Shown: one piece after another, positions 1 through 64,000 of the stretch
Position numbering within the stretch: the stretch's first letter is position 1
Layout: every line of letters begins with the position of its first letter
NCBI GenBank assembly: GCA_004356985.1
Contig: SMXQ01000078.1
Span: 593-64,592 of the forward strand
Length of the DNA: 64,000 nt
Direction of reading: 5' to 3'
DNA from: Alphaproteobacteria bacterium
GTDB taxonomy: Bacteria; Pseudomonadota; Alphaproteobacteria; SMXQ01
Program-made: the position numbers and the translations under genes
The notes under the pieces: model-generated
The model's input: only the letters and a program-made list of their open reading frames with translations
Told to the model about the DNA's origin: nothing
Databases searched by the model: none

Positions 1-2105
1 TAGAACAGGTTCAGCTCGCGAATGCCGCGGAACACCGGGAACCATTGACCGAACAAGGTCTGTGGCCACAACACCCGCAGCACCATGTGGAACAGGCCGT
101 AGCAGAATAGCCACATCGGCCCGACCACCAAGAAGATGACGCGCCAGCTTTCCTTGCCCTCGAAACGCATGTACCCGACCAGGAAAAGCGCCAGTGCCGG
201 GATCAGCCCGATGACATGGGAAGCCCCGATATAGAACACACACCAGAAGAAATACCGGGCCGCCCGGGTGTAGATGACCCGGGACGAGAGATCCCCGTAA
301 TCGGCCTGGATATCGAAATGGATATCGTCGCCGGCAGCCGTCATCTGGCCGGCCACCGCTTGATCCCCTGGTTTCCTCTCGGCGGGTGCCATCAAGAGGT
401 TGGTCAGGATCACCAGGCCGGTCGCCACCACGCCGAACCATGCCACGGCCTGCGGCTCAAGCCGCGTCGCCAATTCCCATTCGGCGGAATAGATGGCGGC
501 ATAGAGAAAGATCCCGAAAATCAGAACCGTGAACCCGAGATCCGGATTGCGGAGGTAATCCCGTTGCACGGCAAATCGGCGCCCGCCCCGTGGCGCCTTA
601 CTCCTTTGCCGGTAGCCCGTGTAAAGGGGCCACATCACGCTGATCAGCGTGATGGAGAGGATAATGATGACCACCGGGCGGGACAGCCATTCGAATCCCC
701 AGCGGGAGATCGAGATGAAGAGATAATTCTCGATCAAACCGCCAAGGACGAAGCCGAGGATGATGGGCGGCCGGGGCCAGCGGAACCGCTTCATCACCCA
801 GCCCAAGAAGCCAAATATCATCAGTGTGTACAGATCGCCCCAGTCGCGGCTCCCCTGGAAGGCGCCGAGGAAGGTCATGGACAGAACCAGCGGCACCAAG
901 ATACCCACCCGGATCATGGCGATCCGTGCGAGTTGGCCGGCAAAGGCAAAACAGATGCCCGCACCGAGGATGTTGGCCAGCGCCACCGACCACACCATGG
1001 TGTAGGTCAGGTCGAGCTGTTCGGTGAGCATCTTCGGCCCCGGAACGATGCCATGAATCAGGAAGGCCCCCAGCAGCAGCGCCATGGATGCCGAACCCGG
1101 CACACCGAAGGCAATGGTGGGCACCAGGGCACCGCCCTCCTTGGCGTTGTTGGAGCTTTCCGAAGCAATGACGCCGCGCACATCGCCTTTGCCGAAACTT
1201 TTCGCGGCGCCCTTCTCGGTGCGCGCGGCATGGCCGTAAGCGACCCAATCGATCACCGAGGCGCCGAGCCCCGGGATCGAGCCCATGACCGATCCGATCA
1301 GCGCGCAACGGAGGACCAGGAACCAGTTCTCGAAGACGTCCTTCACCCCTTCAAGCTGGCCACGCGCGTTGATATTTTTGGTATCGCCGGCGATGGTCTT
1401 GCGCGTGATGGCCAGGTCCGCGAGTTCCGGGATGGCAAAGATTCCCAATGCGAAAGGCACCAGCGGCACACCGTCCCAGAGATACATGGAATCGAAGGTC
1501 CAGCGCAGGGTGCCGCCTTCCTGATCGTTGCCGGCGGTCGCCACCAGAAGGCCCAACGCCGCGGCAATCAGACCCTTGATCGGGGCGCTTCCGGACAGAA
1601 CCGCCACCAGCGACAGCCCGAAGATACAGATGGCGAGCATCTCCGGTTCGGAAAAGGACACCATGAAGGGGCGGAGAATGGGCAGGCTTACCCCCAGCAG
1701 CAATGCGCCAAATAACCCACCGATCACCGAAGACGTGAACGCGGCCCCGAAAGCCCGGCTCGCCTCGCCGCGCCGCGCCATGGGATAACCGTCAAGAATG
1801 GTCGCCGCCGAACCGACGGTGCCCGGCACGCCGAACAGGACCGCCGGAATGGTATCCGAGGTGACGGTGACCGAGCCAAGGCCCAGCATCATGGCGATGG
1901 CGGAATAGGGATCCAGCGCGTAGGTGAAGGGAAGAAGCAGCGAAAGGCCGACAATGCCGCCGAGACCCGGGATGACGCCGACAACCAACCCCATTAGGAC
2001 GCCGGCGAAGAGGAACCCGAGCCGCGTTGGGTCGGCCAAGATGACGGCGGCCTGGCCCGCCATGGCGAACATTTCGCTGAAACTGACCGTCGTCGTCAGA
2101 TCCAT
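1..2105 (-). CDS. tctA: TctA-family tripartite tricarboxylate transporter permease with a C-terminal hydrophobic extension. 3' end runs off the window start; >700 codons are open.
   Basis: Manual translation of the minus strand from ATG at 2105 gives MDLTTTVSFSEMFAMAGQAAVILADPTRLGFLFAGVLMGLVVGVIPGLGG..., a typical TctA/DUF112 N-terminus. The frame stays open to position 1. It is absent from the ORF track because the track lists only complete ORFs. The plus-strand ORF 216..1715 is its antisense artefact. Confidence 0.8.
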   Translation of the reverse strand, partial: MDLTTTVSFSEMFAMAGQAAVILADPTRLGFLFAGVLMGLVVGVIPGLGGIVGLSLLLPFTYALDPYSAIAMMLGLGSVTVTSDTIPAVLFGVPGTVGSAATILDGYPMARRGEASRAFGAAFTSSVIGGLFGALLLGVSLPILRPFMVSFSEPEMLAICIFGLSLVAVLSGSAPIKGLIAAALGLLVATAGNDQEGGTLRWTFDSMYLWDGVPLVPFALGIFAIPELADLAITRKTIAGDTKNINARGQLEGVKDVFENWFLVLRCALIGSVMGSIPGLGASVIDWVAYGHAARTEKGAAKSFGKGDVRGVIASESSNNAKEGGALVPTIAFGVPGSASMALLLGAFLIHGIVPGPKMLTEQLDLTYTMVWSVALANILGAGICFAFAGQLARIAMIRVGILVPLVLSMTFLGAFQGSRDWGDLYTLMIFGFLGWVMKRFRWPRPPIILGFVLGGLIENYLFISISRWGFEWLSRPVVIIILSITLISVMWPLYTGYRQRSKAPRGGRRFAVQRDYLRNPDLGFTVLIFGIFLYAAIYSAEWELATRLEPQAVAWFGVVATGLVILTNLLMAPAERKPGDQAVAGQMTAAGDDIHFDIQADYGDLSSRVIYTRAARYFFWCVFYIGASHVIGLIPALALFLVGYMRFEGKESWRVIFLVVGPMWLFCYGLFHMVLRVLWPQTLFGQWFPVFRGIRELNLF

Positions 2106-2144
2106 TTATTTCCCCCTTGGGCGCTAACCCGGCTGACTTGTCGC

Positions 2145-2171
2145 GTTTCTTTTAAGTCGGGTTTCTTTTAA
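2145..2171. promoter_or_regulatory. Direct repeat GTTTCTTTTAA twice (16 nt start-to-start) in the tctA upstream region; candidate response-regulator (TctD-like) site.
   Basis: Read directly at 2145-2155 and 2161-2171, 40-65 nt upstream of the tctA start codon (minus strand). Confidence 0.3.
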
Positions 2172-2229
2172 ATGGTGTTCCGCCTTGTCGCAAGATCACC
2201 GAACCGGGACCCAGGGCGCTGCCATCCAC

Positions 2230-3165
2230 TCAAGCCGGCGGCCCGGAGCCCGCCTTGCGCCCCCGCGCCGAGCGCGCGTGGCGCCCGGCGATGTAAAGGG
2301 TGGCGCCGATGACCACCGTGGAGCCGACCATGGTCCAGGCGTCGGGGAACAGGCCGAACAGGGTGATGTCGAAGGCGATGGCGTAGAGAATCCGGACATA
2401 GTCGAAGGGGGTGACGGCGGTGGCCTCGCCGACCCGGAAGGCCAGGGTGATGAAGCCCTGGGCGGCGACATAGAGGATTCCGGTCAGGGCCAGCCAGGCG
2501 AATTGCCCCGGGGTTGGGGTGGTCCACACGAAGGCCATGGGGACGGCGCCGACCAGGGTGGAAATCATCAGGTAATAGAAGACGATGGTCATGGGCTGAT
2601 CGATGGCCGTCGCTTTCTTGAGGAAGACATGGGCCGAGGAGTGACACAGGGTGGAGAACACCAGCACCAACAGCGGCACCGTGACCGCGTCCATCACCGG
2701 ACGGGCGACGATCAGCACGCCGGTGAAACCCACGGCGATGGCGGCCCAACGCCGCCAATGGGCGCGCTCTCCCAGAAACAGCACGGCCAGCACGATCAGC
2801 CACAGCGGCCGGGTATAGGTTATGGCGGTGATCACCGCCAGCGGCAGGAAGGCGAGCGCGTAATAGACGCAAATCTGGCCGACCCCGCCAAACAACCCGC
2901 GGCCCACATGAAGCCCCATGCATCGCGTCGCCACGATGGAGCGCCCGCCACGGAGGAACAGCGGCGCCAGGGCCACCAGCCCGAAGACACAGCGGAAGAA
3001 ATTGAGCTCGAACGGATGGATGTCGGCGGCCAGCCATTTGGCGATGGCCATGGCGCCGGAAAACCCGAGGCCCCCCAAGGCCATCCACAGGCCGCCGCGC
3101 AGATTGCCGGGCAGTGCCGCCCAGCGCGCGACCAGAGGCGCCAACAGGTTTGGGACGAAAGCCAA
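2230..3165 (-). CDS. DMT (EamA/RhaT) family transporter.
   Basis: 311-aa ORF with 10 predicted TM segments and EamA-like composition. An alternative start at the internal MALGGLGFSG is possible. Overlapping ORFs 2168..3088 and 2185..3282 are antisense or off-frame. Confidence 0.8.
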   Translation of the reverse strand: MAFVPNLLAPLVARWAALPGNLRGGLWMALGGLGFSGAMAIAKWLAADIHPFELNFFRCVFGLVALAPLFLRGGRSIVATRCMGLHVGRGLFGGVGQICVYYALAFLPLAVITAITYTRPLWLIVLAVLFLGERAHWRRWAAIAVGFTGVLIVARPVMDAVTVPLLVLVFSTLCHSSAHVFLKKATAIDQPMTIVFYYLMISTLVGAVPMAFVWTTPTPGQFAWLALTGILYVAAQGFITLAFRVGEATAVTPFDYVRILYAIAFDITLFGLFPDAWTMVGSTVVIGATLYIAGRHARSARGRKAGSGPPA

Positions 3166-3196
3166 TACCCTAACCGGCGCACGAACCCTTTTCGGG

Positions 3197-3883
3197 CTAC
3201 ATGGCCGCGATCAAGGCGGCGGCGGCGCGGTTGGATTCGCCATCGGCAAATTCGTCGTAATTGGCCCGGCCCTTGCCAGTGAAGCCGTGGCCGACCCCGG
3301 GATAGACGCGGATTTCCACCCCCGGCTTGGCGCCGAGGGCGGCCTTGGTCGCCTCGATCTCATCCATGGGAACCACCGGGTCCTGATCGCCAACATGGAT
3401 GGCCAGGGGACAGGCCAGATTATCGGCCTCGTCCAGGTGCCGGCCGATGGCGACGCCGTGGAAGGACACCGCGGCATCGACGCCGAGGCGGGTGGCCGCC
3501 AGATAGGCGAAACGGCCGCCGAAGCAATAGCCGAACACCGCCACCTTGCCGTTGCTCCGGGGCAGGGCCTTAACAAAGGCGACGATGTCGGCCAGGTCCT
3601 TGACCCCCTGCGCGACGTCGAAATTCTCCGACCGCTCGACCGCCTTGGCGCGGTCCTCGCCCTCGCGGCCCAGGGTGCCGGGAATGGTGCGCCAGAACAT
3701 GTCCGGCGTCACCACCACCGAGCCCTGGGCGGCATAGTCGTCCATCATCTCCCTGGTGCCGTCCTCGATGCCGAAGATCGGCGCCACCATGATGATGGCC
3801 TTGCCCGAGCCTTCGGCCGGGGTGGCGATTTCGGCCGGCATGGCGCCGCCGTCGGCGGTCGTTATGGTGATCGTTTCGGTCAT
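3197..3883 (-). CDS. Dienelactone hydrolase family protein.
   Basis: ORF 3197..3925 carries the DLH-family motifs ...VFGYCFGG..., ...HVGDQDPVV... and ...PGVGHGF. Likely start is ATG at 3883 (MTETITI...) preceded by an AGGAGAA RBS. Confidence 0.8.
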   Translation of the reverse strand: MTETITITTADGGAMPAEIATPAEGSGKAIIMVAPIFGIEDGTREMMDDYAAQGSVVVTPDMFWRTIPGTLGREGEDRAKAVERSENFDVAQGVKDLADIVAFVKALPRSNGKVAVFGYCFGGRFAYLAATRLGVDAAVSFHGVAIGRHLDEADNLACPLAIHVGDQDPVVPMDEIEATKAALGAKPGVEIRVYPGVGHGFTGKGRANYDEFADGESNRAAAALIAAM

Positions 3884-3955
3884 GGCGGTATCCTCGTTCT
3901 CCTGTGGACCGCTTGGGTATTTCACCCTTTGACCCGCCCTCGGCAGGCCGGCCGC

Positions 3956-4738
3956 TTAACGGCGCTGCACCATGCGCTTCTTGATCTCGCCGATGGCCTT
4001 GGCGGGATTGAGGCCCTTGGGACAGGCATTGGTGCAGTTCATGATGGTGTGACAGCGGTAAAGCCGGAATGGATCCTCCAGTGCGTCGAGCCGTTCGCCG
4101 GCACTCTCGTCGCGCGAATCATTGATCCAGCGGTAGGCCTGCAACAACGTGGCGGGGCCCAGGAACCGCTCGGAGTTCCACCAATAGCTGGGACACGAGG
4201 TGGTGCAACAGAAACACAGGACGCATTCCCACAACCCGTCGAGCTCCTTGCGCTCCTCGGGGCTTTGCAGGCGCTCGCTCTCCGGGCCGGGCTCCGGCGT
4301 CTCGGTCTTGAGCCAGGGCTCGATGGCGGCGTATTGGGCATAGGCGTCGTTGAGGTCGGGCACCAGGTCCTTCACCACCTTCAAATGGGGCAGGGGATAG
4401 ACCTTGGCATCGCCCTTGATCTCGGCGATGGGTTTGATGCAGGCCAGGGTATTGACGCCGTCCACGTTCATGGCGCACGACCCGCAAACGCCTTCGCGGC
4501 ATGAGCGGCGGAAGGTGACGGTGGAATCGACCTCGTTCTTGATCTTGATCAGGGCGTCCAAGACCATGGGCCCGCAATCGTCCAGGTCCAATTCGAAGGT
4601 ATCGAGACGCGGGTTGTCGTCCTTATCGGGGTCCCAACGATAGACCCGAAAGGATTTCACGTTTACGGCCCCCGCCGGGGCCTTGTGGGTCTTGCCCTGT
4701 TTCACCTTGGAATTTCGCGGAAGTGTGAATTCCACCAT
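3956..4738 (-). CDS. sdhB: Succinate dehydrogenase iron-sulfur subunit.
   Basis: Cys clusters [31 protein letters not shown] and [17 protein letters not shown]. Start taken at [16 protein letters not shown] (about 260 aa, the normal SdhB length). Confidence 0.93.
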
Positions 4739-4748
4739 GCGGCTGATC

Positions 4749-6539
4749 CTAGTAAACCCGTTCCTTGGGCGGAAAGGTCTCGACGTCGTCGGTGAGCGTG
4801 TTGAGGTGCACCGGACGATAGGCGAGACGCGTGTCATGGGCGCCGTCCAGGTAAACCACCGTGTGCTTCATCCAGTTCTCGTCATCGCGGTCGGGATGGT
4901 CCTCGTGGGCATGGGCGCCGCGGCTTTCCTTGCGCGCCTCGGCGCAATGGAGCGTCGCCACCGCTTGGCTCATCAGGTTTTCCAGCTCCAACGCTTCCAC
5001 CAGGTCGGAATTCCAGATCATCGAGCGGTCTTTGATCCCCATGTCGGCGAGTTGCTCGGCGCAGGCATCGATCAGCCGCACGCCCTCGGCCAACACCTCG
5101 GAGGTGCGGAAGACGGCGCAGTTGCTTTGCATGATGCGCTGCATGTCGTCGCGGATGCGGGCCACCGGGGTCGCCCCCTTGGCGTTGCGGACCTGGTCGA
5201 GATGGGCGATCGCCTCATCGCCGGCGCCCGAGGGCGGGGTGATCGCCGGACCGCCCGGCTTCACCAATTCGGCGGCCCTGACCGCCGCCGCCCGCCCGAA
5301 GACGATGATATCGAGAAGCGAGTTGCAGCCCAGCCGGTTGGCCCCATGGACCGAAACGCAAGCCGCCTCGCCGATGGCCATGAGGCCGGGCACCACGCGG
5401 TCGGGGTCGTCGGCGGTGGGGTCGATGGCCTCGCCGTGATAATTGGTGGGGATGCCGCCCATGTTGTAATGCACGGTGGGCAGCACCGGGATGGGCTCCT
5501 TGGTGACATCGATGCCGGCGAAAATCTGCGCCGTCTCCGATATTCCCGGCAAGCGTTCGGCCAGGAGGTCCTGGTCGAGATGCTCGAGATGGAGGTGGAT
5601 ATAGTCCTTATTGGGCCCGAGCCCGCGGCCTTCGCGGATTTCCACCGTCATGGCCCGGCTGACCACGTCCCGCGAGGCGAGATCCTTGACCGTGGGCGCG
5701 TAACGCTCCATGAAGCGCTCGCCCTCGGAATTGGTGACATAACCCCCTTCGCCCCGCGCCCCTTCGGTGATGAGGCAGCCCGAGCCGTAAATGCCGGTGG
5801 GGTGGAACTGGACGAATTCCATGTCCTGGAGGGGCAGGCCGGCCCGCAGCACCATGGCGTTGCCGTCGCCGGTGCAGGTATGGGCCGAGGTGCAGGATAA
5901 ATAAGCCCGGCCGTAGCCCCCGGTGGCCAGCACCGTCATCGGCGCGATGAAGCGGTGGACGGTGCCGTCTTCCAGGTTCCAGGCCATGACGCCGATGGCC
6001 GCGCCGTCCTCGGCCCTGATCAGGTCGAGGGCGAAATATTCCACGAAGAACCGCGCCTTGTGCTTGAGCGCCTGTTGGTAAAGGGTGTGGAGAATGGCGT
6101 GGCCGGTGCGGTCGGCGGCGGCGCAGGCGCGATGGGCGAGTTTCTCGCCGTAATTGACGGTGTGGCCGCCGAACGGCCGCTGGTAGATCTTGCCTTCGTC
6201 GGTGCGCGAGAACGGCACCCCGAAATGTTCGAGCTCGGTGATCGCCGAGATGGCGTTGCGCACCATGAATTCGATGGCGTCCTGGTCGCCCAGCCAGTCC
6301 GAGCCCTTGACCGTGTCATACATGTGAAAACGCCAATCGTCGGGCTCCAGATTGCCGAACGACGCGCCGACGCCGCCCTGGGCGGCGACCGTATGACTGC
6401 GGGTCGGGAAGACCTTGGTGATGCACGCGGTATCCAGCCCCGCCGCCGTCATGCCCAGGGTCGCGCGCAGGCCGGCGCCGCCGGCGCCGACGACGATGAC
6501 GTCGAAATGATGGTCGATGACTTGATAGGCCGCGGTCAT
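4749..6539 (-). CDS. sdhA: Succinate dehydrogenase flavoprotein subunit.
   Basis: 596 aa. N-terminal FAD-binding motif [14 protein letters not shown] and overall SdhA/FrdA similarity. Confidence 0.95.
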
Positions 6540-6541
6540 GA

Positions 6542-6934
6542 CTACGGCCCCAGGGCGATGCGCAGGACCGAGAGGATGGAGACCAAGGCGCAGAGCGCCG
6601 CGCCCCCCTTGACGGCGATGATGAGGGTGATTTTCGCGGCTTGGTTATGGACGTAGTCTTCGATCACCTCTGCCAGGCCCAACTGCAGATGATGGAAGCC
6701 GGCCGCCAGCAACGCGATCATCATCACCGGCGCGATCGGTCCGCGCAGCCAGGCCACCACCTCGCCATGGCCGGCGCCGGTCAGCGCCGCCAGGGAGGCG
6801 ACGAACCAGAAGACCAGGGGAACCAAGGCAAGCGCGGTCAGCCGCTGGGCCCACCAATGGGCGGCCCCTTCCCTGGCCGAACCGAGCCCGCCCAGACGGC
6901 GGAATCGGCTTCCGAAGGCCGTCGGGCCGTTCAT
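6542..6934 (-). CDS. sdhD: Succinate dehydrogenase hydrophobic membrane anchor subunit.
   Basis: About 130-aa 3-TM protein starting MNGPTAFGS. The ORF-track entry 6542..7201 is an upstream over-extension. Its start overlaps the sdhC stop in an ATGA at 6931-6934. Confidence 0.8.
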
Positions 6935-7329
6935 GGGAGGCCGCCAAGACCGCCCGCGCCCACCACCCAGGCGGCGCCGGTCAGCGCCAAAGAAGCCAGC
7001 ACCACGCACCAGCCGGTCAGGCGCGCGACGGTCAGGTCGAACCCCATGCCGATGTCCCAGAACAAATGCCGGATGCCGTTGCAGAGGTGATAGAACAACG
7101 CCCAGGTGAACCCCACCAAGACCAGCCAGCCGAGCCACGACCCGGCGACCGCCCGGGCGCCGTTGAACCATTGGGGCCCCGCCGCGGCGGCGGCCAACCA
7201 ATAAACCAGAAGCAGCGCACCGAGCCCGAGGGCGACCCCCGTCATGCGGTGAAGGATGGAAAGAACGGAAGTGAACTGGGGCCGGTAAACTTGCAGATGG
7301 GGGGATAGCGGGCGGTCGTCTTGAGCCAT
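6931..7329 (-). CDS. sdhC: Succinate dehydrogenase cytochrome b556 subunit.
   Basis: 132 aa with the MAQDDRPLSPHLQVYRPQ...SILHRMTG SdhC signature. Confidence 0.9.
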   Translation of the reverse strand: MAQDDRPLSPHLQVYRPQFTSVLSILHRMTGVALGLGALLLVYWLAAAAAGPQWFNGARAVAGSWLGWLVLVGFTWALFYHLCNGIRHLFWDIGMGFDLTVARLTGWCVVLASLALTGAAWVVGAGGLGGLP

Positions 7330-7595
7330 GGAAGGGCCTCGGTCAGGGGCCGGGCCACCACATGTTACGCCACGCGCGCACCCGTTTCAGGGCCCCGGTT
7401 TAGACCCTGGCCCGCGGCAAGTCAACGACTGCAAACGCGCGCGCCCGGCGGGTCGGGGAGCCATCGGCGGGCCGCTTGCGGGGGCCCCGGCAAGCGGCGA
7501 AACCGGGCGCGGCGGGTCGGGTTTCCGCGACCGTGGCCGATCCAGGGTCGGCGCCATGGGCCCCGGTCCGGAATATGCCAGGGAATCAGAGCTTT

Positions 7596-7740
7596 ACACC
7601 GGAAGTTGTTACTTATTGTTTACCATCCTGTGGATAAAATTGTGAATAAACTGTGTGCACCTTGTGAGTAAATAACAATTTTATGCACAAGAAATGTCAT
7701 TATTACTTGAATTTTTACTTGCGATATTTGCCAGGCAGGG
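7596..7740. promoter_or_regulatory. AT-rich (about 28% GC) segment with a DnaA-box cluster, upstream of sdhC. DUE-like, DnaA-binding or sdh promoter region.
   Basis: TGTGGATAA at 7628-7636 is the perfect complement of TTATCCACA. TGTGAATAA at 7640-7648 and TTATGCACA at 7680-7688 are one-mismatch boxes. GC drops sharply against the 67% background. Confidence 0.5.
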
Positions 7741-8450
7741 TGATTATTCCCCCGGTACGTGGGAGTACCGGGTCCAAAACCGGGTCCAAGGTGAGGAGGC
7801 TCCTCCGGGTTTCTTCAATTGGTCCGGATTTGGGTTCCGGGGGCTGGACATTCAGGCCGGCTTCGGCCGGGCGGATGAAAGGCCAGGCATCGGGGGCGAC
7901 TCTTTCTACGGGAGGAGTTTCGCGAGAAAGCGGCCTTTACGGGCCGGTCGCACCCGGGCGGGGGGAATGGTTTGACCCGCCGAGCCGGTGTTTCCTGGTC
8001 CGCGTGTCTCCCCAAGGGCAGGCGGGCCGTTCCGGGGCTCCCGTAAGGGAGGCCCGGGTTCCAGGCGGGTCATTACGGGGGCAACTCTGCATTGATTCGT
8101 CCCTCTCCGCCGAAAGGGCAACTTTTCGTCGGGGCACTCCGGGAGGAGACTTTCGGGCCGGGGGCAACCTCGGGGAAGCGGGGAAACCCAAGCTTCCAAT
8201 GGGAACGGGAAAGACCGCCGCGGTAATATACTCTTCCCTTCGTTGGGCGCCGCAGCCCCCTCGGGGGCACTGACCGCCGCGGCGGGTGTCGCTTCTCTCC
8301 CTGGGGATGCGATGATTGCCTGGGGTGGTCGGCAGGATGCCTGTCGGTCTCATGTGCCGGGAGCAGCTCTCGCTCCCGGGGCGTCAGGTCCGTCCTTCGC
8401 GGGACAATTGTACAGGGTCCTTGGTCCTTGTGCGCCTGGCGCCCCTTGTC
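7740..8450. other. GC-rich non-coding segment of about 700 nt with dense hairpin potential; candidate structured RNA or long sdh leader.
   Basis: No ORF of credible composition on either strand. Perfect 8-bp hairpin CCCGGTAC-GTGGGA-GTACCGGG at 7750-7771. UUCG-tetraloop hairpin CCGGC-TTCG-GCCGG at about 7856-7869. Partial internal repeats (GGGAGGAG...TTTCG...GGGCC at about 7900 and about 8140). No match recalled to RNase P, tmRNA, SRP or 6S RNA. Confidence 0.3.
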
Positions 8451-8459
8451 TATCCAATA

Positions 8460-8468
8460 CTTATCCAC
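8460..8468. promoter_or_regulatory. Second perfect DnaA box TTATCCACA.
   Basis: Read directly, about 830 bp from the first box cluster, just 3' of the citE-like gene. Confidence 0.4.
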
Positions 8469-8615
8469 AAGGCAACTGAAATTTGCCGGCACCGGTGGTT
8501 CGCCGCTGGGGCGCTTGCGGGCCAAATTGAACCGATGTGGCCCGGAGATGCTCTTGGCACGCCGGGTCCCGGCGCCGGAGAAAGCGCGCCGGGCCAAGAC
8601 CGGCCGGACCGGCGT

Positions 8616-9512
8616 TCAGGCGGTTGGCTCGCCCTCCAGGGCGGCGATGGCAGCGGCGAAATCGACCACCCGTTGGGCCTCGGCGGCGTGCAGCGCCTCC
8701 ACCATGCGCCCGTCGAGGACGGCGACGTGTTGCCCCTTCCCCGCCGCCTCGGCGAAGGCCGCGATGATGGCCTTGGCCTCGCTGATCGCCGCCGCCGACG
8801 GCGCGAAGGCGGCATTGGCGGGAGCGATCTGGCGCGGGTGGATGACCTGCTTGCCGTCGAACCCGAGGCCGCGGCCCTGGGCGCAGGCGGCGGCGAAGCC
8901 CGCATCGTCGGTGAAAGCGGGATAGACCGCGTCGATGGCGCCGAGCCCATGGGCCCGGGCGGCAAGCAGGCTGCGTTCCAGGGCGTAGAGCAAATTGGTC
9001 CGCGCGCCGTCGATCTCGGCGTGCAATTCCTTGGCGAGATCCTCGAGCCCCATGGCGAACAGGACGAGGCGGGAATGGGCGGCGGCGATCTCGGGGGCGC
9101 AGAGGACCGCCCGGGCGGTTTCCACCATGGCCCAGAGCCGCGCGCCGGCGCCTTCGGCGTCGAGCAGGTCGCCGGCGGCGCGCACTTGGTCGGGGCCGGC
9201 GACCTTGGGCAACACCACCGCGTGGACACCCGACGCGGCGGCGGCGCGGAGGTCGGCCTCCGCCCAGGGGGTGCCCATGGCGTTCACCCGGACGACGATT
9301 TCGCGCCGCCCGAAGCCGCCCGCGGCGATGGCCGCCGAGACCTGGGCGCGGGCCGCCTCCTTGGCGTCGGGCGCGACGGAATCTTCCAGATCGAAGATCA
9401 GCACGTCGGCCGCCAGGGTCTTCGCTTTTTCATGGGCCCGCGCGTTGGTCCCGGGCATGTAGAGACAACTGCGCCGGGGCCGCGCCGCCCCCGTCTCGGT
9501 GAACTCCGCCAT
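8616..9512 (-). CDS. HpcH/HpaI aldolase / citrate lyase beta subunit (CitE)-like lyase; malyl-CoA or citryl-CoA lyase family.
   Basis: ORF 8616..9614. Probable start is MAEFTETGA... at 9512 after a GGAGGGAGCA RBS. CitE-like regions ...LYMPGTNARA...DLEDSVAP.... Confidence 0.8.
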   Translation of the reverse strand: MAEFTETGAARPRRSCLYMPGTNARAHEKAKTLAADVLIFDLEDSVAPDAKEAARAQVSAAIAAGGFGRREIVVRVNAMGTPWAEADLRAAAASGVHAVVLPKVAGPDQVRAAGDLLDAEGAGARLWAMVETARAVLCAPEIAAAHSRLVLFAMGLEDLAKELHAEIDGARTNLLYALERSLLAARAHGLGAIDAVYPAFTDDAGFAAACAQGRGLGFDGKQVIHPRQIAPANAAFAPSAAAISEAKAIIAAFAEAAGKGQHVAVLDGRMVEALHAAEAQRVVDFAAAIAALEGEPTA

Positions 9513-9697
9513 TGCTCCCTCCGGGTTGCCGGCCCGCCTCGACCGGCCGCTCGGGCAAATTCCCGGCGAGACTACGGGCCCGGAAGATGGCGTGCAAGGG
9601 CCGTCCCGCGGCAACCGCCCCAGGCCCGGGTTGTGTCGCGCCCAGGCCTGGGATATGACACCGGGAGCGTTGCCAACGGGGGCCCGCGCGAAGGGCG

Positions 9698-10420
9698 ATG
9701 AACACGGCGGAATTTTTTATCAAGGGCCTGATCGTGGGCTTTCTGGTGGCCGCGCCGGTCGGCCCGGTCGCCGTAATGTGCATTCACCGCACCATCGCCC
9801 AGGGGCGTCTCGCCGGGTATGTCTGCGGCCTGGGCGCGACCCTGGCGGACACCGTTTTCGGCGCCGTCGCGGCCTTGGGCCTGGGCCTCATCGCCGCCGA
9901 GCTGATCGCCAACCAGGCCTGGTTCAGGATCGGCGGCGGCATCATCCTGGTCGCCCTTGGCCTCCGGCTGATGCTTTCCCGGCGCCTGACCCGCGGCGCC
10001 CAGGCCCAGGAGCGCCAAGAGGAGCGCCAAGAGGAAGGCCATGGGGAAGGCCATGGGGCGGCCTCCTTGTCGTCTTGGCGCGGGCTCGACCATCACATTG
10101 GCAACTTCGCCTCGGCCTTCGTGGTGATGATCACCAATCCCCTCACCCTGTTGTCCTTCGCCGCCATCTTCGCCGCCATCGACATCGCCGAGATCGGCGA
10201 AAAGAGGCTCTGGGCCTTTGCCCTGGTGGCCGGCATATTCGCCGGCGGGGCGCTGTGGTGGACCATCCTGATCACCGCCTCTTCCCTGTTCCGCCACCGC
10301 ATCGACGCGCAAGGCATCCTCTGGGTCAGCCGCGGCGCGGGCGCCCTGGTGCTGATCTTGGGCATGGTCATCCTGTTCTTCCCCGAACTCCTACCGCAAC
10401 GCGGAGCGGCGATTTCCTGA
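9698..10420 (+). CDS. LysE/RhtB family amino-acid exporter.
   Basis: 240 aa with 6 TM segments and a LysE-type N-terminus MNTAEFFIKGLIVGFLVAAPVGPV. Confidence 0.85.
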   Translation: MNTAEFFIKGLIVGFLVAAPVGPVAVMCIHRTIAQGRLAGYVCGLGATLADTVFGAVAALGLGLIAAELIANQAWFRIGGGIILVALGLRLMLSRRLTRGAQAQERQEERQEEGHGEGHGAASLSSWRGLDHHIGNFASAFVVMITNPLTLLSFAAIFAAIDIAEIGEKRLWAFALVAGIFAGGALWWTILITASSLFRHRIDAQGILWVSRGAGALVLILGMVILFFPELLPQRGAAIS

Positions 10421-10425
10421 CCGCT

Positions 10426-10494
10426 GCGCGGCGCAATTACCTAAATAGTAATCATATATATAAAATGATTATATTTTAGGCAATTGCGCCGCGC
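10426..10494. promoter_or_regulatory. 69-bp imperfect palindrome with GC-clamped arms and an AT-rich core, between lysE and the cyn operon. Bidirectional terminator and/or operator.
   Basis: GCGCGGCGCAATTACCTAAATAGTAATCAT ATATATAAA ATGATTATATTTTAGGCAATTGCGCCGCGC. About 30 of 35 arm positions pair. It lies in a locally AT-rich intergenic stretch (10430-10600). Confidence 0.45.
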
Positions 10495-10663
10495 ATGAGG
10501 GGGCAATAGGGCCCCCGGAAGAGGCGGCGGAATCTTTATAACATATTGAATAATAATATAGAATTTCCCTATATCGGGAAGTTAGGGGCGGTTGGCACGG
10601 CCTTTGCGAATGTGCCGTGGATTGCGAAAATTCTCGTATTTCCGCCAGCCAGGAGTGATTTCA

Positions 10664-12103
10664 ATGCCTTCCCCGTTCACAGACCCCTTCGATCCCCAAC
10701 GCGCCCTGACTTCGGGCTGCACATGTGGCCAGCACGAAAGCCAACGCCAACACGACGACGCCCTTGAGAGCGACGCGGTTTTGCGCAAGGCCGAAAGCGC
10801 CGGCACGGGCTTCGGCGACAGCCTGCGCGCCGAGGATTCGGCGGGCGATGAAGATCTTATCGGCCGCACGGTGGAATCCGCGGTGATGCGCGCGATCTTC
10901 CCCGACGACATCAAACGCCGGGCCTTCCTGGGTGCCGTCGGCGCCACCACCGCCGCCGCCGCCATCGCCGCCGTATTCCCCTTGGGCGCGGCCAAGGCGC
11001 TGGCGGCGGAAAAGACCGGGCCGCTGGAAAAAACCAAACTGAAGATCGGCTTCGTGCCCATCACCTGCGCCACGCCGATCATCATGGCCCATCCCATGGG
11101 CTTCTACCGGAAGTACGGGCTCGACGTCGATATCATCAAGACCGCCGGCTGGGCGGTGTCCCGCGACAAGTCGCTGTCCGGCGAATACGACGCCGCCCAT
11201 ATGTTGACGCCGATGCCGTTGGCCATCACCCTCGGCGTCGGTTCGCCGACCGTGCCCTGGACCATGCCGGCGGTGGAAAACATCAACGGCCAGGCCATCA
11301 CCCTGCACAAGAAGCACAAGGACAAGCGCGACCCCAGGCAATGGAAGGGCATGAAGTTCGCGGTGCCGTTCGACTATTCGATGCACAACTTCCTGCTGCG
11401 TTATTACGTCGCCGAACACGGGCTCGATCCCGACCGGGACATCCAGATTCGCGTGCTGCCGCCGCCCGAGATGGTCGCCAACCTGCGCGCCGAGAATGTC
11501 GACGGCTACCTTGCCCCCGATCCGTTCAACCAGCGCGCCGTCTATGACGGGATCGGCTTCATCCATCTGTTGACCAAGGACATCTGGGACGGCCACCCGT
11601 GCTGCGCCTTCGCCGCCTCCAAGCAATTCGTCACCGAAAACCCCAATACCTTCCTGGCCCTGTTCAAGGCCATCATCGACGCCACCGCCTATTCGTCGAA
11701 CAAGGAAAACCGCAAGGAAGTGGCCAAGGCGATCAGCCCGCGCAACTACCTGAACCAGCCGGAGACGGTGGTCCGCCAGGTCCTGACGGGCACCTTCGCC
11801 GACGGGCTGGGAAATATCCGCAGGGTTCCCGACCGCATCGATTTCAGCCCCTTCCCATGGCATTCCATGGCGGTGTGGATTCTCACCCAGATGAAGCGCT
11901 GGGGCTATATCAAGGGCGACATCGATTACCGCAAGGTCGCCGAGGAGGTTTTTCTCGCCACCGGCGCCAAGAAGGTGATGGCCGAGATGGGCTTGGATGC
12001 GCCCAATGAAACCTATCAATCCTACACCATCATGGGCAAGACCTTCGACCCCGCCAAGGCCGAGGCCTACGTCAAGAGCTTCGCCATCACCCGGGCCAGC
12101 TGA
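10664..12103 (+). CDS. cynA: NrtA/CmpA-family ABC substrate-binding protein (cyanate/nitrate/bicarbonate type) with a Tat signal.
   Basis: ORF 10592..12103. AGGAG RBS before ATG 10664. Twin-arginine motif KRRAFLGAVGATTAAAA. NrtA-like body. Operon context with cynS. Confidence 0.8.
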   Translation: MPSPFTDPFDPQRALTSGCTCGQHESQRQHDDALESDAVLRKAESAGTGFGDSLRAEDSAGDEDLIGRTVESAVMRAIFPDDIKRRAFLGAVGATTAAAAIAAVFPLGAAKALAAEKTGPLEKTKLKIGFVPITCATPIIMAHPMGFYRKYGLDVDIIKTAGWAVSRDKSLSGEYDAAHMLTPMPLAITLGVGSPTVPWTMPAVENINGQAITLHKKHKDKRDPRQWKGMKFAVPFDYSMHNFLLRYYVAEHGLDPDRDIQIRVLPPPEMVANLRAENVDGYLAPDPFNQRAVYDGIGFIHLLTKDIWDGHPCCAFAASKQFVTENPNTFLALFKAIIDATAYSSNKENRKEVAKAISPRNYLNQPETVVRQVLTGTFADGLGNIRRVPDRIDFSPFPWHSMAVWILTQMKRWGYIKGDIDYRKVAEEVFLATGAKKVMAEMGLDAPNETYQSYTIMGKTFDPAKAEAYVKSFAITRAS

Positions 12104-12111
12104 CGGGGCGG

Positions 12112-12954
12112 ATGATGGAAGAATCCAAATCCCGCCATGCGCTGGCCCTGTCGGCGCTTCTCCTGGCCCTGTTTCTCGGCGGCTGGCAACTGGCCATCAG
12201 CGGCGGCGGCGGGCCGGTTCCCGACATGGACCCGGAATACGCCGCCCTCATGGGCGACATCGCCAAGGGCGGCTCGGCCTTGCCGTCGCCCCTCGATGTC
12301 GCCAAGGAGATGTGGCGGCACATTTCCGACCCCTTCTACGATAAGGGACCCAACGACAAGGGCATCGGCATCCAGCTCGCCTATTCTCTCACCCGGGTGC
12401 TGATCGGCTTCCTGATCGCCACACTGGTGGCGATCCCCTTGGGCTTCCTGATCGGCATGTCGCCGCTGTTCTACAGGGCGCTGGATCCGTTCATCCAAAT
12501 TCTCAAGCCCATCTCGCCGCTCGCGTGGATGCCGCTGGCGCTCTACACCATCAAGGATTCGGACATCTCATCGGTGTTCGTCATTTTCATCTGCTCGATC
12601 TGGCCGATGCTGATGAACACCGCGTTCGGCGTCGCCTCGGTACGCCGGGACTGGCTTAATGTCGCCAAGACCCTGGAGGTGGGCCGCCTGCGCACCGCCT
12701 TCAGGGTCATCCTCCCGGCCGCGGCCCCCACCATCATGACCGGCATGCGCATCGCCTTGGCCATCGCCTGGCTGGTGATCGTCGCCGCCGAAATGCTGGT
12801 CGGCGGCACCGGGGTCGGATACTTCGTGTGGAACGAATGGAACAACCTGTCCATCACCAACATCATCTGCGCTATCTTGTTCATCGGCCTGGTGGGCATG
12901 GCGCTGGACCAGGCGCTCCATGGCCTTTCCAAACTCGTCACCTATACGGAATAG
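12112..12954 (+). CDS. cynB: ABC transporter permease, NrtB/CynB type.
   Basis: 280 aa with 6 TM segments and an EAA-like loop. Confidence 0.85.
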
Positions 12955-12968
12955 AACGGAGACCGGTC

Positions 12969-13865
12969 ATGGATCGCAATAATTTGATCTCCGTCGAAGG
13001 CTTGGCGCGGCGCTTCCCGGGCGCCGGCGGCGACGATCCCGTCACCGTCTTCGACGATCTGTGGTTCGCGGCGGCCAAGGGGGAATTCGTCTGCCTCATC
13101 GGCCACTCGGGCTGCGGCAAGTCGACCATCCTCAATATCCTCGCCGGCATCGACCGGCCCACCGAGGGCACGGTCATCGTCGATGGCAAAGAGGTCACCG
13201 GGCCGTCCCTCGACCGCGCCGTGGTGTTCCAGGGCCACGCCCTGATGCCCTGGATGACGACCATGGGCAACATCGCCTTCGCGGTGCGTTCCCGCTGGCC
13301 GCGCTGGCCGCGGTCCAAAATCCGCGACCACTGCCAAGCCTATATCGACATGGTCCATCTGACGGGATCGGAAAACAAGAAGCCGGCCCAGCTTTCGGGC
13401 GGCATGCGCCAACGCGTCGGCATCGCCCGGGCGCTCGCCATAGAGCCCCGGATCATGCTGCTCGACGAGCCCTTCAGCGCGCTCGATGCGCTAACCCGCG
13501 GCGCCCTTCAGGACGAGCTTTTGGATATCTGCGCCAAGACCCGCCAGACCACCTTCATGATCACCCACGATATCGACGAGGCGCTGCTGTTGGCCGATCG
13601 CATCCTGCTGATGACCAACGGCCCCAAGGCGCGGATCGCCGAAATCGTCGTCAACACGCTTCCCAAGGGGCGGACGCGCAGCGAGTTCCATCGCCACGCC
13701 AACTATTACCCCTTGCGCAATCACCTGATCGACTTCCTGGTGAGCCGCTCGGAGGCGTTGCGCGAATTGGTCGCCGGGGTCGACCCCCGCAAGCCGCCCG
13801 CGGTCTTCCCCCGGGCCGAGGAGCCCGGCCAACCACCCGCCGTCATCGCTGACGCCACCGCCTGA
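12969..13865 (+). CDS. cynD: ABC transporter ATP-binding protein, NrtD/CynD type.
   Basis: ORF 12828..13865. Probable start [11 protein letters not shown] at 12969 after a GGAGA RBS. Walker [10 protein letters not shown], signature LSGGMRQR, Walker [11 protein letters not shown]. Confidence 0.85.
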
Positions 13866-13913
13866 TTGATCCAACCGCGCCAACCCGCGCCCATCGACGA
13901 GAAGGACATTTCC

Positions 13914-14444
13914 ATGACCCAAGCAGAGCCCACAGAGAACGCCGTCGGCCAGCCGGCCACCACCGCCGGAGCCGCCATCGCGCCCCTGACCCGGGCCCCC
14001 ATGACCCGGGCCGATGTCACCGCCAAGATCCTCGCCGCCAAGCTGGCCAAGGGCCTGACCTGGGAGCACTTGGCGCAAGCCGTCGGCCAATCCAAGGTCT
14101 GGGCCACCGCCGCCCTGCTCGGCCAGATGCAGATGAGTAATGAGGAGGCCGAGGCCGTGGCCGGGCTGTTGGACCTCGACGAGATGGAAACCAGGCTGCT
14201 GGCGACCTGCCCGAGCCGCGGATCCCTCGGCCGCGAGGTGCCCACCGATGCGCTGATCTACCGCTTCTACGAGATCGTCCAGGTCTACGGCACCACCTTG
14301 AAGGCGGTGATCGAGGAGGAATTCGGCGACGGCATCATGAGCGCCATCGATTTCTCCATGACCGTGGAACGGGTGCCCGACCCCAACGGCGACCGGGTCA
14401 AGGTCACCATGAACGGCAAATTCCTGCCCTATAAACGCTACTAA
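13914..14444 (+). CDS. cynS: Cyanate hydratase (cyanase).
   Basis: C-terminal two-thirds aligns with E. coli CynS: ...ATAALLGQ..., ...YRFYEIVQVYGTTLKAVIEEEFGDGIMSAIDF..., ...MNGKFLPYKRY. The biological start is more likely the internal ATG at 14001 (MTRADVTAKILAAK, about 147 aa). Confidence 0.85.
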   Translation: MTQAEPTENAVGQPATTAGAAIAPLTRAPMTRADVTAKILAAKLAKGLTWEHLAQAVGQSKVWATAALLGQMQMSNEEAEAVAGLLDLDEMETRLLATCPSRGSLGREVPTDALIYRFYEIVQVYGTTLKAVIEEEFGDGIMSAIDFSMTVERVPDPNGDRVKVTMNGKFLPYKRY

Positions 14445-14496
14445 GCGGCGGGCCCGGCGCGGGACCGGGCCTAAGGCCGGGCCCTAAAGCCAGGGC

Positions 14497-15510
14497 CTAG
14501 AGATAGCCCCGGGCCAGTTCCTCGGCGATCTGCACGGTGTTGAGCGCCGCCCCCTTGCGCAGGTTGTCCGACACCACCCACAGCGATAGGCCGTATTCCA
14601 CGGTGTCGTCGACGCGGATGCGGCTGACATAGACGGCATTCTCGCCGGCGCATTCCTCGGGCGTCACGTAACCCTCGTCGGCGCGGCGGTCGACCACCAC
14701 GATTCCCGGCGCCTCTTCGAGCGCCTCGCGCGCCTGGTCGGCGGGCAGCGGGCTCTCGAACTCGATATTGATCGCCTCGCCATGGCCGATGAACACTGGC
14801 ACCCGCACGCAGGTGGCCTGGACCTCGATGGCGGGATCGAGGATCTTCTGGGTCTCGACCCGCATCTTCCACTCTTCCTTGGTGGCGCCGTCCTCCATGA
14901 ACGCGTCGATATGGGGGATGACGTTGAAGGCGATCTGCTTGGTGAACTGCTCCTTGACCAATGGGTCGTTGACGAAGATCGCCCGGGTCTGGGTGAACAG
15001 TTCGTCCATGGCCGCCTTGCCGGCGCCCGACACCGACTGGTAGGTGGCCACCACCACCCGGCGGATGGTGGCGAGATCGTGGAGCGGCTTGAGGGCCACC
15101 ACCATCTGGATGGTCGAGCAATTGGGGTTGGCGATGATGTTGCGTTCATGGGCCCCGGCCAGGGCCTCGGGGTTGACCTCGGGCACCACCAGGGGAACGT
15201 CCTCGTCCATGCGGAAGCGCGACGAATTGTCGATCACCATGCAGCCGGCGGCGGCGGCGCGCGGCGCGTGGATGTCGGCGACCGCGGCGCCGGCGGAAAA
15301 CAGCGCGATGTCGGTGCCCTCGAAGTCGTAGTGGTCGAGCACGGCGGCCTTGAGCACCTTTTTCTCGCCGAACGACACCTCCTTGCCGCGCGAGGCCGAG
15401 GAGGCTAGCGCGACCACTTGGTCGGCGGGAAATTTCCGCTCCGACAAGGTCTGCAGCATCTCCCGGCCGACATTGCCGGTGGCGCCGACCACGGCGAGCT
15501 TGTACCCCAT
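14497..15510 (-). CDS. asd: Aspartate-semialdehyde dehydrogenase.
   Basis: 337 aa. MGYKLAVVGATGNVGREM N-terminus and the catalytic NPNCSTI motif. Confidence 0.93.
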   Translation of the reverse strand: MGYKLAVVGATGNVGREMLQTLSERKFPADQVVALASSASRGKEVSFGEKKVLKAAVLDHYDFEGTDIALFSAGAAVADIHAPRAAAAGCMVIDNSSRFRMDEDVPLVVPEVNPEALAGAHERNIIANPNCSTIQMVVALKPLHDLATIRRVVVATYQSVSGAGKAAMDELFTQTRAIFVNDPLVKEQFTKQIAFNVIPHIDAFMEDGATKEEWKMRVETQKILDPAIEVQATCVRVPVFIGHGEAINIEFESPLPADQAREALEEAPGIVVVDRRADEGYVTPEECAGENAVYVSRIRVDDTVEYGLSLWVVSDNLRKGAALNTVQIAEELARGYL

Positions 15511-15544
15511 GGGCCTAGTGTCCTGACTGTCCTATGAATGGGCG

Positions 15545-15626
15545 CCGATCACTTACCCCTAAAGGCGCGCGAGCGCAAGCGGGGCGGGCCCCACGCGGAG
15601 TGGATCACCTGCCCCTAAGCACGCGT
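15545..15626. promoter_or_regulatory. Pair of imperfect 27-nt direct repeats (GATCAC..CCCCTAA..CGCG) upstream of asd.
   Basis: GCCGATCACTTACCCCTAAAGGCGCGCG at about 15545-15572 and GTGGATCACCTGCCCCTAAGCACGCGTT at about 15601-15628, roughly 20 of 27 positions identical. Confidence 0.25.
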
Positions 15627-15751
15627 TGATCATCGGCTGGCTTCAGCCCGGTAACGGGGATGGATCAGGGCCGCTGGGCCAGGCCGGGGCGGCGGGTGCC
15701 GGCCCGGGGCTCGGCGAGAACCAAGTCGAAGCCGCGCCGCATCACGCTGCT

Positions 15752-15904
15752 GAGGGAGGTAGCCTAGATGCGATACGTCTGCTTATCGCCTCTGGTGCTG
15801 ATTTGAATGTGAAAAATACGGCAGGAAAAACGCCGCTGGCGGTTTCCAAGCACCATGACCAGCCCTCCACTACCGAGTTACTTATGGATGCTGGTGGCAG
15901 GTAA
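15752..15904 (+). pseudogene. 3' fragment (about 45 codons) of an ankyrin-repeat protein gene, truncated at the island boundary.
   Basis: Translation ...GSLDAIRLLIASGADLNVKNTAGKTPLAVSKHHDQPSTTELLMDAGGR* is a canonical ankyrin repeat. Upstream in the same frame is native GC-rich non-coding DNA, and GC falls from about 70% to about 40% exactly where the ankyrin frame begins. Confidence 0.5.
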
Positions 15905-16825
15905 TAACGAAGCCTTCTGGCTAATACCGGACGTTGGCATTATTTCTGGTATTGACCAAGGCTGTTGAAAAACTATGTCATTGAAGACCTGAGCGGAACA
16001 ATTGAACCCAGGGCAAGAACCAAGTGAATCATTCTCGCCCAAATGGCCCAATGCGCGAATCTCTCTTGCGTTCCAAAGCTATCGATTTAGTTTTTCAACA
16101 GCCTCGGTCATAAGCGGACTTTTAATCGGTTCAGTAGCTCCCCAATTCGATTGTTCCAGTGGCGAGCAATAAAGATTTTTCTTTATCTGATTTCGCTTTG
16201 TAAACGGCCTTAATAATGGCGAAATAGGAATTTCCTCTGCCACCAGAGCACGGTGGGACATATCCCTTTCCCCAAGCGCGATTGTCTGCTTCGATAAAAC
16301 TACCCTTGGGTAGTTTGTCTGACAAACCAGGAACAGAAGGTAACGTGGCTGGATTCGCAGCGCCTATCCAAAATCCGATTTTTCCGTGCCCGCCATCGTA
16401 ACTTAATGGGCGATAATCGCTATCGTTAAACTCCACAATTATTGCATTAGTGCCGGAAGGAATATTATCGACGATCAGAGCGGGTGTGGCCCCGTGTCCA
16501 TCTTGGCTGGGACATTGCTGACCATCCGGGATAGTTTTTCCATCCCAAGCAGGATCAGCAAACGCAATCTTTAATTTCGGTAAATTTTCCGAAACTGCCT
16601 TGTACTCGGATGCTTCTATCTCTCCTACGGTGAGAGCCATAAGGCCTGATGCTAGGGTGAATACAGCTAGGACTGATAGCATTCTCAAAGACATAGCACG
16701 AATCCTTCTTCTTCCCCATATTGTCCCGGAGTACAGATTAACCCCGCTAGTTCATGAAATTCAAATAAGAATTAATTTAGCGAGTAGTGGCGAACTAATT
16801 TTTTGAACTTATGTCCGCTCATAGC
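15760..16825. other. Low-GC (about 40%) island of about 1.05 kb between asd and leuB; a horizontally acquired remnant with no mobility genes.
   Basis: Abrupt compositional shift at both edges. Holds the ankyrin fragment, about 230 nt of AT-rich spacer and a PEBP-like gene with its own AT-rich promoter. Confidence 0.6.
16131..16694 (-). CDS. Secreted PEBP-like (YbhB/YbcL family) protein with a signal peptide.
   Basis: 187 aa. Signal peptide MSLRMLSVLAVFTLASGLMALT. Pattern ...ALIVDNIPSGTNAIIVEFNDSDYRP...GHGKIGFWIG...GYVPPCSGGRGNSYFAI... resembles the YbhB/YbcL PEBP signature (D-x-DAP, G-Y-x-G-P-x-P). GAAGGA RBS. Atypical codon usage. Confidence 0.55.
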   Translation of the reverse strand: MSLRMLSVLAVFTLASGLMALTVGEIEASEYKAVSENLPKLKIAFADPAWDGKTIPDGQQCPSQDGHGATPALIVDNIPSGTNAIIVEFNDSDYRPLSYDGGHGKIGFWIGAANPATLPSVPGLSDKLPKGSFIEADNRAWGKGYVPPCSGGRGNSYFAIIKAVYKAKSDKEKSLLLATGTIELGSY

Positions 16826-16849
16826 CCAAGGCAAACATCCCACGCGGCC

Positions 16850-17962
<1,113 letters not shown>

Positions 17963-17969
17963 GGTGTCT

Positions 17970-17997
17970 CATCACTGGTTGGGCATCACTGGTTGGG
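17970..17997. repeat. Tandem duplication of the 14-nt unit CATCACTGGTTGGG in the leuB-leuD spacer.
   Basis: Read directly: two exact adjacent copies. Confidence 0.6.
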
Positions 17998-18031
17998 AAA
18001 TTGAGTTGCGGTGGCCGGGCGTGGGCCGCGC

Positions 18032-18643
18032 CTAGCCGTACAGCCAGGGCGTCGTTTTCTTCTGGCCGCTTTCGAAATCCGCGATCTCGGCCTTCTTCTG
18101 GAGGGTCAGGGCGATGTCGTCGAGCCCGTTGAGCAGGCAATTCTTGCGGAAGGGATCGATGTCGAAGGCGATCTCCTCGCCGTCGGGGCGGATCACCACC
18201 TGGCGTTCCAGGTCCACGGAAAGCCGCGCGTTCCCGCCCTTCTCCGCGTCCTCCATGAGCTTGTCCACGTCGTCCTGGGGAAGCTTGACCAACAGCATGC
18301 CGTTCTTGAACGCGTTGGTATAGAAGATATCGGCGAAATCCGGGGCGATGACGCAGCGGATGCCGAAACCGTCGAGCGCCCAGACCGCGTGTTCCCGCGA
18401 CGATCCGCAGCCGAAATTCTTGCCCGTCACCAGGATCTCGGCCTTGCGGTAGGGCTCCTTGTTGAGGACGAAATCGGGGTCTTCGGAGCCGTCGGCCTTA
18501 TAGCGGATGGCCTCGAACAGGGCCGGGCCGAGGCCGGTGCGCTTGATGGTCTTGAGCCACACGGCGGGGATGATCTTGTCGGTGTCGACGTTGATCATGG
18601 GCAAGGGCGCGGCGATGCCGGTGAGGGTGGTGAATTTTTCCAT
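18032..18643 (-). CDS. leuD: 3-isopropylmalate dehydratase small subunit.
   Basis: 203 aa; [26 protein letters not shown]. Confidence 0.93.
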
Positions 18644-18653
18644 GGCCCGCTGC

Positions 18654-20060
18654 TCAGTCGAAATCGCGCACGTCGGCGATGTGGCCGGCGATGGCCGCCG
18701 CGGCGACCATGGCCGGGCTCATCAGATGGGTGCGCCCGCCGGGGCCTTGGCGGCCCTCGAAATTACGGTTGGAGGTGGAGGCCGCGCGTTCGCCGGGCGC
18801 CAGCTTGTCGGGGTTCATGGCCAGGCACATGGAGCATCCCGGCTCACGCCACTCGAAACCGGCTTGCGTGAACACCGTGTCGAGCCCTTCGTCTTCGGCC
18901 TGTTTCTTGACCAGGCCGGAACCCGGCACCACCAGGGCGCGGATGCCAGGGGCGACCTTGCGGCCCTTGGCGATGGCGGCGGCCTCGCGCAGGTCCTCGA
19001 TGCGGCCATTGGTGCAGGACCCGATGAACGCGGTCCGGATGGGAATCCCGGCAAGCTTGGTGCCCGGCTCCAGGCCCATGTATTCCAGCGCCCGTTCCAT
19101 GGACCGGCGCTTGGCCGCGTCCTTGGCGGCGGCCGGGTCGGGAACCTGGCCGGTGATGGGCAGCACGTCCTCGGGGCTGGTGCCCCAGGTGACCAGGGGC
19201 TCGATGTCCGCCGCCGACAGGGTGATCTCGGAATCATAGGTGGCACCCGGGTCCGACGGCAGGGTCTTCCAATGGGCCAGGGCGGCATCCCATTGGTCGG
19301 CGCCCGGCGCCATGGGCCGGCCCAAAATATAGGCAAAGGTGGTCTCGTCGGGGGCGATCAGCCCGGCCCGGGCGCCGGCCTCAATGGACATGTTGCAGAC
19401 CGTCATGCGCCCTTCCATGGAAAGTGCCGAGATCGCCTCGCCGGTGTATTCAATGACGTGGCCGGTGCCGCCGGCGGTGCCGATTTGGCCGATGATGGCG
19501 AGGATGATGTCCTTGGCGCCGACCCCCGGATGGGGGCTGCCGGTGACCGTGATGCGCATGTTCTTGGCCGGTTTCTGGATCAGCGTCTGGGTGGCGAGAA
19601 CGTGTTCCACCTCGGACGTGCCGACGCCGAAGGCGAGCGCCCCGAAGGCGCCATGGGTGGCGGTGTGGGAATCGCCGCAGACGATGGTCATGCCGGGCTG
19701 GGTGAAGCCCTGCTCGGGGCCGATGATATGGACGATCCCCTGGCGGATATCGGTCAACGGGAAATAGGGCAGGCCGAATTCGGCGGCGTTCTTTTCCAGG
19801 GTCTCGACCTGGATGCGCGAATCGTCGTCGGCGATGGGCTTGTCGCGGTCGGTGGTGGGTACGTTGTGGTCGGCCACCACCAGGGTCGCCTCGGGGCGGC
19901 GCGCCTTGCGCCCGGCCAAGCGCAGTCCGTCGAAGGCCTGGGCGCTGGTCACCTCGTGCACCATGTGGCGGTCGATATACAACAAGCATGTGCCGTCGGC
20001 ATCCCGGCGGACGACGTGGCTGTCCCAAATCTTGTCGAACAGCGTCTTTGGGGAGGTCAT
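18654..20060 (-). CDS. leuC: 3-isopropylmalate dehydratase large subunit.
   Basis: 468 aa. Aconitase-family Cys ligands in ...[13 protein letters not shown]... and ...GCSMCLAMN.... Confidence 0.93.
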
Positions 20061-20114
20061 GGTGTCCTCGTCTGTTTCCCGGGCGCGATGCGACGACCCA
20101 GGCGGTTTCGCGGG

Positions 20115-20603
20115 TTAGTCCTTTTTCTTGGCTTTTTTGGCTTTCTTGGTTTTCTCGGTTTTCTTGGCTTTCGGCGCTTGGGTCTCGGCCTTGATTTCGG
20201 GCGCCGCCAAGTCCGTCGCCGCGGCGGCGGCCTTGTCGGGGCGGCGGGTGACCCGTTCGGCGATGCGCGCGCGCTTGCCCGTGCGCCCGCGCAGGTAATA
20301 CAGCTTGGCCCGGCGCACGGCGCCCCGGCGCTTCACCTCGATGCCGACGATATTAGGGGAAAACAGCGGGAAAATCCGTTCCACCCCCTCGCCATAGGAC
20401 AGCTTGCGGACCGTGAAGGACGAGTTCACCCCGGCGTTCTTACGGCCGATACACACGCCCTCGAAGGCCTGGACCCTCTCGCGCGTGCCCTCGACCACCT
20501 TGACGCTGACGCGCACGGTGTCGCCGGGGCCGAAATCGGGCACCTCCCTCATGGCCGTCAGCCGCTCCATTTCCTTGGCCTCGAGCTTTTCGATGATATT
20601 CAT
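20115..20603 (-). CDS. rplS: 50S ribosomal protein L19 with a C-terminal Lys/Ala-rich tail.
   Basis: 162 aa. The L19 core [12 protein letters not shown]...[23 protein letters not shown] is followed by ...[20 protein letters not shown]. Confidence 0.9.
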
Positions 20604-20670
20604 GACTCCGTTCCTTGCATTCCGCCGCCTGGGGTCGCGCCCGAGGCGGGCCTTGGTGAACTTCCGATGG

Positions 20671-21402
20671 TCAGGCCTTCTCCGCCAAGCGCCGGAGGTG
20701 ACGGTCCCAGAGGTCCGGCCGCCGCGCTTGGGTGATCATTTCCATTTGCTCCCGGCGCCAGGCCCGGACCTTTTCATGGTGCCCCGACACCAGGATATCG
20801 GGGACCGTTCGGCCTTGCCAATCCCTGGGCCGGGTGTAATGGGGGTATTCCAGCAGATCGTCGGTGAAACTTTCCTCGTCAAGGCTCTCGGCGTTTCCCA
20901 CGACGCCGGCCAAAAGGCGCACGCAGGCATCGATGAGGACCATGGCGGCGGGCTCGCCGCCGGACAGCACGAAATCGCCGATGCTCACCTCTTCCAGGGC
21001 GCGGGCGCCGATGACGCGCTCGTCGATCCCTTCATAGCGCCCGCAAAGCAGGGTCACCCCGGGCCCCCGGGCCAGCTCGCGCGCCCGCGCCTGATTCAAA
21101 AGCCGGCCCCTGGGGCTCAGGTAAATGGCCGGCGCCCCGGGGCAGACCGCCATGGCCGCCGCCATGGCGGCGTCGACGATGTCGGGTTTCATCACCAAGG
21201 AGGCGCCGCCGCCAAACGGCGCGGCATCCACGGTGCGGTGCTTGTCGCGGGCGAAGTCCCGGATATCCAGGGTCTCCAGCCGCCACAGCCCTCCGGCCAG
21301 CGCCCGGCCGGCCAACGAATGGCCGAGCGGCCCGGGGAACATGTCCGGGAACAGGGTCGCCACGGTGGCCGTCCAGGGGCCTTGATGGGTCTCGGTCTTC
21401 AT
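20671..21402 (-). CDS. trmD: tRNA (guanine37-N1)-methyltransferase.
   Basis: ORF 20671..21432. Start ATG at 21402 ([27 protein letters not shown]...) overlaps the rimM stop in an ATGA. Confidence 0.9.
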
Positions 21403-22004
21403 CCGCTCTCTTCGCCGCCGTCTTGGCTGCACTCTTCTCCGTCGGGGTTGTCCGCGCCACTACCGGCGGCGGGTTGCTCTTCATCCAGCAGGCCGGGCAA
21501 GGGATCGATCACCACCCGGCCGCCTTGCACGTCAACCACCGGAACGCATCGGCGGGTGAACGGCACCAGCACCACCGGGCCTTTTGGTGTCCGCAGTTCC
21601 AACAGGTCGCCGGCGCCGTAATTTCGCATCGCCACCACCTGGCCCAGGGCCGCGCCATCCTCACGGTAGGCCGCGAGCCCGATCAGATCGTGGTGATAGT
21701 ACTCCTCCTCGTTGGCGGTCTCCGGCAAGGCGGCCCGGGCCACCCAAAGCTCCGTCCCGGTCAATTTTTCCGCCTGGCCGCGGTCGCCGATGCCGGCGAT
21801 CCTCGCCGTCACCATCCCTTTCACCACATGGGTCACCGAGACCATGAATTCACGGCCGCTTTTTCGGTCCGTCAGCGGCCCATAGGCGGCGATGGCCCGG
21901 GGGTCTTCGGTGAAGGGCCGGATGCGAACCAGGCCCCGCACCCCATGGGGCCGGGCGATCACCCCGAGACAGACCCATTGCTCTTCCCTGGCCATGGCCG
22001 CCAT
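21399..22004 (-). CDS. rimM: Ribosome maturation factor RimM.
   Basis: 201 aa; ...[25 protein letters not shown]... RimM and PRC-barrel pattern. Conserved operon context. Confidence 0.88.
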
Positions 22005-22025
22005 ACCCGCACGCGCGCGCCGGTG

Positions 22026-22868
22026 TTATTCGTCCTTCGCCTTCTCTTCGCTCTTTTCCTCGGCTGGGGCTTCCTCGCCCGGGGCGTCCCCGGCGGCGGC
22101 TTTCTCGGCCACATCTTCGGGCGCGGCCTCCTCGGCGGGGGCTTCAACTGGTGCCTCTTCGGCGGCGGCTTCCGCTGGTGCCTCTTCGGTAGCGGCTTCG
22201 GCGGGAGCGTCCTCGGCCGGGGCTTCTTCGGCCGCTGCTTCCTCGGCGGGAGCGTCCTCGGCGGGGGCTTCTTCAGCCGCAGCTTCCTCGGCGGGGGCTT
22301 CCTCGGCCGGGGGGGCTTCGGCGGCAGCTTCCTCGGCGGGAGATTCCTCGGCGGGGGATTCCTCGGCGGGGGCCGCTTCAGCCGCAGCTTCCTCGGCGGG
22401 GGCTTCCCCGGCGGCGGCTTCGGCAGCAGGCGCCTCTTCGGCGGGACCCTCTTCGCCCGGCGCTTCCGCAGGCGCGGCCTCCTCGGCCGGGGGGGCTTCG
22501 GCCGCCGTCTTGGCGGCTTCGGCGGCGGCGGCGGCGGCCTCTTCGGCCTCCTTTATGCGTTCCAGCGTCTTGGCCCGGGGCAGGTGCTGCTTGGTCTGCT
22601 CGGGGATCGCCGGCTTGGCGGCGATATCGGCCTTGGCGAGGAACAGCGCGATGCGGTGGCTCGGCTGGGCGCCCTGGCCCAGCCAGTGGCGCACGCGCTC
22701 TTCGTCGAGCACCACGCGCTTGGGGTCGTCCCGGGGCAGCATCGGGTCGTAATGGCCGACGCGTTCGATGAAGCGGCCGTCCCGGGGCTTGCGGGAATCG
22801 GCGACGACGATGCGGTAAAAGGGCCGCTTCTTGGCCCCGCCCCGCGACAGGCGAATTTTCAATGCCAT
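22026..22868 (-). CDS. rpsP: 30S ribosomal protein S16 with a roughly 190-aa low-complexity acidic C-terminal extension.
   Basis: N-terminal 90 aa [42 protein letters not shown]... is canonical S16. The remainder is A/E/P repeats ([10 protein letters not shown]...) ending [11 protein letters not shown]. Confidence 0.9.
22030..22560. repeat. Degenerate tandem DNA repeats (units about 15-18 nt, GCTTCCTCGGCGGGnGC-like) encoding the S16 acidic tail.
   Basis: Read directly. The unit repeats about 25 times and keeps the reading frame. Confidence 0.6.
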
Positions 22869-22974
22869 TGAGTTCTGCTTCCTTTCAAATCTCCGTCCAA
22901 TTTCACGTCCATCAAGGTTTCCATCAAGCGCCGCCAGGGGGCGCCGCGACCACGCCCAGGCGCGCGCTTGGCCC

Positions 22975-24381
22975 TCATCCGCCGAAGCGGCCCATGCCGG
23001 GCGGCAATCCGCCCGGCGCCATGCCCGGCGCCATGCCCGGCCCCATGCCTGGCAGGCCGCCCTGGGCGAGTCCCAACTTGGAGAGCTTGCCGACCTTTTT
23101 CATCATCTTGCTCATTTCCCGGTACTGCTTGAGCACCCGGTTCACGTCCTGGACCTCGGTGCCGGAGCCCGCGGCGATGCGCCGCCGGCGCGACCCGTTC
23201 AAGAGCTTGGTGTTGCACTTCTCGGCCCGGGTCATGGAGCGGATGATGGCGACCTGGCGGCCGATCAGCTTATCGTCGAGATGGGCCGCCGCCAGCTGGG
23301 ATTTTATCTTCCGGGCGCCGGGCAGCATCCCCATCATCCCCTGCAAGCCGCCCATCTTGGTGAGCTTCAGAAGCTGGTCGGCCATGTCGTCGAGGTCGAA
23401 ACTGCCCTTGACCATCTTGGCCGCGAGCCTTTCGGCCTCTTCCCGGTCGGTCTGCTCGGCGGCTTTCTCCACCAGGGTGACGATGTCGCCCATGCCGAGG
23501 ATGCGCGAGGCGATCCTTTCGGGGTGGAAATCCTCCAGCGCGTCCAGTTGCTCGCCGGTGCCCATCAGCTTGATCGGCACCCCCGCCACCTTGCGCATGG
23601 AAAGCGCCGCGCCGCCCCGGGCATCGCCGTCGATGCGGGTCAGCACGATGCCGGTCACATGGAGAGTTTGGGCGAACGCCCGGGCCGTGTTGACGGCATC
23701 CTGGCCGGTCATGGCGTCGGCCACCAGAAGGGTCTCCACGGGGTTCACCAGGGCGTGGATGCGCGCCGCCTCGGCCATCATGTCGTCGTCCACGGCAAGC
23801 CGGCCCGCGGTATCCATGATGACGATGTCATAGCCTTCGAGCCGCGCGCTGGCGAGCGCCCGGCGGGCGATATCGGCGGCGCCCTGGCCGGCGACCACGG
23901 GCAGCGTCGGAATGCCGGCCTGGCGGCCGAGGATCGCCAGCTGTTCCTGGGCGGCGGGCCGCGCGGTATCCAGGGACGCCATCAGCACCGTTTTGTTGGA
24001 GCGGCCGGTCAGGCGGACGGCGATCTTGGCCGCCGTGGTGGTCTTGCCCGACCCCTGCAGGCCGACCATCAGGATCACCGCCGGCGGGGAAGCCGCCAAG
24101 TTGAGCTCCTGGCCTTCGCCGCCGAGCAGCTCGGTCAATTCCTGGGCGACGATCTTGACCACCATCTGGCCCGGAGTGACCGAGCGGATGACGGCATCGC
24201 CGACCGCCTTATCCCTGACCGCGTCGATGAATTCCTTGACTACGGGCAAGGCGACGTCGGCCTCCAGCAGCGCCACCCGCACTTGGCGCAGCGCCTCATC
24301 GACATCGGCCTCGCCCAGCACCCCCTTGCGGGTGAGCCGGGAAAAGACGTCGTTCAGCCTATTGCCCAGGTTTTCAAACAT
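22975..24381 (-). CDS. ffh: Signal recognition particle protein Ffh.
   Basis: 468 aa. GTPase motifs GLQGSGKTT and DTAGR. Met/Gly-rich M-domain tail. Confidence 0.95.
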
Positions 24382-25046
24382 GGCGGCGTGTTCTCTGCGG
24401 TCCTTGCAATTGCCAAAGCACGATCACGCCAGTGCGCGAAAACTCGCGGGCTGGCGGACTTCCCGGGCACCCCCGGGAAGCTCTCAGAACGGCGGGTTCC
24501 GGAGCGCGCGGAATTTAGGCCGCGCCACGGCCAAAAGTCAAGCGCGCCATGCGCGCATTTTGCGCCCAAACCGTGGGGAGAGAAGCGCTTGCGAGCGGGG
24601 CCCAAGAAAAATTACGCATTGGATGGAAACGCAACACTTTGTTTATTTTTGCCTGCCAGCGTGGAGCCGTGGACCGGCCCGCCAAAGCCCGGAACCGCCG
24701 GCGCCTTCGATCACCGACGCGCCATAGCGGCCCAAGCGGGTCGGCCGGCGCCGGGTTGGAAAGTACTCTAGGGGGGAATGGCCATATGCCGAATTCCCAG
24801 GAAATTATGGCCGTCGCGCCATGGCTGATGGTCGGCGGCGGAATCCTTGCCGTATTGGGCGTCATTACCGCCCTTCTCGCCAGAGGCGGCGAGGACAGGG
24901 GCGGCCTGTCGAAACCCCTGGCGTTGGTGGGCCGGCGCTGTTTTTCATGGGCTTCTACCTCGATGACCGCTGGGCCAACCCCTGGCAGGCGACCGGTGAA
25001 GACGCCCTTGGCATGGCTTCGGGACCTCGGAGCGATCCCCTGCCCA

Positions 25047-25262
25047 GTGGAGGAAACATGGCCTGCGCGCGCGGCCCCATGGTGGAGGTCTTTGGCGAAA
25101 TCGGAATACGGCGTCACCGCCATCGAGTATTCCCTGATCGGCGGCCTGATCTCGGTTTTCATCATCATCGCGCTTTCCCTGGTGGGCGACCAAGTCCAAG
25201 CCACGTTCAATACCTGGACCGACGCGGTTCATAACGCCATCAGGGATTCCCAGGGTTCCTGA
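25047..25262 (+). CDS. Flp/Fap family type IVb pilin (prepilin), GTG start.
   Basis: In-frame translation ...WWRSLAKSEYG|VTAIEYSLIGGLISVFIIIALSLVGDQVQATFNTWTDAV... has the Flp cleavage and hydrophobic motif G/(A,V)TAIEY-[GS]LI. There is no in-frame ATG; GTG at 25047 gives a 22-aa leader. The enclosing track ORF 24549..25262 is an over-extension. Confidence 0.5.
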   Translation: MEETWPARAAPWWRSLAKSEYGVTAIEYSLIGGLISVFIIIALSLVGDQVQATFNTWTDAVHNAIRDSQGS

Positions 25263-25446
25263 AGGGCTCTCCAATGGTCCCGCCGCGCCGTGGCCAGGGG
25301 CGCGACCCGGGGCCCCTTGGCCACGGCGCGGCGGGAAAGCAGCACGCCGCCGACACCATGCCATCACGATGTCCCGGCGGGCACCTTCGCCCCCCGGTTC
25401 CGAATCCCATTGCCATCACCGGTCGCGGCACCATATAAGGCGGCCT

Positions 25447-26292
25447 ATGGAAGGATTACCGTTCATCAAGATGCACGGGCTCGGCAACGACTTCGTGATC
25501 ATCGACGGGCGCGTGAACCCGGTGGAGATCGGCGCCGATGCCGCGCGGCGCATTGCCGACCGCCACACCGGAATCGGTTGCGACCAGTTGATCGTGTTGG
25601 CCGGCCCGCGCAATGCCGACGCCCAGGCTTTCATGACCATCCGCAATGCCGATGGCGGGGAATCCGCCGCCTGCGGCAACGCCACGCGCTGCGTTGCAGC
25701 ACTTCTGATGGACGAGAACGGCACCGATCAGGCAATCATCGAAACCGAGGCCGGGATATTAGTGGGTGAAGGCGCGCCCGAGGGCATCACCCTCGACATG
25801 GCATCCCCGCGCACCGATTGGCGCGATATCCCCCTGGCCGGCGACCACGACACCGCTCACCTGCCCCTGGGATCGGGCCCGGTTGCCGACCCGGCCGCGT
25901 GTTCCATGGGCAACCCCCACGCCACCTTTTTCGTCGACGACGTGGAAGCGATCGAGATCGCCGCCATCGGCCCCGGGCTCGAGCATGACCCGATCTTTCC
26001 CGAGCGCGCCAATATCGGCTTCGCCCAGGTGGTCGCGGCGGACCGCATCCGGCTCCGGGTATGGGAACGGGGCGCCGGCCTGACCTCGGCCTGCGCGACG
26101 GGCGCTTGCGCGGCGGTGGTGAACGGCGTCCGCCGCGGGCTTTTGGCCCGCCGGGTGCGTTGCATCCTCGACGGCGGGGAACTGGTGGTCGAATGGCGCG
26201 AGCGCGACGGCCACGTCCTGATGACGGGCCCCACCGCCGTCACCTTTACCGGGCTCATCGGCCCGGGCCTTCTCGACGGAGGCACGCCGTGA
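25447..26292 (+). CDS. dapF: Diaminopimelate epimerase.
   Basis: ORF 25369..26292. Start MEGLPFIKMHGLGNDFVIID at 25447. Catalytic Cys motifs ...ACGNATRC... and ...SACATGACAA.... Confidence 0.92.
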   Translation: MEGLPFIKMHGLGNDFVIIDGRVNPVEIGADAARRIADRHTGIGCDQLIVLAGPRNADAQAFMTIRNADGGESAACGNATRCVAALLMDENGTDQAIIETEAGILVGEGAPEGITLDMASPRTDWRDIPLAGDHDTAHLPLGSGPVADPAACSMGNPHATFFVDDVEAIEIAAIGPGLEHDPIFPERANIGFAQVVAADRIRLRVWERGAGLTSACATGACAAVVNGVRRGLLARRVRCILDGGELVVEWRERDGHVLMTGPTAVTFTGLIGPGLLDGGTP

Positions 26293-27593
26293 CCGTGAGG
26301 CTCGCCAAGGGCGCCGCCGGCCCCGGGGACGGCGCCGGCGCGACCGAGATCGTGTCCCTCGGCTGCCGGCTCAATGCCTTCGAGGCGGAAGTCATGCGGT
26401 CCCATGCGGCGGCGGCCGGGCTCACGGGCGCGGTGATCGTCAACACCTGCGCGGTGACCCGGGAATCCGAACGCCAGTCGCGCCAGGCCATCCGCCGGGC
26501 GCGGCGCCAGAACCCCGATGCCACCATCATCGTCACCGGTTGCGCCGCCCAGATCGATCCCGGCGCCTTCGCCGCCATGGCGGAAGTGGATCACGTCATC
26601 GGCAATGCCGAAAAGCTCGCGCCCGAGACCTTCGCCGCCTTGGCCGAAGGCGGCGGCATGCCGCGCGTGGCGGTTTCCGACATCATGGATTTGCGCGAGA
26701 CCGCCCACCATCTGGTGGATGGCTTCGAGGGACGGGCGCGGGCCTTCGTCGAAATACAACAGGGCTGCGATCACCGCTGCACCTTCTGCATCATCCCCTT
26801 CGGGCGCGGCAATTCACGCTCCGCGCCGGTCGCCGAAGTGGTCCGCCAAGCCGCCCACCTGGTGGCGGCGGGCTATCGGGAAATCGTCCTGACCGGCGTC
26901 GACATCACCGGCTATGGCGCGGACCTGCCGGGCGCCCCCGGGCTCGGCGAGATGGCGCGCCGGCTTTTAGCCCTGGTGCCCGGGCTGGAGCGATTGCGGC
27001 TGTCGTCCATCGATGTCGCCGAGGTCGATGACGCGCTGTTCGACCTGGTCACCAACGAGCCGCGCGTCATGCCCCATCTGCACCTCAGCCTGCAATCGGG
27101 CGACGATCTCATTCTCAAGCGCATGAAGCGCCGCCACGCCCGCGCCCAGGCGGTGGAATTCTGTGCCGCGGTGCGCGCCGCCCGCCCGGAAATCGTCTTC
27201 GGCGCCGACCTCATCGCCGGCTTCCCCACCGAAAGCGAAGAGGCGTTCGAGGGCACCGTGGACCTGATCGAGGACGCCGGGCTGACCTGGCTCCACGTAT
27301 TTCCCTATTCCCCACGGCCCGGCACGCCCGCCGCCCGCATGCCCGCCCTGCCCGGACCAGTGGTCAAGGACCGCGCCCGGCGCCTGCGCGCCGCCGGCGA
27401 GGCCGCCCGCGACCGCTTCCTGGAGAGTTGCATCGGCGGGACGGAATCAATTTTGGTCGAGCAGCCGGGGATCGGGCGCACCGGACGTTTCGCCTATGTG
27501 GCGTTCACCGGCGCGGCGGAAACCGGCGCCGTGGCCGCGGCGCGGATCGAAGGCGCGTCCCAGGGGCGGCTCCACGGCAAGATCCTGTCATGA
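26289..27593 (+). CDS. mtaB: tRNA methylthiotransferase MtaB-like (radical-SAM MiaB/RimO family).
   Basis: MTTase N-domain ...EIVSLGCRLNAFEAEVM.... Radical-SAM CDHRCTFCIIP motif. TRAM-like C-terminus. Probable GTG start overlapping the dapF stop. Confidence 0.8.
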   Translation: MTVRLAKGAAGPGDGAGATEIVSLGCRLNAFEAEVMRSHAAAAGLTGAVIVNTCAVTRESERQSRQAIRRARRQNPDATIIVTGCAAQIDPGAFAAMAEVDHVIGNAEKLAPETFAALAEGGGMPRVAVSDIMDLRETAHHLVDGFEGRARAFVEIQQGCDHRCTFCIIPFGRGNSRSAPVAEVVRQAAHLVAAGYREIVLTGVDITGYGADLPGAPGLGEMARRLLALVPGLERLRLSSIDVAEVDDALFDLVTNEPRVMPHLHLSLQSGDDLILKRMKRRHARAQAVEFCAAVRAARPEIVFGADLIAGFPTESEEAFEGTVDLIEDAGLTWLHVFPYSPRPGTPAARMPALPGPVVKDRARRLRAAGEAARDRFLESCIGGTESILVEQPGIGRTGRFAYVAFTGAAETGAVAAARIEGASQGRLHGKILS

Positions 27594-27597
27594 GCAC

Positions 27598-28575
27598 ATG
27601 GCCATGGGCAGAGGGGCCATGAGCGGCGAGAGCGGCGAGGGCGGCGGCTGGATCACCCGGCTGCGGGCCGGGCTAAAGCGGTCGAGCACCACCTTGGCCG
27701 ATGGTTTGGCGGCGATCTTTGCCGGGGGCAAGGTGGATCCCGCCACCGTCCAGGAGCTCGAAGATCTTCTCATCATGGCCGATCTGGGCCCGGCGACGGC
27801 GGCACGGCTCGCCCGGGCGGCGACCGAGCGGCAATCGGGCGGCGAGAGGACCGGCGCGGCGGTGACCCTGGCCCTGGCCGACGAAATTACCCAGATCCTC
27901 GAGCCCCTCGCCCGCCCCCTGGAGATCACCGCCGGCGCCAAGCCCCACGTGATCCTCGTGGTCGGCGTCAACGGCACCGGCAAGACCACCACCATCGGCA
28001 AGCTCGCCCATGTCTTCAAGGCCCAGGGCCATTCGGTGATGATCGCGGCGGGCGACACCTTTCGCGCGGCCGCGGTGGACCAACTGCGCATCTGGGCGGC
28101 CCGCGCCGGGGCGCGATTCTTCGGCTCCGACGACGCCACGGACGCCGCGGCGGTCGCCTTCGACGCCATGGGTGCGGCGCGGGACGCGGCCACCGACGTG
28201 CTGCTGGTCGATACCGCCGGCCGTCTGCACAACAAATCGGACCTCATGGCGGAGCTGGAAAAGATCATCCGCGTGATGCGCAAGCTCGACCCGGCCGCCC
28301 CCCATGACACGCTTTTGGTTCTCGACGCCACCACCGGCCAGAACGCCCACGCCCAGGCGGAAGTCTTTAAGGACATCACCAACGTCAGCGGGCTGGTGAT
28401 CACCAAGCTCGACGGTTCCGCCAAGGGCGGCGTGCTGGTGGCCTTGGCCGAGCGCTTCGCCCTGCCGGTCTACGCCATCGGCGTCGGCGAAGGCATCGAC
28501 GACCTGCAGCCTTTCACCGCCAGGGACTACGCCCGTTCCCTGCTCGGCCTCGATGGCGATGGCGATGTCCGCTAA
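27598..28575 (+). CDS. ftsY: Signal recognition particle receptor FtsY.
   Basis: NG-domain motifs GVNGTGKTTTIGKLA and DTAGR. Start ATG at 27598 immediately after the mtaB stop. The 5' part of track ORF 27496.. overlaps mtaB. Confidence 0.9.
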   Translation: MAMGRGAMSGESGEGGGWITRLRAGLKRSSTTLADGLAAIFAGGKVDPATVQELEDLLIMADLGPATAARLARAATERQSGGERTGAAVTLALADEITQILEPLARPLEITAGAKPHVILVVGVNGTGKTTTIGKLAHVFKAQGHSVMIAAGDTFRAAAVDQLRIWAARAGARFFGSDDATDAAAVAFDAMGAARDAATDVLLVDTAGRLHNKSDLMAELEKIIRVMRKLDPAAPHDTLLVLDATTGQNAHAQAEVFKDITNVSGLVITKLDGSAKGGVLVALAERFALPVYAIGVGEGIDDLQPFTARDYARSLLGLDGDGDVR

Positions 28576-29162
28576 GTAAGGTCGGTTTCGCCCTGGGGAT
28601 TGGTCCGGGGCGTGAAGATTTCCGTATCGCCCAGTTCACGGTCGTGGCGAAGGGCCCAGCGCACCGTCGGGAAAGCGATCTCCGACCAGGGAATTTCCCC
28701 CCACTCAAAGAGGGCCACGGCCTGGCTTTCGGCGCCCGGCTTGACCGCTTCGTCAAGCAGCCGGGCGCGATAGATCAACTGCACCTGAGAGAGGCGTGGG
28801 ATATCGTAGACCGCCAGCAGGCTGGTGATCTCGATCTTGGCGCAGGCCTCCTCCCAGGCTTCGCGCCGGGCCCCTTCTTCGGGGGCTTCGTTAAGCTCCA
28901 GATAGCCCGCCGGCAGGGTCCAGTAACCGAGGCGCGGCGCGATGGCGCGGCGGCACAGGAGGATACGATCATCCCACCGCACCACGGCACCGACGATCAT
29001 CTTGGGATTTTCGTAATGAATGAACCCGCAATCGGGACACATCAGGCGGGCCCGGTCATCCCCTTCGGGGATGGTCTCGACCCGGGGTCCGTTTCCCACG
29101 GGCGGCGTCTTGGGCGGCAAACTCATGGCCGGCATGTTGAACGCGTCGGGGCGGGTGCACAA
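28572..29162 (-). CDS. NUDIX hydrolase with an N-terminal zinc-ribbon (NudC-like).
   Basis: CPDCGF zinc-ribbon element plus a Nudix box ...GYLELNEAPEEGARREAWEEAC.... Confidence 0.75.
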   Translation of the reverse strand: MCTRPDAFNMPAMSLPPKTPPVGNGPRVETIPEGDDRARLMCPDCGFIHYENPKMIVGAVVRWDDRILLCRRAIAPRLGYWTLPAGYLELNEAPEEGARREAWEEACAKIEITSLLAVYDIPRLSQVQLIYRARLLDEAVKPGAESQAVALFEWGEIPWSEIAFPTVRWALRHDRELGDTEIFTPRTNPQGETDLT

Positions 29163-29688
29163 GCCCCCTGGGTCGGGCCGGAATTATTGCGGAGTAATGC
29201 TCTAGACGAGTATGTTGACGACACTGCCCCGGGGAAGGTTGGGCGACCCGGGGCCAGGGACCGGGGGCAACGCCGGTGCCGGGGCGGCCGACCGGGCCGC
29301 GGTGTCGCGCGCCGCCAAGGCCTTGGCGGCGGCGGCAAGCGCCGGCGGTTGAGCCGATACCGGCGACTTGGCGGGCTGGGTGATGCCGGCGGCGGCCTGG
29401 GCCGGTTGGGACGACAAAACGTGAAAAAGGGCGGCGCTGGGTGAAATTTGCATTAAAATCCTTGACCCTATGACTTTCGTGGCAGCGGCGGCGACCCCGG
29501 ACCTGGACCTGCCGGGTGGCCTGCCCGGTGGCCTGCCAGGTAGCCTGAGTGAACGCCAGGACATCCTAGTTTTGCTTAATTAACAAGCCCTTAACCTCTA
29601 CCCCGGACCAGCGGCGTTTACCAATGATTAAGCTAAATACCCCCTAAATGGTCCGGAAATTGGCGGGGGCGCGGATGACCGGGTCCTT

Positions 29689-30885
29689 TTGGCCGCAGGC
29701 ACTTCCATGACCGACGACATCAACAAAGACGATTACGAAGCATTGTTGGAAATGGCGCGGAACAAAACCGCCGCCGGGCGAGCCTTGCTCGCCGCCGCCA
29801 TGGACGATCTTTTCCGCCAAAGCAACGATGTCCTGACCGACCACGAACGGACCTTGATGTCCGGCATTCTGCGCGGCCTCCTGCACGCCGCGGAGATGTC
29901 GGTTCGCCGCGAACTCGCCGACAAGCTGGCGGCTTTGGACAACGTCCCCGACGATCTGATCGCCACCCTGGGCGACGACGAAATCGAGGTCGTCTACCCG
30001 ATCCTGGTCGGCAGTAAACTGCTCTACGATACCGACCTCGTCGAGATCATTCGCCACCGCACCCTGCAACACCAGCTTGCCATCGCCATGCAGCGCTCCG
30101 CCGGCGCGGGCATATCCGGGGAATTGCCGGAGAACGGCGGCCAGGACGTGATCAAGGCGTTGATGGAAAACACCAATGCACGCATATCGAAGTCCACCAT
30201 GGAATACCTGGTGGAACAGTCTAAACGCGTCGACGGCTATCAGAACCCCCTGCTGCGCCGGCCCGATTTCAACCAGGAGGTCGCCAAGCGCATCTATTGG
30301 TGGGTGTCCGCGGCCCTGAGAAAATACCTGGCGGACCAATTCGATATCGACCCCAGGGAACTGGATCAAGCCCTCGACGCCACGGTGGCGGAAATCTCGG
30401 CCCACGAATCGGAGCCCGGCGTCGTCGTGAACCAGGCGGAGGAACTCGCCCGGCGGGTGGCGGAGAACGGGCAGATCACGCCAAAGATCATCATCGGGGT
30501 CCTGCGCCAAGGCGAAATTCCCCTGTTCGAGGCCCTGTTCGCGGCCCATGCCGGGCTCAGGCTGAAACTTGTCCAGCGCATCATCTTCGAACCGGGGGGC
30601 GAAGCCCTCGCGGTGGCCTGCAAGGGGATCGAAATACCCCGGGACGACTTCGCCACCCTCTTCATGCTGAGCCGCGAGGCGCGGTTCGGTGAACCGGTCA
30701 CCGGCCGGCCGGAACCGGCCCGGATACTGGAACTCTATGACCGGGTCCGCCTCGAGCTTGCCCAGACGATTGTGGGCAGATGGCGGTGTGACCCCGATTA
30801 CCTCGACGCCATGCGCGTCTTGTCGAAAACGGCACCCAACGGCGCCTCCGCTCCGGGGGACAGCGGCAATTCAGCATCTTCATGA
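29689..30885 (+). CDS. DUF2336-domain protein, a conserved alphaproteobacterial hypothetical.
   Basis: 398 aa, helical and soluble. Pattern recalled as the DUF2336 family. Alternative start at MTDDINKDDY (29707). Confidence 0.6.
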   Translation: MAAGTSMTDDINKDDYEALLEMARNKTAAGRALLAAAMDDLFRQSNDVLTDHERTLMSGILRGLLHAAEMSVRRELADKLAALDNVPDDLIATLGDDEIEVVYPILVGSKLLYDTDLVEIIRHRTLQHQLAIAMQRSAGAGISGELPENGGQDVIKALMENTNARISKSTMEYLVEQSKRVDGYQNPLLRRPDFNQEVAKRIYWWVSAALRKYLADQFDIDPRELDQALDATVAEISAHESEPGVVVNQAEELARRVAENGQITPKIIIGVLRQGEIPLFEALFAAHAGLRLKLVQRIIFEPGGEALAVACKGIEIPRDDFATLFMLSREARFGEPVTGRPEPARILELYDRVRLELAQTIVGRWRCDPDYLDAMRVLSKTAPNGASAPGDSGNSASS

Positions 30886-30936
30886 CGGCCGGCCCGGGGT
30901 CATCCTGCCCAAAGGACGGATCCCAGGCCGATAACC

Positions 30937-32142
30937 CTAGCCGGCCAAGGCCGAGACGGCGGGCAGTTCTTTCCCTTCCAGCCATTCCAGAAAGGCGCCG
31001 CCGGCGGTGCTGACATAAGAGAAATCCTCGATCACGCCGGCGCCGGCCAACGCCGCCACGGTATCGCCGCCGCCGGCCACCGACACCAAGGCGCCGGCTT
31101 TGGTGGCCTGGGCCACGCTTTTCGCCACGGCCTGCGTGCCGGCATCGAAGGGCGGGAATTCGAAGGCGCCCAGGGGGCCGTTCCACACCACCGTGCGGCA
31201 CTGGCCGAGGATTTCGATGGCCCTCGCCACCGAGGCCGGCCCGATGTCGAGAATCATCAAGCCGGCGGGGACCTCATCGATGGCCACCGTAGCCGCCTCA
31301 TGGCCGGCCTCGGGCCCCGGCGCCACCACCGCATCCACCGGCAACACCAACTCGCAGCCCCGGGCCGCGGCCTGGGTGCGGATGCGGGCCGCGGTTGGCG
31401 CCATCTCGCGCTCGCACAGCGAGGCGCCGACGTCGATTCCGCCGGCATGAAGAAAGGTGTTGGCCATGGCGCCGCCGACCACCAGCTTGTCCACCTTGGC
31501 GCTGAGATTGCCGAGCAGTTCCAGCTTGGTCGAAACCTTAGCCCCGCCGACCAGGGCGCAAAGCGGACGCTTAGGTGATTCCAGGGCGGCGCCAAGGGCC
31601 TCGAGTTCGGCCTGCATGAGCCGCCCGGCGACCGCCGGCAGGTGCCGGGTGATGGCAACCAATGACGCATGGGCGCGGTGGGCCACGGAAAAAGCGTCAT
31701 CCACGTAAATCTCGCCGAGTTCGGCCAAGGCGCCGGCGAAGCGGGGATCGTTGTCCTCTTCGCCGCCATGGAAGCGCAGGTTCTCCAGCAGCGCCACGCC
31801 GCCGGCTTCGAGCCCGCCCACCACCGAGGCGGCCACCGGGCCGATGCAGTCGGCGGCGAAAGCCACCGGGCGGCCCAGTGCCTCGGCCAGGGGCGCGGCC
31901 AGGGGCGCCAGGGACAGATCCACCACCCGCACGCCCTGGGGCCGGCCGAAATGGCTCATCACGATGACCCGCGCGCCCTTGTCCGCCAACTCGGCGATGG
32001 TCGGCGCGGCCCGTTGGATTCGCGTCATGTCGCCGACCCGGCCGTCCCTGACCGGCACGTTGAGGTCGACGCGGACCAGCACCCGCTTGCCCGCGACCTC
32101 GACATCGTCGAGGGTGTCGAAAATGATGCCGCCGTGATCCAT
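30937..32142 (-). CDS. pgk: Phosphoglycerate kinase.
   Basis: 401 aa; MDHGGIIFDTLDDVEVAGKRVLVRVDLNVP... PGK family. Confidence 0.95.
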   Translation of the reverse strand: MDHGGIIFDTLDDVEVAGKRVLVRVDLNVPVRDGRVGDMTRIQRAAPTIAELADKGARVIVMSHFGRPQGVRVVDLSLAPLAAPLAEALGRPVAFAADCIGPVAASVVGGLEAGGVALLENLRFHGGEEDNDPRFAGALAELGEIYVDDAFSVAHRAHASLVAITRHLPAVAGRLMQAELEALGAALESPKRPLCALVGGAKVSTKLELLGNLSAKVDKLVVGGAMANTFLHAGGIDVGASLCEREMAPTAARIRTQAAARGCELVLPVDAVVAPGPEAGHEAATVAIDEVPAGLMILDIGPASVARAIEILGQCRTVVWNGPLGAFEFPPFDAGTQAVAKSVAQATKAGALVSVAGGGDTVAALAGAGVIEDFSYVSTAGGAFLEWLEGKELPAVSALAG

Positions 32143-32208
32143 GGCCCGACCAGACTTCGCTAGGGCGCATCCCGGTCAATTTAGCCCATTTGACCGGGAT
32201 GCGCCCGG

Positions 32209-33216
32209 TTAGCCGAGCTTCCCCACCATGGCCGCGACGTCGGCCATGCGGTTGGAAAAGCCCCATTCGTTGTCGTACCAGCTGAGCACCCGGACCAAGC
32301 GGCCCTCGATCACCTGGGTTTCCGCCAGGTCGAAGATGGAACTCGCGGGATTGTGGTTGAAATCACTGGAAACCAGGGGCTCGTCGGTGGTGGCGAGGAT
32401 CCCCTTCAGCGGCCCCCGGGCGGCCTTGACCATGGCCGCATTGATGCCTTCGACGGTGGCCCGCTTGTTGGGCACGAAGGTGAGATCCACTAAGGACACG
32501 TTGATGGTGGGCACCCGCACGGCGGTGCCGTCGAGCTTGCCCGCGAGGTCCGGCAGCACCAATCCCACCGCCTTGGCGGCGCCGGTCGAGGTGGGGATCA
32601 TGTTGTGGGCCGCCGCCCGGGCGCGCCGGAGATCGCCGTGCAGGGTATCGTGGATGCGCTGATCGCCGGTATAGGCGTGGATGGTGGTCATGAAGCCGCG
32701 CTGGATGCCGAAGGCACGGTGCAGCACATAGGCCACCGGCGCCAGGCAATTGGTGGTGCACGACGCGTTGGAAATGATCCGGTGGCTTTTCCTGAGCCTT
32801 TTGTGATTGACGCCCATGACCACGGTGATGTCTTCGCCGCTGGCGGGGGCCGAGATCAGCACCCGCTTGGCGCCCGCCTCCAGGTGCTTGCCCGCCGCCT
32901 CGCGCTTGGTGAAGAGGCCGGTGCATTCCAGCGCCACATCGACCTCGAACTTCCCCCAGGGCAGGTGCGCCGGGTCGCGGACGGCCAAGACCGGGACCGT
33001 GCCGCGGCCGAAATTTATGCCCGTCTTGGTGGCCCGGACCCTGCCGGGGAACCGGCCGTGCACCGAATCGTATTTGAGCAGGTGGGCATTGGTCTCGATG
33101 GAACCGAGGTCGTTGATGGCGACCACCTCGATGTCGCGCCGGCTCCGTTCATGAATGGCCCGGAGAACGAGACGCCCGATGCGCCCGAACCCGTTGATGG
33201 CGACCCGTGTCGGCAT
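32209..33216 (-). CDS. gap: Glyceraldehyde-3-phosphate dehydrogenase.
   Basis: 335 aa. NAD-binding motif INGFGRIGR. Active-site [12 protein letters not shown]. Confidence 0.95.
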
Positions 33217-33238
33217 GATCCTCTCCCCTCTGATAAAT

Positions 33239-35302
33239 CTATCGGCCGCCGCGGCCTTTCGCCTCGAGGCAAGCCTTGGCCTTGGCGACCACCGCTTCGG
33301 CGGTGATGCCGAAATCCTCGAAAAGGTCCTTGGCCGGCGCCGATTTCCCGAAGCCGGTCATCCCCACTACGCCGCCGGCGGTGCCGACATAGCGTTCCCA
33401 GCCGAAGGCGGCGCCGGCTTCCACGGCGACGCGCACCGCGTCTGCGCCCAACACCGCTTCCCGGTCCGCCGCCGGCCGTTGGTCGAACAACTCCCAGCAC
33501 GGCATGGAGACCACCGCCGTCTCGATGCCCTGGGCGAGCAACTGGTCGCGGGCGGCGAGCGCGAGCGCCACTTCGGAACCGGTGGCGAGAAGGCTCACCG
33601 CGGCGGTGCCCGAAGGGGCGGCGGCCAGGACATAGCCGCCGCCGGCCGAAAGATTGGCGGCGGCGGCCTCGGTCCTGACCGGGCGCACGATCTGGCGGGT
33701 CAGCGCGATCAGCGAGGGCCGGTTCTTCTGCCCCAGGGCCAGGGCCCAGCACTCGGCGGTTTCCACCGCGTCGGCCGGGCGAAACACCGCCAGGTTGGGC
33801 ATGGCGCGCAGGCTCATCAAATGCTCCACCGGCTGGTGGGTGGGCCCGTCTTCGCCGAGACCGATGGAATCATGGGTCATGACGTAGATCACCCGGAGCC
33901 CCATCAGGGCGGCCAAGCGGATCGAAGGCCGGCAGTAATCGGTGAAAACCAGGAAGGTGCCGCTGTAGGGGATGATGCCGCCATGCAGCGCCATGCCGTT
34001 CATGGCCGCGGCCATGGCGTGTTCGCGCACGCCGTAATGGATGAAGCGCCCGGCGAAGTCGTTGCCGTCCAGCACGCCTTGGACCTTGGTCTTGGTGTTG
34101 TTGGAGCCCGTCAGGTCGGCCGACCCGCCGATCATTTCGGGCACCGCGGCGGTGATCACCTCGAGCACCTCCTGGGAGGCCTTGCGGGTGGCCCAGACCG
34201 GCGCCCGGTCGACCAAGGTCGCGATATGGCCGGAGACGGCGTCGTCGAAGCCGGCGGGCAGGTCGCCGGAAATGGCGCTCTCGAACTCCGCCCGCTGGCC
34301 CGCCGCCGCCAGGCGGCGGCGCCAGGCCGCGCGGGCCGAGGCGCCGCGCGCGCCGGCCGCGCGCCAGGCGTCCGCCACGTCATCGGGGATCTCGAAAGGC
34401 GGGCTGGTCCAGCCCAACGCCTCGCGGGTGGCTTGGACCTCTTCGGCGCCCAAGGGCGCGCCGTGGGTCGCGGCGGTGCCGCCCTTGGTGGGCGCGCCGA
34501 AGCCGATGGTGGTGGCAAGGGCGATGAACGACGGCCGGCCGCTTTGCCTGGCCGCACCGATCGCCGCGGCGATGGCGTCGGGGTCGTGGCCATCGGCGCT
34601 GGCGGTGTCCCAGCCATAGGCCTCGAAGCGCTTGGCGGTGTCTTCGGAGACGGTCATGGAGGTCGGGCCATCGATGCAGACCTTATTGTCGTCGAACAGC
34701 ACGATCAGGCGCGATAACCCCAGATGGCCGGCAAGGGAGGCGGCTTCGTGGCTGATGCCTTCCATGAGACAGCCGTCGCCGACCATGGCGTAGGTGTAAT
34801 GATCCACCAGTTCACCGCCGAAGCGCGCCGCGAGGTGACGCTCGGCGATGGCCATGCCGACGGCATTGGCGAACCCCTGGCCGAGCGGCCCGGTGGTGGT
34901 TTCGATGCCGGCGGCGGCGCCGAATTCGGGGTGGCCCGCGGTGCGGCTGTCCAGTTGGCGGAAATTCCGCATCTCGTCGATGGTGATGTCGGCGTATCCG
35001 GTGAGGTAGAGAACCGAATAGAGCAACATCGAGCCGTGGCCCGCCGACAACACGAAGCGGTCGCGGTCGGGCCAGGTGGGGTCCAAGGGATCGAACTTGA
35101 GGAACCGGGTGAACAGCACCGTCGCCATGTCGGCGGCGCCCATGGGCATGCCGGGATGCCCGGAGGCGGCGCGTTCCACCGCGTCCATGGCGAGGAAACG
35201 GATGGCGTTGGCCATCCGGTCGTGAAGCGCTGGATCGATGGGTGAAAGGCTCGCCTCCGGCGCCTCTGCCTCCGCCACGTTGTTAGCCCTCCCGGTGAAC
35301 AA
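33239..35302 (-). CDS. tkt: Transketolase.
   Basis: TPP-binding motifs ...[11 protein letters not shown]... and ...[13 protein letters not shown].... The biological start is probably the internal [14 protein letters not shown] at about 35212. Confidence 0.93.
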
Positions 35303-35530
35303 ATCGCGCGAAACGCGCGGCTCGGATTGTCAGACGGCACCCTGGTTGATAAGCAATCGCGCCGCCGGTGGCAACAGGTGAATCGCCTGTTTCCACCGCC
35401 ACGGCAAATTCCCGCCCAATCGAACCATTTGACGGTAAATCGCCGTTAGGCGGATTCTCGCCAAGTTCCCAGCGATGGGCTAAGGTGCCGCCCCGCCCCG
35501 CCCCCGTTTTCCGGCACCCCGAATCCGTCC

Positions 35531-36610
35531 ATGACCGATCTTTCCAGCCTCCGCCACCGGCTCCCCGGCATTCTCCGGGCCCTGGCCATCGGCATTCCCG
35601 CGGGCGCGCTGTTCGACTGGCTCGACACCCCCATTCCGTGGATGATCGGGCCGATGATCGCCGTGGCGGCGGTCAACCTCATGGGCAACACCGTGTTCGC
35701 CCCGCCCTACGCGCGCCAGACCGGGCAGGTGATCCTGGGGTCCGCGGTGGCGCTTTATTTCACGCCGCCGGTGGTGGCCGTCCTGGGCGCCAATCTGGGC
35801 GCCATCGCCGCCGCCACCGCATCGGCCTTCATGATCGGCGGGCTCGGCGCGCTGGTCCTCAGCCGGGTATCGGGGGTCGACGGCAAATCGGCGTTTTTCG
35901 CCTCGATCCCGGGCGGGGCCATGGCCATGGCGGTGCTGGCCGACCGCTACGGGGCCGCCATCCCGCCGGTGGCGGTCGCCCATAGCCTGCGCGTCTCCAT
36001 CGTCGTCATCGTCGTGCCCTTCGCCCTCACCTATGGCGGCATTCCGTTGGAGGCCGCCGCCTACCGCCCGCAACTGCCGCTGGAGGTGCTGATCCTGGTG
36101 CCCTGGATCGCTTTCGGCTTCCTGCTGGGCGAGATTTCCGAGCGCCTGGGGCTGGCCAACGGCTATCTTCTGACGCCCATTTTCTTCGGCGCGGCGCTCA
36201 CCCTGGGCGGCGTCGCGCTGTCCGCCGTGCCCTCTTGGATGACCGATTTCGCGCAGCTCATGTTCGGCCTGGTGCTGGGCGCGCGCTACGAGAGGGCCTT
36301 CTTCCTCCGCTACAAACTGTTCATCCCCTTCGCCCTGCTCAACTCGTTCTTCATCCTGATCGTCTCGGCGCTGGTGGCGCTGGTCTTGGCCTGGGCCTTC
36401 GGCCTGCCCATCGCCACCATGCTCATCGCCACCGCGCCGGGCGGCCTCGCCGAGATGACCATCTTAGCCCAGGCGCTTCAGGTGGGCGTGCCCGTGGTGG
36501 TGGCCTTCCACATATTCCGCGTGCTGGTGGTCAATATGGCGACGCCGTATATTTACACCCTCGGCCTATGGCTGCGCGCGCGGTTGCTCCGCGCCCAGCC
36601 CGGCCGCTAA
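35531..36610 (+). CDS. AbrB-family / putative ammonia monooxygenase-like membrane protein (duplicated AbrB domain).
   Basis: 359 aa, about 10 TM segments, internal duplication; pattern of AbrB_dup family proteins. Confidence 0.65.
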   Translation: MTDLSSLRHRLPGILRALAIGIPAGALFDWLDTPIPWMIGPMIAVAAVNLMGNTVFAPPYARQTGQVILGSAVALYFTPPVVAVLGANLGAIAAATASAFMIGGLGALVLSRVSGVDGKSAFFASIPGGAMAMAVLADRYGAAIPPVAVAHSLRVSIVVIVVPFALTYGGIPLEAAAYRPQLPLEVLILVPWIAFGFLLGEISERLGLANGYLLTPIFFGAALTLGGVALSAVPSWMTDFAQLMFGLVLGARYERAFFLRYKLFIPFALLNSFFILIVSALVALVLAWAFGLPIATMLIATAPGGLAEMTILAQALQVGVPVVVAFHIFRVLVVNMATPYIYTLGLWLRARLLRAQPGR

Positions 36611-36677
36611 CCGGCCCGCCGCCAGACCCTTTGGGTCTCCCGGCCAAGGCCCGGTCCAGGACGACGAGAGGAAGGCC

Positions 36678-37976
36678 ATGGCGAGCAGGATCAAGGACGG
36701 CCCCGAGGACGCGCCAAGGCGCCCGGCCGGCGACCAACCCACACCCCAACCGAAAGCTTTGCTCGACGGCCTGCGCGTGGTCGAGGGATCGGCCTTCGTG
36801 GCGGCGCCCCTGGGCGGCATGACCCTGGCCCAGTTGGGCGCCGACGTCATCCGTTTCGACCCCATCGGCGGCGGGCTCGATCACCGGCGCTGGCCGCTGA
36901 CCAAGGATGGCGCCAGCCTATTCTGGGCCGGGCTGAACAAGGGCAAACGGTCCATCGCCATCGACCTGGCGCGCCCCGAGGGCGCGGATCTGGCGACCCG
37001 CCTGATCACCGCGGAGGGCGAGGACCGGGGCATATTCCTGACCAATTTTCCGGCCCGCGGCTGGCTCGGCTACGACCGGCTGCGCGGCTTTCGCGAAGAC
37101 CTGGTGATGGTCAACGTCACCGGCGACCACCTGGGGCGTTCCGAGGTCGACTACACCATCAACGCGGCCATGGGATTCCCCATGGTGACCGGGCCCAAGG
37201 ACGCGGCCGGGCCGGTCAATCACGTGCTGCCGGCGTGGGACGCCATCACCGGCCTGTGGGCGGCCTGCGGCATCCTGGCGGCGGAACGCCAGCGCCGGGC
37301 GACCGGCCAAGGCCAGCTGGTGACCCTGGCCTTGGCCGACGTGGCGCTGGCGGTGACCGGCGCTCTCGGCATGATCGGCGAAGTGATGGTCAACGACCAG
37401 GACCGGGCGCGGCACGGCAACGATTTGTTCGGCGGCTTCGGCCGCGACTTCGCCACCGCCGACGGCCGGCGCATCATGGTGGTGGGCCTGACCGCGCGCC
37501 AATGGCAGGGGCTGGTGGCGGCGACCGGGTTGGCGGAGGAAATGGCGGCGCTGGGCGAGAAGCTCTCGCTCGACCTATCGGACCAGGGCAACCGCTTCAT
37601 CGCCCGCGATGAGATCGCCGCCCGGCTGGCGCCGTGGATCGGCGCCCGTTCCCTCGGCCAATGCGCCGAGGCCTTCGACGCCAACAATGTGTGCTGGGGG
37701 CCTTACCAGACCTTCCGCGAACTGGTCGAGAACGATCCCCGGTGTTCCACCGCCAATCCGCTGTTCGCCATGGTCGATCAGCCGGGAATCGGGCCTTTGT
37801 TGATGGCCGGGTCGCCGCTGGTGGGGGATGGCCTGGGGCGCCCGGCGCCGCGGCCGGCGCCGGCCCTTGGTGCCGATACCGACGCCGTGCTGGCCGAAGT
37901 GCTCGGTCTTTCCGCGGGCGAGATCGCCAAGCTCCATGATTCGGGTGTCGTCGCCGGCCCCGAAAAACGCCCCTGA
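36678..37976 (+). CDS. Family III CoA-transferase (CaiB/BaiF).
   Basis: 432 aa; ...LDGLRVVEGSAFVAAPLGGMTLAQLGADVIRFDP... and the conserved Asp region are typical of family III CoA transferases. Confidence 0.8.
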   Translation: MASRIKDGPEDAPRRPAGDQPTPQPKALLDGLRVVEGSAFVAAPLGGMTLAQLGADVIRFDPIGGGLDHRRWPLTKDGASLFWAGLNKGKRSIAIDLARPEGADLATRLITAEGEDRGIFLTNFPARGWLGYDRLRGFREDLVMVNVTGDHLGRSEVDYTINAAMGFPMVTGPKDAAGPVNHVLPAWDAITGLWAACGILAAERQRRATGQGQLVTLALADVALAVTGALGMIGEVMVNDQDRARHGNDLFGGFGRDFATADGRRIMVVGLTARQWQGLVAATGLAEEMAALGEKLSLDLSDQGNRFIARDEIAARLAPWIGARSLGQCAEAFDANNVCWGPYQTFRELVENDPRCSTANPLFAMVDQPGIGPLLMAGSPLVGDGLGRPAPRPAPALGADTDAVLAEVLGLSAGEIAKLHDSGVVAGPEKRP

Positions 37977-38032
37977 GAACCCCTTGCGGTCCCGGTGCCG
38001 GGTTTGATGGTTTGGCGATAGGGCGGGGAAAA

Positions 38033-38052
38033 TACGTATTCCCCTTGAAAAT
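38033..38052. promoter_or_regulatory. Near-palindrome GGGGAAAATACGTATTCCCC (core AATACGTATT is a perfect palindrome) upstream of the ABC-2 operon; candidate operator.
   Basis: Read directly in the AT-rich intergenic stretch 37980-38160. GAAAATACG recurs 10 nt downstream. Confidence 0.3.
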
Positions 38053-38160
38053 ACGCCGATAAACGTTATTAGGGCGACCGGGTAGCCTTAAAATAACCAC
38101 AATGAGCCATCAAATAACCGCTCGGTAATTTTAGTCATCGGCACTGGGGGCCGGCCGTTC

Positions 38161-39123
38161 ATGGCAGCAATGATAGAAGTCGAGGGGCTATGCAAACGGT
38201 TTGGCTCGATCCAAGCCGTCGTCGACGTTTCGTTCAAGGTCGAGCGCGGCGAGGTGCTGGGGTTCCTCGGTCCCAACGGCGCCGGCAAGTCGACCGCCAT
38301 GAGGATGATCACCGGTTTCCTCGAGCCCGATTCCGGCACCGTGCGGCTGGAAGGCGTCGATATCCAGGATCAACCGATCGCCTCGCGGCAGAATCTCGGC
38401 TACATGCCGGAAGGGGCGCCCAGCTATCACGAAATGACGCCGCTGGGATTCCTCGGCTTCATCGCCGGCATTCGCGGGTTTTCCGGATCCGAGGCGGAAG
38501 ACCGCATCGCCACCGCAACCCAGCAGACCCAACTGGGCAGCGTGCTCTATCAGCCCATCGACACCCTGTCACGCGGGTTCAAGCGCCGGGTGGCCCTTGC
38601 CCAGGCGCTTTTGCACGATCCCGAAATCCTGGTTCTCGACGAACCGACCGACGGACTCGACCCCAACCAGAAACACGAAGTGCGGACCCTGATCCAGGAA
38701 ATGGCGCCGCGGAAGGCGATCATCATTTCCACCCACATCCTGGAAGAGGTGGACGCCGTGTGCTCCCGCGCCATCATCATCGCCCACGGGCGCATCGTCG
38801 CCGACGGCACGCCCGACGAGCTGGAATCCCGCTCCGATAGGCACATGGGCGTCTCCATCACGGCGACCCGGGAAACCTGCCAGCAACTGATGGCCGGCAT
38901 CAACGCTCTCGATGGGGTCGCCGAAGCCGAACTGGATTCCCGCGGCCTGTTCGTGAAGCCGGTGCGCGGCAGCGACATTCTCGACCCCGTGCGCGTCGTG
39001 GTCGGCCAGAGCGGGCTTTCGGTGGCCGACATCCGCGTTGAGCGGGGACGCCTGGAGGATGTGTTCCGCGCGGTGACCATTCCCAGCGGCACGGGGCCCA
39101 GCGGCACGGGGGACCGCCCATGA
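38161..39123 (+). CDS. ABC-2 type transporter ATP-binding protein (GldA-like).
   Basis: Walker A GPNGAGKST, signature LSRGFKRR, Walker B LVLDEPTDGLD. Confidence 0.9.
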   Translation: MAAMIEVEGLCKRFGSIQAVVDVSFKVERGEVLGFLGPNGAGKSTAMRMITGFLEPDSGTVRLEGVDIQDQPIASRQNLGYMPEGAPSYHEMTPLGFLGFIAGIRGFSGSEAEDRIATATQQTQLGSVLYQPIDTLSRGFKRRVALAQALLHDPEILVLDEPTDGLDPNQKHEVRTLIQEMAPRKAIIISTHILEEVDAVCSRAIIIAHGRIVADGTPDELESRSDRHMGVSITATRETCQQLMAGINALDGVAEAELDSRGLFVKPVRGSDILDPVRVVVGQSGLSVADIRVERGRLEDVFRAVTIPSGTGPSGTGDRP

Positions 39124-39854
39124 ACGTGATCTGGATATTGTTTCGCCGCGAGTTCGTGAGCTATTTCATCACCCCTATCGCCTATGTCTTCATCGTTTTT
39201 TTCCTGGGCCTTCTGGGCGCCATGACGTTTTTCCTGGGCGGCTTCTTCGATCGCGGCCAGGCCGACCTGGCCCCCTTCTTCGCCTTCCACACCTGGCTTT
39301 ATCTGCTCTTGATCCCGGCGATTTCCATGCGCCTTTGGTCCGAGGAACGCCAGACCGGCACCATCGAACTGCTGCTGACCCTGCCGGTGTCCGCCACCCA
39401 GGCGGTGATCGCGAAATTCCTCGCCGCCTGGGCTTTCGCCGCCATCGCGGTGGCGCTCACCTTTCCCTTCTGGATCACCGTCAACTACCTGGGCGAGCCC
39501 GACAACGGCATCATCATCGCCGGTTACGTGGGCTCCCTGGTGATGGTCGGCGCCTATCTCGCCATCGGCTCGTGCTTGTCGTCGGCCTCCAAGAACCAGG
39601 TCATCGCCTTCGTGCTGGCGGTTCTGGTGAGCCTGTTGTTCACGGTGGCGGGCACGCCCCTGGTCCTGGAGCTGGTCAGCGGCTGGGCGCCGGCCCTGGT
39701 GATCGACGTGATCGCCGGCCTGAGCTTCATCGCCAATTTCGATGCCATTTCCAAAGGCGTGCTGGATCTCGTCAACCTGATCTACTTCCTCTCGGTGATG
39801 ACGCTGTTCCTGTTCATCAACATCATCCTCGTCAACCTTTTGAAGGCGCGCTAG
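39120..39854 (+). CDS. ABC-2 type transporter permease (GldF-like).
   Basis: 244 aa, 6 TM segments; start overlaps the upstream stop (translational coupling). Confidence 0.8.
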   Translation: MNVIWILFRREFVSYFITPIAYVFIVFFLGLLGAMTFFLGGFFDRGQADLAPFFAFHTWLYLLLIPAISMRLWSEERQTGTIELLLTLPVSATQAVIAKFLAAWAFAAIAVALTFPFWITVNYLGEPDNGIIIAGYVGSLVMVGAYLAIGSCLSSASKNQVIAFVLAVLVSLLFTVAGTPLVLELVSGWAPALVIDVIAGLSFIANFDAISKGVLDLVNLIYFLSVMTLFLFINIILVNLLKAR

Positions 39855-39860
39855 GCAACC

Positions 39861-41900
39861 ATGGCCGGCATCGTTTCCCTGTTCGCCCCCATGAGCCGCC
39901 GCTCCCTGGCGCTTTGCAGCATCGTGCTCGCCGTGACCCTGTTCCTGTCGGTTAATATTCTTGCCCGGGGCATGCTGGTCGGGGCCAGGCTCGATCTCAC
40001 CGTGGACAAGCTGTTCACCCTGTCCCAAGGCACCCACAAGGTTCTGTCGCGAATCGACGAGCCGGTCACCCTGAGGCTCTATTTCTCCTCGATCCTCGGC
40101 AAGGAACTGCCGGGGCTTGCCAAATACTCCGGCCGGGTCAAGGACATGATCGGCGAATACGTCGCCAATGCCGGAGGCAAGGTCCGCCTGGTGGAGATCG
40201 ACCCGGTGGCCTATTCCGACGCCGAGGACGAAGCGGTGGCCTTCGGCCTGCGGGGGTTGCCTCTCGACCGAACCGGCGAACAGGTTTATTTCGGCCTGGT
40301 CGGCACCAATTCCACCGACGAGGAAGAGATCATCCCCTTCCTCTCGCCAAGCCGGGAACCCTATCTCGAATACGACCTCACCAAGATGGTCTTCCGCCTC
40401 GCCAATCCCAAGCGCAAGACCATCGGATTGATGTCCTGGCTGCCGGTGCGCGGCTTCCCGGGCTCGATGATGTCCAGGCTTTCGTCCATGGGCCGGCCGT
40501 GGCAGTTGGTGAGCCAGCTCGATCAGTTGTTCCAGGTGGACAACGTGCCCACCGATAGCGACGAAATCCCCAAGAAGATCGATGTTTTGTTCGTCTTGCA
40601 TCCGGCCGAGCTGGCCGAGAAGACGGCCTATGCCATCGACCAGTTCCTGCTGCGCGGCGGGCGGGCCTTGATCTTCGTCGATCCCCTGGCCGAGATCGCC
40701 CAGCGGGTGCCCGGCGCCGGCGGCAAGTTCGTGCCCACGAGCTCCGACCTCGGCCCCATCTTCAAGACCTGGGGCCTGGAATACGACAAGACCAAGGTGG
40801 TGGGCGACATGCTGGCGGCCCAGCGGGTCAATGCCGGCACCCGGGGCGGGAGGGCGGTGCCGCTGGAATATCCGGCCTGGCTGCAATTGAAGCGGACCAA
40901 CGTGGTGGGCGACGACCTGATCACCACCGAGATCGACAACATGTTGATGGCCAGCGCCGGCGCGCTCGGCTTCAAGGCGGGCAGCGGCCTCACCTTCACG
41001 CCCATCATCGCCACCTCCGAGCAATCCATGCTGCTCGAGGCCGAAGATCTCAAGGGCCGGCCCGACTTCGTCACCATCGTCAAAGATTTCAAGCCCTCGG
41101 GTAAACGCTATACCCTGGCGGCGCGCGTCTCGGGGCCCGTGGCCTCGGCCTACCCCAAGGGCCCGCCGCCGGTTGCCGCCTATATCAAGGTCAAGAAGAA
41201 AGACAAGAAAAAACCCGGCGAGGACGAAAAGGCCAAGCAGGCGGAACCGAGCGCGGCCGCCAAGAAGAAGGCCGAGACCCGGCGCGCGGCCCTGGCCAAG
41301 GTCCATCTCGCCAAGTCCAAGGGGTCGATTCATGCCGTGGTGTTCACCGATACCGACATGCTGCGCGATGAATTCTGGATCAGGGTCCAGAACCTGCTCG
41401 GTCAAACCATCACCATTCCGGTGTCCGACAACATGAACCTGGTCACCAACGCCATCGACAACATGACCGGATCCGACGAATTGATCGGCCTGCGTTCACG
41501 CGGCGTTTCGGTCCGCCCCTTCACCCTGGTGCAGGAAATGACCCGCAAGGCGGAGCTGGAACTCCGCGCCAAGGAACGCGAGCTTCAATCGCGGCAGGAT
41601 GAAACCGAACGCAAGCTTCGCCAGTTGCAATCCCCGGTCCGCGGCAAGGGCGACCGCGCCATCCTCAGCCGCAAGCAGCTCAAGGAAGTCGAAAAGTTCA
41701 AGGGTAAGCTGCTGACCATCCGCAAGGAGCTGCGCGCCGTGCAACTGGGCCTGCGCAAGGACATCGAAGAGCTCGAAGGCCGCTTGTGGTTCTTCAATAT
41801 CGGCCTGATTCCCTTCCTGGTGGCGCTGACGGCGGTGGTGTTGGGTCTCGCCCGCACCCGGCGGCGGCGCCAGCGCATGGAAACGGAAGCGCGGGGCTAG
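39861..41900 (+). CDS. GldG-family ABC-transporter auxiliary protein.
   Basis: 679 aa with N- and C-terminal TM anchors and a large periplasmic body; GldG-like. Coiled-coil, Lys-rich segment KKKDKKKPGEDEKAKQAE... near the C-terminus. Confidence 0.75.
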   Translation: MAGIVSLFAPMSRRSLALCSIVLAVTLFLSVNILARGMLVGARLDLTVDKLFTLSQGTHKVLSRIDEPVTLRLYFSSILGKELPGLAKYSGRVKDMIGEYVANAGGKVRLVEIDPVAYSDAEDEAVAFGLRGLPLDRTGEQVYFGLVGTNSTDEEEIIPFLSPSREPYLEYDLTKMVFRLANPKRKTIGLMSWLPVRGFPGSMMSRLSSMGRPWQLVSQLDQLFQVDNVPTDSDEIPKKIDVLFVLHPAELAEKTAYAIDQFLLRGGRALIFVDPLAEIAQRVPGAGGKFVPTSSDLGPIFKTWGLEYDKTKVVGDMLAAQRVNAGTRGGRAVPLEYPAWLQLKRTNVVGDDLITTEIDNMLMASAGALGFKAGSGLTFTPIIATSEQSMLLEAEDLKGRPDFVTIVKDFKPSGKRYTLAARVSGPVASAYPKGPPPVAAYIKVKKKDKKKPGEDEKAKQAEPSAAAKKKAETRRAALAKVHLAKSKGSIHAVVFTDTDMLRDEFWIRVQNLLGQTITIPVSDNMNLVTNAIDNMTGSDELIGLRSRGVSVRPFTLVQEMTRKAELELRAKERELQSRQDETERKLRQLQSPVRGKGDRAILSRKQLKEVEKFKGKLLTIRKELRAVQLGLRKDIEELEGRLWFFNIGLIPFLVALTAVVLGLARTRRRRQRMETEARG

Positions 41901-41906
41901 ACCGCC

Positions 41907-43007
41907 ATGAACCCCAAATCCTTTCTCGCGCTCCTGGTGGTGACCATCGCCGCCGCCGCCGCCGCCGCCGCCATGATCGCCTCGCGCGACACCGGCACCG
42001 GCGTGCGCGGCGAAGGGACGGTGATGTTTCCCGGTCTCATCGGCAAGGTCAACGACGTGCGCCGGGTCAAGGTCACGCGGGGAACCGGCACGTCGACCCT
42101 GGTGGCTTCGACAAAAGACGGCAAGGACACCTGGAAGCTGATCGAGCTGTACGGCTATCCGGTGCCGCTGCTTTCGGTCCGCGCGGTGGCGGCGGGAATG
42201 GCCCAGGTCGCCCGCATCGAAGCCAAGACCACGCGGCCCGCCAATTACGCCAAGATCAGGGTCGAGGATCCCAAGGGCAAGGGCTCGCGCTCGGCCCGGG
42301 TGGAGCTGTTCGGCAGATCCGGCGAAAAGCTCGCCGATCTCATCGTCGGCATGGAGAAGCTCTCGCTCGGCGGCTTGGGCCAGCTTTATGTCCGCCGGCC
42401 CGGCGAGCAACGGGCCTGGCTCGCCCGGGGCAAGATCGCGGTGCCCGAAAAGCGCGCCGGCTGGGTCGATCAGATGATCGTCGAGATCGACCTCCCCCGG
42501 GTCCGCGAAACGACCCTGTTCACCACCGGCGATAAGCCGTTGCGGATCTTCAAGAAGGCCGAACGGGACCAGGATTTCATCGTCGAGGGCATGTCCGAGG
42601 ACCATGAGCTGAAAGAGCTGTTCGGCGCCGAGGACATATCCCGGTCGATCCAGAACCTGGCCTTCGAGGAAGTGCGCCCGGCCAAGGAAATCGGCATCGG
42701 CGTCACCGGGACGCCCCGGGTCCGCCATGTCACCTTCGACGGGCTGATCATCGAGGGCTGGATGAAGACGGTGGGCAAGAAGCGTTGGTTCACCTTCCGC
42801 GCCCGGCCCAACCCGGCACCGCTCGAGGGCGAAAAAGTCGAGGCGGCCAAGATCGCCGAGGAAGTGGCCAAGATCAGCCGCGTCAACGGCGGCTGGGCCT
42901 ATACCATTTCCAAGTTCGAGACCAAGAACATGTTCAAGACCCTGGACTCGTTGATCCAGCTCAAACCGGGCGCCAAGCCGGCCCCGGCCGACAACGGCGG
43001 CAAGTAG
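41907..43007 (+). CDS. DUF4340-domain protein, the usual partner of GldG-like proteins.
   Basis: 366 aa. N-terminal anchor MNPKSFLALLVVTIAAAAAAAAMIA. Sits immediately downstream of the GldG-like gene. Confidence 0.65.
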   Translation: MNPKSFLALLVVTIAAAAAAAAMIASRDTGTGVRGEGTVMFPGLIGKVNDVRRVKVTRGTGTSTLVASTKDGKDTWKLIELYGYPVPLLSVRAVAAGMAQVARIEAKTTRPANYAKIRVEDPKGKGSRSARVELFGRSGEKLADLIVGMEKLSLGGLGQLYVRRPGEQRAWLARGKIAVPEKRAGWVDQMIVEIDLPRVRETTLFTTGDKPLRIFKKAERDQDFIVEGMSEDHELKELFGAEDISRSIQNLAFEEVRPAKEIGIGVTGTPRVRHVTFDGLIIEGWMKTVGKKRWFTFRARPNPAPLEGEKVEAAKIAEEVAKISRVNGGWAYTISKFETKNMFKTLDSLIQLKPGAKPAPADNGGK

Positions 43008-43151
43008 CCCCCCGGATCGGCGCGGCGATCCGTCGCCGTAGACAACCCGCCCTATTATCCGCTATCACCCCACAGCCGGGACCGCGGGCTCTGCCCGGCG
43101 AGCGGATGACACGCCCCGCGAGGGCCAAGAAAAAAGGAAGTGGACGGCCTC

Positions 43152-43532
43152 ATGAACCAAGGCGAGCGCGGCCCCAAGCTGCTGTACGACCCCCATATCT
43201 TCGTCTGCCTGGACGACAAGGGCGCCGAGCCGGGGCGCGGATGCTGCGCCGATCGGGGGGTGATGGAGTTGTTCACCCACATGCGCGGCTATGCCAAGCA
43301 GAACGGGGTGACCGGCATCCGCATCAACCGGTCGAATTGCCTCGACCGCTGCGAACTCGGCCCCATCATGGTGGTCTACCCCGAGGGCACCTGGTACGCG
43401 GTCCGCACCAAGGAAGACGCCGAAGAAATCGTCCGCAGCCACATTATCGAGGGCCGCCGCGTGGACCGGCTGGTTGTCCGGCCCTCCGACTGCGTGGCCG
43501 GCGACCTGGCCTTAGCGGAAAAAACCGAATAA
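43152..43532 (+). CDS. Thioredoxin-like [2Fe-2S] ferredoxin.
   Basis: Four Cys ligands in VCLDD, GCCADRG and NCLDRCELGP, the Trx-like ferredoxin pattern. AAGGAAG RBS about 11 nt upstream of ATG 43152. The track start at 43140 is GTG. Confidence 0.75.
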   Translation: MNQGERGPKLLYDPHIFVCLDDKGAEPGRGCCADRGVMELFTHMRGYAKQNGVTGIRINRSNCLDRCELGPIMVVYPEGTWYAVRTKEDAEEIVRSHIIEGRRVDRLVVRPSDCVAGDLALAEKTE

Positions 43533-43607
43533 GCCGCGCCGGGCGGACATCGATTCAAGATCACGCCCCGCGCGGCAGGGGGGCGCGTCACAGGAGACAA
43601 CGGACAC

Positions 43608-44921
43608 ATGGCGTCCCAGCCCAAGAACACGGAACTCTTCCTCGAGGCCCATATTCTCTGCTGCTGCAACCAGCGGCCCGAAGGCCATCCGCGCAGTTGC
43701 TGCGCCGACCGCGGCGGCCGGGAGCTCATGGAGACCATCGCCAGACGCATCGCCGAATCCGGCCTGGACAACGTCACCGTCACCGAGGCCGGGTGCATGG
43801 AACGCTGCGAGCTGGGCCCGACCATGGTGATCTATCCCGACGCGGTCTGGTACTCCTACGCCAACCAGGACGACATCGACGAAATCATCGAGAGCCACCT
43901 CAAGGGCGGCCGGCCGGTCGATCGCCTGGTGCTGGACCCCGACCAGAAGCTCCCCAACCCCAAGACCGTGGATCTTCTCGAGGTCACGGTCACCGCCGTC
44001 AAGGACGAGACCGCCGACATCAAATCCCTGGTGTTGGCAGCGCCCGACGGCGCACCGCTTCCCGCTTTCGACGCCGGGGCCCATATCGACGTGATGACCG
44101 GCAACGGCATGCGGCGGTCGTACTCCATCGCGTCCGACCCCGCCGACCCAACGAGCTATCTCCTGGGGGTGCTGCGGGAACCGGAAAGCCGCGGCGGGTC
44201 GACCTGGATTCACGACACGCTCAGGGCCGGGGACAGCCTCAAGATCACCAAGCCGCTGAACAACTTCCCGCTCGCCGAGAACGCGCGAAAGCACATCCTG
44301 ATCGCCGGCGGGATCGGCATCACCCCGGTGCTCGCCATGGCCCGGACCCTCGCCGCCGGCGATGCCGATTTCGAACTCCATTACTGCACCCGGACCCCGG
44401 AAGGCACGGGTTTCAGGCGCGAAGTGGAGGCCATCGCCGGCGACCATCTCAGCTATCATCACGACGGCGGGGACCCGTCCCGGGGCATCGAGCTCGATGC
44501 GGTCTTGGGCGGATGTCCGGCGGGCACCCATGTCTACGTCTGCGGCCCCAGGCCGCTGATCGAAGCGGTCCGCGCGGCGGCGGCCGGGTGGCCCGAGAAC
44601 CACGTCCATTTCGAGCTGTTCTCGGCGCCGCCGGACCGCGATTGGCACAACGAACCCTTCGAAATCTACCTCTCGCGCCGGCGCATGGACCTCACCGTGC
44701 CGGCCGACCGCACGATCTTGGAAGTGGTCCGCGAAGCCGGCGTATTCGCCGATTCATCGTGCGAACAGGGATTGTGCTCGACCTGCCAGGTGCGGGTGAT
44801 CTCGGGCGAGGTCGAGCATCGCGACCAGGTCCTGACCGCCGAGGATAAAGCCAAGGGGGAGACCATGATGATGTGCGTTTCCCGGGGCTTGCCGGGGGAC
44901 AAGCTGGTCATCGATATCTGA
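43608..44921 (+). CDS. Three-domain oxidoreductase: N-terminal Trx-like [2Fe-2S] ferredoxin (paralogue of the upstream gene), PDR/VanB-type flavin/NAD(P)H reductase, and C-terminal plant-type [2Fe-2S] ferredoxin.
   Basis: N-terminal 110 aa aligns with the upstream Fd (SCCADRG, GCMERCELGP, RPVDRLVL). Middle has the RSYS flavin motif and GGIGITP NAD(P) motif. The C-terminus has the C-x4-C-x2-C-x(n)-C pattern (SSCEQGLCSTCQV...MMMCVS). Confidence 0.8.
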   Translation: MASQPKNTELFLEAHILCCCNQRPEGHPRSCCADRGGRELMETIARRIAESGLDNVTVTEAGCMERCELGPTMVIYPDAVWYSYANQDDIDEIIESHLKGGRPVDRLVLDPDQKLPNPKTVDLLEVTVTAVKDETADIKSLVLAAPDGAPLPAFDAGAHIDVMTGNGMRRSYSIASDPADPTSYLLGVLREPESRGGSTWIHDTLRAGDSLKITKPLNNFPLAENARKHILIAGGIGITPVLAMARTLAAGDADFELHYCTRTPEGTGFRREVEAIAGDHLSYHHDGGDPSRGIELDAVLGGCPAGTHVYVCGPRPLIEAVRAAAAGWPENHVHFELFSAPPDRDWHNEPFEIYLSRRRMDLTVPADRTILEVVREAGVFADSSCEQGLCSTCQVRVISGEVEHRDQVLTAEDKAKGETMMMCVSRGLPGDKLVIDI

Positions 44922-44934
44922 CGGCGACCGGCGT

Positions 44935-45669
44935 TCAGCTCACGCTATTGAAATAGTGGCAATCGGTGGAATTGACCCAGGTGGTCCGGAGCTCGATGGG
45001 CTTGCCGTCGAGGCCGAAGGAGATGCGCAGGATTTGCAGCAGGGGCGCGCCCATCTCTACTTCAAGCGCTTCCGCCGCTTGGCTTTCGGCGGCCACCGCC
45101 GAGAGCCACTCTTCCGCCCGCGCCGCGAGGACCCCGTATTCCTTCTCCATGATCACATAGGTGTTGGCCCGGGGATTTTTATCCAAATGATCGACGAAAC
45201 CGGGGAAGACGTCGTTCACCAGGACGATTTCGTCGCGCAGGACCGGCGCGCCGTTGATGGCCCGCACCCGGTAAATGCGGACCACTTCGGATTCCGGTCC
45301 GATATGCAGGGCCTCTTGCTCGGGCTGGGACGCCGAGGCCACCACATGGCGGACGGAGACGTTGACCCTCTCGGCCAACGGCTTGTGGCTGGCGTCGGTC
45401 ATGGAAAAGAAATGAACCGGTTGTTCGGCGCCCCGGGCCGCGACGAAAGTCCCCTTGCCCTGATGACGCACCACCACATGCTCGGCCGCCATCTCCTCCA
45501 GCGCCTTGCGCACGGTGCCTTGGCTTACGTTGAATTCTTCGGCGAGCTTGGCTTCGCTAGGGAGAATCCCTCCCGGCTTCCAATCGCCCGACACCACGCG
45601 TTGAAGCAGAAGCTGCTTTACCTGACGATAAAGCGGTTGAAAATCAGGGGCTTGGACCGTCTCCGACAT
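44935..45669 (-). CDS. GntR-family transcriptional regulator (HutC/UTRA subfamily).
   Basis: N-terminal winged HTH ...LPSEAKLAEEFNVSQGTVRKALEEM... and a UTRA-type C-terminal domain. Confidence 0.85.
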   Translation of the reverse strand: MSETVQAPDFQPLYRQVKQLLLQRVVSGDWKPGGILPSEAKLAEEFNVSQGTVRKALEEMAAEHVVVRHQGKGTFVAARGAEQPVHFFSMTDASHKPLAERVNVSVRHVVASASQPEQEALHIGPESEVVRIYRVRAINGAPVLRDEIVLVNDVFPGFVDHLDKNPRANTYVIMEKEYGVLAARAEEWLSAVAAESQAAEALEVEMGAPLLQILRISFGLDGKPIELRTTWVNSTDCHYFNSVS

Positions 45670-45834
45670 GCAAATCCCAGATTCAGTGGCAAATCGGCGG
45701 GCGGCATCCCAAGCACCACCCGGGAAAAAAGCTATAAATTATAAATTATCTTTAGCGCCTAAACAACATTCACCACATCTTTCACGAGGATACCACGTCC
45801 AAGGGGCGGAACAACCGCCCCGAACGGCGCCGCC

Positions 45835-46596
45835 CTAAGGCAGGTAGGCGCCCCCGGTGAGGTGGATGGTCTGGCCGGTGATATAGCGCGACTGAGGCCC
45901 GCAGAGGTGGCGGACCATGGCGGCAACCTCTTCCACCCGGCCCTTGCGCCCCACCAAGGGCCGCATGCGGGCGTGATCCTGGGCGACCTCGGAGGTGGCC
46001 CCGCGGACGGTGTCGATCAGCCCCGGAACCACGCAATTCACGGTGATGCCGTCGCCGCCGAGCTCGGTGGCCAGCCCCTTGGTGAAGCCCACCAGGCCGG
46101 ACTTCGCGGTGGTCACGTGGACCCTCTCCGACGCCCCCATGTGGGCGGTCAGCCCGCCCATGGAAATGATCGTGCCGCCGCCTTGTTTTCGCATATGGGG
46201 GATCACCGCCTTGGCACAGAGAAAGGCGCCGTCGAGGATGATGGCGGTGACCTGGTGCCATTCCTCCAGGCTCATTTCGGTGATCGCCGTGCGCAGGCGA
46301 ATGGCCGCGTTGTTGACCAGGATATCGACCCGGCCCCACCGGTCGACGACCTGGCCGACCATGGCCGCCACTGCGTCGGCATCGGTGATGTCGGCTTGGA
46401 TCACCATGGCCGCGCCGCCCTGCGCCTCGATCTCGGCCTTGGCTTCCTCGGCGGCGTCGACAGAGGTCTTGACGTTGATGGCGACCTTGGCCCCCCCGTC
46501 CACCAGGTCCAGCGCGATCGCCTTGCCGATATTGCGCGCCGCCCCGGTGATGATGGCCACCTGTCCCGCCAGCTCGTTGCTCTTTCCCGTCGCCAT
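45835..46596 (-). CDS. SDR-family oxidoreductase.
   Basis: ORF 45835..46755. Start MATGKSNELAGQVAIITGAARNIGKA at 46596 after a GGGAGA RBS. Glycine-rich motif TGAARNIG. Catalytic region ...S(x)nY...K recalled. Confidence 0.85.
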   Translation of the reverse strand: MATGKSNELAGQVAIITGAARNIGKAIALDLVDGGAKVAINVKTSVDAAEEAKAEIEAQGGAAMVIQADITDADAVAAMVGQVVDRWGRVDILVNNAAIRLRTAITEMSLEEWHQVTAIILDGAFLCAKAVIPHMRKQGGGTIISMGGLTAHMGASERVHVTTAKSGLVGFTKGLATELGGDGITVNCVVPGLIDTVRGATSEVAQDHARMRPLVGRKGRVEEVAAMVRHLCGPQSRYITGQTIHLTGGAYLP

Positions 46597-46615
46597 GTTT
46601 GGTCTCCCTGCTTTC

Positions 46616-47995
46616 TTAGTTTCGGTACGCGGCAAGGCCACCCAGGTCGGGAAGCGTCCTAAGGTCACGGCAAAACGCAAGCAGCCCGGAGATCGAATCC
46701 TCGTCCATTCCCGCGTATGCCAGATTGGCCCTGAACTTGCCGACGATGTCGGCATCGGTCATGGGTTCGCGGGTCCCGCCGCGAAGCCAGGGCTGGTTTT
46801 CCTCGACCAATGTGCCGTCCTTGAGGCGGGCCAGGATGTGGCCGGTGTAATTGACCGGGTATTCGTTGGCAGGGTCGACCTGGTAGGTGATGCGCCGGGC
46901 CAGGTCCAGGACGGCGGCATCGGCGACGCGCGTTTCGGTGAACTGGGCGAGGCCGGCATCGCCGTCGATCAGCCCTACGGCGATGCAATAGGGGCCCGAG
47001 AACTTGGCGCCGTAGGCCGATGGCGGGCGATGCTTGATGGCGAGCGGTTCCCACAACCTGTGCACCGTGCCTTCACCGACCTTGCAGGTCATGGAGTCGA
47101 TATCCTCGGCTTTGATTCCGGCCTTGCCCATGCGCACCGCGCAATCCACGTAGGGCTGGCACATGGTGCCGCAGGCATAGGGCTTGAACGACAGGCGCCC
47201 GGCCTCCCAGCGGCTGCCCAGCGCGCCGGTGAGCGGCTCGAATTCGGCCTCGATGGAAGGGGCGAAGGCGGTATAGAAGCCGTGTTCGCCCTCGAACACG
47301 CTCCGCGGCCCGGCGAACCCGGCCTCGGCCATCCCCGCCGCGCGAATCCCCGCCTGGGCCGCCCAGCCGGCATGCATGCGCTTGGTCCAGGATCCGTCGG
47401 CGAGGTATTCGATGATGCCCGACGCGCAAGACCCGGCGAGGCCGAAGGCCCGCACCAGGGCCCCTTGGTCGAGCCCCAGGGTGACCCCCGCCGCCGCCGC
47501 CGCGCCCATGGCGCCGATCACGGCGGTGGGATGGAAACCCGCGGCATGGATTCCCTTGCCCGCGACCTGGCCCATGCGGCACATCACTTCGATGCCCGCC
47601 GCCATGCCGGCGAACGCCCGGGCGCCGGAAAGGCCGCGGCTCTCGGCAAGGGCCAGGACCGCCGGCACCACCACGGCGCCCGAATGCACCGGACAGCCTT
47701 CATAGGTGTTGTCGAAATCCTCGCCATGGGCGGCGGTGCCGTTGAGCATCGCCGCCGAGGCCGCGTCCATGCCGTCGGCGCCGAGCCCCAAGGCGGTCGC
47801 CCCGCCGGCGCCGCGTTCCCAGCCCTTGGCCAAGGCGGCGACGTAATCGGTCCCCCGCGCCGCATAGGCCAGGCCGACGGTGTCGATCAGGGTGTGGGTG
47901 ACGCCGAGGACCGCGTCTTCGCTAAGCGCATGGGCATCGAGCCCGGCGAGCCAGGCGGCAAGGGTTTCCGATACGGTTGCCATGGCTTCCCTCAC
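46616..47995 (-). CDS. MmgE/PrpD-family protein (2-methylcitrate dehydratase family), paralogue A.
   Basis: 459 aa with MmgE/PrpD N- and C-terminal domain patterns. Confidence 0.8.
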   Translation of the reverse strand: MREAMATVSETLAAWLAGLDAHALSEDAVLGVTHTLIDTVGLAYAARGTDYVAALAKGWERGAGGATALGLGADGMDAASAAMLNGTAAHGEDFDNTYEGCPVHSGAVVVPAVLALAESRGLSGARAFAGMAAGIEVMCRMGQVAGKGIHAAGFHPTAVIGAMGAAAAAGVTLGLDQGALVRAFGLAGSCASGIIEYLADGSWTKRMHAGWAAQAGIRAAGMAEAGFAGPRSVFEGEHGFYTAFAPSIEAEFEPLTGALGSRWEAGRLSFKPYACGTMCQPYVDCAVRMGKAGIKAEDIDSMTCKVGEGTVHRLWEPLAIKHRPPSAYGAKFSGPYCIAVGLIDGDAGLAQFTETRVADAAVLDLARRITYQVDPANEYPVNYTGHILARLKDGTLVEENQPWLRGGTREPMTDADIVGKFRANLAYAGMDEDSISGLLAFCRDLRTLPDLGGLAAYRN

Positions 47996-49401
47996 CCGGT
48001 CTGGATGGCCCGGGCGAGATCGCCCGCATCATCCAAATCGACCACGCCCCGGGCGGCGTCGATCAGCGCCGACGTCCGCGCGGGATCGAGAATGCCGGCG
48101 ACGCAGGCGGCGGTTTTCTGTTCGAGATCGTCATCGGTCATCGGCTTGTCGGGCCCGCCCCGGTAGCGTTCGTCCGCCTCCTGTACCAGGGTCTCCCCGG
48201 ATTTCAATTCCACCTCGATGCGCGACCGGATCACGTCCATGCCCTGGGATTCGATGGCCGCATCGAGGATGCAGGTCACCCGGCCCTGAAGGTCCTGCAT
48301 GGCCGCGCCCTGGACGAATTGGTCGGTGAACTCGGCACGGCCGGCGCGGCGCGCGATGACCATCATCGACAACAGCGCCGCCATGGAAAACTTGGCCTGG
48401 AGGTGGTTCTTGGCGACCGTGTACCGGATGGGGTTGAGGATGTTGGAGCCGGCGAAGAAATCGATCTTCTTCACGTCCCCCGGCTTGACATCGTTTTCGG
48501 TCACCAATTTCAATAAAGCATCCATGGACTGGTGGGTGAGGATGCCCGATGGGTAGGGTTTGATGGAAATTCCGGGATCGACCATGGACCAGGTCCTGCC
48601 GAAACCCTGGTCGAGCTTGTCCCGGTAAACGCCGCCGCCCATGACCTCCATGAACCCCCAGGGCCCGTCCAGCGCGGCGGGATCGGCGGTGAAGCCGCGA
48701 TCCGCCAAAAGCGCCGCCGTCACCCCGTTCTCCGATGCCCGGCCCACGTGCAAAGGCTTGGTCATGGTGCCGAAATTGCACCGCAGGCCGGCGCCGAAGC
48801 TCGCCGCCATGCCGAAAGCGTGGCGCAATTTATCGCCCCCGAGGCCGGCCAGCTTGGCCGCCGCCGCCATGGCGCCGAAGGTGCCCACCGTGGCCGAGGA
48901 ATGAAAGCCCTTGCGGTAATGGTCGCTCGCCATCCATTCGGAGATTTTGCTCTCCACCTCGATGCCGGCGACGAAGGCGGTGAGGAAGTCGCGGCCACTG
49001 ATCTTTCCCAGCTTCTGGACGACCGTGAGCGCGGCGGTCAACGGCGGGATGGTGGGATGGGTCAGAAGCCCGTAAATATGCCGGGGATCGCGGGAAACCT
49101 GGGTATCGTCCCAGTCATGGGCATGACCGGCGGTGCCCAGCACGCGCGCGGCCAGCGCCGCCGGCACCTTGGCCGCACCCCGGCCGAGCACCAGGGCATC
49201 GGCCCGCCCGCCCTGGTCAACCGCGTCCGCGGCCAGGATGCGTACCGATTCCTCGGCCCCGCCGGCGACAAACAGGCCGAGACCGTCCAGCACGCAGCGC
49301 CGGGCTATGGTGAGCACGTCGGCGGGCAGATCTTCGAAGCGCACGGCCTCGATGAATTGGGCGGCGTCTTCGGTAACGTGGCCGGGTTCGTTGGTTGCCA
49401 T
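47992..49401 (-). CDS. MmgE/PrpD-family protein, paralogue B.
   Basis: ORF 47992..49482. Start MATNEPGHVTEDAAQFIEAVRF at 49401 after a GAGG RBS. Tandem with paralogue A (stop/start overlap 47992-47995). Confidence 0.8.
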   Translation of the reverse strand: MATNEPGHVTEDAAQFIEAVRFEDLPADVLTIARRCVLDGLGLFVAGGAEESVRILAADAVDQGGRADALVLGRGAAKVPAALAARVLGTAGHAHDWDDTQVSRDPRHIYGLLTHPTIPPLTAALTVVQKLGKISGRDFLTAFVAGIEVESKISEWMASDHYRKGFHSSATVGTFGAMAAAAKLAGLGGDKLRHAFGMAASFGAGLRCNFGTMTKPLHVGRASENGVTAALLADRGFTADPAALDGPWGFMEVMGGGVYRDKLDQGFGRTWSMVDPGISIKPYPSGILTHQSMDALLKLVTENDVKPGDVKKIDFFAGSNILNPIRYTVAKNHLQAKFSMAALLSMMVIARRAGRAEFTDQFVQGAAMQDLQGRVTCILDAAIESQGMDVIRSRIEVELKSGETLVQEADERYRGGPDKPMTDDDLEQKTAACVAGILDPARTSALIDAARGVVDLDDAGDLARAIQTG

Positions 49402-49543
49402 GGAGAACCTCGTGACTGACTGAACGCAAAAGCGCCCGAGAAGAAAACAAACGGCGCGCCATTGCGCAACAGAAATAAGCACCCGCCACGGCGCGCCAGA
49501 TTAAGCCAGGCGCGCATCGCGGCGGCGCCCGGCCCGGCCCAAC

Positions 49544-50785
49544 CTAGGACGGGCCCTCCAGCGCGTCGCGGATGTGCTGCTGGCGGCGCACCATCCAGGC
49601 CCAGAAAATGAGGCACAACACGGCGCCGCCGGTGACCGGCGCCGCCAGCCCCAGAAATTCCGACAACCCGCCCATGGCCAGCGCGCCCAGCGCCGGGCCG
49701 CCCCGGGCGACGATGCCGTAAGCCGCCATCACCCGGCCGCGGAATTCCGTCGCCACCGCGGTCTGCACCAGGGTCTGGGTGGACACCCCCTGCACCACGA
49801 TGGCCCAGCCGGCGACGGTCATGAGAGGCAGGGCCAGCCAGAACCCGGCAATGGTGGAGAATATGATCAAGGACACCGAAATCAACAGCAGGCTGACGGT
49901 GATGACATTGGTAAATCCCCGCGTCCCGCCGCGTTGGGTCATCCAAAAGCCCGCGCCCATGGCACCGATCCCGTGGAAAGCAAGAAGGGTGGAGTAGCCG
50001 TTGACGCCGCGGTCGAACACCGCCGAAGCGATGCCCGGCAAGAGCTCGGTGAAGGGCCGCACGAACAATGACGTCAGCATGAGGATGACCAGAGCGAGAG
50101 CGATGCCCACATGGTTGAAGGCGTAGCGCACCCCTTCCCAGGTCTCGGCCGCGATTCCGGTCTTGTTGGTCGCTGCCCTTTTGGTCGGCGTGATGTCGAT
50201 CATGAACAGGATCACCACGAACGCCACATAGCTCAACCCGTTGGCGAAGAAAGCCCAGGCCGGGCCATACCAGGCGGTGATGGCGCCGCCCAGCACCGGG
50301 CCGATGAAACGGGTGACATTGAAGACCATGGAGTTGATGGCGATGGCCGACGACAGGGCCTCGCGGCCGACGATGTTATAGACCAGGGTCATCCGCGGCG
50401 GACGGTTGAAGGCGACCACGGTGCCGCGAAACAGGGCAAAGAACAAAAGCCATTCGATGGTCGCGAAACCGGAGAAGGTGACGGCGCCAAGACCCACCGC
50501 CTGGGCGATGGCGAACATCTGGGTGATCCGCAGCAGCCTGAGCGCATCGGTCCGGTCGGTCAGCGTGCCGGCGAACAAGCCGATGGCAAAGGTGGGAAAC
50601 ATATCGGCGAAGGCGATAATGCCGAGCCAGGCGCCGGAATGGGTCAGCTTCCAGGTGAGCCAAGCCATGGCAACCCTCTGTATCCAATTTCCCGAGGTCG
50701 ACATCAGGTTGCCGAGGACGTACAGGGCGTAATTCCGGTTGCCGAAGGCCCGCCTGATATTGTCTATGCCGCGGGTGCCGATCAC
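49544..50785 (-). CDS. MFS transporter.
   Basis: 413 aa, 12 TM segments, EntS/YbdA-like. Confidence 0.8.
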   Translation of the reverse strand: MIGTRGIDNIRRAFGNRNYALYVLGNLMSTSGNWIQRVAMAWLTWKLTHSGAWLGIIAFADMFPTFAIGLFAGTLTDRTDALRLLRITQMFAIAQAVGLGAVTFSGFATIEWLLFFALFRGTVVAFNRPPRMTLVYNIVGREALSSAIAINSMVFNVTRFIGPVLGGAITAWYGPAWAFFANGLSYVAFVVILFMIDITPTKRAATNKTGIAAETWEGVRYAFNHVGIALALVILMLTSLFVRPFTELLPGIASAVFDRGVNGYSTLLAFHGIGAMGAGFWMTQRGGTRGFTNVITVSLLLISVSLIIFSTIAGFWLALPLMTVAGWAIVVQGVSTQTLVQTAVATEFRGRVMAAYGIVARGGPALGALAMGGLSEFLGLAAPVTGGAVLCLIFWAWMVRRQQHIRDALEGPS

Positions 50786-50867
50786 CTAAAGCGCGCCTCC
50801 GGGGACCACCAGGCACCGGCGCCCGGGCGGCGCTCGGCGGCGCTCATGGGCCCGGTCATGGGCCCGG

Positions 50868-51965
50868 TCATGGGGATGGCCTGAAACCGGAATCGTAGAG
50901 GGCGCCGAGGTCGGTGCCGAGCCATTCCGTGGGAATCTGCCGATTGGTGCCTTCCGCCACCACCCGGTCGTAAACGATTCGCCCAGCCGCGGCGAACTGG
51001 ATGGCCAGGCCGGAATTGTTCTTGTAATAGACGATCCCCGCGCCGCCCGATCGGACGGCCACCTTGCCGGCGACGATATCCCCCAACTCGACGATGGCGT
51101 CGCGGCTGATAAGCCCCGCTTCCAAGGGCTCCAGGAGCTCGGTCTGGTCGTTGTCGATGACGCTTTCCCAGTCGTTCACCACCAATGCCGTCGATTTCGC
51201 GTAGGTGGTTTCGTCCACTTCGGTGCGTTTCTTGTTGGTGGCGTCCGAATTGGCGATGGATATCACCAGCTGCCCATCGCTCAGCCAGTCGCCATCGAAG
51301 ACCGGCTCCATGGCCGTGGTGCAGCAACAGATGACGTCGGCGCCGCGCACCACCTCGCGCGGGTCTTGGGCGGCCACCACCTCGATCTTTCCGGCCGCCT
51401 GCTTGGCCTTGGCGGCAACGAATTGCTCGCGGTGGTCGGCATTGGGGCTGAACACCACCACGCGCTCGAATTGCCGCACGCAGGTGATGGCGTCGAACGC
51501 CGCGCCGGCCTGTTTGCCGGATCCAAACAGGCCGAGGGTCTTGACGTCCTTGGGCGCGATGTGGTCCACCGCCAGCCCCGAGGTCGCCCCCACCCGCATG
51601 CCCGACAGCTTGAACTCGTGCATCAGCGCCAGCGGCTCTGCCGTTTCGATGTCGAACAGGATGACGATGCCCCAACAAAATGGCCGTGGATTTTCGTACA
51701 GGCGCCGGTTGTTGGTGGGGCTGGGGGGGACGATGATCTGGGAACCGGCCCGGACGCAGGCGATGCCCACCGAGGGCACGGCGCCCACATGCACGTTGGC
51801 GAAGTAGCGGCGGCTCGGGTCGGGATGGCGCGCCTGATAGCGCACCCTGGGCAGGTTGACGGCATCGCCAATGGCAAAATCGGCGAACGCGGTGGCCATG
51901 GCATCGATGCATTCGCGCATGGAAAGATGCCGCGCGACGTCTTCGTCGGTAATGATGACCGTCAT
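50868..51965 (-). CDS. Ornithine cyclodeaminase/mu-crystallin family protein.
   Basis: 365 aa. Rossmann motif GLFGSGKQAGAA and OCD-family overall pattern. Confidence 0.8.
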   Translation of the reverse strand: MTVIITDEDVARHLSMRECIDAMATAFADFAIGDAVNLPRVRYQARHPDPSRRYFANVHVGAVPSVGIACVRAGSQIIVPPSPTNNRRLYENPRPFCWGIVILFDIETAEPLALMHEFKLSGMRVGATSGLAVDHIAPKDVKTLGLFGSGKQAGAAFDAITCVRQFERVVVFSPNADHREQFVAAKAKQAAGKIEVVAAQDPREVVRGADVICCCTTAMEPVFDGDWLSDGQLVISIANSDATNKKRTEVDETTYAKSTALVVNDWESVIDNDQTELLEPLEAGLISRDAIVELGDIVAGKVAVRSGGAGIVYYKNNSGLAIQFAAAGRIVYDRVVAEGTNRQIPTEWLGTDLGALYDSGFRPSP

Positions 51966-52212
51966 GATTCTCCCCTTTCAAAAGAAGCGGTTTCCCGCCT
52001 TTTTCCGGCCCGGCCGCAGCCGGCGCCCAACGCGCCCGCAATAGATTAATGTTGGCAGGACCCACGATATGTTGTGGCGTACTTGTTCTTCGGTACTAAT
52101 TGTTGCGTTTGGGGTGGCCCGTTGAAATACTTTTCCCCCTGAGACCGCCGTTAGCCACCCAGGATACCAAATCTCGGTTCAAGGGAGAAATTTATCGAAG
52201 GAGGGGGGATGC

Positions 52213-52446
52213 ATGACATTCCTTGACAAAATAAAGGGCTGGCTCGCCGAGATCGTCGAGGTGGGCCTTCTTCTTGTCGCCCTCGGCATCGTCCTGCAAA
52301 TTCTGATCGGACCCAAGATGATGTTCCTGGGCGATGTGGTGGGCAACCTGACCGGCTTGATCGCGAAACTCGGCGAGAACGGCCTGGTCGGCTTAATCGC
52401 CATCTCCATCATTCTCTGGCTGTTCGCCAAGAGAAGCCCCGGCTGA
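52213..52446 (+). CDS. Small (77 aa) two-TM membrane protein, hypothetical.
   Basis: Strong RBS GAAGGAGGGGGG 8 nt before the ATG. Hydrophobic segments VGLLLVALGIVLQILIG and GLIAISIILWLFA. Followed by an intrinsic terminator. Confidence 0.5.
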   Translation: MTFLDKIKGWLAEIVEVGLLLVALGIVLQILIGPKMMFLGDVVGNLTGLIAKLGENGLVGLIAISIILWLFAKRSPG

Positions 52447-52486
52447 TCGGGCTTTCATCGGACCGAAATCCATCATCCGTGAGGGA

Positions 52487-52519
52487 AAGGGCCGGGGGGT
52501 CGCCCCCGGCCCTTTTTTC
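52487..52519. terminator. Rho-independent terminator, probably bidirectional.
   Basis: AAGGGCCGGGGG-GTCG-CCCCCGGCCCTT followed by TTTTTT. It lies between convergent genes 52213..52446 (+) and 52538..53263 (-). Confidence 0.75.
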
Positions 52520-52537
52520 CGTCCCGCGCGGTGCGCA

Positions 52538-53263
52538 TCAGAAATCGCGCAGCAGGCGGCCATAGCCCGCGATGGAATCATCGACCCCGGAGCGGCGCAG
52601 CGCCTGCCAGATGATGGCCTGGATGGGCTGCACCACGGTCACGCCGAACTCCTTTTCGAGGACGTCTATGGCGCCGACCATGGCCCAGTGGGGGCAGGAG
52701 TAATAGATGGTGTCGACGTCGGGGAATTTGTCCATGATTTCGCGCCCCAGCGCCGGGGCCACCTCGTCGGGGACCATGCCGAGCTCGATGAACTTGGCCT
52801 CCACCCGGACGCAGCCCTGGGGGTCGAGCCCGAATTCGCGCATGTAGCCCATGTGGCGCTCGTCGTGGGATTCATCGTAGGGCTGGACGATGCCCACCTT
52901 GTTGCAGCCCAGCGTTTTGAAGGCGTCGCGCTGGGACGAGGCCGAGGTGCTGATGGGGATGCCGACCTCTTTTTCGGTCTCGGCGATCAGCACGTCGATA
53001 TTGTCGAAGCCGCGGCTGACGTTGATGGGCAGGCCGCCGAAGACCAGGATATCGACCCCCGCCCGGGCCATGATCTTGGCCGCCTTAAGGCTCGCGTCGT
53101 AGGACCGGTCGACCTCTTCCTCGGTGCGCTCCACCAGGGGCAGGGTATGGACTACCAGGGTCACGCCATCGGGCACGATCTTGTAAAACTCGTAAGGGAA
53201 TACCTCCGTTGCCGAAGGCGGCGACGTATAGCCGATCCTGGCGCGGTGACCGTACATGGGCAT
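52538..53263 (-). CDS. Arylmalonate decarboxylase/maleate isomerase-family (Asp/Glu/hydantoin racemase superfamily) protein, paralogue 1, Cys-containing.
   Basis: 241 aa. Aligns with Bordetella AMDase as recalled: RIGYTSPP vs IGMIVPP, GGLPINVSRG vs MGTSLSFYRG, YYSCPHW vs LLSCGG, GYGRLLRDF vs GYGRLFDES. Confidence 0.75.
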   Translation of the reverse strand: MPMYGHRARIGYTSPPSATEVFPYEFYKIVPDGVTLVVHTLPLVERTEEEVDRSYDASLKAAKIMARAGVDILVFGGLPINVSRGFDNIDVLIAETEKEVGIPISTSASSQRDAFKTLGCNKVGIVQPYDESHDERHMGYMREFGLDPQGCVRVEAKFIELGMVPDEVAPALGREIMDKFPDVDTIYYSCPHWAMVGAIDVLEKEFGVTVVQPIQAIIWQALRRSGVDDSIAGYGRLLRDF

Positions 53264-53329
53264 GGCTGCATCCTCTTCTTTGGCGTTTCATGGAAAGCCC
53301 GCGGCGGCTTTGCCGGACGGGCCGGAACC

Positions 53330-54118
53330 CTAGATCTCGGGCATTAATCCTTCTTCCCGCAGGAAATCAAGGACCAGGGCATCGAACCCGGCGGGGTCTT
53401 CGATCATGCAGGCGTGGCCGGCGCCAGGCAATACTTCATGCCGCGCTTGGGGGATCAGCGAAGCGGTTTCCGCGCCCCGGGGCCGGGCGCCGTCGAATTC
53501 GCCGTTGATGATCAGGGTCGGCAAGGGGTAGGCGGCGAGGTGAGGCCGCAGGTCCGCCGCCGCCAGCGCCTCGAAGGTCCGGATGATGGCCGCGGGATGG
53601 TGGCGCCGGTCGCGCTCGGCGAACCCGGCGAACAGGTATTTACCCAGGACCGAGGCGGCGAACCCGTCGGTCACGCCGTAGTCCATGTGGGCCCGGCGGT
53701 AGGGGGAGAATTGCTCTTCCCGGTATCCGGTGATCCGCCGCGACATGTCCTGGGGGCCCGAATTGCCGCCCACCTGGATCACCGCCCGGAAGCGGTCGGG
53801 GAACAGGGCGCCCAGCATCAGCGCCGTCTTGGAGCCGATGGAGCATCCCATGACCACGGCCGGCCCAAGGCCGAGGTCGTCCATGACGCCGAGCACGTCG
53901 CGGCAGATGTCCTCCAGGGTGAACGGCGTGGTCACCTTTTCGCTGCGTCCCCAGCCGCGAAGATCGACCGAGACCACCGTGAACCAGGTCGAGAAATGGG
54001 CCGCCTGGTACAGCCACAGCGTATTGTCGAAGGGAATGGCATGGATCAGCACCAGGGGCGGCCCGGCGCCGGTGACCTCGAAATGGACGGCGATGGAGTT
54101 GGCGTGGCTTTTCGGCAT
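53330..54118 (-). CDS. Alpha/beta hydrolase.
   Basis: ORF 53330..54232. Probable start MPKSHANSIAVHFEVTGAGPPLVLIHAI at 54118. Nucleophile elbow GCSIG. The upstream 114 nt of the track ORF is the tandem-repeat region. Confidence 0.8.
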   Translation of the reverse strand: MPKSHANSIAVHFEVTGAGPPLVLIHAIPFDNTLWLYQAAHFSTWFTVVSVDLRGWGRSEKVTTPFTLEDICRDVLGVMDDLGLGPAVVMGCSIGSKTALMLGALFPDRFRAVIQVGGNSGPQDMSRRITGYREEQFSPYRRAHMDYGVTDGFAASVLGKYLFAGFAERDRRHHPAAIIRTFEALAAADLRPHLAAYPLPTLIINGEFDGARPRGAETASLIPQARHEVLPGAGHACMIEDPAGFDALVLDFLREEGLMPEI

Positions 54119-54130
54119 GTTCGGCCCCTC

Positions 54131-54210
54131 CCCTTTCCCGGCCCTTTCCCGGCCCTTTCCAGGGCCTTGCCCGGGCCTTTCCAGGGCCTTTCCAGGGCCT
54201 TGCCCGGGCC
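54131..54210. repeat. About seven tandem copies of an 11-nt unit (CGGGCCTTTCC / AGGGCCTT[T/G]CC) in the divergent promoter between the alpha/beta hydrolase and the tctC-like gene.
   Basis: Read directly. The period is about one helical turn. It sits 10-90 nt upstream of the hydrolase start. Confidence 0.6.
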
Positions 54211-54336
54211 CGGCCGCCGGGCGCGGCGTCATTGATTATAGATTCGCTTGGAAGCGGCGTCCTTTTTCGATTAGCCTTGCCAGGGAATTAAAATTACCAC
54301 GCGCATCAAAGCGCCACCAACATTGGGGAGGCTTCC

Positions 54337-55458
54337 ATGATCACCACCCGAATCTTTTTGCGCCTAGGCGCCGGCGTGCTCGCCCTGGCCGCGGCCGGGA
54401 CCGCCAATGCCGACGCGCTCAGCGATTTTTACAAAGGCAAGCGCCTGACCATGTTCGTCGGTTCCGGGGTCGGCGGCGGCTACGACACCTATTCCAGGAC
54501 CCTCGCCCGGCATTACAACAAATACGTCCCCGGCAAGCCGAGGATGCTGGTCAAGAACATGCCGGGCGCCGGCGGCCTGCGGGTCACCAATTACATGTAC
54601 AACAAGGCCAAGCGCGACGGCTCGGTCATCGCCTCGACCTTCAACACCATGATGCTGGAGCCCCTGATCGGCAACCGGGGCGCCAAGTTCGACGTCTTCA
54701 AGTTCAATTGGCTGGGATCCATCGGCAAATTGCAGGCGGTCTGCGTCACCTGGCACACCAGCCCCATCAAGACCCTGGCCGACGCCAAGGGCAAGGTTCT
54801 CACCGTCTCGGCCACCGGCGCCACCGGCAATTCGGCGAAGATGCCGCGCATCTTCAACTGGGCCGTGGGCACCAAGTTCAAGGTGATCCAGGGTTATTCC
54901 ACCTCGGGCTCGCGCCTGGCCCTGGAACGCGGCGAGGTCGACGGCATCTGCGGGTTGGGTTACTCGACCCTGCTGGCCTCGAACCCCGACTGGATCGCCA
55001 AGAAAAAACTCAACTTCCTCGCCCAGATCGGCCTTTACAAGCATCCCAAGCTGGCCCAGGTGCCGATGATCCTGCAGGATATCAAGGATGAGAGAACGCG
55101 CAAGATTGTCGAGTTGATCCTCATCCAGCAGGAACCGGGCCGCCCCTATATCGCCCCCCCGGGGGTTCCCGCCGAGCGCGTCAAGGTCCTGACGTCGGCC
55201 TTCAAATCCGCCATCGAGGATCCCGCCTTCCTGGCCGACGCCAAGCGCCTCAAGCTCGAGATCACCTATCTGGGCCCCAAGACCATCCGCGCCCTGATGA
55301 CCCGCGCCTACGCCAACCCAAGGGACATCGTCGAGGGCGCGGCCAAGCTGGTCGGCCGTCCCGCCAAGGGCGTGGTGACCAAGTGTTCCAAGTACACCAA
55401 GTCGGCCAAGTGGTGCCGCAAGAAAAAGAAGAAAAAGAAGAAAAAGAAGGCGTCCTAA
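54337..55458 (+). CDS. tctC: Bug/TctC-family periplasmic tricarboxylate-binding receptor with a C-terminal Cys-containing poly-lysine tail.
   Basis: Signal peptide MITTRIFLRLGAGVLALAAAGTANA. TctC/Bug fold pattern. Tail ...KCSKYTKSAKWCRKKKKKKKKKKAS. Confidence 0.8.
   Translation: MITTRIFLRLGAGVLALAAAGTANADALSDFYKGKRLTMFVGSGVGGGYDTYSRTLARHYNKYVPGKPRMLVKNMPGAGGLRVTNYMYNKAKRDGSVIASTFNTMMLEPLIGNRGAKFDVFKFNWLGSIGKLQAVCVTWHTSPIKTLADAKGKVLTVSATGATGNSAKMPRIFNWAVGTKFKVIQGYSTSGSRLALERGEVDGICGLGYSTLLASNPDWIAKKKLNFLAQIGLYKHPKLAQVPMILQDIKDERTRKIVELILIQQEPGRPYIAPPGVPAERVKVLTSAFKSAIEDPAFLADAKRLKLEITYLGPKTIRALMTRAYANPRDIVEGAAKLVGRPAKGVVTKCSKYTKSAKWCRKKKKKKKKKKAS
55420..55449. repeat. Codon-level simple repeat (AAGAAAAAG)x3+ encoding the poly-Lys tail.
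   Basis: Read directly; 30 nt of AAG/AAA codons. Confidence 0.6.
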
Positions 55459-55542
55459 GGCGCAGCACCAAGCAAAACCCCCGGTTCCGGCCGGGGGTTT
55501 TTTCTGTCGCTCTTCCGTCGCCGCGTCGCCGCGCGGGGCGTA

Positions 55543-56262
55543 TCAGAATTCGCGGAGCAAGCGGCCGAAGCCTGCGATGGGCTCGGTGATGCCGGCGGTC
55601 CGAAGCGCCTTCCAGACGATCGCCTGCTGCGACGTCATCACCGACACGCCCAATTCCGCCTCGATCTCGTCGATGGCATGGGCGATCGCCCAATGGGCGC
55701 TTGCCAGGTGGATGCAGTCGGCCTCGGGGTTTTCCCGCATCACCTGGCGGGCGGCGGTCAAGGCGAGCTCGCAGGGGATTTGGCCGACTTGGTGGTCGGC
55801 GAAATCGAGGCCGATGACGCCCGCCGCCTCGACCCCCATGTTGCGGATCGACTGTTTGTGGCGCGCGTTGTCGGCCGGCTCGTAACAATGCACCTGGGCC
55901 ACCTTCTTGGCGCCCAGCGCCGCCAGCGCCTCGGTCTGGGCCTGGGTCGAGGTCACCACCTTGGTGCCGATCTCGGCGGCCAGGGTGGCGCAGATCGCCG
56001 CCAGGTTCCCGACCCCCTGGGATTGGTTGATGGGGTTGCCGCCCAGCACCACCACGTCGGCGCCGGCGCGCGCCATGTAACGGGCGGCCTCGAGGCTGGC
56101 GGCGTGGCTCGCCGCGATCTCCGCCGGCGCCCGGGTGCGGACCTCCAGGGTCTTGATCAGCAGCGTCACGCCCGCCGGCACCATCTTGTAGAACTCGTAA
56201 CAAAAGGTCTCCGTCACGTAAGGCGGTGAGCAATAACCGATGCGCGCGCGGTGTCCGTACAT
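55543..56262 (-). CDS. AMDase/maleate-isomerase-family protein, paralogue 2, Ser variant.
   Basis: Start MYGHRARIGYCSPP at 56262; track ORF 55543..56967 over-extends. Motif IHLASAHW sits where paralogues 1 and 5 have S/GCPHW. Confidence 0.75.
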   Translation of the reverse strand: MYGHRARIGYCSPPYVTETFCYEFYKMVPAGVTLLIKTLEVRTRAPAEIAASHAASLEAARYMARAGADVVVLGGNPINQSQGVGNLAAICATLAAEIGTKVVTSTQAQTEALAALGAKKVAQVHCYEPADNARHKQSIRNMGVEAAGVIGLDFADHQVGQIPCELALTAARQVMRENPEADCIHLASAHWAIAHAIDEIEAELGVSVMTSQQAIVWKALRTAGITEPIAGFGRLLREF

Positions 56263-56276
56263 GGCCCGAACGCGCC

Positions 56277-57002
56277 CTAGAATTCCCTGAAAAGGCGCCC
56301 GAATCCTTCGATGGGCTCGGTGATGCCGGCGGTGCGGAAGGCCTTCCAGACGATGGCTTGCTGCGACGTCATGACCGAGACCCCCAATTCCGCCTCGATC
56401 CGGTCGATGAATGGGGCGGTGGCCCAATGGGCGGAGCCCAGATGGATGGTGTCGGCATCGGGGTTTTCCTCCTTCACCCGGCGCGACAGGGTCAACGCGA
56501 GTTCGCCGTCGAGGCCGCCGATATGCTGGAAGTCGGACCCGCAGGCAAGGACGCCGGCCGGCTCGAAGCCTAGGTTGCGCATGGAATTGGCGTGGCGTTC
56601 TTTCTCCGATTCCTCGTAGCAAAAGACCTGGGCGACCTTTTTGGCGCCGAGACAGGTCAGCGCCTCCCTCTGGGCCTCGGTGGAGGTGATCACCTTGGTG
56701 CCGATCTTGGCGGCGAGCGCGTCGGTCACGTCGGCGATATTCTCCATGCCCAGGCTCTGGTTGATGGGATTGCCGCCCAAAACCACCACGTCGGCGCCGG
56801 CATCCGCCATGTATTGGGCGGCGATCAGGCTGCGCTGATGGCTGGCCGCTACCTCTTCCTTGGTCCGGGTCCTGATCTCGAGGGTGGTGATCAAGAGCGT
56901 CACCCCTTCGGGCGCCATCATGTAGAACTCTTGGGGGAAGGTCTCGGTCACGAAGGGCGGCGAGCAATAGCCGATGCGGGCGCGGGATCCAAGCATGGTC
57001 AT
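56277..57002 (-). CDS. AMDase/maleate-isomerase-family protein, paralogue 3, Ser variant.
   Basis: Start MTMLGSRARIGYCSPP at 57002. Motif IHLGSAHW. Confidence 0.75.
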   Translation of the reverse strand: MTMLGSRARIGYCSPPFVTETFPQEFYMMAPEGVTLLITTLEIRTRTKEEVAASHQRSLIAAQYMADAGADVVVLGGNPINQSLGMENIADVTDALAAKIGTKVITSTEAQREALTCLGAKKVAQVFCYEESEKERHANSMRNLGFEPAGVLACGSDFQHIGGLDGELALTLSRRVKEENPDADTIHLGSAHWATAPFIDRIEAELGVSVMTSQQAIVWKAFRTAGITEPIEGFGRLFREF

Positions 57003-57025
57003 GGGGCGTTCTCTTTCTCTCGGCT

Positions 57026-57751
57026 TCAGAATTCGCGGAACAGGCGGCCGAAGCCTTCGATGGGCTCGGTGATGCCGGCGGTCCGGAGCGCCTTCCAGAC
57101 GATGGCCTGCTGGGAGTTCATGACCGAAACATCGAGCTCGTTTTCGATCTTGTCGATGGCGTGGGCGGTGGGCCAATGGGCGGAGGCGAGATGGATGCAA
57201 TCGGCGTCGGGGTAGGCGTCCTTGAGCCGCTTGGCGATCTCGAACGCGGCATCGGTGGGAATCTTGCCGTAGCCCAAAAGCTGGTATCCCTCCAACGAGG
57301 CGACGCCGACCGATTCCACGCCCATGTTCTCCATCTGCTGGCGGTGGCGGTCGTCGTGCTGGGAACCCGAGGCGTGGGCCGAAGCCACCTTCTTGACGCC
57401 GAGCTTTTCCATGGCCTCAAGCTGGCACAGCGTCGAGGCCACCACCGAGGTTCCGATCTCGGCCGCCAAGTCGGCGCAAATGCCGGGCAGGTTTTCGATG
57501 CCGCGCGATTGGTTGACGGGATTGCCGCCGAGAACCACCACGTCGGCCCCGGCCCCGGCCATGTACTTGGCCGCCTCAATGGAGCGGTCGTGGCTGCCGT
57601 CGAAGGCTTGGCTGTTGTATTCCAGCCCCACCTCGAGGGTGGTCAGCAGCAGCGAAACGCCGTCGGGCACCATCTTGTAGAACTCATAGACGAAGACCTC
57701 GGTGACCACCGGCGGCGAGCAATAGCCGATGCGAGCGCGGTGTCCGTACAT
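57026..57751 (-). CDS. AMDase/maleate-isomerase-family protein, paralogue 4, Ser variant.
   Basis: 241 aa; MYGHRARIGYCSPP; motif IHLASAHW. Confidence 0.75.
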   Translation of the reverse strand: MYGHRARIGYCSPPVVTEVFVYEFYKMVPDGVSLLLTTLEVGLEYNSQAFDGSHDRSIEAAKYMAGAGADVVVLGGNPVNQSRGIENLPGICADLAAEIGTSVVASTLCQLEAMEKLGVKKVASAHASGSQHDDRHRQQMENMGVESVGVASLEGYQLLGYGKIPTDAAFEIAKRLKDAYPDADCIHLASAHWPTAHAIDKIENELDVSVMNSQQAIVWKALRTAGITEPIEGFGRLFREF

Positions 57752-57796
57752 GGGGCTCCTCCTCCCTTAATTTGACTCGCTGGGCCCTCGGCGGCC

Positions 57797-58534
57797 CTAA
57801 AAGTCCCTCAGCAGCCGGCCGAAGCCCTCGATTCTATCATCGATGCCGGTCTGCCGCATGGCCTCCCAGGCGATGGCCTGAAGCGAGGTCATGACGGAAA
57901 TACCGAACTCGTCCTCCAGCGGTTGGATGGCGTCGATCACGGTCCAATGGGGACAACCGAAATACAGCGTGTCGGCTTCCGGGTGCGCCGCCATGGCGGC
58001 CCGGCCCCATTCCAGCGCCCGGCCGGGGGCCAGGGTGCCCAGCGCCACCAGGGAGGACCCCCCGGCATGGACCCCCACCGCCTCGAGGCCGAAGAAATCT
58101 TCCATGGTGCGAACATGGCGCGGGTTCTGATCTTCTTCGAAGGGATGCACCATGGCGACCTTCTTGGAGCCCAGCGCGGCGAAGGCATGGACCTGGGCCA
58201 GGGCCGAACACGACATTTTCACGCCGATCTCACCCTCCAGCTTGGCCATCAGCCCGGCGACCGTATCATCGCCCTTGGAGATGTTGATGGGCAGCCCGCC
58301 CAGCAGCACCAGGTCGGCGCCGGCCCGGGCCATGGTGTGGGCGGATTCGAGCGATATGGCGTAGCACTTCTCGACGTCTTCCTTGGACCGGTCGCCCAGC
58401 GGCAGGGTGATCATCATCAGCGACACGCCATCGGGCACGATGCGGTACCAGTCGATGGGATAGACCTCTGTGGTGACCGCGGCGACGGTGTAGCCGATAC
58501 GCGCCCGCGCCCCGTGAATTCGTTGCCAGTCCAT
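57797..58534 (-). CDS. AMDase/maleate-isomerase-family protein, paralogue 5, Cys-containing.
   Basis: Probable start MDWQRIHGARARIGYT at about 58534. Motif LYFGCPHW. Confidence 0.7.
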   Translation of the reverse strand: MDWQRIHGARARIGYTVAAVTTEVYPIDWYRIVPDGVSLMMITLPLGDRSKEDVEKCYAISLESAHTMARAGADLVLLGGLPINISKGDDTVAGLMAKLEGEIGVKMSCSALAQVHAFAALGSKKVAMVHPFEEDQNPRHVRTMEDFFGLEAVGVHAGGSSLVALGTLAPGRALEWGRAAMAAHPEADTLYFGCPHWTVIDAIQPLEDEFGISVMTSLQAIAWEAMRQTGIDDRIEGFGRLLRDF

Positions 58535-58698
58535 GACCGCCTCCCTGATGATGGTTTTTTCCACCATCGCCCAGATCGCCGCCCGGCGCAACATCTGGGC
58601 GCAAGAAGGGGACGGGCGGCGGCGGTTTGTTCTATAACGGGAGGCGAGCGGCGAAGCGGGCAGACGCCCCGCCCGGGAATATGAATAGGGAGGCGAGG

Positions 58699-59319
58699 AT
58701 GATCGATCTTTATACCTGGACCACGGACAACGGCTACAAGGCGCGCCAGGCGGCGGAAGAGAGCGGGTTGGACTACACCCTGAAGCCGGTGAACCTGCGC
58801 AAGAAGGCGCAGTTCGATCCTGAGTTCCTGAAAATCAGCCCGGGACACAAGATTCCCGCCCTGGTCGACCATGACGGGCCGGGCGGGCAGAGGGTGACGC
58901 TCTGTGAATCCGGCGCCATCCTCAAATACCTCGGCGAAAAGTCGGGCACCGGGCTCTATCCCGACGACCCCATGGCGCGCATCAAGGTCGACCAATGGCT
59001 GTTTTACGGCTCGGCCACCTTCACCACCCTGGCCCAGCAATACGGCCTGTTCTGGGGGCGTTTCGATGAGGACGTGCCGGCGGCCAAGAAGCATTACGCC
59101 GACGTGCTCCGCGACATGTTCGCCACCTTGGACCGGCATCTGGCCGACAACGAATACATGGCCGGCGCATATACCGTCGCCGACATTTCCATGTATCCCG
59201 ACACCCACGTCCACGGCGCCGGCGATATCGGCCTCGACGCCTATCCCAACCTCGCCCGTTGGCACGATGCCATCGCCGCCCGCCCCGCCGTCGTCCGCGC
59301 CTGGGAGCCGTTCTCCTGA
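58699..59319 (+). CDS. Glutathione S-transferase family protein.
   Basis: ORF 58627..59319. Start MIDLYTW at 58699 after a GGGAGGCGAGG RBS. GST N-terminal thioredoxin-like and C-terminal helical pattern. Confidence 0.8.
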   Translation: MIDLYTWTTDNGYKARQAAEESGLDYTLKPVNLRKKAQFDPEFLKISPGHKIPALVDHDGPGGQRVTLCESGAILKYLGEKSGTGLYPDDPMARIKVDQWLFYGSATFTTLAQQYGLFWGRFDEDVPAAKKHYADVLRDMFATLDRHLADNEYMAGAYTVADISMYPDTHVHGAGDIGLDAYPNLARWHDAIAARPAVVRAWEPFS

Positions 59320-59401
59320 GTCTTAAACGCAAAGTGCCTTATTCAACCAGTTGGTTGATTAAGCCACTTTTCGACTGATACCTGCGCGCCGGGCGGGGCG
59401 T

Positions 59402-59812
59402 TCAGTCCGCAAACTTGGCGAGCTTGAGCGACGCCGAATTGATGCAGTAGCGCAGGCCCGTGGGCTTGGGCCCGTCGGGGAAGACGTGGCCGAGATGGGC
59501 GCCGCAGCGCGCGCACAGGGCCTCGGTCCGGGACATGAAGAGCGCGTTATCCTCTTCGGCCCTAACCGCCGCTTCAGCCACCGGCTTGGTGAAGCTGGGC
59601 CAGCCGGTGCCGGATTCGAACTTGTCTTGGGATGAAAACAGCGGCTCTCCGCAACAGACGCAGGCGTAGGTGCCGGCATCGTGGCAATCGTGGTAGCGGC
59701 CGGTGAAGGCCGGCTCGGTGCCCTTCTCCCGGGTGACGTGGAATTCCTGGTCCGAGAGCTGGGCCCGCCACTGGGTATCGGTCTTGGTGATCTTTTCCGC
59801 CATGTTTTCCAA
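59402..59812 (-). CDS. msrB: Peptide-methionine (R)-S-oxide reductase.
   Basis: 136 aa. Zn-binding CVCCGEPLF...CARCGAHLGHVF and the catalytic RYCINSASL motif. Confidence 0.92.
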   Translation of the reverse strand: MENMAEKITKTDTQWRAQLSDQEFHVTREKGTEPAFTGRYHDCHDAGTYACVCCGEPLFSSQDKFESGTGWPSFTKPVAEAAVRAEEDNALFMSRTEALCARCGAHLGHVFPDGPKPTGLRYCINSASLKLAKFAD

Positions 59813-60011
59813 ATCCTTCGTTCTCGCCCCTCGTCGCCTTTAGCCGCCAAGACCCGCCAGGGCCGCCGTCACCGCGCGGTCGAAGGCTTGCGCCCGTTCG
59901 ATCCGCGGAGTGTGAGGGGCGTGCGCGATGAGTTCAAGCCACGCCCCGGAAAATAGGCAAAATAAGACGGCGGGCCCGGAGACCCGCCGCCGGTAGTTGT
60001 TCTAAGTTTTT

Positions 60012-62336
60012 TTATCCTTTTGCCAGCGCCGCCTTGACCCGCGCCGGGGTCATCGGCGCGGTCCGCATCCGCACCCCGGTGGCATCGTAGAAGGCGTTGG
60101 CGATGGCGCCCGACACCGGCCGGGTGGACGGTTCGCCCGCCCCCATGGACGGCTTGTCGGGCCGATTGATCAGCACCACGTCGACGGCTTCGGGCGTATC
60201 GGGGCTTTCGGCGATGGGATAGGTATCCCAATCGATGCTGGTCACCTCGTCGGGGCCGAACATCACCTCCTCGTAGATGACGCGGCTGAGCGCCATAACC
60301 ACATTGCCCTGGATGGTGAGGGTCAGCCCATCGGGGTTGATGATCAGGCCGCATTCGTGGGAGACGGTGAATTTGCGTACCCAGATTTGGCCGGAACGCG
60401 TGTCCACCTCGACCTCGGCGATAACCGCCACCTTGGACCCCGAGCGCCGCGCGTAGGCGATGCCCCGCCCGGAGACGGTGTTTTTGCCGCCCTGGCCCTT
60501 GCGCGGACCGACGCGCGGCTTCCACCCGGCCTTTTCCGCCACCGCCGTGATCAACGCACGGTCGCGTTTGGTGCGCAGATACTTGAGCCGGTATGCCACC
60601 GGGTCCATCCCCGCCGCTTCGGCCAGTTCATCGTGGAACTGTTCCGAGGCGAACTGGATCTGGGGACCGATGGGATCACGCAGATGCGAGGTCCTGAGCG
60701 GCGAGTTGCGGTCCAGGAACGGCGGAATCACCTTCCAGCCCAAACGGTAATCGGGGATGTTGTAAATGTTTTCCGGCTCGCTGAAGAATTTGCGCGGCTT
60801 CAGCTTCGCCCCCAGCGCCTGGCCCGCCAGGTTGTCCCGCGGCTGGGATTCATTGGACCGCACGTTTTGGCGGTCGAACGCCTTGGAGATGAATTCATAG
60901 GCGATCACGTTGCCCTGGGCATCCAGCCCACCCCGGCAGAAATGCACGCTTGCCGGCGCTTTGGGGTCCCAGCCCGTGCCTTCGTGGCGCATCCCCTGGA
61001 CGCGCACCGGCTTGCCCACTTCCTTGGACAGCAGGGCTGCCTGCATGGCGGCATCGCCGGCATCGTTACGGCCGTAGGACCCCGGTCCCGGCACCCAGAT
61101 TCCCCGCACGCTGCCCTTGGGCATCTTGAGCATCTTCGCGACGCCGTAGGAGGTGTAATGGGATTTCTGCGACCCGGTCCACAACATCACCGGATTGGCG
61201 CCGGCGTCGACCACGGCGCAGGCCGGGCCCATGGAGGCATGGGACTGGAAGGGGAATTCGAATTCCGCGGCCAACACCTTGGCGGCGCCGGCTAGCGCCT
61301 TGTCCACATCGCCGCCCTTGAACCTGTTCTTTTGCTTGATGACCGGCGCGTTGCGGATGTGGTCGTAGAGATCCTCCTGCCGGCCAAACGGCTTCTTGCC
61401 GCCGCCGGTCCAATGGACCTTGAGGTCCCGGGCCGCCTGCACGGCGTCCCATTCATTGTCCGCGACCACGGCGATGAAGTCCTTCTTCTGGACCACCCGC
61501 ACGCCCTTGATGTGCTTGATCGAAGAGGCGTCATACCCCTTGAGCTTGGAGCCCGCCCGGGTGGGATGGATGACCCGCCCATGGACCATGCCGGGCACCT
61601 TGATATCGGTGACGAAGTCGGTGGTGCCGAACACCTTGCCGGCGACGTCGATCCTGGGGAAGGGCTTGCCGACGATGCGGTAATCCTTGACCGCCTTGGG
61701 CTTGGCCTTGCCGTGGGAATAGAGCCGGTTGCCCAGCTTCTTGTTCCAGGTGAGCTTGTGGTTGAAGTAGTTGCCCTGGAGGATATCCGCGTAGGAGACC
61801 TTCTTGGACATATCGCCCTTGACGCTGACCACCCCGTCATTGACCTCCAGCCGGGCGGCTTTGACCCCCAACCTCTTGGCGGCTTCCTCCACCAGGACGC
61901 GCCTAGCCTCGGCGGCGATGACGCGCATGGTCCTGCCGCCCCACTTGACCCCGAACGAGCCCGATGCCCCGCCCTGGTTGACGCTGGTGCCGGTGTCCGA
62001 CATCAGGGTGGTCACCTTCTCGAAGGCGACGTCGAGCTCTTCGGCGATGATCTGGGAAATCGCCACGTCCAACCCCTGGCCCATGTCCATCTTGCCGAAG
62101 AACGCCGTGACCTTGCCGTCGGCCCTGATGGCGATGAAGCTGTCCAACTGGTCGGGGATGAGCTTCGGCTTGACCTTCGAACCGAAACCCATGGCCTTGG
62201 CCCCCCTGGTCTTAGCCGCGGCCTTTTTGCTGCCCACCACGGGTTGGGCCCCCATGACCACCACCAGGGCGCCCGCGCCCTTGAGAAGGTCGCGGCGGGA
62301 AACTTCGAAATCTTTCGGCGATATCATATTCGTCAT
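60012..62336 (-). CDS. Molybdopterin-dependent aldehyde/isoquinoline-type oxidoreductase large (MoCo-binding) subunit with a Tat signal.
   Basis: Start MTNMISPKDFEVSRRDLLKGAGALVVV (twin-arginine) at 62336 after a GGGAGGG RBS. Xanthine-dehydrogenase-family MoCo domain pattern, about 775 aa. Confidence 0.85.
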   Translation of the reverse strand: MTNMISPKDFEVSRRDLLKGAGALVVVMGAQPVVGSKKAAAKTRGAKAMGFGSKVKPKLIPDQLDSFIAIRADGKVTAFFGKMDMGQGLDVAISQIIAEELDVAFEKVTTLMSDTGTSVNQGGASGSFGVKWGGRTMRVIAAEARRVLVEEAAKRLGVKAARLEVNDGVVSVKGDMSKKVSYADILQGNYFNHKLTWNKKLGNRLYSHGKAKPKAVKDYRIVGKPFPRIDVAGKVFGTTDFVTDIKVPGMVHGRVIHPTRAGSKLKGYDASSIKHIKGVRVVQKKDFIAVVADNEWDAVQAARDLKVHWTGGGKKPFGRQEDLYDHIRNAPVIKQKNRFKGGDVDKALAGAAKVLAAEFEFPFQSHASMGPACAVVDAGANPVMLWTGSQKSHYTSYGVAKMLKMPKGSVRGIWVPGPGSYGRNDAGDAAMQAALLSKEVGKPVRVQGMRHEGTGWDPKAPASVHFCRGGLDAQGNVIAYEFISKAFDRQNVRSNESQPRDNLAGQALGAKLKPRKFFSEPENIYNIPDYRLGWKVIPPFLDRNSPLRTSHLRDPIGPQIQFASEQFHDELAEAAGMDPVAYRLKYLRTKRDRALITAVAEKAGWKPRVGPRKGQGGKNTVSGRGIAYARRSGSKVAVIAEVEVDTRSGQIWVRKFTVSHECGLIINPDGLTLTIQGNVVMALSRVIYEEVMFGPDEVTSIDWDTYPIAESPDTPEAVDVVLINRPDKPSMGAGEPSTRPVSGAIANAFYDATGVRMRTAPMTPARVKAALAKG

Positions 62337-62350
62337 CTTCCTGCCCTCCC

Positions 62351-62827
62351 CTAAGACGCCATGGCTTTGGCGGCGCGCTTGACCGCTTTCAGGATGGCGA
62401 AATGCGTCCCGCAGCGGCACTTGAGACCCTTGAGCCCGGCACGGATCTGCTTGTCGGACAGCTTCGGATTCTTGTTGAGCATTTCCGCCGCCGTCATGAT
62501 CCAGCCGTTGATGCAATAGCCGCACTGGGGCACTTGTTCTTCCACGAAGGCGGTTTGCACCGGATGCGGTTTTTCGGGCGTGCCCAGGCCCGTCAGGGTC
62601 ACCACCTTCTTGCCGCGAACCGAGCCCACCGGCGTCACGCAGGACCGAATGGCCTTGCCGTTGACATGCACCGTGCAGGCGCCGCACTGGGCCAGGCCGC
62701 AGCCGAAATGGGGATTGTTCAAGCCGATATCGTTCCTGAGCGCGTAGAGGAGCGGCATATCGGGGTCGACGGTGACGGTGAAGTGACCGCCGTTTACATT
62801 GAGTCTCATGCGTTGAGGTTTCGCCAT
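62351..62827 (-). CDS. (2Fe-2S)-binding small subunit of the molybdenum oxidoreductase.
   Basis: 158 aa. Two [2Fe-2S] motifs CGLAQCGACTV and QCGYCINGWIM...C.C. Confidence 0.88.
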   Translation of the reverse strand: MAKPQRMRLNVNGGHFTVTVDPDMPLLYALRNDIGLNNPHFGCGLAQCGACTVHVNGKAIRSCVTPVGSVRGKKVVTLTGLGTPEKPHPVQTAFVEEQVPQCGYCINGWIMTAAEMLNKNPKLSDKQIRAGLKGLKCRCGTHFAILKAVKRAAKAMAS

Positions 62828-63120
62828 GTGAACCCCTCCCTATAGATCGACGCGCGGGCGGCCAGGGACGGGGAAGCCCTATGCCGCCGATGCCGTCGCA
62901 CCGGTTCGATTACCGCCAAAAGCTAGGGGGACTGGTCAAAAGCCAAAGAAAATGACAGAAGCAACGAAACGCGCGGGCGCGCCGCCGCTCCGATTCCCAC
63001 GTTTGAAAGTTCCCCTAATCCATTCTTTTTATTCCAGGCTGCAACGCTGGAAAGTTTCGGCCCGGGCCGCCCCGGAGTCAAGGGCGTTGGGACATTTCCG
63101 CCAGGCCGCGCCCATTGGCG

Positions 63121-63750
63121 TCAAGCTCGGGCCGAGAAACCGGCGATGTCCTCGGAGGTGTCGAGATCGACCAGGGTTCCGGTGCCGGCCATGGCAATTT
63201 CGGCCACCAATTCGGGGTGCGCCGCGATCACCGTTTTGGCCCCACTGTCGCCGGTGAGGGCCAGCAGTTCGGGGAAAAACCGGCGGGCGAACAGCACCGG
63301 GTTGCCCCGGCGCCCGCCCGCTTTGGGCACGCAAATGGCGGCGCCCCCTTGGGCGTCGAAGGCGGCGATCAATAGGTCGATCTCGGCCGCCTTGATGGCC
63401 GGCATGTCGCCCAGGCAGATCAGCGCCGCCGCCACGTCGCCGGGCAGCGCCTTGATTCCGGCAATGATGGAACCGGCCATGCCCTGGGCGAAATCGGCGT
63501 TATGGGCGAATTCCACACCCTGGCCGGCCAGCGCCGCGCAGACCTCGGCGCTTTGATGCCCGGTCACGACGATGATGGGAAACGCGTTCGAGCCCGTGAT
63601 GCGGGCAAGGGCGCGGGCGACCATGGGGATGCCGCCGATGGGCGCCAAAAGCTTGTTTGTGGCGCCCGCCCGGGTGCTTCGTCCGGCGGCGAGGACGACG
63701 GCCGCGATGCGCGGCGCCGGGTGGTCTTTAGGCGGACTGTTTTTTGCCAT
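63121..63750 (-). CDS. mocA: Molybdenum cofactor cytidylyltransferase / nucleotidyltransferase (MocA-like).
   Basis: 209 aa; IAAVVLAAGRSTRAG... MobA-like NTP-transferase motif. Confidence 0.75.
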   Translation of the reverse strand: MAKNSPPKDHPAPRIAAVVLAAGRSTRAGATNKLLAPIGGIPMVARALARITGSNAFPIIVVTGHQSAEVCAALAGQGVEFAHNADFAQGMAGSIIAGIKALPGDVAAALICLGDMPAIKAAEIDLLIAAFDAQGGAAICVPKAGGRRGNPVLFARRFFPELLALTGDSGAKTVIAAHPELVAEIAMAGTGTLVDLDTSEDIAGFSARA

Positions 63751-64000
63751 ACCCCTTCTTTTCGGGGCGCAGCACGTCGATCATCTCGGCGACGATGGAG
63801 ACCGCGATCTCGGCCGGTGAAAGGGCCCCGATATCGAGCCCCACGGGCCCGTGGATGCGATCGAGATCGGCATCGGTGAAGCCTTCGCCCTTCATGCGTT
63901 CACGGCGCAGGGCCTGGGTCTTGCGCGAGCCCAGCGCGCCGACGTAAAAGGCGTCGGACCGAAGCGCCGTCGCCAGGGCCGGTTCATCGAGCTTGGGGTC
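63730..64000 (-). CDS. XdhC/CoxI-family MoCo-insertion accessory protein; C-terminal part only, 5' end beyond the window.
   Basis: Manual translation of the minus strand: ...DPKLDEPALATALRSDAFYVGALGSRKTQALRRERMKGEGFTDADLDRIHGPVGLDIGALSPAEIAVSIVAEMIDVLRPEKKGYGKKQSA*. Stop overlaps the mocA start by about 20 nt. Confidence 0.7.

Follow-up and report, generated by a model that had tools for sequence, protein, structure and literature searches.

The AT-rich island upstream of sdhCDAB is best read as a DnaA-responsive control module of a rightward RNA promoter, possibly with an added capacity to titrate DnaA, and we place the probability of this reading, which is drawn from comparison of sequences, at roughly 55%. 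The island lies in a gap of 1286 bp between sdhC and a citE-like gene, near the left end of the window (the whole 64-kb stretch of DNA that was analysed). The gap contains no called gene and holds two elements, a phased array of five predicted DnaA-binding sites and, directly to its right, a gene for a large structured RNA. The features of the locus, from left to right, are the following.

6931-7329, minus strand: sdhC, opening gene of sdhCDAB, transcribed away from the RNA gene
7397-7425, minus strand: conserved promoter motif of sdhC, reading GTTGACTTGCC-N-GGTCTAAAC, some 95 bp ahead of the gene
7629-7637, minus strand: DnaA box E, TTATCCACA, perfect consensus, the distal strong end of the array
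7641-7649, minus strand: DnaA box D, TTATTCACA, 12 bp from box E
7652-7660, minus strand: degenerate box C, TGTGTGCAC on the plus strand, 11 bp from D, a candidate low-affinity site
7663-7671, minus strand: degenerate box B, TGTGAGTAA on the plus strand and hence TTACTCACA on the minus strand, 11 bp from C
7681-7689, plus strand: DnaA box A, TTATGCACA followed by AGAAA, opposed to B-E and nearest to the promoter
7690-7718, plus strand: AT-rich spacer from box A to the -35, 29 bp, 21% GC, a candidate UP element
7719-7747, plus strand: predicted RNA promoter, with -35 TTGCGA (7719-7724), a 17-bp spacer and -10 GATTAT (7742-7747)
about 7753-8455, plus strand: structured non-coding RNA gene, about 700 nt, GC-rich, recognised by fold, covariation, promoter and terminator
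8284-8458, plus strand: RNA 3' domain (model R1), with a terminal stem 8378-8388/8434-8445 and a U-rich tail 8446-8455 (terminator)
8461-8469, plus strand: distal DnaA box, TTATCCACA, 6 nt past the terminator tail
8616-9614, minus strand: citE/HpcH-like lyase gene, convergent, at the right edge of the gap

Box cluster and base composition

Four matches to the DnaA-box consensus TTATNCACA occur in the window, whereas shuffled sequences contain 0.34 +/- 0.59 and no shuffle reached four, so that the preliminary description of this DNA was right to call the cluster unlikely by chance. Matches to TTATCCACA with one mismatch number eight against 3.95 expected, and 4/8 fall within 7629-8469. The four boxes that had been listed all exist, with every coordinate 1 nt too low; the perfect copy placed at 8460 is indeed present, on the plus strand at 8461-8469. 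The degenerate boxes at 7652-7660 and 7663-7671 had been overlooked, as had the RNA gene to the right.

No other 145-bp stretch of the window has a GC content as low as that of 7596-7740, which lies about 5.5 SD under the mean. Its GC content is 34.5% instead of the approximately 28% given earlier, and the background is 65.5% instead of 67%. Two further AT-rich intergenic islands, of 37-38% GC, lie at about 10436-10580, upstream of an NMT1-type ABC transporter and cyanase cluster, and at about 16670-16815, and such islands are recurrent in this GC-rich genome.

The distal box, about 780 bp from the array, is kept only in the window and in two other loci (L055 and L062, the latter being the long-read MAG contig CAVTBD010000002.1), and has no role in the promoter module that we propose. 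It sits between the RNA terminator and a hairpin, GGCAACTGAAATTTGCC at 8472-8490, which lies downstream of the convergent citE-like gene.

The structured RNA gene

The region 7753-8455 is a real structured RNA gene on the plus strand, previously undescribed. The plus strand folds with a minimum free energy of -393 kcal/mol (z -8.0) and the minus strand with -296 kcal/mol (z -2.1). RNAalifold returned helices rich in G-U pairs, with exchanges among A-U, G-U and G-C. In the 3' domain, compared over 35 sequences, 37 of the 51 pairs carry compensatory changes, and 92% of the cells are paired as against about 44% when the partners are slid; covariation is also seen in 19 of the 48 pairs of the 5' domain. 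The two domains are joined by a closing helix, in which the first ~20 nt have as their partner a segment that immediately precedes a conserved GGAGC hairpin of the 3' domain. Cognate strands of this helix have a mean energy of -22.0 kcal/mol and non-cognate strands -15.5 kcal/mol (0/2000 permutations as good), and it is this pairing that places the 5' end of the RNA near 7753. A terminator-like stem followed by a U tract is present in all homologues shown, the U tracts being clearer in the relatives than in the window.

The RNA measures 704 nt in the window and ranges among homologues from 243 nt (L009) to 931 nt (L032), and it therefore has a conserved core of about 245 nt, made of the 5' strand and the 3' domain, around an insert that varies in size and reaches about 690 nt. 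Searches of Rfam 15 gave no match at the gathering score in the window, none at E<=10 in 7300-8700 and none in five divergent homologues, and ARAGORN found no tRNA or tmRNA. Like the ornate bacterial RNAs GOLLD, ROOL, OLE and raiA, the RNA is of great length and stability, has many tetraloop hairpins and is supported by covariation. It differs from them in having no Rfam 15 match, in its restriction to Alphaproteobacteria and in its fixed position beside sdhCDAB.

Protein coding in the gap was considered and rejected, the open reading frames at 7683-8273 (plus strand), 7937-8353 and 8073-8597 (both minus strand) having no Pfam match. No gene was called there in six public assemblies. Variation among six near-identical assemblies amounts to 3 SNPs in 1.3 kb, too few to inform. 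Because a maoC-like gene fills the same gap in relatives, a maoC-like pseudogene was also tried as an explanation of the RNA region; tblastn shows no remnant of one, and six RNA-bearing loci hold both the RNA and maoC. The region thus combines the generic marks of a structured non-coding RNA, namely strand-specific stability, covariation, a predicted promoter and terminator of its own and no coding signal.

Conservation of the five-site array

The array was aligned across 36 lineages, anchored on box A (TTATGCACA plus AGAAA), the most conserved of the boxes. On the RNA strand, 9-mers that begin with TGTG start at -52, -40, -29 and -18 from box A, i.e. with spacings of 12, 11 and 11 bp, and the register of these four starts is held in about 30 of 34 lineages. 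The array therefore consists of one inverted box (A) and four phased ones (B-E). The two outer slots share the consensus TGTGGATAA, the exact complement of TTATCCACA: slot E in 27 lineages and slot D in 34, with an exact match in 15. At the inner slots TGTG alone is conserved, starting at -29 from box A in 30 lineages (slot C) and at -18 in 29 (slot B).

Box A is found in 36/36 lineages, including two (L063 and L015) that have no other box. Both box A and the outer slots D and E show a dip of information at position 5, as does TTATNCACA, and the perfect TTATCCACA recurs in most lineages. A DnaA-related function of the array is well supported, given a TTATNCACA profile with its degenerate fifth position and a register kept in about 36 lineages.

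In two lineages (L009 and L020) the phased array is kept without AT-richness. The L020 version, at 5230-5350 on the minus strand, is GC-rich and reads TGTGGGCAG / TGTGGGAAA / TGTGACCAG / TGTGGACAG, then TGTGCACA; its TGTGG repeats are retained, phased but degenerate, with no TTATNCACA match and no AT island. To the 3' side of this array lies a diverged RNA with a classic terminator, which our covariance model missed, so that the RNA family is wider than the model shows. About 45 bp from the array of the window, on the sdhC side, a CTGATTC block (7581-7588) contains GANTC, the CcrM methylation motif. This block is common to the window and to L001-L003, L006, L055 and L062, and is not promoter-like.

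The predicted RNA promoter

The distance between box A and the predicted RNA promoter is almost invariant. Counted from the first base of box A, the -35 element (TTGnnn) starts after 38 nt in 28/36 lineages and after 39 nt in 6/36, and hence 34/36 lineages hold the boxes at a nearly constant distance from the core promoter, as is expected of a DnaA-regulated promoter. In the comparative alignment the -35 is followed by a 17-bp spacer, a -10 of the form (C/G)AnCAT and, directly thereafter, the 5' helix of the RNA. The core hexamers are weak. A generic promoter scan of 7200-8800 reported nothing, the promoter lying below its threshold and being recovered only by the alignment, and the transcription start of the RNA gene is likewise predicted from conservation alone. 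With the promoter aligned downstream of box A, the boxes come to lie at about -65 to -125 from the predicted start, box A at about -73/-65 and boxes B, C, D and E at -91, -102, -113 and -125, respectively.

In the two lineages that retain only box A (L063 and L015) its distance from the promoter is unchanged, and box A at a fixed promoter distance is, as judged from the alignment, the minimal conserved unit of the locus. The composition of the 29-bp spacer is far less constant. Its GC content varies among homologues from 14% to 62%, with values of 48-62% in L127, L102, L131, L119, L107 and L009, and in L020 the AT island is absent altogether. AT-richness is not conserved. The segment that had been called DUE-like is better described as a box array plus an AT-rich, UP-element-like spacer upstream of the -35.

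Distribution and genomic context

A scan of 185,579 species genomes seeded with SdhC yielded 80 loci. In a subset of these (L001-3, L006-9, L014-16, L018, L024, L028, L032, L037, L055 and L062-64) boxes matching TTATNCACA occur in an AT-rich island located 190-600 bp ahead of sdhC. The DNA of 7626-8485 is 87% identical in L001 and 72-76% identical in L002, L003 and L006; in L055 and L062 the ends of this region are 72-86% identical, while SdhC itself is only about 60-68% identical there. A covariance model built on the 3' domain (8284-8458) matches only the strand antisense to sdhC, and among the SdhC-seeded loci it detects the RNA above the E-value cut-off only where boxes are present.

A second search made no use of sdhC or of the boxes and relied on a 17-nt RNA motif in metagenomes together with the covariance model. 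It recovered 22 more RNAs, 17 of which have exact TTATNCACA boxes in the expected place. In all of those with enough flanking sequence sdhC is divergent upstream, and maoC-like and/or citE-like genes are convergent downstream. About 40 alphaproteobacterial lineages thus combine the RNA, the array and a divergent sdhC. Where the RNA is missing the array is missing too, and the gap holds a 352-aa maoC-like gene or a short spacer. The element is absent from many close relatives in which the synteny is the same.

In most relatives, including most loci without the RNA, the space from the citE-like gene to sdhC is occupied by the 352-aa maoC-like dehydratase gene; RNA and maoC-like gene are both present in L009, L016, L018, L028, L032 and L037. 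The gene is absent from the clade of the window (the window, L001-3, L006, L055 and L062), which is reported as having the longest RNA. Elsewhere in the window, one neighbourhood (46616-49482 and 52538-57751) holds a pair of adjacent PrpD/MmgE paralogues and three Amdase-family (arylmalonate-decarboxylase-like) paralogues. An MFS transporter, a GntR regulator and an ornithine cyclodeaminase-like gene are found there too, and the whole is possibly a catabolic island. A 499-aa open reading frame at 216-1715 (plus strand) has no Pfam or NCBIfam match and may not be a real gene, since it failed the GC3 filter and a nested 93-aa frame (727-1005) passed.

Discussion

Both E. coli and B. subtilis are known to have clusters of DnaA boxes away from their origins, and a cluster of this kind acting at a promoter would, if our reading of the sequence is right, belong to a class already described. 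New in detail are the five-site phased architecture, its occurrence in many alphaproteobacterial lineages and a target RNA family that is absent from Rfam. To our knowledge no conserved non-origin DnaA-box cluster has been defined in Alphaproteobacteria, and we know of none anywhere that controls a structured RNA. Searches of the literature on DnaA boxes and sdhC, on structured RNAs of Rhodospirillales and on DnaA-controlled non-coding RNAs gave no description of this locus. DnaA is documented in Alphaproteobacteria as a dual-function protein, both initiator and transcription factor (PMC3193534).

The array invites comparison with several better-known systems. At DnaA-regulated promoters of Caulobacter crescentus and at the dnaA, nrdAB and mioC promoters of E. 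coli, boxes likewise occupy a defined position relative to a sigma-70-type promoter. Those promoters carry one or two boxes, whereas here five helically phased sites, one of them opposed, span about -65 to -125; moreover, the target is a large structured RNA rather than a protein gene, and its dependence on DnaA is putative. In the right half of E. coli oriC (R4-C1-I3-C2-C3), an outer consensus box nucleates weaker boxes at about 11-bp phasing, and R1 stands beside the DUE. Our array shares with it the outer consensus box, the run at about 11 bp and an opposed box next to an AT-rich tract, but lacks a conserved unwinding element, an origin context and a skew switch, and is lost or reduced in relatives.

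In oriC of E. coli, the combination of strong outer and weak inner phased sites leads to cooperative filling that depends on ATP-DnaA. It is possible that the present array works in a similar manner. DnaA would bind boxes E, D and A tightly, and ATP-DnaA would then fill the weak sites B and C cooperatively; with such filling, occupancy of the array would report the level of active initiator. The resulting DnaA complex would modulate RNA polymerase at the weak-hexamer promoter. Our guess as to the direction of this regulation is activation, since weak core hexamers fit an activated promoter, and production of the RNA would in this way be tied to the cycle of replication initiation. An array of this kind would inevitably soak up some DnaA as well.

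Regulation of the promoter may nevertheless not be the main role of the array, since its geometry also resembles that of an origin or of DnaA-regulatory loci. The most serious competitor, which we still regard as unlikely, is a DnaA-homeostasis locus of the datA, DARS or B. subtilis DBC type, which would titrate DnaA or alter its nucleotide state, and at which the divergent promoters would only supply negative supercoiling or be incidental. The locus offers five boxes, one of them opposed, plus a distal box 780 bp away, and the array lies between two outward-firing predicted promoters. B. subtilis has six clusters of DnaA boxes apart from oriC, which control the genes next to them and also hold back initiation (PMC3245932). 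These clusters are, like our array, intergenic, distant from the origin and situated at promoters of neighbouring genes, and the array could in the same way both regulate and titrate DnaA; it belongs to another phylum, is more compact and strictly phased, is tied to a single RNA gene and has been kept in many families. The core of E. coli DARS1 and DARS2 has a box opposed to a head-to-tail run as well (PMC6868365). A DARS core, with three boxes of which I and II are opposed across a 5-bp gap and box II is near consensus, is nonetheless not what is seen here, because the gap between A and B is 9 bp and the box beside A is the weakest. Conserved IHF or Fis sites are also missing. datA combines its box cluster with an essential IHF site and stimulates hydrolysis of DnaA-bound ATP; at our locus boxes are present, and a perfect IHF consensus, WATCAANNNNTTR, was read between B and A in L003 and L006 alone. 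Furthermore, the single box of L063 and L015 cannot form an oligomer, yet its promoter spacing is kept, and the array is never found without the RNA gene. We know of no DARS, an element that promotes release of ADP from ADP-DnaA, outside Gammaproteobacteria. Of the suggestions made in the preliminary description, a datA/DARS-type locus retains some standing, without the DARS core geometry, and a role in homeostasis could coexist with the promoter control that we favour.

Somewhat less probable again is that the phased TGTGG repeats are bound not by DnaA but by another transcription factor, e.g. a response regulator that recognises direct repeats. Direct repeats spaced by 11-12 bp are typical of OmpR/PhoB-type regulators and the repeats of the array have this spacing; slots B and C conserve nothing beyond TGTG, and in L020 the TGTGG repeats persist with no match to TTATNCACA. 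Such a factor would leave unexplained why slots E and D have precisely the DnaA consensus TGTGGATAA, why box A has the information profile of TTATNCACA with its dip at position 5 and why perfect copies of TTATCCACA occur in most lineages. Weak flanking sites beside strong ones are the norm in DnaA arrays such as E. coli oriC, and the pattern of the array, weak beside strong, fits DnaA.

The neighbourhood of sdhC suggests a different target, DnaA-dependent transcription of sdhCDAB, either alone or together with the RNA. The array is invariably flanked by the RNA gene on one side and sdhC on the other, the three always stay together, and a bidirectional control region would be plausible. We consider this improbable, and sdh probably the wrong target, for the following reasons. 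A promoter-like motif of its own precedes sdhC in loci with and without RNA and array, including very distant ones (e.g. L026 and Tistlia), and most relatives express sdh with no array at all. The array keeps a fixed distance to the RNA promoter, whereas that to the sdhC promoter ranges between about 100 and 500 bp, which makes the control of sdh that had been suggested for this site less likely than control of the RNA gene. In L055 (about 5565-5840) and L062 (about 5595-5900) a small open reading frame with a CxxC motif (ITYCRQCRW...), possibly of the Rdx/SelW type, is inserted between array and sdhC promoter, and the array is therefore not tied to that promoter. An effect of the RNA on sdhCDAB through base-pairing to the sdhC leader received no support from a crude comparison of cognate and non-cognate duplex energies (3043/5000 permutations as good), and this test thus offers no explanation for the strict linkage of RNA and sdhCDAB.

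An origin of replication, be it the chromosomal oriC or that of a secondary or integrated replicon, we hold to be very improbable. The cluster of five phased boxes (7629-7689) and one at 8461 would suit an oriC, as would the adjoining AT-rich tract and the outward transcription on both sides; box A, in its orientation to the AT tract, resembles R1 beside the DUE of E. coli oriC. A conserved AT-rich unwinding element with 13-mers or DnaA-trio repeats is lacking, however: reading the sequence by eye, we found only two consecutive trio-like triplets, and these are not conserved. The AT-rich tract is lost in L009, L107, L127 and L020, L063 and L015 have one box only, and close relatives of the same synteny have no element.

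The surroundings of the site argue against an origin as well. A check for dnaA, hemE and parAB, which had been recommended, found none of them within the 64-kb window, nor dnaN or gidAB, and no parS is present in the window even when 3 mismatches are allowed. The genes rplS, pgk-gap-tkt, leuBCD and asd are on the minus strand to the right of the site and would therefore be head-on to forks leaving it. The same holds for open reading frames read as rpsP in the preliminary description and for those that we take to be trmD, rimM and ffh. Minus-strand genes have a GC3 skew of +0.172 to the left of the site and +0.176 to its right, so that the skew check shows no change across the site, a test that is weak alone because the replication skew of the window is close to zero. 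Across loci, an origin between sdhAB and citE/maoC would be expected to shift their difference in GC3 skew by twice the replication skew; 25 loci that carry the element give a difference of -0.082 +/- 0.014, and 25 that lack it give -0.077 +/- 0.013 (p = 0.79). The earlier view that a chromosomal oriC is less likely, based on head-on genes, is accordingly upheld by rplS and reinforced by skew, parS and the non-conserved AT tract. In Azospirillum, a related alphaproteobacterium, the chromosomal oriC has been placed between yqfL and hemE (bioRxiv 10.64898/2026.09.14.751567). The suggestion of a secondary replicon or integrated element fares no better, since the flanks (citE-like gene and sdhCDAB) are ordinary, syntenic housekeeping chromosome, with no rep, par, integrase or tRNA genes at the locus. 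For origin-prediction tools the locus is a caution, a perfect-looking cluster of DnaA boxes with an AT-rich island that is here very probably not an origin.

Returning to the promoter module, one may speculate further, and only tentatively, as we think this stronger form of the model rather doubtful, that a phased array sensing ATP-DnaA switches on a large structured RNA that is locked beside sdhCDAB in many alphaproteobacterial families. If true, this would amount to a direct wire, made of RNA, by which the state of the initiator acts on the TCA cycle and the respiratory chain, or back on DnaA. The locus is an easily mutated cis-element, with five sites in fixed register to a predicted promoter. 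Together with the new RNA family, it allows a direct test, in these bacteria, of whether replication initiation and central metabolism are coupled, as has long been suspected.

Follow-up and report, generated by a model that had tools for sequence, protein, structure and literature searches.

The gap between sdhC and a citE-like gene in this alphaproteobacterial contig probably encodes a structured, stand-alone non-coding RNA some 700 nt long (7754-8455, plus strand). We think that this RNA belongs to a family outside Rfam, stands under DnaA-type control and most likely acts in trans. We favour this reading on balance, in the absence of data on a transcript and its ends and of data on DnaA binding. 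A preliminary description of the 64-kb stretch of DNA analysed here (the window) had suggested, as the first of several options, an undescribed structured RNA at this place. This suggestion is borne out by strand-specific folding, compensatory covariation and conservation in many genomes.

The sdhC-citE intergenic gap spans 1286 nt (7330-8615). Both sdhC and the citE-like gene lie on the minus strand; relative to the RNA, sdhC is thus divergent and the citE-like gene convergent. The segment had been described as non-coding, GC-rich and partially repetitive. It is indeed non-coding: it holds no credible ORF, its six listed ORFs have no Pfam match at E<=1, and indels between close homologues are mostly of 1-2 nt, which breaks the frame. 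Variable columns of the homologues also lack codon periodicity (99/106/99 by phase), which leaves no sign of a conserved coding frame. The segment is, however, not GC-richer than its surroundings (0.58-0.68 over 200-nt windows, against 0.61-0.69 for the whole 64 kb), and only appears so because the adjoining box cluster is AT-rich. The repeated modules do exist, but they are short, amounting to three pairs with 79-92% identity (7906-7917/8137-8148, 7937-7955/8151-8169 and 7891-7903/8076-8088). Short internal repeats and long stop-free stretches could be expected of a decayed IS element or MITE, of a coding gene of odd composition or of a GC-rich region that arose by chance. We consider this group of explanations practically ruled out. 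The locus matches only itself in a self-BLAST of the window and is thus present there as a single copy. It has no match in plasmid and phage collections, and neither a transposase nor a repeat signal speaks for the mobile element that had been considered earlier. Moreover, the segment is syntenic in many genomes and shows compensatory changes. A protein-coding gene of odd composition is excluded by the missing Pfam matches, the lack of periodicity and the frame-breaking indels.

Folding of the plus strand gives a minimum free energy of -393.1 kcal/mol, compared with -346.8 +/- 5.8 kcal/mol for shuffled sequences (z -7.95), and none of 20 shuffles folds as well. For the minus strand, z is only -1.74. 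Likewise, reading on the plus strand keeps the pairs in 94.3% of cells, and reading from the minus strand keeps them in 77.1%. All hairpins named in the preliminary description were recovered, at 7750-7771 (CCCGGTAC-GTGGGA-GTACCGGG), at 7855-7872 (with a UUCG loop) and at 8105-8134 (with a GCAA loop and a stem of 12 bp). The first of these is an alternative to a long-range helix, P1, in which GGUACGUGGGA (7754-7764) pairs with UCUCAUGUGCC (8348-8358), forming 11 bp in five close homologues. Comparative data favour P1, and the local hairpin is a conserved alternative to it.

P1 closes a variable, GNRA-rich interior that ends in a pyrimidine-rich hairpin, followed by a second hairpin, H2, and then by a three-way 3' domain. 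The interior (7768-8345, plus strand) comprises about 20 hairpins, assessed helix by helix for covariation, among them the UUCG and GCAA hairpins mentioned above and an invariant one, GUCUCCCCAAGGGC, at 7997-8028. It has eight loops of the GNRA type (GCAA four times, GAAA, GAGA, GUAA and GCGA), and UUCG and UACG loops occur as well. The pyrimidine-rich hairpin is the long hairpin Hc (8269-8333), with the conserved apex UCGCUUCUCUCCCUGGGGAUGCGA at 8287-8314. In the family, this apex follows the motif CUCU(C/G)CC(C)(A/U)(A/G)GGG, always about 40 nt ahead of the 3' strand of P1. H2 (8359-8377; GGGAGC-AGCUCUC-GCUCCC) corresponds to helix 2 of our core alignment and reads GGAGCC-UGGCC-GGCUCC in the majority of the distant homologues. 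In the 3' domain (8378-8445; helices 3-6 of the core alignment), the closing stem GGGGCGUCAGGU/GCCUGGCGCCCC (8378-8389 with 8434-8445) encloses hairpins HA (8392-8405) and HB (8410-8433; loop UCCUUGGU). Within the family, conservation is highest in this domain, and our covariance model R1 reaches 83.6 bits at 8344-8449. The domain is followed by the U-rich tail UUGUCUAUCC (8446-8455), where the RNA is predicted to end. The tail is weak in the window copy; most homologues have a clear U-run with the consensus CCUCUUUUUUUU. Judging by their conserved position, the 3' stem and U-tail probably form an intrinsic terminator at which transcription would stop. A simple terminator scan reported nothing at the stem and tail of the window copy.

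Two candidate contacts between loops were rejected. Pairing of the CCCCAA loop (8010-8015) with the HB loop (8418-8425) is unsupported, because three homologues (L013, L016 and L072) have a changed HB loop without compensation in the CCCCAA loop, which is invariant. A self-complementary, kissing H2 loop was dropped as well. GGCC or AGCU is found in many copies but not in all, as far as reading the H2 sequences by eye can tell.

Alignment of relatives and a search for covariation had been recommended in the preliminary description, and the homologues show that compensatory changes are extensive. For five close homologues, RNAalifold predicts 259 pairs, 35 of them with compensatory changes. The core alignment of 30 sequences shows double, compensatory changes at 28 of 47 pairs. 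Here, 88.9% of cells are paired, against 36-53% in slid controls, and not one of 500 shuffles reaches any of the measures. P1, which is helix 1 of this alignment, has compensatory changes at 10 of its 13 pairs. When the whole RNA was aligned for ten sequences (MAFFT/RNAalifold), many local helices were supported. Poor alignment of the interior made the long-range pairs unstable, and the full-length map therefore rests on the five close sequences. Contigs of the same species (L001-L010, 99.8-100% identical) are uninformative on covariation.

These data bear on the question which part of the molecule is the functional product. It could be a small sRNA derived from the 3' end, made up of H2 and the three-way terminator domain, that acts by base-pairing or by titrating a protein, while the 5' part is merely a precursor or scaffold. 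Conservation is by far the highest in the 3' domain (about 110 nt), and the length of the interior ranges between about 100 and 650 nt. In addition, the CUCUCCC-type pyrimidine-rich apices resemble anti-Shine-Dalgarno seeds of alphaproteobacterial sRNAs. On the other hand, covariation is strong in P1, by which the 5' end is tied to the stretch immediately preceding the 3' domain, and within clades the interior helices covary as well. Structural selection therefore acts on the molecule as a whole. Complementarity to a target was not identified, and we consider a 3'-derived sRNA unlikely.

The family is widespread. Besides a close homologue with 87% identity (L011), blastn and nhmmer retrieved three loci with 71% identity (L012, L013 and L016), L065 and L072, and further distant loci. 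R1 matches 17 of 80 species-level sdhC loci and about 70 of 119 metagenome pattern matches. Across homologues the RNA measures 217-800 nt, and L100 represents the minimal form with about 220 nt. The common core is small and consists of P1, the pyrimidine-rich hairpin, H2 and the 3' three-way domain, which doubles as the terminator. Carriers are many uncultured Alphaproteobacteria from soil, freshwater and ocean, whose source records mostly bear a Rhodospirillales-type label. The single match from a scan of viral contigs (L210) is not confirmed by the covariance model. In Tistlia consotensis, an IS-like transposase gene interrupts the 3' domain, so the RNA may be dispensable in this species.

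Within 10 kb on either side, loci L001-L005 of the same species carry genes for Sdh_cyt, HpcH_HpaI, LysE, NMT1_2, ABC_tran and similar domains. Among metagenome copies with enough flanking sequence, sdhC is the divergent neighbour in 28 of 34; the remaining 6 have unrelated neighbours but keep the boxes upstream of the RNA. One locus (L129) carries two diverged tandem units of boxes plus RNA, and the genes downstream of the RNA differ from clade to clade. The RNA gene is thus usually divergent from sdhCDAB, yet behaves as an autonomous unit. The frequent presence of sdhC and the long gap of 1286 nt, the latter noted in the preliminary description, could speak for a regulatory leader. A cis-acting leader or riboswitch of sdhC (on the minus strand) or of another flanking gene is nonetheless very improbable. 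The structure lies on the plus strand, opposite to sdhC, and has promoter-like and conserved terminator-like elements of its own. The RNA also occurs away from sdhC, and its downstream neighbours differ between clades.

The DnaA-box cluster that had been listed as a separate neighbour of the segment is instead part of the conserved upstream region of the RNA gene. The array repeats are of the TGTG(N)ATAA type. Four boxes (a-d, 7629-7671, on the minus strand) form phased direct repeats with spacings of 12, 11 and 11 bp. Box a (7629-7637; plus-strand reading TGTGGATAA) and box b (7641-7649; TGTGAATAA) match TTATNCACA exactly, while box c (7652-7660; TGTGTGCAC) and box d (7663-7671; TGTGAGTAA) retain only the TGTG half. 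A fifth box, e (TTATGCACA, 7681-7689, plus strand), is inverted relative to a-d and matches TTATNCACA in full. It is the promoter-proximal box, starting 38 bp upstream of the predicted -35 element. A further DnaA-type box, TTATCCACA (8461-8469, plus strand), lies directly past the terminator and is kept only in some clades (that of the window, L065/L072/L196, L157, L186 and L207). The exact TTATNCACA motif occurs four times in the 64 kb, where 0.34 occurrences are expected, and all four flank the RNA gene. Among distinct loci, 50 of 58 have an exact match upstream of the RNA. The N position of box e varies among homologues (G, A, T or C), and its other positions are kept. Some of the apparent invariance of box e and of the 3' stem is due to how the homologues were collected, which relied on a search pattern and an anchor. 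This concern is reduced by homologues that were found by covariance model only (L038, L042 and L028) and by the exact box at 50 of 58 loci.

Transcription would start at a sigma-70-type promoter, TTGCGA-17 nt-GATTAT, which is inferred from its conserved position. The predicted -35 element TTGCGA (7719-7724, plus strand) has the family consensus TTGnnn, is preceded by a T-rich stretch and lies at a fixed position in 27 homologues. The predicted -10 element GATTAT (7742-7747, plus strand) is likewise conserved as GATCAT/nAnnAT at a fixed position, with the putative RNA start about 7 nt past it. A simple promoter consensus scan flagged nothing at these two sites, in the case of the -35 because the match is only 8/12. 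The whole upstream region, including the positions and spacing of the boxes, aligns without gaps in 27 distinct homologues from AT-rich to GC-rich genomes.

These fixed distances of the four phased boxes and the inverted box from the -35 suggest that DnaA controls the promoter, an inference made from sequence only. Alternatively, the phased TGTG repeats may be sites of another factor, for example a tandem-binding OmpR/PhoB-type response regulator that also controls sdhCDAB, in which case the RNA would not be tied to DnaA. Direct repeats at a spacing of 11-12 bp are typical of winged-helix response regulators. The four direct repeats found here have this spacing, boxes c and d retain TGTG only, and sdhC is the usual neighbour. 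We consider this explanation rather improbable, though not to be neglected: boxes a, b and e are full matches to TTATNCACA in which only the N is free, just as the DnaA consensus has it, box e faces the opposite way from a-d, and the array goes with the RNA and not with sdhC where the two are apart.

The locus itself could be the oriC of this lineage, with the boxes and the AT-rich stretch (7690-7740) as the origin and the RNA as an origin-embedded transcript akin to CcnA or the hemE Ps transcript of the Caulobacter origin. A DnaA-box cluster, as expected of an origin, is present: four exact TTATNCACA sites and two half-sites fall within 7629-8469, counting the box at 8461 that follows the five phased ones. 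The boxes and the AT-rich stretch are conserved across families, and an ncRNA gene inside an alphaproteobacterial origin has a precedent (PMC8959179). Yet the AT-rich stretch of the window coincides with the promoter, and a GC-rich homologue (L134) keeps the array without such a stretch. The array stands at a fixed distance from the -35/-10 pair. The unit of boxes and RNA has moved to unrelated neighbourhoods away from sdhC and is present as a diverged tandem pair in L129, both of which argue against an origin. GC skew of the top strand, which could be assessed for the window only, is +0.011 to the left of the locus and -0.0145 to the right; at an origin the signs would be reversed. Finally, hemE, parAB, gidAB, dnaA and dnaN are missing among the genes that were checked (about 30 of the roughly 50 ORFs of the window, and the annotated genes within 10 kb on either side). 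We therefore doubt that this is oriC, and a DnaA-box cluster beside sdhC should not be read as oriC when these genomes are annotated.

We return to an autonomous RNA gene under DnaA-type control. Here, the arrangement of boxes would nucleate a cooperative DnaA filament, as low-affinity arrays do at oriC. RNA output would then follow the level of DnaA, probably of DnaA-ATP. The gene product is most likely a trans-acting one, either a folded RNA or an RNA-protein particle, and not a cis-regulator. In a bolder version, which remains speculative and which we hold only tentatively, this large ornate RNA class is an RNA arm of the DnaA regulon. A DnaA-ATP filament on the five boxes would gate its synthesis, and the folded RNA would feed back on replication initiation or couple the replication cycle to respiratory and TCA metabolism, be it by itself, in multimeric form or together with a protein. 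Such a coupling, if true, could explain the ancestral linkage to sdhCDAB.

It is rare for a new class of large bacterial RNAs with an intricate fold to come to light, and the earlier ones RNase P, tmRNA, OLE, ROOL and GOLLD have led to unexpected biochemistry. The present family is widespread in environmental Alphaproteobacteria, covaries strongly and combines a small core with large clade-specific expansions. Its promoter is locked to a conserved, origin-like array of DnaA boxes, and this array hints that replication control and an RNA may be linked. In Alphaproteobacteria, hardly any cell-cycle RNAs are known. If control by DnaA proves true, it would provide a direct and testable link from the replication initiator to a structured RNA.

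The family is uncatalogued and absent from Rfam. A cmscan search of 6800-9200 with Rfam 15 at E<=10 gave only four chance-level matches, all outside the RNA, and at the gathering score there were no matches in the whole window or in nine homologous loci. The Rfam 15 families to which the RNA thus does not belong include RNase P, tmRNA, 6S, SRP, group I and II introns, cobalamin and other riboswitches, OLE, GOLLD, ROOL, HEARO, raiA and alphaproteobacterial sRNAs. ARAGORN found neither a tRNA nor a tmRNA in the 64 kb, including the two-piece tmRNA of Alphaproteobacteria. The lack of a match to known RNA classes in the preliminary description is upheld by these searches. Strings resembling GGAAAGUC recall helix P4 of RNase P in three homologues (L074, L028 and L047). 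This resemblance was rejected, being neither conserved in the family nor accompanied by a covariance-model match. Literature searches for large ncRNAs linked to sdhC, to DnaA boxes or to Rhodospirillales returned nothing relevant except CcnA.

The nearest approach to a catalogued family is DUF3800-VI (RF02915), an RNA that is genomically associated with a DUF3800-domain gene (PMC5737381). Both RNAs contain a stem enclosing two hairpins, and RF02915 scores 35.0, 31.7, 28.5 and 21.5 bits on the 3' domain of the distant homologues L100, L093, L157 and L130, respectively. The threshold is 35 bits, and the L100 match appears in permissive mode only, going unreported in gathering mode. A search with 131 nt of the window copy gave no match at a cut-off as loose as E<=10, and none of the genes annotated up to 10 kb to the left and right in L001-L005 is a DUF3800 gene. 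Of the 217-800 nt that the RNA measures, no more than about 60 are covered by the match. As the aligned identities are few, the borderline scores seem to reflect a simple shape common to both RNAs and not membership.

In its general build, the RNA is similar to OLE, GOLLD, ROOL, raiA and HEARO, which also comprise hundreds of nucleotides with many covarying helices, are rich in GNRA loops and form stand-alone genes with their own terminators, their function not being deducible from context (in part from PMC12286853 and PMC5737381). It differs from them in that no sequence or structure match was found in Rfam 15, in its hosts, mostly Alphaproteobacteria with a Rhodospirillales-type label, and in its length of 217-800 nt around a small core. 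To our knowledge, and as far as unsystematic literature searches show, an upstream array of DnaA-type boxes has not been described for any of these five classes.

CcnA of Caulobacter crescentus is a 182-nt ncRNA within the essential origin. Its promoter has CtrA boxes, and it works by pairing with the ctrA and gcrA mRNAs (PMC8959179). Like the present RNA, it is encoded by an alphaproteobacterial ncRNA gene beside DnaA boxes and is thought to be tied to replication and the cell cycle (PMC8959179). In contrast, the present RNA is larger, far more structured and unrelated in sequence, and its locus is not origin-like. Phased arrays of DnaA boxes are also found in the DnaA-oligomerisation regions of E. 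coli (oriC, datA and DARS). The array described here resembles these regions in that high-affinity consensus boxes flank lower-affinity sites, the spacing follows the helical turn and one box is inverted. In contrast to them, it is not at an origin-like locus and has no conserved IHF or Fis sites or unwinding element; instead, it is locked at a fixed distance to the -35/-10 pair and to the RNA gene.

Two minus-strand genes, sdhC (6931-7329) and a citE/HpcH-like gene (8616 to about 9512), are separated by a gap of 1286 nt. On its left is GC-rich sequence (7330-7580), followed by an AT-rich tract with clustered putative DnaA-type boxes (7580-7740) and then by a structured segment (7740-8450). 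All hairpins and short repeats listed for this segment in the preliminary description were located. Its characterisation as GC-rich does not hold, as the GC content is not above that of the remainder of the window. The leftmost 250 nt, from the start of sdhC to the box array, have 70-80% GC. Within them lie an apparently perfect palindrome (7471-7484/7485-7498, GCCGCTTGCGGGGG/CCCCGGCAAGCGGC) as well as direct repeats at 7440-7457/7504-7521. They may constitute the sdhC 5' UTR or a regulatory element.

The segment at 7740-8450 is non-coding. Variable columns are spread evenly over the codon phases (99/106/99), indels between close relatives are mostly 1-2 nt long, and none of its six ORFs has a Pfam match at E≤1. 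The earlier impression that no plausible ORF exists here is therefore upheld. The RNA locus is present in one copy only within the window, and plasmid and phage collections contained no match to it. Elsewhere in the window, the ~1.3 kb that separate asd (14497-15510) from leuB (16850-17962), at 15511-16849, lack an ORF with the high third-position GC typical of the genome, as judged from a crude gene map. The equivalent gap in a same-species MAG annotation holds only one 104-aa gene, without a Pfam hit.

The plus strand of the segment folds with a minimum free energy of -393.1 kcal/mol, compared with -346.8 ± 5.8 in dinucleotide shuffles (z -7.95), whereas the minus strand reaches a z of only -1.74. 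Likewise, 94.3% of the cells at predicted pairs in a five-sequence alignment form standard pairs on the plus strand, versus 77.1% when read from the minus strand. Such an asymmetry is expected from G-U pairs in a transcribed structure. RNAalifold predicted 259 pairs for five close sequences; compensatory double changes occur at 35 of these.

The conserved core of the family comprises five parts. The long-range helix P1 pairs the first nucleotides of the RNA (7754-7764) with 8348-8358. It encloses a variable interior with a terminal hairpin, whose apex reads CUCU(C/G)CC(C)(A/U)(A/G)GGG (8287-8314). P1 is followed by the hairpin H2 (8359-8377), a three-way 3' domain (8378-8445) with GAGGCGUCAGG/CCUGACGCCUC as its closing stem, and a U-rich tail. 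For a 30-sequence alignment of this core, the variable interior was excised and replaced by an AAAAAA linker. Here, 88.9% of cells are paired, and shifting the partners by 1-3 columns lowers this to 36-53%. Of the 47 core pairs, 28 have changed on both sides (10 of 13 in P1), and none of 500 shuffles reached any measure. Together with the strand-specific stability and the absence of an Rfam family, this covariation supports the earlier suggestion of an undescribed structured RNA. Because the search pattern included the stem that closes the 3' domain, the apparent lack of variation in this stem partly reflects how the homologues were chosen. Three loci found by the model only (L038, L042 and L028) keep this stem with altered base pairs. 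The local 8-bp hairpin at 7750-7771, noted in the preliminary description, is conserved in the window clade. So is P1, with which it is mutually exclusive, and the hairpin may thus serve as an intermediate in co-transcriptional folding or be part of a switch.

Ten same-species contigs are 99.8-100% identical and hence uninformative. An SdhC scan with one genome per species yielded 80 loci. With the intergenic region, blastn and nhmmer recovered L011 (87%), L012, L013 and L016 (71%), L065 and L072 among these related loci, and more distant loci matched parts of the region. A metagenome pattern search from the 3' domain returned at least 119 stretches. R1, a covariance model built from the 3' domain, confirms 17 of the 80 species loci and about 70 of 119 among the metagenome matches listed; viral contigs gave a single pattern match, unconfirmed by R1. 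RNA lengths in the family range from 217 to 799 nt. Upstream of sdhC, L024 and L034 have an inverted TTATGCACA box, a promoter-like region, a GC-rich hairpin-dense stretch and then a convergent citE-like gene. At the 3' end these two loci fail the family model, and they may represent a diverged lineage of this RNA. Tistlia consotensis USBA 355, the sole cultured carrier among the loci seen, has a homologous box array and RNA upstream of sdhC (L036:1-1050, minus strand of the locus). Its 3' domain breaks off after GAGGCGUCGGG...GGAUCCCCUAG and is followed at the contig end by an ORF that is transposase-like by eye only, without a Pfam check; this RNA copy may be disrupted.

Upstream of the RNA, 27 distinct homologues align without gaps; their genomes range from AT-rich marine ones to GC-rich ones. 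Counting from an inverted TTATNCACA box (position 0; 7681-7689), four direct TGTG-type repeats lie at -52, -40, -29 and -18 (7629-7671), spaced by 12, 11 and 11 bp. TGTGNATAA is complete in the first two, while the other two retain TGTG only. A predicted -35 element (TTGnnn) follows at +38 (7719-7724, TTGCGA), then a 17 nt spacer, a predicted -10 element (nAnnAT) at about +61 to +67 (7742-7747, GATTAT) and the start of P1 at about +74 (7754). The 64 kb window contains four exact TTATNCACA sites versus 0.34 expected. All are at the RNA gene, three upstream and one directly past the predicted terminator (8461-8469). An exact box occurs within ~1.1 kb upstream in 50 of 58 distinct loci, chosen by the 3'-domain model only. 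In the box consensus one position is occupied by all four bases and the others are kept, a pattern that characterises the DnaA box in E. coli. The assignment of the boxes to DnaA rests on sequence alone. The full-consensus box at 8461-8469 has equivalents in L065, L072, L196, L157, L186 and L207. It lies 5-45 nt past the terminator in several clades, in which the RNA gene is thus bracketed by DnaA boxes, and is absent from most distant homologues.

A box cluster of this kind could mark the locus as oriC, but we think it does not. The array is locked to the -35/-10 pair, and in the GC-rich homologue L134 it occurs without an AT-rich element. In L129 (1000-2760, downstream of sdhC) two diverged box-plus-RNA units stand in tandem, only ~70 nt of their 3' domains being 81% alike; downstream of the first unit are two more partial 3'-domain copies, making three in all (about 1700-1940). 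The GC skew is of the wrong sign, and no origin-linked gene was found among the ~30 of ~50 window ORFs and the annotated ±10 kb that were checked. Finally, of the 34 metagenome copies with sufficient flanking sequence, 28 have sdhC, the usual partner, and the remaining six lack it and retain the boxes beside unrelated genes (LicD, MlaC, a hexapeptide protein, PFK, CoA-transferase III and DUF1611). These observations indicate that the boxes belong to the RNA gene. The convergent citE-like gene is downstream in 22 of 44 copies, and adjacency to sdhC and citE most plausibly reflects inherited gene order.

The conserved, strand-specific, covarying structure forms an autonomous unit. Judging from their positions, a sigma-70-type promoter would drive the RNA gene, and transcription would stop at an intrinsic terminator that is part of the 3' domain. 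We propose, from sequence and with binding untested, that DnaA nucleates on the full-consensus boxes and spreads across the half-sites, which are spaced by one helical turn. DnaA would thereby set promoter activity, and the amount of RNA would follow that of DnaA (probably of DnaA-ATP). Activation or occlusion are both possible; activation fits better with an array that precedes the core promoter (at about -75 to -125). The folded product, as RNA or RNP, would probably act in trans. Candidate recognition sites are the 3' stem, which is nearly invariant, and two conserved apical motifs, one CUCUCCC-type and one UCCCAGG/UCCUUGG; no target or partner has been identified.

A cmscan search with Rfam 15 found no family on the region, the whole window or nine homologous loci, and ARAGORN gave no find. 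The sole Rfam signal, on the 3' domain of distant homologues, was RF02915 (DUF3800-VI), a 52-position motif in which a stem encloses two hairpins. L100 scored 35.0 bits, equal to the gathering score, in permissive mode only (1762-1825), followed by L093 (1931-1993; 31.7 bits), L157 (1982-2044; 28.5 bits) and L130 (406-460; 21.5 bits). The window copy has no match to RF02915, and no DUF3800 gene lies among the annotated neighbours. We regard the resemblance as one of simple shape and not as membership. The scores may reflect either chance sharing of a simple fold or a relationship between the small Rfam motif and the 3' domain.

We found no description of this RNA in the literature and rate it as a new RNA class whose function is open, within the already familiar category of stand-alone structured non-coding RNAs. 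It is of the same kind as the large ornate RNAs OLE, ROOL, GOLLD and raiA, yet matches none of them. The closest precedent for a non-coding RNA gene tied to DnaA boxes is CcnA of Caulobacter, which, unlike the RNA described here, is small and origin-embedded, and is unrelated to it (PMC8959179).

Follow-up and report, generated by a model that had tools for sequence, protein, structure and literature searches.

Five AMDase-like paralogues at an alphaproteobacterial locus, three of them with serine in place of the sole catalytic cysteine

The window, a stretch of 64,000 nucleotides of contig SMXQ01000078.1, encodes on its minus strand five Amdase-family (PF17645) genes, here called copies A to E (Table 1). 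They were found among the open reading frames by a Pfam search, with scores of 64.4-75.8 bits against a cut-off of 25.9 bits, and a search of the window with an HMM of the family returned exactly five copies. Copies B to E are packed like an operon, as the first-pass annotation had described, with E as the first gene, B as the last and spacers of 14, 23 and 45 nt. Copy A is separated from B by a gap of 2279 nt. The 245-aa gene call for copy E is also found in the relatives L001-L006.

Table 1. Features of the Amdase-family locus, with positions in the window.
Feature	Position	Strand	Description
Ornithine cyclodeaminase/mu-crystallin (OCD) protein	50868-51965	-	PF02423 142.8 bits
Hydrophobic ORF	52213-52446	+	77 aa, between copy A and OCD gene, opposite strand
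Copy A	52538-53263	-	241 aa, Cys type YYSCPHW, PF17645 75.8 bits
Cys190 codon, copy A	52694-52696	-	TGC
Alpha/beta hydrolase (PcaD/esterase-like)	53330-54118	-	Directly upstream of copy A, PF00561 75.5 bits
Divergent TctC/Bug-like periplasmic solute-binding protein	54337-55458	+	373 aa, PF03401 36.7 bits
GC-rich hairpin AAAAACCCCCGG-CCGGAA-CCGGGGGUUUU	55474-55501		A-run and U-run on flanks
Copy B	55543-56262	-	239 aa, Ser type HLASAHW, PF17645 67.4 bits
Ser188 codon, copy B	55699-55701	-	AGC
Copy C	56277-57002	-	241 aa, Ser type HLGSAHW, PF17645 64.4 bits
Ser190 codon, copy C	56433-56435	-	TCC
Copy D	57026-57751	-	241 aa, Ser type HLASAHW, PF17645 74.4 bits
Ser190 codon, copy D	57182-57184	-	TCC
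Copy E	57797-58534	-	245 aa, Cys type YFGCPHW, PF17645 65.1 bits
Cys194 codon, copy E	57953-57955	-	TGT

The gene that converges on copy B encodes a TctC-like binding protein (PF03401 cut-off, 27 bits) with a signal peptide, a C-terminal Cys-x10-Cys and a poly-Lys tail. The PDB entry that matches it best, BugE (2dvz), does so with an E-value of only 0.006. Orthologues of this protein are present in 64 of the 90 loci of the clade to which the five copies belong (see below), with identities of 27-100% that are mostly at least 44%, and in most of these 64 loci no more than 2.5 kb separates the orthologue from the Amdase-family gene. Loci of a further Ser-bearing form, the F-type (PSPHW), have a member of the same binding-protein family as immediate neighbour, and the pair constitutes a two-gene module amid otherwise variable surroundings. 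The TctC-like protein is a conserved partner of the Amdase-like clade, and the Bug/TctC neighbourhood that had been pointed out earlier is real. For true AMDases, genomic association with TTT/Bug binding proteins is documented (PMC4996985; PMC5812351). Between the two convergent genes lies a GC-rich hairpin, and RNA folding of the 76-nt stretch 55465-55540 gave a minimum free energy of -36.1 kcal/mol with the hairpin as an 11-bp stem. Judged from these sequence features it is probably a bidirectional intrinsic terminator; it is absent from the output of a scan for consensus terminators.

Copy A had been described as a fifth copy 2.3 kb away from the array. It does belong to the family, but it is part of a separate conserved module of hydrolase, A and OCD genes, which occurs in at least 17 MAG loci. 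The hydrolase gene adjoins every A-type copy in these loci and the OCD gene always lies 55-620 nt downstream of A-type copies. The ORF of the hydrolase reaches 54232, and the gene calls of relatives give a protein of 262 aa; it scores 116 bits with TIGR02427, below the cut-off of 256, and has 3-oxoadipate enol-lactonase (2xua) as its best PDB match. The OCD protein remains under every NCBIfam equivalog cut-off, for example that of EutC (92.6 vs 471 bits). The hydrophobic ORF is conserved, with gene calls at the corresponding position in L001-L003, L007 and L009-L011. Copy A may work together with the alpha/beta hydrolase and the OCD-family enzyme.

Within the Asp/Glu racemase superfamily the five copies fall in the AMDase/maleate-isomerase branch, as members of an uncharacterised clade. 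Its hallmarks are an N-terminal RARIGY, a GG-x-P-x-N first site, a [C/S/N/Q]-x-H-W second site and a C-terminal G[FY]GRL, and these motifs are present in all five copies. The clade comprises 157 clusters at 50% identity (E <= 1e-30, among 1.84 billion representatives) and is found almost only in uncultured Alphaproteobacteria; literature searches turned up no biochemical work on any of its members. The structural data agree with the family assignment of the first-pass annotation. Foldseek placed an AF2 model of copy D (pLDDT 93.9) at TM 0.82-0.86 to 4IX1 and AMDase and at about 0.8 to maleate isomerase, and AMDase is the best PDB match of copy A (57.7 bits). The terminal motifs had been described less exactly. 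An N-terminal RIGY..PP holds for A to D, which keep the large-pocket residues P14-P15, but not for E (RIGYTVAA, with A-A), and the C-terminal motif region was correctly located but reads GFGRL, not GYGRL, in four of the five copies. Invariant polar residues across the family are E19, N78, S104, H190 and W191 in AMDase numbering and Q215 in the numbering of copy D, all located at the C-terminal ends of predicted strands.

Searches with phmmer against the PDB AMDase chains, MAFFT and hmmalign agree on the column of AMDase Cys188, in which B, C and D have Ser and A and E have Cys. The catalytic Cys-to-Ser exchange read from the sequence for these three copies is therefore correct, and so is the Gly-Gly that had been noted in place of the first Cys: its second Gly aligns with AMDase Gly74 in all five copies. 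The equivalent of Gly74 is Gly in each of the 364 distinct clade sequences, and in the two-Cys maleate-isomerase-like relatives both Cys fall in the 74- and 188-equivalent columns of one shared profile alignment (hmmalign). Since Gly occupies the first site in all members, the two-Cys mechanism of racemases or maleate isomerase is excluded. B, C and D carry Ser at the very position of the sole catalytic Cys, and selection maintains it.

The exchange is not peculiar to this array, since site 188 varies throughout the clade. The close clade has S, C, N, Q or A there, and the full-length representatives of 50% clusters (n = 101) have C in 67 cases, S in 10, G in 10, A in three and N in two. Whether the Ser variants form a clade can be answered with several: those of B, C and D and the large F-type group. 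His at +2 and Trp at +3 of this site are near-constant in the clade. Within the 364 distinct sequences, at least 90% of the members of every orthologous group share that group's residue at 188 and have His190; the same holds for Trp191 except in the A-type, which has Tyr or Trp. The wider family has R, H, N or Q at 190, and the His is thus a feature of the clade and not a rule of the family. The literature searched yielded no characterised Ser variant, so the first-pass observation is not refuted on this count.

To judge whether the copies are true AMDases we used the 12 published criteria (Maimanakos et al., 2016; PMC4996985). G74 is present in all five copies, and the proton donor C188 is retained in A and E and lost in B, C and D. 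The dioxyanion hole (T75, S76, Y126, G189) is not preserved in any copy: all five have L or N at position 75, P at 76 and P or A at 189, and only A, B and C retain Y126. The hydrophobic pocket (L40, V43, Y48, V156, M159) is likewise altered, with V43 replaced by R (Y in D), Y48 by V, I or F, and variable residues at 156 and 159, in an alignment that is less certain for the pocket loop (AMDase 36-48) than for both catalytic motifs. The AMDase signatures LMGTSLSF (72-79) and ILLSCGGL (184-191) are absent and the copies have [LF]GG[NL]P[IV]N[QIV] and I[HY][LY][AGS][SC][AP]HW at these places. As most of the criteria fail and all five copies reach only 67-76 bits with the NCBIfam model arylmal_decarb (NF052327; cut-off 225), we reject their assignment as true AMDases. 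The copies share with the AMDase of Bordetella bronchiseptica (EC 4.1.1.76; PDB 3DG9/3IP8/2VLB) the Pfam family, the fold, the one-sided site with Gly74 and a single second-site residue at 188, and also P14-P15 (A to D), the C-terminal G[YF]GRL and the TTT/Bug gene association. They differ from it by an identity of about 25%, by [L/N/V]-Pro for T75/S76 and by the near-constant His-Trp for G190/L191.

Maleate cis-trans isomerase (EC 5.2.1.1; MaiA/NicE/Iso, 2XEC and 4FQ7) has the fold in common and acts on a small dicarboxylate, but it is only 16-17% identical to the copies and depends on two Cys. All five copies have Gly in place of the first of these, the nucleophile, and three have Ser in place of the second; both catalytic columns are Cys in MaiA-like representatives (e.g. 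P0247, 107 bits to 2XEC). This assignment is rejected as well. It seems very improbable that the copies are ordinary arylmalonate decarboxylases or maleate isomerases in which Ser is merely tolerated: this would suit their Pfam Amdase matches, the place of AMDase among the best PDB matches and the JGI label 'maleate (cis-trans) isomerase' that the homologues carry through automatic annotation, but not the low arylmal_decarb scores, the missing signature motifs or the Gly for the first Cys.

The two-base Asp/Glu, hydantoin and allantoin racemases, with Cys or Thr at both sites, are rejected because the first site is Gly; scores with PF01177 (23-28 bits) are under the cut-off of 31. EutA (TIGR02990) matches all five copies at 48-68 bits, far from its cut-off of 318. 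The EutA gene adjoins a gene for OCD-family EutC much as copy A adjoins the OCD gene, but EutB, EutD and EutE are missing from the cluster, where no PLP dehydratase, ectoine hydrolase or deacetylase was found, and the partners here, unlike those in EutA systems, are an alpha/beta hydrolase, an MFS_3 transporter and the TctC-like binding protein. EutA was therefore rejected; it is itself only a proposed racemase, without an assay (PMC5924519). The best solved match of the B/C/D profile is OPAG_01669 of Rhodococcus opacus PD630 (4IX1; 87 bits, TM 0.83-0.86, 25% identity). This protein, too, naturally lacks the Cys and has Gly at 188, but it carries SGAAVH and no S/C-x-H-W. Being a structural-genomics protein to which no function is assigned, it gives no clue to what the chemistry is.

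Copies B, C and D are old duplicates and not recent ones. They are mutually 58-70% identical with a pS of 0.42-0.49, and each of them groups with orthologues of its own, 72-94% identical, from other MAGs. The B-type group has 15 sequences, the C-type group 27 that keep GSAHW, and the D-type group 47 with Ser kept in at least 90%; orthologues of copy E in L016, L009 and L007 are 80-87% identical. Over all five copies dN/dS is 0.05-0.30, with Ser and Cys copies alike: 0.05-0.24 for A, 0.27 for B (vs L016), 0.09-0.23 for C, 0.12-0.30 for D and 0.10-0.18 for E. That the array is a recent tandem duplication in decay, with the Ser copies turning into pseudogenes, is hardly credible. A tandem layout and a copy number that differs between related MAGs would be expected from it, but it is already refuted by the divergence of the paralogues, their orthologues elsewhere, a dN/dS of 0.09-0.30 and ORFs that are intact across many independent assemblies. 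AMDase positions 43, 48, 126 and 159 are conserved within the groups and different between them; copy D for instance has a distinct signature of Tyr at 43, Phe at 48 and Ser or Ala at 126. The paralogues represent old orthologous groups, each with a pocket signature that is conserved within it, and this supports the earlier suggestion of subfunctionalisation. Because these residues differ between paralogues, the substrates or stereoisomers probably differ too.

In characterised relatives, Cys-to-Ser changes at the catalytic sites are costly. AMDase C188S is strongly impaired. In OpaE, C90S keeps 4.8% and C199S at most 0.3% of the activity (PMC12661438). Unless the reaction is a different one, Ser may thus serve poorly as acid/base. 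A loss of at least 95% of activity in Cys-to-Ser mutants of characterised superfamily members could also mean that B, C and D are inactive subunits or regulators in a hetero-oligomer with E or A and that the array encodes one complex. The tight packing of the four genes fits such a complex, as does the joint and ordered occurrence of E-type and D-type copies, often with the F-type, in many MAGs. Nevertheless, in roughly 45 species-level MAG loci no other family member lies within about 10 kb of the Ser F-type, and the D-type, the Asn-bearing N-type and basal SAHW forms are also found alone over this distance next to the same-family binding protein, which makes these forms probably autonomous proteins and not dead subunits. 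Moreover, Ser copies retain every family-invariant polar residue and evolve under the same dN/dS as Cys copies, and their number per locus ranges from one to three, a poor fit to a fixed complex. We consider the hetero-oligomer unlikely, and the non-catalytic paralogues that the first-pass annotation allowed for are disfavoured by the frequent solitary Ser and Asn forms and by their constraint, which equals that of the Cys forms.

The [Ser/Cys]-x-His motif could also be a nucleophile-base pair in covalent catalysis, either hydrolase- or amidase-like or by a maleate-isomerase-like addition. Interchange of Ser and Cys with a near-invariant His nearby is typical of such pairs, maleate isomerase of the same fold forms a succinyl-Cys intermediate (2XED), and family-invariant Glu residues could complete a triad. 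Against this, Asn, Gln and Ala, which are incapable as nucleophiles, are kept at 188 in groups of their own, and the nucleophile of maleate isomerase is the first-site Cys, which is Gly in the copies. Covalent catalysis is in our view quite improbable.

Instead, we propose that the five copies are autonomous one-base proton-transfer enzymes for imported small carboxylates, with a [Cys/Ser]-x-His acid/base and group-specific pockets, a reading to which we give an even chance of being right. Each copy would act alone in the cytoplasm and without cofactor, on a carboxylate that the neighbouring TctC-like protein would deliver. The reaction could be a decarboxylation-protonation, a tautomerisation or a 1,3-shift, and in all cases much of the catalytic load would be borne by the near-constant His at +2. 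We infer this role from the position and conservation of the His and by analogy to glutamate racemase. The second-site motif of glutamate racemase MurI is Cys-Thr-His, in which the His is thought to assist the Cys; the His of [C/S]-x-H-W may be its equivalent, being likewise at +2 of the second-site residue, although MurI is a distant two-Cys racemase (profile match to 2gzm at only E = 0.67).

A His that carries catalysis would explain why C, S, N and Q are tolerated at 188. In a stronger form of the proposal, which we hold tentatively and consider rather doubtful, the thiol is dispensable in the clade and the His, backed by Trp, took over as acid/base, so that Cys, Ser, Asn or Gln can stand at position 188, where the residue only tunes reactivity or specificity. 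If so, this would be a new catalytic solution within a cofactor-free fold, and if the proposal is right the strictly co-inherited orphan TctC-like protein would allow the natural substrates of AMDase-like proteins to be approached directly by experiment. A natural Ser for the sole catalytic Cys points to uncharacterised chemistry and not to a new kind of system. A natural swap of hydroxyl for thiol, with one-directional chemistry, is described for the 'unbalanced' racemases of the EcL-DER/YgeA type (Thr83/Cys197; cited in PMC12661438). These enzymes have the hydroxyl at the first site and a Cys left at the second, whereas the first site of all five copies is Gly and it is the sole remaining Cys that a hydroxyl residue replaces in B, C and D.

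The five genes (copies A to E) all match the Pfam family PF17645 (Amdase) with 64-76 bits (cut-off 25.9), and a family HMM detected these five and no further copy in the window. Copies E, D, C and B follow each other with spacers of 45, 23 and 14 nt; the gap between A and B is 2279 nt. A GC-rich hairpin with A and U runs on its flanks separates B from the convergent binding-protein gene; the terminator scan missed it and RNA folding confirmed it. A promoter scan of the locus gave matches at background level only. Contigs of uncultured Alphaproteobacteria, e.g. GCA_022573795.1, match the window.

Features of the locus and its surroundings (window positions)
Feature	Position	Strand	Remarks
TctA homologue	726-1949	-	sole TctA site in window
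GntR/UTRA regulator	44935-45669		after MmgE/PrpD pair
SDR	45835-46755		after MmgE/PrpD pair
MmgE/PrpD-family pair	46616-47995, 47992-49482	-	tandem, 4-nt overlap, downstream of MFS_3
12-nt repeat	50844-50874		perfect, TCATGGGCCCGG x2.6
77-aa ORF	52213-52446	+	strongly hydrophobic
Copy A	52538-53263	-	241 aa, PF17645
11-nt tandem repeat	54132-54210		CCTTTCCCGGG x7.2, 33-nt super-period
TctC-like binding protein, divergent	54337-55458	+	signal peptide; PF03401 36.7 bits
C-terminal tail of binding protein	55420-55449		Cys-x10-Cys, then poly-Lys (RK10AS)
Hairpin	55474-55501		3' of copy B
Copy B	55543-56262	-	239 aa, PF17645
Copy C	56277-57002	-	241 aa, PF17645
Copy D	57026-57751	-	241 aa, PF17645
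Copy E	57797-58534	-	245 aa, PF17645
GST	58627-59319		between array and Mo-hydroxylase genes
MsrB	59402-59812		between array and Mo-hydroxylase genes
IorA/IorB-like two-subunit molybdenum hydroxylase	62351-62827, 60012-62354	-	
MobA-like gene	63121-63750	-	

The first-pass annotation had placed a Ser of B, C and D, and a Cys of A and E, at the position of Cys188, the second catalytic site of Bordetella bronchiseptica AMDase (whose numbering is used here), and phmmer, MAFFT and hmmalign all confirm this. Against the AMDase chains of the PDB, phmmer matched '..illsCggl' of AMDase with '..ihlaSahw' in D and '..iyysCphw' in A, and 'slmGts' with 'vlgGnp' and 'vfgGlp'; MAFFT and hmmalign gave identical columns for both catalytic sites. 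In the same profile alignment the Cys of two-Cys maleate-isomerase-like relatives occupy these two columns, and the first-site Cys of one cluster representative (P0247) falls on the Cys of 'YAC' in the maleate isomerase of N. farcinica. The AF2 model of D is confident (pLDDT 93.9) and has Ser190 two residues past a beta-strand and ahead of a helix, which we take to be the placement of Cys188 in AMDase as well. In Foldseek this model matched both 4IX1 and AMDase at TM 0.82-0.86, with maleate isomerase at about 0.8. Since alignments, profile columns, model and fold comparison agree, the residue mapping stands: copies A-E belong to the AMDase/maleate-isomerase branch in family and fold, the Ser in B, C and D is a true replacement of Cys, and the active site is one-sided. 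The motifs described as common to all five hold for the general architecture, but E has RIGYTVAA instead of an N-terminus with PP, and most copies end in GFGRL instead of GYGRL.

The copies are not ordinary AMDases or maleate isomerases, nor EutA: they fail the membership tests of these families. They scored 67-76 bits with the NCBIfam equivalog for AMDase (cut-off 225) and 48-68 bits with that for EutA (cut-off 318), and the first-site Cys required by maleate isomerase is Gly in A-E. Of the 12 criteria by which true AMDases have been defined (PMC4996985), G74 is the sole one found in all five copies; P14-P15 occurs in A-D, Y126 in A-C and C188 in A and E. T75/S76 is replaced by [L/N]-Pro, G189 by Pro or Ala and V43 by Arg (Tyr in D), and both AMDase signature motifs are missing. 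The nearest solved protein to the B/C/D profile, 4IX1, has no assigned function and carries Gly at 188, and for AMDase itself the natural substrate and physiological role are explicitly stated to be still unknown (PMC4996985). EcL-DER (Thr83/Cys197) is the known natural case of a hydroxyl in place of a thiol (cited in PMC12661438); unlike in B, C and D, the hydroxyl residue is at the first site and a Cys is retained. No characterised natural Ser at position 188 was found in the literature, where searches for AMDase natural substrates and Ser/Thr replacements gave only AMDase engineering, OpaE and EcL-DER, and a search for PF17645 by that accession gave nothing. With tblastn, copy D had no match at E <= 1e-10 among 72,556 plasmids, and the search gave no annotated cultured context.

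The view that the copies are decaying duplicates is refuted, because B, C and D share only 58-70% identity with 0.42-0.49 synonymous differences per site, each clusters with a separate set of orthologues in other metagenomes and MAGs (72-94% identity; identity clustering and neighbour-joining tree), and dN/dS, computed with the orthologues of three MAGs, is 0.05-0.30 across all five copies, the Ser copies (0.09-0.30) being no different from the Cys copies (0.05-0.24). They are old paralogues under purifying selection. The clade splits into a 'PHW' superclade, with A-type (SCPHW), E-type (GCPHW) and the large Ser-bearing F-type from other genomes (PSPHW), and an 'AHW' superclade, with D-type (ASAHW) and its sister Asn group (ANAHW), a Cys group (PSCAHW), B-type (ASAHW) and C-type (GSAHW). 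Inside each group at least 90% of members keep the same residue 188 (364 distinct sequences). Ser codons are mostly TCN in every group and sporadically AGC, as in B of the window, a pattern that fits both a shared and an independent origin of the Ser residues. Related MAGs have one to three AHW-type copies per locus. The AHW superclade is also present in two Chloroflexi MAGs (L026, L027) and a Gemmatimonas MAG (L032), at 54-64% identity to D and with both an Asn type (HFANGHW) and a Cys type (HPSCAHW), which suggests horizontal transfer.

At position 188 the top 120 homologues of D have Ser (70), Cys (39), Asn (16) or Ala (1), and Gln was also seen in GTDB loci. In a full HMMER scan of 1.84 billion representatives, 157 clusters passed E <= 1e-30 and 1789 passed E <= 1e-10; the 101 full-length representatives have Cys (67), Ser (10), Gly (10), Ala (3) or Asn (2) at position 188 and Gly (87) or Cys (11) at position 74. 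Ser forms, the F-type among them, are abundant: a Ser-type query retrieved 1430 clusters at 90% identity (E <= 1e-10) from soil and aquatic metagenomes, with the site-188 residue verified in a subset only, and these are labelled just 'maleate isomerase' or 'hypothetical'. Counted from site 188, His (+2) and Trp (+3) are near-constant throughout the close clade (Trp is Tyr in part of A-type), together with Glu at AMDase 19, Pro76, Asn78 and Ser104. In the AF2 model of D the near-constant residues map to the C-terminal ends of predicted strands, where the active site of this fold is built. Positions 43, 48, 126 and 159 hold group-specific pocket residues. The conserved Cys of RIGYCSPP was considered as a substitute thiol for the AHW copies and dropped, because the F-type Ser group has Thr there.

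We propose that each copy is a cofactor-free enzyme that would catalyze one-base proton transfer on an imported carboxylate, with [Cys/Ser]-x-His as the functional unit and much of the load on His, and that the paralogues may differ in substrate or stereochemistry. Covalent catalysis by Ser/Cys-His would be an alternative, but it fits poorly with the Asn, Gln and Ala variants at 188. Arg at the AMDase V43 position (A, B, C, E and F-type) may bind a carboxylate rather than destabilise it, which tentatively favours dicarboxylate substrates over ground-state destabilisation as in AMDase; this loop is less securely aligned. Alternatively, the Ser copies could be non-catalytic subunits of a hetero-oligomer, as the operon packing of E-D-C-B may indicate, and in characterised relatives changing a catalytic Cys to Ser nearly abolishes activity (PMC12661438). 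Yet Ser and Asn forms also stand alone, F-type usually being the sole family copy inside about 10 kb, and constraint is equal in Ser and Cys copies; the Ser and Asn forms are probably autonomous proteins. The array amounts neither to a new kind of system nor to demonstrated new chemistry, and it is of interest to enzymologists: natural Ser forms are retained by selection in the window, Asn and Gln forms occur at 188 in related genomes, and several paralogues with different pockets can be compared inside one organism. If active, the Ser forms would have a chemistry independent of a thiol and offer oxidation-insensitive scaffolds for engineering, AMDase being a valued biocatalyst; if inactive partners, they would be a first case of pseudoenzyme subunits for this fold.

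The TctC/Bug neighbour, likened in the first-pass annotation to that of AMDase homologues, agrees with the TTT association published for true AMDases (PMC4996985, PMC5812351). Its orthologue is present in 64 of 90 loci (27-100% identity, mostly >=44%), mostly 0-2.5 kb from an Amdase-family gene, so enzyme and binding protein are partners. F-type loci have the binding-protein gene next downstream and share nothing else; since these neighbourhoods otherwise vary, the conserved unit is 'enzyme plus orphan binding protein'. This pair is a practical handle on the substrate class, and the finding is testable because the binding protein gives a route to the substrate. The TctA homologue lies about 50 kb from the binding-protein gene, and TctB was not detected within the window with the query used. 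The TctA homologue has 32% identity to the TctA adjoining an F-type locus. The poly-Lys tail of the binding protein, coded by (AAGAAAAAG)x3.3, has 7 or 10 Lys among near-identical contigs (L001 versus L002 and L006), is kept in orthologues of the window's clade and is missing from F-type partners; it is possibly a slippage-prone tract or a membrane/envelope anchor. The CCTTTCCCGGG repeat sits where the alpha/beta hydrolase and binding-protein genes diverge, in the intergenic stretch, and may be an array of operators or else a hypervariable spacer. The hydrolase truly starts at about 54118, since the gene calls in relatives are 262 aa.

Copy A belongs to a separate module from E-D-C-B: in at least 17 distinct MAG loci it has a PcaD/esterase-like alpha/beta hydrolase directly upstream and an ornithine cyclodeaminase/mu-crystallin (OCD) gene 55-620 nt downstream. 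The A-OCD pairing recalls the putative EutA-EutC pair of hydroxyectoine utilisation (EutA is a proposed racemase; PMC5924519), but copy A and its OCD neighbour stay below the cut-offs of the Eut models. Around the locus lie genes for an IorAB-like Mo-hydroxylase, XdhC/MobA, MsrB, GST, MFS_3, GntR and two MmgE/PrpD proteins, a linkage that holds in the lineage of the window only. Three routes were weighed from these surroundings as a guide to the substrate: degradation of the nicotinate/picolinate type (Mo hydroxylase, deformylase-like hydrolase, maleate isomerase), oxidative breakdown of pyrimidines by way of ureidomalonate, and EutA/EutC chemistry of the hydroxyectoine type. None of them is supported. 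The Mo-hydroxylase linkage is lineage-only, F-type loci have only the binding protein in common, and membership tests for Nic and Eut fail.

The closest relatives of the window share the MmgE/PrpD pair, which is absent from two related contigs (L007, L009); these and L001 also have XdhC genes and a second IorAB pair. Copy A and the OCD gene flank the 77-aa ORF, which runs on the opposite strand, has no Pfam match and was gene-called at this location in every related contig inspected. In the interval from OCD to MFS_3, the TCATGGGCCCGG repeat lies inside a 29-aa ORF gene-called in related contigs.
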